Shown piece by piece: positions 1-64,000 of a stretch of 64,000 bases of DNA; the first letter of the stretch is position 1, and each line of letters begins with the position of its first letter. The DNA lies in NCBI GenBank assembly GCA_965153355.1, contig OZ231126.1, positions 38,192,001-38,256,000 on the forward strand, in the 5' to 3' direction. The stretch is from Flaccisagitta enflata. Its lineage: Eukaryota. The position numbers and the translations under genes are program-made. The notes beneath the pieces are model-generated. The model saw nothing but the letters and a program-made list of their open reading frames with translations. It did not search any database and was not told the DNA's origin.

Positions 1-985
1 AAAAAAAAAGTAACCGTCGCCAATTTTTTGCATACTAGTCCTAAAAACCATGTAGATTAAGATTATCTACTTCATTTTTCTCAATTATAAGCCGAAAAAA
101 TTAAACACACTTTTTTTTGCTAAAAATGGAAGTTTTTTGCTCAAAAACGCTTAATTTTTAAATTATGAAATAAGAATATGCCCTTCTTAAGATACAAAAT
201 CATCCACTGAACATTTGTGAGGAATTTCGTAAAATTCTGTTGACGTTAAGACGCTTAAATTGCATGTTAAAACTTAGAAATTTGAAAAAATAAGCCTTCA
301 TGAAATAAAAATCCCCAAAAGACATCAAGAAATGTTAGATCTTATGAAAATATACCTTCCTACCAAATTTCATGCTTATATGATGATTATAGGCTTAATA
401 ATAACCAAAAAAACAATTTACGACAATGTGCAAATGTGCTTTTTGGGCGAAAATAGCTAAAATCTCACTAAATTAGCTCATCAATTGCAATTATGTTGGT
501 TTTTCATAGTGCAATCAATTTAAAACAAAGAAAGCCTTGTAAGTTAAATTTTAGCGATTTTTGCCTAAAAGCTCATTTGCATATTGTTGTAAATTGATTT
601 TTCGGTTATCACTCAGCCGATATTTATCATATGACTATGAAGTTTGGTAGAAAGGTATATTCTTATAAGATCCAACATTTTTTTATGTCTTTTAGTGATT
701 GTTTCGTCATTAAGGTTTAATTTTTAAAGATTTTAAATTTTATAATGCATTGCAAGCGTCTCAACGTCAACGGAATTTCGCGAAATTTCTCTGAAATGTT
801 CAACAAATGAAATTCTATCTTAAGAAGGGCATATTCTTTCTTCATAATCAAAAAACTGCCATTTTTGGCAAAAAAAAGTGTGTCTAATTTTTTCGGCTCG
901 CAATCGGGAAAAATGAAGTTGATTTTCTTAATCTACAGCTTTTTTAGGACTAGTGTGCAAAAAATTGGAGACGGTTTTTTTTATT
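1..985. mobile_element. Foldback (long inverted-repeat) non-autonomous DNA transposon; left end probably outside the window
   Basis: 1-~500 is an imperfect reverse complement of ~500-985 (e.g. 'aaccgtcgccaattttttgcatactagtcctaaaaa' near 12 vs 'tttttaggactagtgtgcaaaaaattggagacggtt' near 941-977). No ORF. Confidence 0.8.
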
Positions 986-1398
986 TTTCAAAGGGTTTTG
1001 GTCTACCAGATATTTGACCGACAGACAGTCTTTCCGAGTGTAAAGTCATCTATATCAAACTCAAAAATGGTGCAAGAACTCCTTAGAAAGGGGTGGTGAT
1101 CATTTCCACGGTGCGTCTATTTTGAGCATTCAAATTTTCATAAACGCATCTGCGAGATATGGCATTATTTGCGAATAATCAATGTAGAATAGAAACTAGG
1201 GTCGGTGAAACTCAATTTGATCGAAACGAGAGGCGAGATGGATGGTCACATGACAAGCCTCAATGATTTAAGGGGTGTTTCGTTTGGGGTTGAAACTCTT
1301 CAACTCTAATGTAAACAACCAATGACACTGGAAACCAAGTCGACTTGCGGGGGTCGAGTGTAAGAAGTAGGGTGCCGGGGGTTCTCAATAAGGAAAAC

Positions 1399-1455
<57 letters not shown>

Positions 1456-2082
1456 CACAGACAAACAGACAGAAACGAAATCAGAGAAAGACAGAAGAAA
1501 TAGACGAATCAGACATACAGAGTTACAGACTGAATGAACGTTGAAAAACTGAATAGATTCAACAAAATTATAGACAATGGGATAGACAGACAAACCGATC
1601 GAAAGACAGTTACAGACCGACGGAGCTGAGCAAGAAAGAAAAGATATCAGGAGATAGATGATTCCTTTGTCGTCCTCCGGGGACGTGAAGTGTTGGCGTA
1701 GGAAAAGGAACAACAAAATCGAGTGAATTAAACGCAGATGGTTAAAAAGCCTACTCTTTTGATTATATCCGTATTAAAACCGTCAGCTCATGATCACGTT
1801 CTCAGATGCATCCTCGCCTGTCTGTAAGCGAGCATTTTCACCATGGTAGGTTTTTAGTCGCTGGCTAAGCGACTCTACACAAAAGGGTGTGCAAAAAAAT
1901 TGGTATTTACATATCGTCATAAAAACAATACTTCTAGATGGCCCAATGAGATGAAAGTTGAAATACAATCTTACTATTGGTTCTAATGAATGCTAATGTG
2001 CATAGGTTTTGTGTTTAACTTCTCTGGTTTGCAAAAATAGTAGGGATTGGTAGTTCTGCTAAAATTGTACTCTACAATTTCA

Positions 2083-2384
2083 CAGGCGTGTATGATGTTG
2101 AGTACAATAAAATCAAATGGTTTGGAGATGGGGAAGAAAATCAAAAGCTTTAAAAAAAGTAAAAAAAAATTTTGAATATTTAACACTTTTGGCAATACCA
2201 AAAGGTAGAATGTAATTACTACAACACAATTTAACACTATTGAAACTTAAAATATACTGTTTTATAGAGGGTAAAAAAATCAAAGATTTTATGATGTGAT
2301 GTGACACGACGCGTCGCGGGGAAGAAAATCAAATGCAGGGAGGGGGGAATAAAATCAAAAGCCACTCAATTTTATACACCCCTG
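2083..2384. mobile_element. hAT-type MITE
   Basis: Termini CAGGCGTGTAT...ATACACCCCTG; perfect 8-bp TSD CAATTTCA at 2075-2082 and 2385-2392; internal repeated 'aaaatcaaa' motifs. Confidence 0.8.
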
Positions 2385-2982
2385 CAATTTCATAGGATTT
2401 TTACTGGAAAAAATAAGGCAAACTACAGCAATCATATTCAACTGGAAAAAATATAGACTGGTATCCAGAAAAATTAAAGGAACACTGATATACTTCAATC
2501 CAACAGCACAACAATAATGTCCAAAAGTTTGGTCTTAGCATCTTAAAAATCTGTTTAAATAATTTTGAATTTATCATCACTTTTGATTTGTCCATCAAGA
2601 GCAATATTTTTGGGACTATTGCAAACAGGCCTTTCCTGACCTCTCACTCTTGTTTTCAAAAATCTTTGCTGCCTATCCTCTGATAAAAATTAAAAAATAT
2701 TAAATTGACATGATTGACTTCGAACTTGATGGAAAAGTGTCTGTTAAGGATGGTTTTTGTACATTTACTCCAAACAATACCAAATTTTTTGCACATCCTG
2801 TTAAGCGGCTGTGTCAGTAGGAAGGTAGGTAAAGCGAAATTTATGACGCGAAATTAACTAAAATAATGACTTCGTAGCTGCCTCTGCCCAGCCACATTAC
2901 TGCCCCGGCCCACCCGCATTACAGCCCCTGCCCACCTGCCGTCGACTACTTATCGGCCGTGTATCGGGCCTTGTTTTTCACA

Positions 2983-3598
2983 CACTGTGCTTTCAATCAA
3001 AATCTGAGTGAAAAATCATATAACAGTGGGTTTCTCCGCATTGTTGTGTAGGGTTGGGGTCTGATAACATGTAACTAGCCAAAATAAAATCATTCACCGA
3101 GCGCTTTTTTAGTAACCTTCAAAATGGAAAAAAATTAGACCCATTTTCAATAAAGATTCTACTGAGTTGTATTGACCTATTTTTTGACTTCATATTGTTA
3201 ATCTATGCAAAATTCCCTTTCATTTGATAGGTCACACTATATGGTTTTATTTCAAAATAAAGTTTTCATTTTTTGAGCCACCGTTACTTTTTTGTAACGG
3301 TGACTCAAAAAATGAAAATTTTAATTCTTTGCAAAAGTATAGAGTGCGACCTATCAAATGAAAGGGAATTTTGCATAGATTAACAATATGGAGTCAAAAA
3401 CTAGGTCAATACAACTCAGTAGAATCTTAATTGAAAATGGGTCTAAATTTTTTCCATTTTGAAGATTACTCAAAAAGCGCTCGGTGAATGATTTTGTTTA
3501 GGTTAGTTACATGTTATCACACCCCAACAGTACACAAAAATGCGGAGAAACCCACAGTTATGTGATTCTTCACTCAGATTTTGATTGAAAGCACAGTG
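2983..3598. mobile_element. Chapaev-like foldback MITE
   Basis: Whole element is palindromic with CACTGTGC...GCACAGTG termini and a 4-bp TSD (CACA); a second copy at 41649-42265 has TSD TACG. CAC termini with a 4-bp TSD fit Chapaev. Confidence 0.75.
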
Positions 3599-4098
3599 CA
3601 CAATGCTTGATCGACCAAAGGGGGAGTCATAAATCAACTACAGGGGGAGTCAAACATTGAATAGGGGAAGTCAAACTTAGGGGAAAGTCAAACATCTCTC
3701 CGCGCGCCTTAATTTTCAGAAGCGAAGACTCGTCGGGGGATCTCATTAACAAAATGATTGACTGAGTAAACGAGTGACTTTTGTTTACTTTCTCAAACCG
3801 CGCGGCGAATAACAGCTCAAGGTCGCCATTAGAGGAAGCCACCGAATCCCGTCAGCGAATAGGTCCATACCGCCTCTCTCAATGCCCTTCCGCCTCCAAC
3901 CCCCCCCCCCCCCCGCCTCATTTAAACCTGACTTGTTACAAGCATTGCCTGTTAGTAGCGGACTGGGGCAGAAATTAGACATGGGCCTTTTCATGTCACG
4001 CCTCGGCACAGACCCATAGGCAAGCACAGTCAGACACTGCATCGTAATGGGACGCTAGTCCACGACTAGAACAAGGCCAGATAGACGGCCAACAAGTA

Positions 4099-5124
4099 CA
4101 CTTTCTTTTTTATAAGAATGTTATTTTTTTTTTGACGGCTTCATGTTCTTTTTTTCGAGGCCAAATAAAGTCTTTAACGTTCTCAGAGCAATCTTAATTT
4201 AAAAAATTATATACACTATAGGAAACCGTTTAATGTTTTATTATTCAATTATACTAAATATTTTTCTATTACATACTGTTAAAACAAATATTAAACATTA
4301 AAGTTTGGTAATATTTTCAAAATATCCATAAGGCAGAACAGCCAATTATTTTATTCAACATCAACTAGTTCGACAAATATTAACCTCACTAGGATTTTCT
4401 AATTTGATCCAAAAAGATGCCATTACACTTATCATGTCCACTGATGTTATTTCACTTTTTCGTCGTAATATTTTGAAAATTAATTCTCATTAAAATTGGT
4501 GCTCCCCTGAATAAAGTCAATGCATTTGATACACAGTAATCATCCCAGGAATCAGGTCTTTCAATGCAAATGTATGTTAAAAAACATAAAATAATATCTT
4601 AATTATATGAAAATTTAAGGATTTTATTAATGTTCATTAGATACACTCTTTTTTTTTTATAAGAACATCATTTATTTTTCGAAGGCTTCATGTTCTTATT
4701 TTCAAGGCCAAATGAAGCCTTCAACGTTCTTAAAGCGTTCTTAATTTTCAACACTATATAAACTAAAGGAAATGGTATAATATACCATTACTAAATTACA
4801 CTAGTTATATTTCTATCAAATACTGTTATAACAAACGCCAATCATTAAAATTATGGATATTTTTATAATATTTATTTAAAAATCATTATATCATCTTAAT
4901 TGTACTAAAATTTTCTTAATGTTCTTTAAATAATATCATAAGCAAAATTTTTTCTCAAGATTTAAAGCCTTTGTATCTTCTTAAGATGTTCTTAATTTTT
5001 GGGCTATTTGAAGCCTTGATGTTCTTACAAACTAGGTTCTTATAAAAAAAAAGAGTGTATTATCTGGAGCAAAATTTTTTTCTCAAGATGTTGTTATAAA
5101 CTAGGTTCTTTTAAAAAAAAAGTG
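4099..5124. mobile_element. TA-flanked MITE with a copy of the same family nested inside (4644-5057), both inside a HINE-like element (~4070-5310)
   Basis: TA|CACT(T/C)TTTTT..ATAAGAA and TTCTT..AAAAA(G)AGTG|TA termini at both levels; a third copy at 17235-17663 and a related element at 42283-42760. Confidence 0.75.
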
Positions 5125-5701
5125 TAGTCGCTTGCGGTTGGGCAGGGCCAGTAAAGTGGGTGGGCGGGAGCTGTAATGTGGGTGACTAGGGGCTGTAATG
5201 CTCAGAAATCCTTAATTGGGCCAAATTCGAGTCATCCAAAATTTCGTGTTTCCGATCTTCCGACGGAAGGAAACACCGTATATTAAGAGTCGCTTAGCAG
5301 GCGATCACAAACGGCAAACCGGACGCGGACCATAATACGGCAAATGTTGTTCTTATTTTTCTTTTGAGTGAGTGTGTGACTACTGACGAGCTCTATCAAT
5401 TTTTTTCTAAATCCTTAAGCGCGAAACCCCGACAATAAACAAAATGTACTTTCTCGCAATTTTTGCCAAAGCCGCAACCGGAGCTCAAATAAGCTCATAG
5501 CTATATGAGCCATTTTGTAATTATAGACGGAGAAAATCCTTAACTATCTTCCAACGAACGCAAAAAAAAAAAACCCTAAATAAATGGGTAAAAATTAAAA
5601 CATAAACCAAGTGACACTTCCCTTGTCCGTCTTTTATTCTCATCACATCTTCAAATCATAGAAGAAACCTACTAGTAGAATAATTGGAAATTTAATCTTC
5701 G

Positions 5702-7111
5702 TCAAAGTGAAAAAGAGAAACTTCCAAAGCCGAAGCCTTTCTTAGGTTTGTGATGTTTGTGCATTTTCTTGGCCATCTTCTTTTCGTGTTTCATTTGTTT
5801 CTTGGCAAGTTTGGGGTCGTAAGCTGGGCCTCCCATCATCACCGGCGGACCCGCGGGCACCATCATCGGCGGCCCCGCCGCCATCATCGGCGGTGGCGGT
5901 CCTGCGTACCCCGGAGGCGGCGGGCCGTATCCCGGTGGTGGAGGTCCTGCGTACCCCGGAGGCGGAGGTCCTGCGTATCCTGGAGGTGGTGGTGGGCCGT
6001 ATCCTGGAGGTGGAGGACCACCGGGGGGTGCCCCGCCTCTGGCGCCCATAAGGATTTGATCCGCGGTTTGCTGATCTGATTTTGACGAAAGATTTATTTT
6101 GCAATCATCAAACATTTGAACAATATTTTGAATAGAAGTCTCGTGGAAATTTTTGATCAAGGTCGCGAAGCCTCATAAGTCACTGTGACAAAAACCTTCA
6201 AATTTTGTATTCTTTCTGATTTAAAAAATGTCATAATCATCATCAAACTAGGACTATATCCTATTAGATCTGTTATTGTCAATTAACACGTGTAACCTTT
6301 GATAGTCTCCATCTCATTTATATCTTTTTAGCAGAATCATGCCGCCAGTGCAATCGACTTGACACAAAAGATCGATTGGCGCGTATTCGTCATAGATGAA
6401 TGAACTTTTTTTACCTTGTTGAGAAAAAAACGCGCCCAGAACGTGATTTTTGTTTTGAGGATCTTGAAGACGAGGCGCAAAAGCTTGCAGAACGCCGAAT
6501 TTCGCTTGAGGTGCAGCTTGATCGAACTCACGACAACAGGCCGCTGGAAATTGTTGGAGAGAAAGAGAGAAAAGAGTTATGAAGAAATCAAGAAAAGGAT
6601 AAAACAGACAGGCCCACAGTTAGACCGACAAGAGACAGGTAGACACACTGACATAACACTTAAAGAGAGAATCTTAAGTTTAACGGAAAGTGAGGTAAAT
6701 GTTAAATGAATGAATGAATGAATGAATGAATGAATGAATGAAGGAATTCAATGTATGAATTTTAAGTTCGATGTATGAATAATATGAACAAATAAAGGAA
6801 CGAATACCAAGATCAGCGGCGGTGATTCCGGCGCATTTTTGGGCGAGCAACTGAGCAGCTTCCGATTTCATCGGCGTCGGCTGTTGGAACAGGTGGAGGA
6901 TGTGTGGGCATTCGTTGCCGTTGACGCCGCCGGCAGCACGAATCACCTGAATGAATGAAAAAATGAATGTCGAACGAATGAATGAATGAATGAATGAATG
7001 AATGAGACAGGTGGATGCTGTGCCGTTGACGCCGTTGGCAGCCCAAATCACCTGAATCTTGTCTTCATCCCGTTGACACTGCTGCACGGCACCCAACAAA
7101 GTGCCAGCCAT
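5702..7111 (-). CDS. DUF4476 (PROSER1 N-terminal-like) domain protein with a PPPGY-repeat and Lys/His-rich tail, 233 aa, 4 exons
   Basis: Exons 7052-7111, 6808-6946, 6415-6543, 5702-6075; all GT-AG, phases consistent, 702 nt total. Product MAGTLLGAVQQCQRDEDKIQVIRAAGG...KFGVLQAFAPRLQDPQNKNHVLGAFFSQQDQQTADQILMG fits the DUF4476 pattern (DK-V-I...L..F...K..L..L.P...DP.N...I...F...D...A..IL) by recall. AATAAA about 65 nt downstream of the stop. Confidence 0.75.
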
Positions 7112-7138
7112 GATGCCGACAAAGAAAGTGACCAGCAA

Positions 7139-7170
<32 letters not shown>

Positions 7171-7766
7171 TAATGAAATAAAAGCGACAGAAAGTGGGAA
7201 AGGGACGAATTGATATGTACAGGTGGAATTTAGAATGAATTTGAATCAACCAATGTTTATACCATGAACTAATTTCGGAGGGACGGAAAGACGAAATGTT
7301 CATATAGTGTGCGAGCCGGTTTTTTCATACGAAGAATCAGCACAAGTAAAGATACGAAAACACGGATAAAACAAGTAACGCGGGTTTACAATATCGTCGC
7401 GGACGGGTGGGCAGGGCGTCCAACCCCCATCCACATTTCAACCTCTACCCTTACACATAAAGCATACGATCTTTGCGACCCGATCACCACGGTCCGACGG
7501 ACGGGACAAAGCCTCTTATAGAGTCTCTAGTCCTCGACTAAAAAGGAAATTTTTTAAATGACGAAATTAAGGAGCGGAAACAGTTCAGAAAATGATAACG
7601 GGACAGTCTGGACTATCAACGGGCTTGAATACCGCAAAGGCTCGTCGGCCGCTTTCAAAGCTGGACCAGGATTACACGACTCCAAATCAAGATGCTAATA
7701 AATATAAGAAGCTTGGAACATTACTCTTTGAAGCTATATTTTTCTACTAAGTAGAGAGTTTGCACT

Positions 7767-8523
7767 TCATGACGGTTGGGTGAAACAAGCATTTCTTGCA
7801 CAGCAGGTTAGCAATGGATCCAGACAGCTCCTCTTCAGTTTTAAGGCAACTTTCTGCTGTCGCCACTTCGTCTTTGTTCTCTGAGGTACATAAGAAGTCA
7901 ACAAGGAATTACATTCATTAAACCACTTCTCAGACAAAACAATTAAAAGGAGGAAGAGCCTAAATTTCTTCAGTAATTGATTCAAGGTTTTGTCAGAGCT
8001 AGTTTCTCCTTTAGTCATTTTAATCAGTTCAAAAATGAATCCCATAAGTTTGCTAAAAATAACGAGCTGTAAAGAAGCAGAAGATTTTTTTACATCAACC
8101 AGTCGTCATGGCAAGGAGGTGATGTCATATTCTGTCATTATTTTGAGGTTGGCCTTCCTAGCATATTCGCGTTAGCTGCTCCTCTCCTTCAAGAATATCT
8201 ACCAGACAAGTTGAATAAGTTTCCAGAAACTGAGAAAACGAAATTCAATGAAACCCGTTATTTGTGGAAAAGCCTTCAACGAGCCGGCAACAAATTAAAT
8301 GAGTCTTATTCCTTACCTGTGTTTGATCTGAAAAAAATGTATTAAATCACACTTTTGAAAATAGATTTGAACACTCTATGATCAAAAAACTGTCAGTAGA
8401 CTTCGATTTTTTCCTGCTTGGAAATCATCTCTACAAAAGTGAAGAATTTTTTGCGAGCAAAAATTCACATTCTGCACTGCTGAGCTCAACTTTTCGGGGT
8501 CTGTTTCTTTCTTTTATATTTAG
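7767..8523 (-). pseudogene. Decayed spliced coding fragment of unknown origin
   Basis: Splice-like boundaries (CAG|GTAAGG near 8316, TTTCTCAG| near 8230) and coding-like composition, but in-frame stops; no recognisable domain. Confidence 0.3.
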
Positions 8524-8533
8524 CTGAAAGCAC

Positions 8534-34962
<26,429 letters not shown>

Positions 34963-37749
34963 CTGCAAAAACCAAATTTGAGGGGGACAATGAAAAAATG
35001 GAGCTTAGATTTGGGCTTCATGCTAATTTTTTGGTCCTTGACAATTTTCAAAAAAAAGGAATTTGCTGAGAAAAAAGGTGAAGAAAAACATTTTAGTAAG
35101 GACATTATAAAGTGGTTTTTACCCGTATTTGAAATATTCAATGATGATATGAATCTTTGTTATGTTCATTCAGGTCCACTACCCTGAAGAAGAGGGGATA
35201 CCCTCAAAATATAGGGGTGATTTTACTAATGTAACTAGTCATCCAAGGATCCCACATGGTCAGCGGTACCCGATGCCCTGCTTGGGGTGATCAAGTGAAG
35301 TAGTGGAGTGAGAGCAGGGCAGCGGCCCCAAAGGGCCGATGTCCTGTAGGACACAGGGGGAATTTCCAGACGTCCTGAGGGGGAATATAGCAGGCCTAAG
35401 AGGTAATTGAGGCGGGGTTTGAGGTCTGGGGGAAGATTTATGCCTGTCTAGGGGCAGGCCTTAGGCCTTGGGGGCAGATTTGAAGCTTGGAGGACTGATT
35501 TGGGGCCGGGAATGCTGATTTGAGGTTTGGAGAGCGGATTTGAGGCCTGGAGAGCTGATTTGATGCCTTGAGAGCTGATTTGAGGCCTGGAGAGCTGATT
35601 TGAGGCCCGGAGAGCTGTTTTTGGGCAGCGGCCCCGAAGGGGACGAAGTCCTGTAGAACACAGGGGGACTTTCGTTCGTCCGTTCGTTCGTTCGTTTGTT
35701 CGTCCATCCTCCCCCTCATCAAGCCCCTCAGGCCTCAAATCTGGCCTTTCAGGCCTCAAATCTGGCCTCTCGGGCCTCTAACTCAGCCTCTCAGGCCTCA
35801 AATGCAGCATCTCAGTCCTCAAATCTGGCCTCTCAGGCCTCAAATTCAACCTCTCAGACCCCAAACCTGACCTCTCAGGCCTCAAATCTGGTCTCTTAGG
35901 CCTCATATCCAGCCTCTCAGTCCTCCAACCTGGCCTCTCAGGCCTCAAATTAGGCTTCTCAGGCCTCACGTCCTTCGCTAAGCCTCAATTTGTGCTTTCA
36001 GGCTTCGTCAATCTCTGGCTCAGAAAGCGCAATCCAGCGCTCTCAAGCCTCCGTCAGCCTCTCCAGCTTCAAATTGACATTCTCTGGCCTTACATCAGCC
36101 TTCTTAGACCTCAGTTTAGGCTCTTGAAGGCCTTCAGTCAGCCCTCTATAGCATATCATCCACTTCTTCAGGCAGGACGAACGAAAGTCCCCCTGTGTTC
36201 TACAGGACTTCGTCCCCTTCGGAGCCGCTGCCCTGCTTCCCCTCATTCCATTTCACAATCACTCAAAGCAGGGCAACGGGTATCGCTGACCACACATTGC
36301 CCTTGGGCGACCTGTTAGGCCTGGAGGGCTAATTTGTGGGCTTAGAGGGCCTAAATCAGGCCTGAGAGTGAGGATATGAGGCCTCGCCAACCGGGGGGGG
36401 GGACGGAGGGACGGAAGGACGGAAGGACGGAAGGACGGACGGAAGGACAGACGGACGTCTGGAAATTCCCCCCTGTGTCCCACAGGACATCGGCCCTTTG
36501 GGGCCGCTGCCCAAAAAGTAAAGTGTGACGGACGGATAGATGGACAGACGGACAAACGGATGGATGGACGGACCAACAGATGGACAGACTGATGGACGGA
36601 CCGACAAAGCGGTGTATAGAGCCGCGTAACACGCGACTAAAAATGATACAATTTGATAATGATTGCACTCTAAGCCGGATCAACAAGGCGCAGGGCCCAA
36701 AGCTTAGCTAGGGGCGCGGGGGCCTCCTTAATTATAAGCTTTTTGAATATATACACACATAGTTTTAAAAAAGATTTAATGTTCAAAATATACTTAAGAC
36801 TGGGATTTGGGCCTTCAGACTGGAATTTGGGCCTCGAGACTGGGATTTGAGGGGGAGGGACAGAGAAGGAGGAGGAGGAGTAAATCCCCCAAATATGTGA
36901 AAACATAGGTCATCGACCCCTTAGGCGCGCCGCCCTGCTCCCCCCTCAACTTCAACCACAACCAACTTAGGCAGGGCACGTGTACCACTGACCATCTAAC
37001 ACTTTTGCGACTATTCCACTTTGACTTGTGCTCAACTGCTCACGGACGGACCAACAAACCGAGGACCAACAGATGGACAAAGCCTCTTTAGAGTTGCGTG
37101 TCCACAACTGAAAATCATGATAAAAAGAATTTTATCGTAGAGCATTCTGCTTGGCGCCAAATGAAAGAAAATTTTCAAATTTACTTACCCTATCAATTTC
37201 ATTTGAGGCCCCAATCGGTCCTCATAAGAACACGAAAACCATGTTTCTCTGGAATATGTCAAAAAGCCGAAGACTTAACTTTTTTCCCAAAGATTAGCAC
37301 CCCAGGCGATTTTGAAATTGGAAATAAAATATTCTGTTAAGCTTCACTAGAGCCCAATTCAAGGGACTGACCCAAATCATGCGTTCTGGTGAAGATGCCT
37401 TAGAGCCGACATAGAAATAACAAAAAATATCTTAGAGCAGTACAATGAATGCCTTATTGGGAAAAAAAGGTTGAAGTCGATCTTCAAATTTCTGACATAT
37501 TCCAAAGAAACATGGTTTTTAGTCGCATGCTACACAACTCAGCCACTTTTTGGTCCATCTGTCAGTCCATCTGTCAGTCCATCTGTCAGTCTGTCCATCA
37601 GCACATCCATCAGCCCGTCCATCAGTACATCCATCACAAACTACTTTTATTGCATTTTTTGCTTAATTAATGCTTTTGAACATTACAGAAACACTAGGGG
37701 GTTGAGATGAAGAGGGGCCGGCAGATCGTCAATGATCTCCTTCGCCATA

Positions 37750-38016
37750 ATTTTTTAACAAATCTTCAAAAGGTGGTTAAGTTCTTAACGATCTCATGGC
37801 ACTTTGCATGTTAGCATTGACAATGTCCTGATAATCCTGTATAAAACACTCTGATTTTTTTTCCATCATTTCATTGGCGATGTGGCAAGTGACGACCTCG
37901 TAATTCGACTTCTTGAAACGTAGGGGAGAAATCGGGTTTTCCATTTTCAATTTGAGGAACTTGAGGAACTTGAGCCATTTCCTGCCTGGGATGATACATT
38001 TTTTCATATTCACAGC
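37750..38016 (-). pseudogene. Possible decayed LINE (L1/Tx1-type) ORF1 fragment
   Basis: One frame reads ...PQIENGKP...LRGRHLPHRQ*NDGKKIRVFYTGLSGHCQC*HAKC, resembling the IRVxYxG pre-zinc-knuckle motif; stops present. Weak. Confidence 0.25.
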
Positions 38017-38221
38017 TGAGAAAGAACTAACTTTTTTCTTTCAAATGGCACCAGCGAGAGGTCCCTAGGATCAATATTTTTCGTGCTATGATTGGTTAAA
38101 TCTTTTTTTATTTTTAGCATTTTTGAAAAAATCGATATTTTTCATTGACCCCAATTTTTGGTCTTGTGTAACAATAAGATGACTCCAACTTTTATGACGC
38201 TAGCTTCAATATTTTGTTCTG

Positions 38222-38318
<97 letters not shown>

Positions 38319-38662
38319 CACACACACACAAACAGACGCACACACAAACAGACGCACACACACAAACAGAGACACACACACACACACACTCAAAGACAGA
38401 GAACAGAGTAAAAAGAGACACAAAGACACAGAGATTGAATAACAAAAACAGACAACCAATCAACCAGACATCATGAGATGCAAACACAGAAAAACAAGCA
38501 CTGAAAAAAAGAGACACCCATGTACGACTTTTTTCCAGTCGGCGATTAGCTGCCTTTATTGGTACTTTATGTCAAAGTTGGAACTGACTTGGGGCTACCT
38601 GTAAATTGATCTCATTTTGAGTTCTCCTAACTCTTTCAAATGCGTCTAATCTGAGGTTCATA

Positions 38663-39261
38663 CAGTACGATGGGAGCAATGACGTCCTAGACTGGAGGAT
38701 AGACTTTAAGTACCTTGATTTTGTTTGTATCATAAAAGATTTGAGATCTAGGGTAATTAAAGATTGCTTTATTGAGTGAAAATGTTTGCGTGTCTCAAAC
38801 TTCAACTTGCGACTTGACCTCATCAAGACTTCATTTTTCAAAGTTCTAACCTACCGCAATAGATCCGGTGGAAAATTTTATATGGTTTTGAAAAAAAGAT
38901 CAGCTCAATCGGTTCATTTTTACAGGTTTTGTAGCCATTTTAAGTTTTGCCTAAAAATTGATTTGCATAACTTTTGTTTATCAAACATAGCTGTAAAACC
39001 TGTAAAAATGGTCCAATTGAGCTGAATTTTTTTTTAAATTATATAAAATTTCTCGCCCGATCTAATGAAACTGGTTAGAACCTTGAAAAATGAAGTCTTG
39101 ATGAGGTCAAGTCACAAGTTGAGGTTTAAGAGACGCAAATGCATTCACTCAATAGAGCAACATTTAAATAGCCTAGATCTCAAATATTTCATGATACAAA
39201 TGAAATTAGGATACCTAAAATCTATCCTCCAGTCTAGGTCGTCATTGTTCCCATCGTACTG
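38663..39261. mobile_element. TA-flanked foldback MITE
   Basis: TA|CAGTACGATGGGA...TCCCATCGTACTG|TA; palindromic throughout. Confidence 0.8.
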
Positions 39262-39712
39262 TAGCTTAATTTGTTTACGAGCAGTGCTACATCTAAGTTG
39301 ACTCAGATTTATGAACCAGTGCAGATTTCTCTGTACACCCTTTTAACATCACCATGCCACTAACCACCTTGTGAGATAAGGGTTAACATGTTTTTGACCT
39401 TGATCATAATCAATCCATCATTCCCTTTCATACTATTTTTTCTTTCTCTTTATATTGATCAGGCACTGGATGTACGAACAGAGGAGGGATTGAAACGCTG
39501 CTAAAGATTGCAAACCATTTCTACACCTTGAAACAAGTTTACCGGCGATTTCTTGTGCAGTGGAACTGTCACTCAACAAACTATAAAAGCATTTCTTTAA
39601 ACTTCATATCAATATGATTGGAATTTTGTTATTCTGACCATGAACATGTAAAATGAATAAATGTTAAGATAGACATTCAAAAAGATTACCTATTTCCTAT
39701 CTATTTAACAGA

Positions 39713-39876
<164 letters not shown>

Positions 39877-40181
39877 CTCTCTCTGTGCTATTTCTCGTGT
39901 TTATGTACCCGGTAAGTTCAGCTTTTCATAGAGACCAATCCAAGCCTGTTGGAATAGAACAAAGTAACGCATCTTATGGAGATGAAGGAGATGATTATCA
40001 TCAAAATTGATGATTTTTCAGATGGACAATTTGAAGGATAGACAGTGCAACGCAACAGCACATAAAAGATATCCCACTGATTGAGGCGCAGTGCGCTTTG
40101 CGCATTGTGCCTCAACTTTTTTTTCTGGTCCTCTAGTCATTATTTTAGAATATGACCATTTTTACTCCTGTTAAGATCAGC

Positions 40182-40254
40182 TGTCTTGGTAGTCTAGTGG
40201 TAGAGTGGCGGTTGTCAGATTATGAGGTCACTGGTTCAAATCCCAGAGGGGCAA
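40182..40254 (+). pseudogene. tRNA-like sequence (tRNA pseudogene or SINE head)
   Basis: A-box-like TAGTCTAGTGG and B-box GGTTCAAATCC at tRNA spacing; stems pair poorly. Confidence 0.5.
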
Positions 40255-40493
40255 TTTCTTTAGAATTTTGAAAAAGAAAATTTATATGAAGGATTCTTTA
40301 AAAATGATGAAACATAACATTTACGTTCAAATTAACATTACAAACGAATATATATGTATAAGAAATGAAATCATACAATAAATTAGACAAATAAGATATA
40401 AACAAAAACACAAATAAGAGGGTCAAAATGCATTATTCAAAAGCCTTGTACAGTGAAAAGCTCGTTTACACATCTACTGGTTGCCGGCACCAC

Positions 40494-40749
40494 CTGAGTG
40501 TTGGGTGTAGCTGTAGCAATCTGTTGGCCTAGCTCCTGCCCCTCTGGGACAAGATTGGTCTTCAGAGTTGACTGCTTTGCAATTAAAGCATTTCACCACA
40601 GGACAATCACAACAGTCTGTCTCCAATTTGCCATATTTAAATCCTATTCATGATGAATTGAGAAAAGTAATTATTTCAATTATGCTGTTTATCAAAATTT
40701 TGAAAATTCACTATGGGAATTTTTGAAGGAATTGATAATTGACTCTCTC

Positions 40750-40835
<86 letters not shown>

Positions 40836-41129
40836 AAACCTTTTTGTCCATTTTCCCAGCAAGATTTGACATCCACAGCTTGGCATTCGTCATTGCAACA
40901 CTTGTAAGTGGAAAGACAGTCACATCCATCATCTTGCTTGACATAATCTGGTTTCCATCTGCCTGATTGGCATTTTGTGTCATTGTTGGGAAATGACGGA
41001 GTTGGACAGTTGTTGCAAAATTTGTTTGGATTTGCGCGAGTTGGACGAGACAGAGGATCGGGCTGGAATTCAACGAGGCAATTTGATCTTTTAAAAAAGA
41101 TTATTCGGTGCATTGGTAACTATTGTGTG

Positions 41130-41189
<60 letters not shown>

Positions 41190-41297
41190 AAGATTAATTT
41201 ACCATATCCAGGCTGTCCAAGTATTCCCTTAGAGTGACTTCGTTCTTCTCAAGTTCATTCGTCCCTTCCAGTTCCTCCATCAGGCCTCTCAAAGTGT
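40494..41297 (-). CDS. Partial cysteine-rich, probably secreted protein (VWF/mucin-like Cys spacing)
   Basis: Exons 41203-41297, 40840-41062, 40494-40643 (GT-AG, in phase): acidic segment TLRGLMEELEGTNELEKNEVTLREYLDSLDM, then RPTR, then FCNNC...KC...DDGCDCLSTYKCCNDEC...SC...TDCCDCPVVKCFNC...SC...DC. No start or signal-peptide exon found. Confidence 0.6.
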
Positions 41298-41648
41298 CTA
41301 AAAGTGATATAGATAGATCGTTATTATAATCATAATCTTAAGTTCAACTTTACAAGCCTTTTGATAAGATGTTCTGTCATATATTGTCTAATGGCATTGG
41401 ATCAGGGATGTATATTGGGGCCGCGAAGGAACATGATTCCGGCTGTACCACTCGGACATTTGTGCTTTGAGTTTCTTGTGACTTACTAAGGCCACTCAGC
41501 TTCAAATTAAAGGGCCCTGAGACAAAAAAAAAAAAAAAAAAAAAAAAAACTACCGCCTTGCCACACCCTCATTCTCCATTGTAGAATTAGGAGATTTATC
41601 TTGTTCTCCCTTCTTATACATTTTAATAGAAATATGGGGTGTGGTACG

Positions 41649-42265
41649 CACTGTGCTTCTAAAAAAAATTCTCAGTGGAAAGTCATATAATTATGGGTTT
41701 TTCTGCATTTTTGAGCAGTATTGGCATGTAAGAGCATGTAACTAGCAAAAATAAAATCATTCCCCGAGCGCTTTTTGAGTAATCTTCAGAAAATAAAAAA
41801 ATTAAACCTATTTGTGATGCAGATTCCAAAGAGTTGTATTGGCTCATATTTTGATTCCATATTGTTATTCTATACAAAATTTCCTTTCATTTGATAGGTC
41901 ACACTATATGGTTTTATATAGAAATTAGGTTTTCATATTTTTAGCCACCGTTACTTTTTTGTAATGGTGACTCAAAAAATGAAAACTTTAATTCTTTGCA
42001 AAAGTATAAAGTGCGACCTATCAAATGAAAGGGAATTTTGCATAGATTAACAATATAGAATCAGAAATTTTGTCAACACATCCAAAGAGAATCTGCATTG
42101 AAATTAGGGCTATTTTTTTCTGATTTTGAAGGTTACTCAAAAAGCGCTCAGTGAATGATTTTGTTTTTGCTAGTTACATGCTCTTACACCCCAATACTGT
42201 TAAAAAATACAGAAAAACCCACAGTTATATGACTTTTCACTCAGAATTGTTTTAAAAGCACAGTG
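41649..42265. mobile_element. Chapaev-like foldback MITE (copy of the 2983-3598 family)
   Basis: CACTGTGC...GCACAGTG termini, 4-bp TSD TACG. Confidence 0.75.
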
Positions 42266-45241
42266 TACGGAGGTAGATGTTACACGCACTTGACTGAGTA
42301 ACAACGGGTTATTTTTTTCTGAGGCTCAATGTTGTTATTTGAATGACTATATGAGGCTCAAACCGTTGCTAAACTGTTATTTTTTTCTCATCAATCTTCT
42401 AATGTAACGATTGATTAGGATGTCTGTACTTCCATTCCTTTCGCTGCTTTCTCTGGAATGAAAGGGATCTAGGGTAGGAATGAAATAAAGGAGAACAACC
42501 ATTCAAAATAAGGAACAAAATGTTGTTATAACTAAAATACAGAAGAAAAAGCCACCCCTTCTTCAAAACCGCCGCATGTTACAATTGAATGCAACGGAAA
42601 TTAAAGTGAATCTAAGAGAAAAGTGGTTGGACATGAGGCTGAAATTTTGTTACATTTTTGATTTTCTGAGGCTGACGATGTTGCTACAAATGTTCTTATT
42701 TTTTGACATTTTGAGCCTCAACGTTGTTATAAAGAAGGTTGTTACTCAGTCAAGTGCGTGTATTTGATGCTGTTTTCCTTTTCAATCATATGTCCGAGTA
42801 GTAAAGCCATTTCATGTTCTATCGCGGCCCCTATGTGTAATCTATTTTTTTTCCCATCCCAGCCAAGGGGGATGGAAAAACAAAGGGTTTGGAAATACCG
42901 CCAACTTGAAAACAAACTAACTTTGGAGAAGTGCTGCTCGTCAACGAACAAACTCAAGACAACTTGATTGGTCTCTTTTTAGATGCGGACATGCAACTCT
43001 AAAATACTTTGACTATAAATTACGCCCACGAGTTTCAACTGGCACTGTCTATGAGCGTCTATCTGACTGACGACTTGTGGTGAAAGAAAGTTGGCCGATT
43101 GGAAAATAGGAAGGCGATCGTCTCGTTTATTCCCTGCCCCTGCCCCGGCCCATCCCATTAAATTCATCCATATCATCCCCATAGTAAGCTGATCGGGCAA
43201 ACGATAAAAACCAACTAAAATCCGGCGATAAAAATGCAAAAATGCAAAAGACAAAAATAACAGACCGGAAGACAAGATAAAAACAACGTTATTAAAAGCA
43301 AAGACGCGTATATAAAACTTACTTTTAGGCCCACTTTCGTTGGTTTCAACCCACAGTCTGTCGAAGTCAAATTAACGTAAATTGTCCGTTCATAAGTTTA
43401 TCTGAAATAAAAAGATGAGAGATTATTGAAATTAGTAAATTCCAAGGGCACATTCAATCAATCACGAAAAATCAATCAATCACTTTAGGAAGCAATGCCG
43501 TAAATAAAAATAAAAACAATCGATCCAAAATTGGATGACACGAAGACGAGTTACGTATGTTTGTTTACGTAATAAAAACAAATGGCATAAAATTAGGCTC
43601 CCAATTTGAAGGGTTAAAACTGATTGTACACATTAGTGCAAAATGATGTGACGTATCAAATGGTAGTTGGTGAATTTTCAAGATACCTATCCCATTGAAA
43701 ATAACCTACCATATACCCCGCCAAAAATGCCGTAATGTGCTATTTTTTAATACTAATTTTCAGTTGCTCTTTTGTCCTATCATTTTGACCGATCGAAGCT
43801 GCCATCTGGCGGCGGTTTAGTGAATCAATTAGGACATGTCAACAGCTCTCAAACACGCTCTTGTCAACGCTAAAACGAAAAGAAAATGGAAGCAAGAAAA
43901 GAATAAAGATGTGAAAAAAGTGAAGTAATGCTCATGAAAAAAATAGGAAAGAAGCAAGACGTCATTTACGTAGTCTTCCAATCTTCGGTGAAACGACCGT
44001 AATCGCGTAAGTTGGTCTTTGGCTCTTCGCTATCGTCTCTTTTCCGCGGATGAAAAGCGGAAATAAACGCAACAGGATCAATCAGGCAACAGGATTTCTT
44101 TTTTTACTGCAATAAAAACTTCGGCTCTCTCGCTCTCTCGCTCTCTCGCTCTCTCGCTCTCTCGCTCTCTCGCTCTCTCGCTCTCTTATTCTGCGCCGCT
44201 GATACAAAATTTGTTCCATCGATATGCAACGCTAGTCTAAAACCTGGGAATCTGAGTAATCTGTATTATTACCTAGGTTGTTTTGGGGCAGTTTTAAGTA
44301 GGGGCGGGATTGAGTTTTTGGGCATGGCGGAGTTCAGGGGCGCATGGTTAAGTTTAAGGGTGCGAGGTTGAGTCTGAGGGCGCAAGGTTGAGTCTAAGGG
44401 GGCAAGGTTGAGTTAAGGGCGTGAGGTTGAGTTGAGGGGCGCGAGATTGAGTTGAGGGGCGTGGGGATGTTAAGGGGGGCAGGGCTGATTAGGGCCAAGG
44501 ATTTTTTAGGGCAACTCATTCTTGTTTTGTTGAAAATAGCCTCCTGAAAGTCTTTCATTTTTCTTTTAGATTTAACCATCACAGCTCATGTTGACATTTC
44601 GCATGAACACGCAACCTACGTAGCTCGCCTCGGGTAGTCGGGTTAATAGTGAAAGTGGGACGATTGGGAACCGGAATTGGAGCGCCGATTGATTACGAAT
44701 ATAAGGTAAAATCACACACCTATATTTTTCTTAAAGAGACAAAATACCGATAAAACCCCGCCAGGGAGACGATTTAAACGGGTATATAGTGGAGCATTGG
44801 TGTTTACACGTTTTTCTTTTCATTAGAACAAAGATTCTGACAGTGTGGCTCAGTGATGTTAATTCTAATTTTATTCACAGTTAAGATATATTAATATGAT
44901 AGTTTGATATATACACAAATTGACAAAAAAAAAAGATTATTTATAAATATTTTTAAAAAATGATAAAACTATGTTTATATTGTTTAATAATAACTGATTA
45001 ATTTTAGAATCATTTTGATATTTATTGTCAAAGATTATTTTATTTTTATAGAATTAGTATTATTATTAGTATTGTTATTTTAAAATTCAGATATTGTTTT
45101 TTATGAAATTTAAAGCTGATATTTTTTTATTTTTTGTAAAGCGTTCTTATGAAAAGAAAAGCGTGTATTGGTGGTTTCAGGTGAAATGATTCAAACGGAA
45201 AACCCTCTAAAAGTTAAATTGCTTTTTCTCTTACTTCTCAG

Positions 45242-47385
45242 ATACTCACGGGCGATCTGTTTTATTCCACCAAGAAGATACCGTACCCCCTCCTCCACCC
45301 TTCCTACTCCTCCGCCAAGACAAGGCAACCGCATCCATTACGATGTCATGAAGAAAATCGTCGACCTTGTAGGTGGCTATGTAATGCTGTAATTGTTAAT
45401 AATGACTAATCTTTACTGTTATTGCCGTGCCTGAGAGAAACAATTTTCTCGAGAGACATGGAAAAAATTGATCATGTGTGCAGAATACTAAGGACCATGT
45501 TTTCTACAAAGAAAAGCTAAATACAAGGTGTGAACCCCCTGAAAACTGTAGCACCCCCACCTACAGCTCTGACTAATTATGCTACAAAATCTTTAGGGGT
45601 AGAGAAAGAATGTTTATATCAATATAAGTGACGATACCAGAGCGATTTTAATTTTGATCTCAAACTCAAGATATTGCCTTTTAAAGGTGTCAAAATGAGT
45701 TATTTTTAAAAATTCATAAAATCAAGGATTTTTTACCATTATTTCAGATTAGAATGGAAATTGCAAAATCGCTTTGGTGGCGCCACTTATATAGTCCAAA
45801 GTTGCAATATATAACTTATTACAAACAACTAATTACTGTAGTTTGATCTGTAAGGGGGGGGGGGTGCTACAGTTTCAGGGGGTTCACACCTTGTATTAAC
45901 CCTTTCTCTGTAGAGGAAGGCACCACTTGTAAGGCCGGATACACGGCACCACAGTTGCGGGAGGTTAAGGAGGGGTAGTAATGCAAAAACCGCTCGCAAT
46001 TCAGGACCTACCAGCCGACACAAGAGTTTTTTTTTCTTTCAAAATTGCGGTATCCCGGAGAATCAAGTTATCATTATCATCATTATACTTTTTCTCTTGA
46101 GTTTGTTTGTCTGTGTTTCAGGACAAAGAGGGATACAACTGTCCAGTCCAGTCTGGGAGTAGGTTCCGCAACAGCGTTTACATGATCGGCAACATCATCG
46201 ACGATGACGCTACGCCCCATTAGCTGCGTTGAGAAGTCGCAAGATACCGCAGGTCTCTCTCTCTCTTTTTAGTTGCGGACACGCAACTCTATTAGAGGCT
46301 TTGTCCGTTGGTCCGCTGGTCCGTTGGTCTGTCTGCCATGCTGGCGTTGTCACGCTCGAGTTGAAAATGCAAAAAAAGGGCATTTACTACACTTTGTTTT
46401 TACAAGAACTAGGTTTATAAGAACGTTTGGCTTCAAATCGTCAAAAATTTAAGAACATGCTAAAAACAATGGAAGGCTTGATATTTTGAAAAAAATTAAG
46501 AACATTAAGCTTAAAATCTTAAAAAACTAAGAACATTATTTTTTTTGGGTTATATTTTTTATTGATTGTTCGTTGTAAATAGACACCCTGTATCTTTTCT
46601 ATTCAGTAAATCATATTTCGCTTTATATAGCTTGTATCTTTCTACTTTCATTGATTTTAATTTACATTTTCCTTTATCATCTCCTTAATGATTAAGAACA
46701 TTCTTATGCGAAGGTTACAAAGTGCATTAGAATAGTGTATGCTGCAGTTGTTATAATGTTTGTAGGTGTGTGTTAGTGTGTTACAGGGAAGTTGGAGGTG
46801 GGGGTTTGGGTGAGGATGGGGGTTGGATGCCCCTGCCCACCCGTCCGCAACGATATTGTGACCCCACATCATTTGTTTAACATTTTTCTAGTGCTTCAAA
46901 CTCAAAACTTTGGTGTGTCAGACTGTCGGTTTGTAATTATGAAATTAATATATTTAATTATGCAACTGTGCAGTCACAAATCATACAAATATATTTTTTT
47001 CAATTACTTGTGCAAGAGGTAGTGTAGGTACATGACTATGCGTTAATTAATCTAGATTAAAGGTGCCTTATGGTCATCTTATGTAATTAGGGGTAATTCC
47101 CAAAATAATACAAGTACGTTGACCTTGTTCTGCCATGTCTTCCCTTCTTCCCTGTCTTCCCTCCTTCCCTTTCTTCCCTTCCCTTTCTTCCCTTCCCTTC
47201 CCTGTTGCAGAGGTGCTCTCGATTCTCTCATGGCATCGACGCAGTAAATCGTCCTCTATCCTCGTGCCTCGCTAGAGACTTTTGGAGGAATACTTCATAC
47301 ATAACTCTCAAGCAATTGTCGTCTCTGGGGCATGACCCGCGTCTCAAGATCTATGAACGTTTTCAACTCTGGTTTATTAGAGTGG
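45242..47385 (+). pseudogene. Putative spliced cargo gene remnant inside the TIR element
   Basis: GC-richer blocks at ~45242-45368, 46122-46251 and 47211-47385, each preceded by a pyrimidine tract + CAG, the first two followed by GT; join ...IHYDVMKKIVDL|DKEGYNCPVQSGSRFRNSVYMIGNIIDDDATPH*; stops present; no transposase motif recognised. Confidence 0.4.
45524..45893. mobile_element. Tc1-type MITE inside the TIR element
   Basis: TA|CAAGGTGTGAACCCCCTGAAA...TTTCAGGGGGTTCACACCTTG|TA. Confidence 0.8.
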
Positions 47386-48386
47386 GCAATAATATATTTC
47401 CTTTGATTCACCTATCACTACTTCTCTCTGATGAAGTTTTTTTTCTTCAAGAAACAGAGAAAGGCGTGAAATGGCTTTTATGATCATTACATTGATTTTT
47501 ACAATTACCTAGCTATATTCATATAATATGTAATTCAGTTTTGCGAAGCTTAACCCATGAATGAAGTACTTTAAAAAAAGATCTTGTTCTCATTTTAGCT
47601 TTAATCCTTGCGCGCTGATGTTGATATTTTGATTCCATGCAGATGAGAGGGGGCGGGGAGGATGTTTGAAATTTCGGAGGTTCCACACGATCAGTCAAAC
47701 TCAATTCTCTTCTTAATTTACCCAGTTTTTAGGTGCGACAAAGCACCTCTATAAGTGGCTATGTCCGTAGGTCTGTTGGTCTGTCGGTTGGTCTATCGGT
47801 TGGTAACGCATTCGTTCGACGATCCACACGTCGCACCTTATTGGCCTACTTGGCCTTGTTTTTTAGTTGGTAAGTGGATGGACAAAGCGGACTAGCAATT
47901 GGTCAAACATATTCGCGTTGGAAAGGATGAAATTGCATGAGATACTGTGTGGGTATGTGGGAGGGGGTCTGGTGGAGGTAGTTTGAAGGGGGGTTGTGTG
48001 CGACGATATTATGACCCTGCGTTACTTGTTTACATTATCAATTCTGTAAACGGCTTGCGTATTACCTCAACATTGCTGTTGTCTCGTTACGCATATTCTT
48101 TTCTGCGGAAATGGTTTTGCAATCTCAAGCGTAGGTGCGACACTGAAGATTGAACTTTAATCTATATGAAATTACACAATTATTGTTCATATTATATTGT
48201 TTACCGTAATAATTGTTTCATTTATTCATCATCTATGAGGAATAGATGTGTGCACTAATGGGTGTACACATGCTCGTCGTACGGGAAAAGAAAGTTGCAT
48301 GCTATTTGAGATGAGCAGATAAATAGAAGCGATTTGGGTCGAGATATGGCCCTTGTGTTTTAACCAACTTTTTAAGGTGGCCACTA

Positions 48387-48598
48387 CACATGGGTGCTTC
48401 ACATGGAAAAAGTTGGAAATATTTCCTCCGCTTATATAATGTTAACTTAGTTTAATCCCGCTTTAACAGATTTTCAAGGAATTTTATGTGTTATAGATGG
48501 GATTCTGTTATTATAGAAAACAAAAAATGTCTTCAAAGAACTATAAAATATATTGGGTTCTTGGAATTCCCAACTTTTGCTTAGTGAAGCACCCAGTG
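48387..48598. mobile_element. Short MITE with CAC...GTG ends and a 4-bp TSD
   Basis: CACATGGGTGCTTCAC..AAAAGTTGG / CCAACTTTT..GTGAAGCACCCAGTG; TSD ACTA. Confidence 0.7.
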
Positions 48599-49014
48599 AC
48601 TACGTTGCCATGTTCTTCAAGTGATATACGCATTTTAGACGCGTCCTCTGTAAGAGGCTAGTCCTTCCATTGGTCCATTGGTCTTAACGTTTTAATGGGT
48701 TTAAATTTAAGCAAGACCTCGCTCTCGCTCTCTTGCTCTCACGCTCTCGCTCTCTCTCCCTCTCTGTTTCCTTCTTTTTCAATTTTAGGTTGTGGACACG
48801 CAACACCATAAGAGGCTTAGTCCGTTTGTCCGTCGGTCCGTCAGTACAATCTGAAGTGGGGAAACAAGTGTTTTAGGTGCTTTTTAGGATTGAGTGTGTA
48901 AAGGGAGGGGCATGGGGTTGGATACCCCTACCCACCCGTCTGCGGCGACATGTCCCTTTCTTTTCCTTGTTTCTAATTTCGTCTAGCTGAGCAGCTACAC
49001 AGTTCTTAATAGAT

Positions 49015-49097
<83 letters not shown>

Positions 49098-50555
49098 TTG
49101 AGAGGCTGGGGCTTGAAATTTTGGATCAGGGCGTGTCTGTAATGAGTTAGAACTCAATGATTGGGTGTAGCAATTCGATTTTGCAAAATCCGAGCCTCAT
49201 GGAATCTATCCGGATTCCTGCGAACTTATATTTCATTAAGTAACAACAGTTTCGGCTGCGTTCATCGTCTGTTTCCCCCAGTCTCTCCGTGTCATCTCGA
49301 GATCGCGTAAGCCAGCGTTTGAGATCTTTGGTATCTTTTGTTTTTCTGTTTTCGCGATTTCAGCCGTTGCATAGATGGCAGATTAGAACCGACGGCAGGC
49401 GACGGCAGGCGACAAAAGAGCATTCAGAAAATCATAACATTGTTTTTATAGACACATACGTATAAATTTTGGCGGGGGGTATTGTGATCGGACATAGGTG
49501 TAATTGGTGTTCCTAAAATTCCTAAAAGTCAATTCATAAAAGCGTGCTTCGTTGCAAATCTTTCAATTCTTTCTGATTTGGGGGCCTAATAAAATACAAG
49601 GCGCAACCATATGGTTACCCATCTAGCCTTCATTATAAGAAATGGCGAGAAACAAAAGACACCGGCATTGAATAATAAGGAAAGAAGAAAAGCCAAAAGC
49701 ACGCAAAAGAAACAAAAGCACACATACTTAATAGACGGACGGACATACATTTCTAACATTCTGCCCCATTTTGGAATTTCAATTTCAAAATCTGAGCATC
49801 TAATTCCGGTGGGAAACCCTACTAAAAACACGATACTACCTTCCTTGAAAAAAAAAAAAAAATTTTACAGGAGCCCACAGCCCCAGCCCCTCCCCCCGTC
49901 CACACTCTTACATCCCCACCCCTGTTATCCAACAGATCGACGACTGCCCACCGGTGATGACTCCCCGTCCCGAAAGGATCCACCACCAGCAAATTTTAAA
50001 CGATCAACGATGGCATGGATGGAGACGAGGCGGCGACGAGGAGGTTGAAGCGCCCGTTCTGCAAAAGTTAAAGGGAAGGGGAAAGAGAGCAGACCTTAAG
50101 GGCACTCAAGCCTGGGATTTGACTTAGTGGAAAATAATAAGTGAGGGCATACTACTAAAACATGTCATACGAAAGTATTCGTAATAATGACTAAAAGACC
50201 ATGTCTAAAACAAACGCACAACAAAATGTACATATGTTCCAAGGAACCAAACAAAACAAGACAAAATGAATAAGTTACTAACTATATATAAAAACGAATC
50301 TGTAAGGTAAAAAAATTAGTAAGCATCATGGAACGACCACATCACCTGCGCCTTCTCCATTACAGAGGTGGGTCACTCGGGCTCAGCCTGTCACTCCGTG
50401 GGCAAGAAAACGATGAGAATGATGTGCGTCCATGACGACCATCGAAGAAAAGCAGGTGGTGCAGCCGTCTGAGAATGTATCCTCCCCGAAGGAAGGAAAA
50501 AGAAAGAGAGAAAGAATAGAGTAGATTGATTGGTAAAGTTCTTGTAGTACCTGAT

Positions 50556-52991
50556 TCAGTTACACAAAAAACTCAACCTCAACCCTTCTAACCAGCAGTA
50601 CTTCACGCGGCGTTTTCGCCCAGGCAGGCGGGCGTCATTCCCACCCGGGCCGCGCCCCCGACTTGGCCGGCCTGTCCATCGATGGATGAGGATGTGATGG
50701 TGGAATACGATCCTCAGCGAATGTTGGCGCTCTCCACGCCATGTTGCAAATTGGTAGTTAAATTGAACAGCAACTGGGCGTGGCACCAATCAGTGTTTAA
50801 CTGGCGGTCTGATTTTTCCAAGGTCTGGTTCGATTTTTCTTATTACCAGGCTTGGGAGCGTCTTTTTGCATTAGGATCTGCTGACCGTCTTTTTGTGCTG
50901 GAGAAGACGCTGGAGGTGGAGATGCTGCATCGCAATTCGGCGTCAGTCGAAATTTAGGACGCACGGCGGACGCTGTTGTCAAGTCGACGGCCATAGCCGC
51001 CTTCGCGCATTCCACAACTTCCTCTTTCTTCTTAGCCTTCATCGCACAGGCCTGCTTCTCCTTTTCAAGCTGCTTCTCCAGTTCCACGACTCGCTTATTG
51101 CCTTTGACCACCTCATTGTCCGCAGCCATTGCTGCTCGACTATCATCGTCTCTCTCCTTTTGGATATTGCGTCGAATCCTCGTCTAAGACTTGTGGTACT
51201 TCAACTCGTTGGCCTTGGATTGAGCGGCAACGAAGAAGTCTTTTGGAAGCCTTGATGTTAAATTCTTTACCACACCCAATGGGAGCATTTGGGGTCAGTG
51301 AAAGGAGGCTTCTGTTAACAATGACTAGCGATGTGGTGTCCATGCGCAGGGTCAAAGGCTGGATCCGACGGGGGGAGCGGGTTTGCACTTGCTGCAAACC
51401 TTGGGCAGACTCCGACTGCTGACGGGGCGCTACACCAGCTTTAACAGATGCTGAAACACCGCCCTCTAGTTCACTTCCTACCGCTGCTTTTGGCGGCTGC
51501 AGTAGAAGAGAAAGACGCGCTCGTCTGCTGACCAGAGACTTCAGGCTGAACAGCGGACGCCTTGGCTCCGCCAGTAGAACCTCCCTTAGTTGCTGCTTTG
51601 TGCTTTCTTCAAGCTCTCATGGTCTTCTTCCCTTTTGCTGCCGCTGCCCCAGGCGCTTGATTCAGCGCCACGGTTGCTGCCAGCGTTTTCGTCGGCGAAC
51701 CACTTGAAGCTTCTCCTTGGCCTTTGGGCGTTGCTAGCTGCAGGAAGCGCGCCTGGAGGCGGCAGAAGAGAACGGGCTTTGCTTTTGGAATCTGGCCCTT
51801 TTTGTTGACTCGGCTTGTTGCGCTTTTGTGAGTCTTTCCCCACATGTGATCTCTTCGGTGTTGTGAGGGAGTGACATCACGAGGACCCTGTTGCTGCTGA
51901 TTTGGGGGATGAACCAATCCAGGGCGCGATTGGCGGCTTCCTGATGCTGTAGAGTGAATTGCCGCTGATGTGGCTGCGGCTGCGTCGAGCACAAATACCG
52001 CTGGTGGAGTTGCGGAGCGCCGACGGAAGGTACTGCAGATGAGATTTCGGGTTGCATCAGGAGGCTTCGGGCCGCATTCTTCCTCTTCGTCGCCTGGACC
52101 ATGCGGCGAGACACTCATATCATGCTCCTCCTTCTTTTATTGCTTTGGATTTTGCAGCTCCAGAGTCTCAGGCAAGCTCTGTTTGATTAGCCGATGAGCG
52201 CATGAGAGTTTGTTTGTTGCAGCATGAAAGTTTTCAAACTCTTTGAAGAGAGATACTCCGACGTCTGGACTGATGATGCGTACACGCGGCACGCCTGCAT
52301 CCGTTGGTGCTTACTCCTCCAGCGTCGCAGTGTCCACTTCCGGGTCAATGTCTTTCTCCACCTCCTCTCCATTCACCAACACCTCCTCCTCTGTTTCCAT
52401 CCCCTCCTCCTCCGCTCTTGCTCCATCATTGACCAGTCTCTCTCTCTCTTCGCCCCCGCTGCATTGACTAGCAGCTGCAGACGCTTGATCGTGAGGCGCT
52501 AGGCGCCCGAAATCAAGGCAAAATTGGCGAGGCGATGGGGGCAAATCCGATGATGACGCGCCGTCGCGGGGCGATGGATAAGCCACAGTCGGCCGGCGAT
52601 TGATCGGGAATCCGCCTGCGAACCTCCATCTTTATTGACCACCAATGAAGAAGCAGCCATGAGATCATGACGTTGGATAGCTGTGGCGATTTTCAACGGC
52701 ATCATCTTGTTGACGCTTTGTCGCCATTTTGCGTCTACGGCTGAGCAATTAGCCACGTGAAAAGCTGCCAGCGAGCAGCTTCTCCTCCTCCGCCCGAGCA
52801 GCGTCGTGGATGCAGATCCTTCTCGGTAGAGCCGTCGCTGAAGAGCCGATGAAGAAATCCCGGGATCCGTGCGGCCGTGCGACCGTCGGCTTCTGCCCTC
52901 GAGGCGCTGCTGGCCAGGACATCTTGACTCCGACCGGCGACTTCCAAGATGCGAAACTGACTTAAATAGATGGAATGACGTCGTCAGCGAG
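50556..52991 (-). pseudogene. Decayed additional ORF between integrase and the 3' LTR
   Basis: GC-rich ~2.4 kb. ORFs 52311-52586 and 51609-52118 share a frame that extends to 52991 through a few stops; 51586-51843 and 50797-51129 share a second frame. Contains acidic, Ser/Pro-rich and coiled-coil-like (KRVVELEKQLEKEK) segments. Confidence 0.55.
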
Positions 52992-53276
52992 CTTTGAAAT
53001 GTTCGTTTGAGAACATTAAAGAATAAAACGGATTTTGGCATAATAATATGTACATATAGACAGAGAAGCGAATGAATCAGTGTTTTTTTAATGTATGAGA
53101 TGGAATGGACAACATATTGACAAGAGGAAAGATGAAAGCATGGATAATCAGAAACAAATATGAATAATAACAACTCTTTGTAAATATAACAAGTCAGAGT
53201 CTCAATCACTCATATCTATAGTTACTAATGGACGAGCCCATGCGCCTTTTTCTCTCTCTCTCGAAACTTAGCGTTT

Positions 53277-56200
53277 TTATGAGTCCAATTCCAGCCGCAC
53301 AAGCTTTGTGCAGTCTTCCATCACGATCTTTCCATCTTGGCGTCGAACATGAGCCCTCCGGACATGAGCTGATGATCCTTCAACACCCATGACGCGTCCT
53401 AAGCTCCAATTGTGACGAGGCAGCGGTTAGTCCATGGCAATGACCATGTCATCAACCGCAAAGTCTCTCGGATCTCGACCATTTGCTTGTGGCGTGAAAG
53501 AAGCGACAAATGTGGAAGCCCTCGATTTCCAAAAGCATCCACACGATTGCCTTGCGCTCCATTGAATCTTAGATGGCGTAAGTTGGCCTTGTTGCACCAG
53601 ATCCCAGAGGGGCACGACCGGATGTTGATGGATTGAGGATGTGATTCGGTGTGAGGGCCTCAGAGTCATTTGGATCATCGCTGAGCGCTGTCCGAGGACG
53701 GCGAGTGAAAATTCCTTCAACTGCGGCGACAGCGGTGTTGGAGGCGTCGGCGTGGAGGATAGCGCCAGTCGAGATGGAAGCAAGATGGCGCTTAAAGAAA
53801 GCGACGATTCTCTCCCACACCCCTCCATAGTGAGGTGTTCTCGGCGTGATGACCCACGAAGGCAGCGCCGCTGCTGAGGTCGGGGAGTTGACAGAGCGGT
53901 TCCAAGCTTCCATTTCCTTCTTGAGGATATTATTGGCGCCGACTAGATTCGTTCCACAGTCTGAAGTGAACCGGCGGATTCCTGGGCGCCTTGCTGCAAA
54001 GCGGATGATTGCATTTACCATCGCATCGGCTGACATGTTGAGAAGCAATTCCACATGGACGGCGCGTGACACGAAACAGGTGAACACTCCGATCCACACC
54101 TTGTGATCAGCACGCCCGTTCATTTTATGACTTTCCTCATGTTGTCCAATCCAGTCTCTGCAAAGACAGGCGCAGGATTGGCGATTTGTGGAAGATTGGC
54201 CATTCTGGTTGCGTTCTTTTTAAAGTTCTTCTGGCATCTGAAGCCCGTGTTGACGACGCTCTTGACAGCCTGAAGACCTTTTGTAATCCACACAAATTGG
54301 AGTAATTGGCACAATGTATGCTTTGCACCCGCGTGAAAATCATTATGATGATAATGGCGAGTTAATGATTTCACATTCTCGTCTTTTGGCGGAAGGATGA
54401 AGGGAAATTTAGCGTCATGTGCGATGTCAGCATTCTCCAATGGCTGCGGCAGCGAAGGATGCCATCGTCGTGGCGAAAGGTTCAACACCATCTCCTTGTT
54501 TTGATGATGAAGTCACATAACTGAGCTTTCTGGCTTAAAGACTTTTCCCAATTCAAATTGTTCGAAAACGTCGGAGCAATGTTGCCGCTGCAGCGACATG
54601 ACGAGCTGTTTGCGCGCCTCCTCCCAGACGTCTTGCGTCACTTCCGGTTTAGGAAGAAGATCCTTTACTGCAATTGGGCAAAAGTATGTCTTTTCCTCTT
54701 GGATATTGTTTCTCCACCTCTTGACTGCAATGAGAACCATGCCGATGATCCGCAATTTCTGCATCCATTTTCCACTGCTGCCAGAAGTATCGCGTCAGCC
54801 ACTTGTTTCTTTTTACTTTCCGGCGCATATAGAGCGGCGACCTGCTGCGAAATAGACGCATCTGGCGATGTTCGTCTTTGGCCGTTGATCTTCAGGAGAG
54901 CAACAAATGCAGGACCATGATGGAATTGACGCCATTTTTAGGCTTCATGGGCCTGGTTCCCACGACTGCAGTGGTCGGCTGGGTTGTTTGTGAGAGTCAG
55001 CCGCGCGCCACTGCGTTGAGGGTCAGACCCACTATGGATCTTGGAGAGACGATTGGCGAAGAATACAGGCCTCGGTTTTGCCGGATTGTAAATCATCTTC
55101 AGTGCCGATTCAGAATCAGACCAAAATCTGCCCCGACAAGATTGTCCAAGTCAATGGTCCTTCCGACGGAGCGTTTGAGCTGCACTGCTTTTTCTGCGGA
55201 TACAATCTCGACTCGTGGAGACGCTGTTGGCCATGATGAAGCACGTTTTGGATTGAGTGGGATGACGTGAGATTTGGAGGCAAGGAATGAAATGTGAACA
55301 TCTCCATCTCGATTGACTTGACGTCGATATGCAACTGCTCCATATCCGCCTTTTGGAGCCGCATCGCAAAAGATCTCGATGTGACTTCCATAATGTCGCT
55401 GTTTGTCGCGCCGCCATTCCACCAGCGTTCAATTCGGTATTGTTTTAGAAGAGGCCAAGATGAAGTGTAGCGGAAGAAAGATTCCTCGACGCTCTCTTCA
55501 GGGCGAGATCATCCCACTCTGGGCTGACAGAGTTGAATGTCATCTCCGATGTATGCACTTGGACTCCAAAACCCCCAATGGATCATAAAGTTTGGCTTGC
55601 ATGGAGACCAATTGACGAGGTGTTTTTGCTCTAAATTTGAATTCCTCGTGCAGATAAAGTATGAAACGTCTTCCGCGGGAAGCCATGGGAACGCCCAGCA
55701 CCAGCCGTGGAACTGTCATCTTGCTTATCTGAGATGGGGTGGCACGTTAGGATCTCCATCCATCAATTGCCGCACATTACTTTTCCACTTCACAAGATCC
55801 ATCCCGCCTTCAGCCATCGCCGCCACTGAATCCACCTTCAGCTGCAGTGCTTCGTCGACCGAATCACCCCACTTCCGTCGTGAAACATAGAAGCCGGCGA
55901 ATAAGATCGTAGACGTTGTAGGGATATTTGGGCCGGATTACTTCAGCATGCTTTCTGACGGTGAAGGACGTGACGAATGAGCTGGATTGGCTGCCGAAGA
56001 CATGTGATAAGAACAGATTCAAAATGGCTATAAATGAAGTCTTGGAGATCTTTGAACCAAAAGAATCTGAACAGATCCGCGTCGTCAGGATGGACGCGGA
56101 TCTGGTGGAAGAACGCCTTTATATCACACATAAGGCGATCTTCCACTGGCCTTTTTACATGAGGATGTCCATCAGAAAGCTGTTCCCTAAGTCATCAATT

Positions 56201-57445
56201 TTGGACCTCCGACGAGCAAATCATTGAGTGAGATCCCGTCGGTCGCCACACGCGCATCGTGGCATACGCGCGTTTTTAACAGCAGCAATTCCACAATATG
56301 AAGTACTTGAAGTACCAGCAGCCTTTGACTTCTCCAATGCCGTCTCATCAAATGGAAATCGACGCTGTCAATCTCAGCTCGCCACCTCCCGTCTGCGTAA
56401 AGCTTCTCGATTTCACGGAAGACTCTTTCTTTGAAGGCTGGATCACGGTTGAAGCTGAGCGTTTCCCAGTTGCAGGCACTTCATCATGATGATCATTGAT
56501 TTCACTCTTCTCAGAATTTCCATGAATTTTCGTGATAGAATTTCCATGTGACAGGAGCAAAATATTTTTTCACCAGTGGGCAAAAATATGTCTTTTCCTC
56601 TAACACTTTGCTGTGTTCTGATATTCTCAAGGGAATCGCCCATCTCCTCTTGCGAGACGATTGATGATGCAAAGTCATGGTAGAAGACGGTCAATGTTGC
56701 TGTGAGGACGCGTTAGTCGAGGATGCGATCGATGCTGTCGTGGAGGACGACATCCGTTGCGATAAGCGTTAGCTTGAAGCAAAGTCTCGCCCCTCTTCCC
56801 CCCGTTTTTCCACATACAGTCCAACCGAATAAACATCTGAAACAAGTCAAGGATCCTGAAGGCCCTCTCGAGCGGATTTCTGGCGTATCCGCATGCGCCC
56901 GCTCGATGATCATCATAACGCCGCCTTCTGCCTCTGGAAACTTTATATCTCTGATGTGTGGTTGGTCGGATAGGTCGCGGAGAAAAGGAGGAATGTCGCG
57001 TTCGCTCGTTAACAAGTCACCCTCCAACGCGTCGTTGGCGTCGGCGACATATTCATAATCGACCGATTGCATGGTGAATGATGCGATGAAACGATCCTCA
57101 ACAACACGATTTCCCACAGTAATCACCGTCATTTGCGCTGTTTTTGTTGGAATCAAGGCTGCGACAGCGTGGTACTGATCACGCCGATAAGCGATCCCGG
57201 CGTCTGGAGTACGATCATAGCGTCATCGTCCTCTGCGCACCCGAAGAATTGTTTATGAGCACTGGAACAATCGGGCGGACGCGTCGTCCGAATGAAGGCG
57301 GACCGCAGCGTTGCCGTCGCCGCCAGTCATGCCGTGACGTTAGAAGAGATCACTTCCGTAGGATTGGCTGCAACTCCGCCGTCGACGGAGCTGTTGGTGC
57401 TGCTGCAGCCGCATCCTCTGACTTGTTGAAGGAGCCAGCGGTACT
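53277..57445 (-). pseudogene. pol: BEL/Pao pol (protease, RT, RNase H, integrase), frameshifted and deleted
   Basis: LFGWTVCG (post-protease), CDIKAFFHQIRVHPDDADLFRFFW (RT), IFCDAA..GYGAVAY..FLASKSHVIP (Pao RNase H), HYHH..FHAG, FAETGLD, VFTCFVSRAVHVEL, SDCGTN, PHYGGVWER, LTPNHIL, WSLGRV (integrase and C-terminal domain). Confidence 0.9.
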
Positions 57446-60400
57446 TTATTTCCTGCTTATTCTCTCCTTTCTTCTCTTCCTTTTCTTCTTTCTTGTAGGT
57501 GCGCCCGTGAGAATCGTGGCATGCCGCTTCTTGCAGATCTGGCAAGTTGGTCTGTTCGCGCATCCTTTGGCGTTGTGTCCTGGCGCGAGGCAGTGGAAGC
57601 ACAGACGACGAGACATGATCTTTTGAACTCTCGCGTCCACTTCCAACTCTAACAGCTGATGACACTCTTCTGTTTGATGCATTCCACTGCAGACGTTGCA
57701 GCGGTCCATCGACTGCATCTTTTGCTTGCCATTGGTCAAAGCATCCTCATATGATGATGGCGCTTCTTTTTCTGTAGTTGCGACTGCTGCCACTGATGCT
57801 GTTTTGCAGCTTGCGCCTTTGTTGCGCTGAATCACCGCCCATGTCTCGATCATGTTGACCAAGTTGTCGAATGAAAATAATTGTCCATTTTGGGCCGCTT
57901 CATGTTGCTTTTCCCAGAATTTATCTGCAAGATGAGGGACCCTCTTATTGAGGATCTCCTGCAGCAGCTCGTCACGATAGCATTGTTGCACTTCTCCACA
58001 GGTCCTCGCAATCTTCTTTGCTTTTTGCAACCTTGCAGACAAATTGAAATGCCTTGCATGGTCGGCCGACTGGATCTTCGCCTCCGCGGCGATTTCGTTA
58101 AACAGCGCCGCAATGTTGCAGCGCCTTGCCATGAAGACGGCGTCCATTTTTTCGAAAGCGTCGTCAATCTCTCCTCTTGCTGTCGCTTCAGTTGCACCAA
58201 TCGTCGCAGTTTCAATGATTTCCTTTGCCGGACCAGCAAACCACTTGGGCAATTCCAATAAAATGTCCATCTGCGTCAAGCCTTCATGCTTTTCAGCATC
58301 TTTAAACTTCCTCTTCCACATCATGAAATCAGTGGATGAGAAGCTCCTGCAGAGGCTTCTCAGGTCTTGCTCTCCAATGCTTTGAGCCGGCCTCCCTTGC
58401 TCGCATGTGATGGGTTGTCGCGCTCTTTCCAAGAACATGTCCAGAGCCGGATTGTTGGGCATCTGAACGTGGACTTCCGGTTGCGAGGCTGCCAATGTGC
58501 TCCACTTGATGATACGCTGGGGTTTGTTGGAGTAGCGCGTATTGACCCCGACTTTGACCGGAGATCTCTTTTTGGTGGTTTATCCTACAACTTCTTCTTG
58601 CTGATTCATTTGTTGTTGACGATCATCTTGATGGAATCGGGGAGCATCAAAATCTTGGCGGACGTACTGTCGCTTTTGTTGTTCTTCTTTGCGTTGTTTC
58701 TCTTCTTCTCTCGCTGCGGCAAGGTCAAAGTCCTCTGCTGAATCTGCATCTTCAAACTATCCACTTCCTGCTGCAAACGTTGATTCTGCTGGATGACTTC
58801 CGAGAGGCGTTACTGAGGCGCTTGCGCTACTTTGGCGCCTCGCTGCAAATCCACTCATTGTCTTCTTGGGAGCGACTTTTCTTCTCTCCTTATCTTGCAG
58901 CTGCTGTGCCAACTTCGCGTCAGCGGCCTCCTGCTTCTGCCTCCTGCGCATCGCCTCCGTTGCATCACCTCCGCTTCCGGCTGTGTTGAAGATCTTTTCC
59001 TCTTGAAGGAGAGGTCCAGTCTCCCTTCTAGCAGAACCAATCTGCTTCTCGAAGATCACTTCCGGTGCGGTAGGGAGAATCGTTGCCGCTGGGGTTTGAT
59101 GATGCTGATAATGATGCTGTTGCTGTTGCTGAAACCGTTGCTGCTGCCACTGTTGATGTTGAAGCTGCTGCTGCTGGTCAGGATGCTGTTGCTGCTCATT
59201 CTGCTGCTGCAGTTGATGCTGTCGCTGTCCTTGCTGCTGCTGCTGCTCCATCTGTTGCTGCTGCTGCATCGGCTGCTTGACGGACGTTTCCACTGGCTGC
59301 ACATGACGTTGCTGCAAGTTCAAATTGAAGATAGATCGACGGTCCTTTGGCGGATGCTGCGGCTGCTGCTTGTCCAGCTCAGACAGTTGTCTAAGCTTCA
59401 CATCCCGCTGCTCTAAAGCTCCACCAATGCCGCCGTCGTTCAGGCTATTCCAGTGCTTTCGTTGCATTTCTGCCGCATTGTTGAATACTCCTGCCCTTCT
59501 ATCTTCATCTCGCTGCTGCTGCTGGCGAAAGTTACACATTCTGTCGTATAACTCTTTGTCTTCTTGTGATGAGCTTCGCTGTTGGAATCCCAATGGCACC
59601 GCGATCGGCGCCTTTGGAGCTGTTGCTGCACCACCATCTTCACCTTCAGCCATCATGCGCAGACGTTGTTCTGCAAGGCGTTGCTGTCTCGCTTCTTCTG
59701 TTTCTTCACTGACATTCATGCTTTCGACAGGATGGTTATTTAAAGCTGGAGGATCCACTACCACCGCTGGGATCGCGGCGGAAGGTTGCTGTTGTTGCTG
59801 CAGTTGCTGTTGCATACGTTCTCCTGCGTCGTTTTGCCGCTGTTGTTGTTGTTCATGCGGCTGCGTTGCCGGTTGATGTCGTTGCTGCTCTTGTTGTTGT
59901 TGCTGTTGTTGCTGAAGCAGCAAATCTTTCTGATGTTGATGCTGTTGTTGCTGCCGTTGATCGTGTTGTTGCTGTTGTTGAGCCACAGGTTGTGGCGCCG
60001 GCTGCAGGATCTGATGTTGTTGTTGATCTTGCTGACGAAATTGTTGGAGTTGCTGCAACTGCTGCTGCTGCAACAGCTCTTGCTGCTGCCGTTGAGCCGT
60101 CGTTTGCTGCTGCTCCTGTGGTTGGTGGAGTTGACGTTGCTGTTGGAGCTGCTGCTGCTGCATCTGCAATTGATGCTGCTGCTGTTGCTCCTGTTGCTGT
60201 CGCTGCTCCTCCTCCCGTTGTTGCTGCTGCATATCGTCAATCAGGCGACGGCCTTGTCGCATTTCTTCCTCCAACTGCCTACCCCATCTGTCTCTCTCCG
60301 CACTCCTGTTGACGAAGCGTCGCCTCGCCCTCTCCTGCGGCGTCAATCCGTTGATGATCCCGCGGCCTCTTGCGAGAGCATCGGCGTCGTCGAGATCCGC

Positions 60401-61072
60401 AAGCATGTCGTCGGCTTGCTCCATCGGAGACGCACGCGCAGGTTCGATTTCCGACACCAAATCTGAAACCCACTGATTGACGGCATCTCCTCGTTGGATC
60501 GGCGGCAGATTTAAGAATTGACCGCCAGTTGGAGATTGCGCACCATGTCGAGGGACCGGAAGTGGCAGATATTCGGATCCGTCGGGGTTTGGCGAAGACG
60601 TTCGCATCCTTGGAGTTGGAGCGCCATTAACATTGTCACGGGCGGCATGAGTGTCAGTTGGGAGACTGTTCCATGAGAATTCATTGACGGGTCTTTTACG
60701 ATTCCCAATGTCGTTGTGCATTGCGTTCACGATGTCGGCGTTGGAAGGAAAACCCTCTGGATAATTTTCACGATCGAAGAAGCGCATGGAGTTCCATTCG
60801 CGCCGAATTCGACGCAGAGTGGACGCCGCGAATCGAAGAGGGTCGCCGGGCATCGAGTCGAGCGCCATTTGCCTTGCGTATGATATAAAGTCGTAGACCA
60901 TATCCCGAAGGCCGTGTCGAGCGCCGTCTGATTCACATGCGGCGTCGTCGAAATCATTCGTCCCTTCGGTGCACGTGGCAACGGCGTCGAAAAGGCGCCG
61001 GCATCCTTCCATCTCCGCCGTGATGTCGTTCCTCATTGCGCGCAAACGGTTCGACCTCGGACACTGATTCAA
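57446..61072 (-). pseudogene. gag: BEL/Pao gag with a ~860-codon Gln-rich N-terminal extension
   Basis: ORFs 58757-61072 and 57446-58495 are in the same frame, separated by two stops; C-terminal CNVCSGMHQTEEC, CFHCLAPGHNAKGC and CQICKKRH knuckles are typical of BEL/Pao Gag. Confidence 0.8.
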
Positions 61073-61193
61073 ACCGAAGTGAGATACGAGATAGCGTTGA
61101 AGCAGTCGAGGCAGTGTAATTTACTGTGCGGCCGCCACTGTCCAATTTCGTTTTCGGAGGTCAAAGATGGAAATAGTCGAGTCGTTTTTAAAT

Positions 61194-62115
61194 TGTTGAA
61201 ATATAATTTACGCCCACGAGTTTCAACTGGCACTGTCTATGAGCGTCTATCTGACTGACGACTTGTGGTGAAAGAAAGTTGGCCGATTGGAAAATAGGAA
61301 GGCGATCGTCTCGTTTATTCCATAAAAATTTCAACAACTGAAGAGAGGGGATAAAATGAAAGGGAAAGTGGGCGTTAATGGTGATCAGCAAACGCAAAAG
61401 ACAACATGAAATCGAGACAGGACACAATAAAGGACAGAAACAGCACATGACAACATGTTCATCTTCTTCAGAGCCCATGCCACCTGATAATACCTGCCCC
61501 TGCCCCGGCCCATCCCATTAAATTCATCCATATCATCCCCATAGTAAGCTGATCGGGCAAACGATAAAAACCAACTAAAATCCGGCGATAAAAATGCAAA
61601 AATGCAAAAGACAAAAATAACAGACCGGAAGACAAGATAAAAACAATGTTACTAAAAGCAAAGACGCGTATATAAAACTTACTTTTAGGCCCACTTTCGT
61701 TGGTTTCAACCCACAGTCTGTCGAAGTCAAATTAACGTAAATTGTCCGTTCATAAGTTTATCTGAAATAAAAAGATGAGAGATTATTGAAATTAGTAAAT
61801 TCCAAGGGCACATTCAATCAATCACGAAAATCAATCAATCACTTTAGGAAGCAATGCCGTAAATAAAAATAAAAACAATCGATCCAAAATTGGATGACAC
61901 GAAGACGAGTTACGTATGTTTGTTTACGTAATAAAAACAAATGGCATAAAATACAAGGCGCAACCATATGGTTACCCATCTAGCCTTCATTATAAGAAAT
62001 GGCGAGAAACAAAAGACACCGACATTGAATAATAAAGAAAGAAGAAAAGCCAAAAGCACGCAAAAGAAACAAAAGCACACATACTTAATAGACGGACGGA
62101 CATACATTTCTAACA
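61194..62115 (-). repeat. 5' LTR (922 bp)
   Basis: TG...CA with short terminal IR; near-identical to 43020-43593 plus 49596-49758. Confidence 0.9.
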
Positions 62116-62119
62116 CCCT

Positions 62120-62415
62120 CATTCCTAATTTTACTCCTCTTACATCCAACTAATTTACTTTTTACTTTACCCTTTGCCCTAACACACTCATTTCTTGTTT
62201 TACTCCTCTTACATCTAACTAATTGACTCTTACATTCCCCCTATCATTCTCATTGCTAGTTATACTCCTCTTACATCTGACTAATCCACTCTTTACTTCC
62301 TCCCATTCCCCTTACACCCTCTTACTTCCGACTAATTCACTTTTTACTTCCTCCCCTTCGCCCAAACACTCTCTCTCCTAGTTTTACTCCTCTTACGTCC
62401 GACTAATTTACTCTT
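62120..62415 (+). repeat. Degenerate pyrimidine-rich tandem array flanking the LTR
   Basis: About five copies of TTTACTCCTCTTACATC(C/T)(A/G)ACTAATT with variable spacers. Confidence 0.65.
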
Positions 62416-62846
62416 TTTTTTTCGACTTCTCAGCTTTCGAGATTCTCGAGACTTGACCTAATTTCGTCCAACGGAAGTCGTCTCACCGACTTATTGACAT
62501 TTCTGATACAAAGAACAGTGGACAACTAGACAACTGGACAGAAGACAAATACTTTTGGCATATCTTACCCGCCTCTAACGATGGCACCTCTCACATAATT
62601 AAACGAACTGGCAAAATGACCAAAATTGATAGAAATAATGCATTCACTGGGCTGAAATTTGACACAGAGGGGGCTAAAATATAGTATTTTCGCAATCCGG
62701 CGCAAAATTGTGTACCAGGGAAAGTGCGTGGCTCTCAGCATGTTTTATGCCAAAAATCCAGTAAAAGATTTTGACTGATTTTGACAAGTAAATTTTTGAT
62801 GATGAGATAACATAAAACTGCTTAAAATTTACCATGAAATGAATTA

Positions 62847-63192
62847 CCGTATTTCCTCTAATTAACGCCCCCCCTCTAATTAGCGCCCCCCCCCCCTCTT
62901 TTAAAAAAAAATCCCCAAAACTAAGCTTCTCATTCTAGTGAAAATTATAGATACACATAATGAATACACAAATTAATTTTATTTTTTGTTTCTTTTTAGC
63001 TTCATGTGTGGATTTTTCTGTTGAAATCACATATTTTTATCTTTCCCTATCCTAAATCTTCTGTTTTACTTTAATTTTCAGTAATTTTTCTTAGTCTTGC
63101 ATGCTACAGGGGGGCGCTAATTAGAAAGTGAAAAAGGCAATGTCATTTTGCAATTTTGTAAGCGCCCCGGGCGCTAATTAGGGGAAATACGG
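62847..63192. mobile_element. pogo/Tigger-type MITE
   Basis: TA|CCGTATTTCC(T/C)CTAATTA(A/G)CGCCC...GGGCGCTAATTAGGGGAAATACGG|TA. Confidence 0.8.
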
Positions 63193-64000
63193 TAATGTTC
63201 AAATTCCTGTACCACTAATAGACAAAAACGAGTCAACGGTACCAAAATACAGTCATTGACAGCTGCAAAAAGTATCAAAACTCTTTGTCAAATGTAATGG
63301 TTTTAGCAACGAACTTGAAGCTCAACCTTACCTAAATTTGCATGAAATCATTTCATGGGGCTATTTACAGCTATTGGTTGACAAGATTTGAAGTTTTTTT
63401 GTAGCACCCTCATGGGAATAACATGTTTTGATATGATCATTAACCTGGACTCCTGTTTCGGACTTTAAAAACGCAAATATGGACAATTTCTGATCCCAGT
63501 TCGCCTTAATTTGTGAGAGGTGTTAATTTAGTATGCAGCCATTCCCTTTGGGCCTACACCCTCACTCCTTCCCAAAAGGCATACAAATTACAGTGGACCA
63601 ATGCAACGAATCTTACAGACAAATTTCAACTGCCTCTTATGATGGCTCTTAAACTTCAGTCTGCACCCTAAACCCTCATTCCTTCCTAAACTGGATGCTG
63701 ATGCTCTACGAAACCCGGTGATCAATACCCTGAAACAGCAGACGAGTTCTATGATAAGATTCTTATCTACTATTCATCAAACTCGGATTGTAATTTGAGA
63801 GACTGCTTGAAAAACCGAGTGACGCGGGGTCCCAATATCTTCGCGGACGGGTGGGCAGGAGCATACAACACCCACCCCTTTCCAACTCCCTCCTTCACAC
63901 CCCCTCCCATGCCTCGTCCCACATACCCACGGCATCTCAGACTTGATTTCACACTCTCCTACCTGAGCGTGACTGATGGACCAACAGTCGGAAGGATGGA

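What the first reader, a model, noticed from the sequence alone, without database searches (positions are those of the whole stretch)
43594..49588. Recently moved 6-kb TIR element carrying a spliced non-transposase cargo
Seen: it sits in an LTR that is nearly identical to its partner, so the insertion is recent. Yet its interior looks like aged host DNA: several HINEs, MITEs, microsatellites and three exon-like blocks with splice signals and stops. TIRs are long and patchy (~220 bp) with TAGGC ends. The TSD reads as 7 bp (5 or 3 bp if the TIR is extended), which does not fit the usual hAT 8 or Mutator 9. Inference: a Pack-type element of an unusual family that moves an intron-bearing gene or pseudogene and its passengers as one unit.
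Basis: partly seen in the sequence, partly recalled or inferred. Interest (0 to 1): 0.7.

Follow-up and report, generated by a model that had tools for sequence, protein, structure and literature searches.

The report
Non-autonomous DNA transposon nested in LTR
A 6-kb cut-and-paste type mobile element with inverted ends and a 7-base target duplication has landed in one long terminal repeat of a retrotransposon, but nothing supports the idea that it carries a working, spliced gene.

Summary
The physical observation holds. A 5,995-bp insert (43594-49588) interrupts one LTR of a BEL/Pao-type retrotransposon. The sister LTR (5 substitutions in 743 nt) keeps the empty site with a single ATAAAAT, so the target duplication is 7 bp. 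The ends are inverted repeats: 11 of 13 terminal bases, plus four colinear 8-12-nt motifs out to about 270 bp. None of 2,000 shuffles and none of 391 window chunks reach four motifs. Laid public contigs show the two arms at roughly 15-30 times single-copy depth, and one match stops exactly at 43594. It is therefore a member of a repeat family. The interior holds three HINE-like units, two MITEs and microsatellites, whereas the 12.5-kb retrotransposon around it has no HINE-like hit. This fits passengers carried in.

The cargo-gene reading is not supported. There was no Pfam match in 121 ORFs and no homologue in four protein searches. Language-model recognition was low. No RNA read lay on the exon-like blocks.

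The superfamily is unresolved: the 7-bp duplication fits P-like elements, and the TAG start looks hAT-like. This is an ordinary non-autonomous TIR transposon. Interest is low.

The parts
43587..43593 (.). Left copy of the 7-bp target site duplication (ATAAAAT)
   Evidence: the same 7 bases stand at 49589-49595 and only once in the partner LTR.
43594..49588 (+). The inserted TIR element, 5,995 bp
   Evidence: blastn of the flanks against the partner LTR gives matches ending at 61952 and starting at 61946 (7-nt overlap); contigs skipping 6,002 nt represent the empty LTR form.
43594..43606 (+). Left terminal inverted repeat (13 nt)
   Evidence: matches the right end at 11 of 13 bases. These are the only two zero-mismatch hits of the degenerate pattern in the window.
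43716..43854 (+). Left subterminal motifs (43716-43726, 43765-43776, 43799-43807, 43847-43854)
   Evidence: colinear with the same motifs in inverted orientation at the right end. 0 of 2,000 shuffles reach 4 blocks.
49317..49477 (-). Right subterminal motifs (49467-49477, 49411-49422, 49373-49381, 49317-49324)
49576..49588 (-). Right terminal inverted repeat (13 nt)
49589..49595 (.). Right copy of the 7-bp target site duplication
61946..61952 (.). Empty target site in the sister LTR
43014..43593 (-). Interrupted LTR, first part (continues at 49596-49758)
61202..62115 (-). Intact sister LTR
44124..44186 (.). (GCTCTCTC)n microsatellite inside the element
44330..44461 (.). 20-nt minisatellite, 6.7 copies
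45242..45368 (+). Exon-like block 1 (AG...GTAGGT, GC 0.50); not supported as coding
   Evidence: for the signals. Searches found no family or homologue; 0 RNA reads. The bin 45086-45339 has about 28 times single-copy depth.
45503..45914 (.). Nested MITE with 59-nt inverted arms (90%)
46122..46252 (+). Exon-like block 2 (in-frame stop at 46221-46223, GC 0.53); not supported as coding
   Evidence: for the signals. Searches found nothing; no specific RNA reads.
46266..46877 (+). HINE-like unit a (head with GTCCGTTG repeats, tail with the inverted partner of the head's 9-mer)
   Evidence: (hundreds of contigs start matching at 46266 and stop at 46865).
47211..47381 (+). Exon-like block 3 (GC 0.46); not supported as coding
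   Evidence: for the signals. Searches found nothing; 0 RNA reads in bin 47118-47371.
47726..48040 (+). HINE-like unit b
48378..48610 (.). Second small MITE (arms 48378-48420 and 48566-48610)
   Evidence: bin 48388-48641 has depth 9,444 against about 75 for single copy.
48783..48960 (+). HINE-like unit c
49018..49095 (.). (GA)39 microsatellite

Best explanation
This is a non-autonomous cut-and-paste (class II, TIR) DNA transposon of a low-copy family. A transposase encoded elsewhere in the genome is inferred to recognise the 13-nt terminal inverted repeats and the conserved subterminal motifs. It would excise the whole 6-kb unit and insert it through a 7-nt staggered cut, which gives the ATAAAAT duplication. 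The interior is non-coding filler. It consists of low-copy spacer DNA peppered with HINE-like elements, MITEs and microsatellites that were picked up at earlier sites and carried along as passengers.

Shown: the insertion, the duplication, the inverted ends, the multi-copy arms, and the lack of any detectable coding content.

Inferred: mobilisation in trans, passenger status of the nested repeats, and the superfamily. The superfamily is unresolved. My rough odds are P-like 35%, hAT-like 25%, Mutator-like 10%, other or undescribed 30%.
For: - Empty and filled sites with a perfect 7-bp duplication in sister LTRs.
- Terminal 11 of 13 inverted match, plus 4 colinear subterminal motifs. None of 2,000 shuffles and none of 391 window chunks reach 4.
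- Arm depth in run X1. Exact single-copy contigs have word depth 65-85. The arms have summed depth 2,432 at 43737 (7 contigs), 1,144 at 43979, and 2,053-2,263 at 49502/49508 (5-6 contigs). Unique interior bins have 131-533. The ends are thus at roughly 15-30 copy-equivalents and the interior at 2-7.
- A 1,349-nt contig of the marine metagenome X3 lies on 43594-43731 only, and the match stops exactly at 43594.
- A variant lacking 107 nt of the left arm (joint 43840 to 43948) has depth 508.
- No Pfam family at E of 0.1 or better, other than low-complexity or below-cutoff hits, in 121 stop-to-stop ORFs of 32 aa or more.
- No protein homologues.
- HINE-like hits number 3 in the element and 0 in 49589-62115.
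- No inner copy of the terminal motif within 2 mismatches. It is therefore not two complete elements flanking host DNA.
Against: - No autonomous partner or second full copy could be inspected, because no genome is held.
- The window has no other copy.
- A metagenome scan gave 7 loci. None showed blastn similarity to the element, and I read all 7 as chance matches.
- The 7-bp duplication rests on this one copy.
- Summed contig depth is only a rough proxy for copy number, as the tool itself warns.
- The exon peptides are short (33-42 aa), so homology searches have little power beyond close relatives.
- Only about 6% of one polyA RNA run was read.
- Block 45086-45339 has about 28 times single-copy depth, similar to the arms. 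A near-identical contig (1 difference in 244 nt) stands in X3. This is unexplained and could mark a conserved family core.
Confidence: 0.7

Rival explanations
1. Pack-type element. The TIR element has captured an intron-bearing host gene or pseudogene and moves it as cargo.
For: - Three GC-richer blocks (0.46-0.53 against 0.40) are bounded by AG and GT signals on the + strand.
- Blocks 1 and 2 can be joined in frame, with a stop in block 2 (read).
- Candidate splice-bounded frames are skewed to the + strand, 11 against 1.
Against: - No Pfam match.
- No homologue among longer or similar-length proteins, and none in 1.84 billion representatives for block 2.
- Language-model recognition of 1,355-1,358, against 2,300 reached by 91% of real families.
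- 0 RNA reads on the blocks. All 62 laid RNA reads lay only partly on the stretch, almost all in MITE, HINE or microsatellite bins, with a few on the LTR.
- The total count of such frames (12) lies within the window's background range of 1-14, and several lie inside HINE-like units.
Confidence: 0.08
2. Decayed autonomous element or internal-deletion derivative. The exon-like blocks are the last remnants of the family's own intron-bearing transposase gene.
For: - The block in bin 45086-45339 has about the same depth as the arms, about 28 times against 15-30 times. This is expected if it belongs to the family core.
- The blocks all lie on one strand.
Against: No transposase, THAP, hAT-dimerisation, MULE or other DDE family appeared in 121 ORFs, and there were no protein homologues. 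Short, diverged exons could escape these searches.
Confidence: 0.15
3. Not a transposition. The insert is an assembly chimera, or DNA inserted by repair.
For: The LTR family is extremely abundant (depth about 1,000,000 against about 75). No listed contig bridges either junction, so read-level support for the junctions was not seen.
Against: A perfect 7-bp duplication lies exactly at inverted-repeat termini. The arms are multi-copy, and an independent match boundary falls at 43594 in another data set. Exact single-copy contigs cover the interior in X1.
Confidence: 0.03

Closest known systems
P superfamily, especially Galileo-type elements of Drosophila
   Same: 7-bp target site duplication and long, internally structured terminal or subterminal inverted regions. 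Non-coding copies are mobilised in trans. (Galileo: 7-bp TSD, P superfamily, long TIRs; passages read in PMC2775673.)
   Different: Galileo TIRs are hundreds of bp long and over 99% identical within a copy. Here only 13 nt plus four short motifs are shared. The target ATAAAAT does not resemble Galileo's GTAGTAC consensus. No THAP or P transposase partner is known. P-type ends usually start with CA (recalled, not tested), whereas these start with TA.
hAT superfamily non-autonomous elements
   Same: Short terminal repeats beginning TAG. The recalled consensus is YARNG, and 4 of 5 positions fit. Subterminal motifs are spread over 200-300 bp of both arms, and the interiors are heterogeneous.
   Different: hAT elements make 8-bp duplications (recalled), and here there are 7. 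An 8-bp reading would need a point mutation in one copy and ends offset by one base. No hAT dimerisation domain was found.
Pack-MULEs (Mutator-like elements carrying gene fragments)
   Same: Arms of about 200 bp or more, a non-transposase interior, and movement as one unit.
   Different: Mutator duplications are 9 bp or longer (recalled). Pack-MULEs are defined by interior fragments with demonstrable homology to host genes, and none was found.
Dada superfamily
   Same: 6-7-bp target duplications (abstract and passages of PMC3706591).
   Different: Dada elements lack TIRs and insert into snRNA or tRNA genes. This element has TIRs, its target is an LTR, and Rfam finds no small RNA gene in the stretch.

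Membership tests
Class II TIR (cut-and-paste) transposon, non-autonomous | Terminal inverted repeats at the exact insertion boundaries | tested here: met
   11 of 13 terminal bases match, plus 4 colinear subterminal motifs. 0 of 2,000 shuffles and 0 of 391 window chunks reach that.
Class II TIR (cut-and-paste) transposon, non-autonomous | Target site duplication shown against an empty site | tested here: met
   ATAAAAT stands twice at the filled site and once in the sister LTR.
Class II TIR (cut-and-paste) transposon, non-autonomous | Several copies sharing the same ends | tested here: inconclusive
   Arm depth is about 15-30 times single copy, and one independent match stops at 43594. No second copy could be read, and its flanks and duplication are unknown.
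Class II TIR (cut-and-paste) transposon, non-autonomous | No transposase of its own | tested here: met
   No transposase family in 121 ORFs of 32 aa or more.
P superfamily | 7-8-bp target duplication | tested here: met
   7 bp here. Galileo makes 7 bp.
P superfamily | Autonomous partner with a THAP-domain P-type transposase | not testable with these tools
   No genome is held. No transposase was found among the 113 window ORFs scanned outside the element, of the 127 ORFs of 95 aa or more listed.
hAT superfamily | 8-bp target duplication | tested here: not met
   7 bp.
hAT superfamily | Terminal YARNG motif (recalled consensus) | tested here: inconclusive
   TAGGC fits 4 of 5 positions.
Pack-MULE / Pack-type element | Interior fragments homologous to host genes | tested here: not met
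   No family or homologue was found. Power is limited for short exons.
Pack-MULE / Pack-type element | Mutator-type 9-11-bp duplication | tested here: not met
   7 bp.
Dada | No TIRs; insertion into multicopy small RNA genes | tested here: not met
   TIRs are present. The target is an LTR, and no Rfam small RNA gene lies at the site.
HINE (Helentron-associated interspersed elements) for the nested units | Subterminal inverted repeats near both ends, hitch-hiking microsatellite, T-rich boundaries (PMC4067079, passages) | tested here: inconclusive
   The head 9-mer and its inverted partner in the tail, GTCCGTTG-type repeats and T-runs before the head are all seen. No Helentron partner was examined.

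The most novel reading that the evidence does not exclude
The element is the first seen member of a TIR family with a fixed 7-bp duplication. The family would belong to a divergent P-like lineage or an undescribed superfamily of a marine planktonic animal. It would routinely transduce several kb of host DNA, including an orphan, lowly expressed spliced gene that the available databases cannot recognise.
Probability: 0.07. Interest if true: 0.5.

Novelty: new member of a known kind. Interest (0 to 1): 0.2.

Why it matters
It matters little beyond annotation. It documents a DNA-transposon family with a 7-bp duplication that moved after its host retrotransposon integrated (LTRs 0.7% apart). The animal's genome is dominated by LTR and HINE-like repeats. 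It also gives a clean example of nested repeats carried along as passengers. If the full assembly showed many copies with 7-bp duplications and a partner transposase, the family could be placed, or a new lineage named. Gene capture by TIR elements in animals would be of more interest, but nothing here supports it.

Tried and rejected
- Whole-genome copy census: not possible, because no genome is held.
- Scan of metagenome contigs with two subterminal motifs: 7 loci. None showed blastn similarity to the element, and I read all 7 as chance matches.
- Earlier notes of this scan: nothing by place, by sequence or by words.
- Rfam over 42800-50400: only a sub-threshold lncRNA hit on the GA repeat.
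ORFs shorter than 32 aa therefore remain unscanned.
- Block 2 in the search for homologous proteins: the query was too short for that tool.
- Tc1/mariner (TA), PIF/Harbinger (TWA) and Merlin-type readings of the junction: rejected, because none reproduces the empty site sequence (reasoned).
- Composite of two complete small elements: rejected, because no inner terminus within 2 mismatches exists.
They say nothing about habitat or expression.
- Run X2, a second individual, shows only 90-95% pieces over the interior. This could mean the insertion is absent there, but the tool warns that holes prove nothing, so I do not count it.
- Marzo et al. 2008 (PMC2268567) is not held. PMC10045372 gave no table of duplication lengths.
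Full report
**Setting.** The window is AT-rich, repeat-laden eukaryotic DNA (GC 0.34-0.42). A GC-richer block lies at about 50-62 kb. No whole genome is held for it. All evidence from outside the window therefore comes from public sequencing runs, protein databases and papers.

**The host element**
- Blastn of the flanks shows that 43014-43593 plus 49589-49758 repeats at 61202-62115.
- A global alignment gives 5 substitutions in 743 aligned nt, one 1-nt indel, and a 172-nt segment present only in the second copy.
- Between the two copies, on the minus strand, lie a Pao-retrotransposon peptidase match (55102-55428, E 1.3e-9) and an integrase zinc-binding match (54123-54512, E 6e-6). This is a BEL/Pao-type LTR retrotransposon in minus orientation, with a fragmented pol.
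- The LTR family is very abundant. Its summed contig depth in run X1 is about 1,000,000, against 65-85 for exact single-copy contigs.
- Near-identity alone would therefore not prove the two copies are partners. But both carry A at 43310 and 43405 (61670 and 61765), where over 90% of the family depth has C. They are sisters.

**The insertion**
- The intact LTR reads ...GGCATAAAATACAAGG.... The interrupted one has ATAAAAT, then 5,995 bp (43594-49588), then ATAAAAT again.
- The bases outside the two 7-mers differ, so 7 bp is the longest possible direct repeat.
An 8-bp reading needs a mutation in one copy and ends offset by one base.
- Contigs that skip 6,002 nt occur in all three DNA runs. They are the empty form, expected from the many other LTR copies.
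- A cut-and-paste excision would not be expected to restore a clean single 7-mer. The event was therefore an insertion into this LTR after the retrotransposon integrated. With LTRs 0.7% apart, that is recent in relative terms. No mutation rate is known, so I give no absolute date.

**The ends**
- The two termini match in inverted orientation at 11 of 13 bases.
- Further in, four shared words of 8-12 nt lie in the same order at nearly the same distances from the two ends: 122/111, 171/166, 205/207 and 253/264 nt.
- None of 2,000 shuffles (mean 0.145, maximum 3) and none of 391 real 320-nt chunks of the window reach four such blocks.
- A plain local alignment score is less striking: 28, against a shuffle mean of 18.3, sd 2.5 and maximum 32.
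- The arms are thus not long TIRs in the Mutator or Galileo sense. They are short terminal repeats plus conserved subterminal motifs, the layout expected of transposase-binding sites.
- No other copy of the termini or of the 11-mer motif stands elsewhere in the window, including inside the element.

**Family evidence from public runs.** One run search and one lay were allowed.
- Run X1 holds 69% of the sampled words. It is probably the source sample.
- In X1 the unique interior is covered by exact contigs of depth 65-85.
- Summed over contigs at least 90% alike, depth is 2,432 at 43737 (7 contigs), 1,144 at 43979, and 2,053-2,263 at 49502/49508 (5-6 contigs). Unique interior bins have 131-533.
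- Taken as a rough ratio (the tool warns that this is no copy number), the arms stand at 15-30 copy-equivalents and much of the interior at 2-7.
- A variant lacking 107 nt of the left arm has depth 508.
- In the marine metagenome X3, a 1,349-nt contig lies on 43594-43731 only (7 differences), and the match stops exactly at 43594. This supports the 7-bp reading of the boundary.
- One bin containing exon-like block 1 (45086-45339) has depth 2,101, similar to the arms. X3 has a contig matching 45180-45423 with one difference. I cannot explain this with the data in hand. It may be a conserved family core.

**The interior**
- It contains the following:
  - three HINE-like units (46266-46877, 47726-48040, 48783-48960);
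  - a 412-bp MITE and a second small MITE;
  - a (GCTCTCTC)n and a (GA)39 microsatellite;
  - a 20-nt minisatellite.
- The HINE-like units show a head 9-mer with its inverted partner in the tail, GTCCGTTG-type repeats and T-runs at the head. These fit the description of HINEs in PMC4067079 (passages read). Their family depth is about 3,000,000.
- With the element as query, HINE-like hits number 3 inside it, 0 in 49589-62115, and about a dozen in the rest of the window.
- The young retrotransposon has none and the still younger insert has three. The nested repeats were therefore most likely already in the element when it arrived. This is an inference.

**The supposed cargo**
- The three blocks exist as GC-richer islands with AG and GT at their edges. 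Blocks 1 and 2 can be joined in frame.
- No test supports a gene:
  - There was no Pfam family in 121 stop-to-stop ORFs of 32 aa or more, only low-complexity or below-cutoff hits.
  - Block 1 found no homologue among longer proteins.
  - The 79-aa and 124-aa ORFs around blocks 1 and 3 found none among similar-length proteins.
  - Block 2 had none at E of 0.001 or better in 1.84 billion representatives.
  - Language-model recognition was 1,355-1,358, where 91% of real families reach 2,300.
  - In the polyA RNA run of the same organism, 12.2 million records were read (about 6% of the run). All 62 laid reads lay only partly on the stretch. Almost all fell in MITE, HINE or microsatellite bins, with a few on the LTR and none on the blocks.
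- A crude count of splice-bounded open frames gives 12 in the element, against 1-14 in 20 other chunks.
- The peptides are short and the RNA sample small, so a lowly expressed orphan gene is not excluded. The evidence does not call for one.

**Classification**
- A 7-bp duplication fails hAT (8 bp) and Mutator (9 bp or more). Both values are recalled.
- It fits the P superfamily. Galileo makes 7-bp duplications and has long structured TIRs (PMC2775673, passages).
- Dada makes 6-7 bp but lacks TIRs and targets small RNA genes (PMC3706591, abstract and passages). No such gene lies at the site.
- The TAG start looks hAT-like, fitting 4 of 5 positions of the recalled YARNG.
- Without the partner transposase, the superfamily stays open.

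**Verdict.** This is a real, relatively recent insertion of an ordinary non-autonomous TIR transposon carrying nested repeats. The Pack-type, spliced-cargo reading is not supported. Interest is 0.2.

Noticed in passing
window 43014-62115: The host is a BEL/Pao-type LTR retrotransposon on the minus strand (Peptidase_A17 at 55102-55428, Integrase_H2C2 at 54123-54512). Its pol is fragmented, and a 787-aa open frame (58760-61120, minus) matches no Pfam family. The 5 bases outside its two LTRs differ (TTGAC and CCCTC), so no flanking duplication of its own is seen. One LTR carries a 172-nt segment (61321-61492) that the other lacks.
   Followed up: partly
window 43054-43561 and 49658-50400: The LTR family and the adjacent interior have summed contig depth of about 250,000-1,000,000 in two individuals, against about 75 for single copy. 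This retrotransposon family therefore makes up a large share of the genome.
   Followed up: no
window 46266-46865, 47726-47861, 48783-48895 and about a dozen sites elsewhere (e.g. 22810-23049, 37045-37114): A HINE-like repeat family with hitch-hiking GTCCGTTG-type microsatellites has summed depth of about 3,000,000 in X1 and X2. It is also abundant in a marine metagenome.
   Followed up: partly
window 45086-45423: This bin has about 28 times single-copy depth, unlike its neighbours at 2-5 times. A marine-metagenome contig matches 45180-45423 with one difference in 244 nt, whereas arm pieces in the same run differ by about 5%. This is unexplained.
   Followed up: partly
window 18097-18222, 35426-35651; 18458-18826, 35648-36058: Two loci 17 kb apart carry the same pair of 20-nt and 21-nt minisatellite arrays (families D11 and D7). 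This suggests two copies of a larger repeat.
   Followed up: no
window 2999-3298, 20117-20416, 41666-41965; also 42001-42268 against 3334-3601: Another dispersed repeat of 260 nt or more stands in direct and inverted copies at 63-82% identity, just upstream of the interrupted LTR.
   Followed up: no
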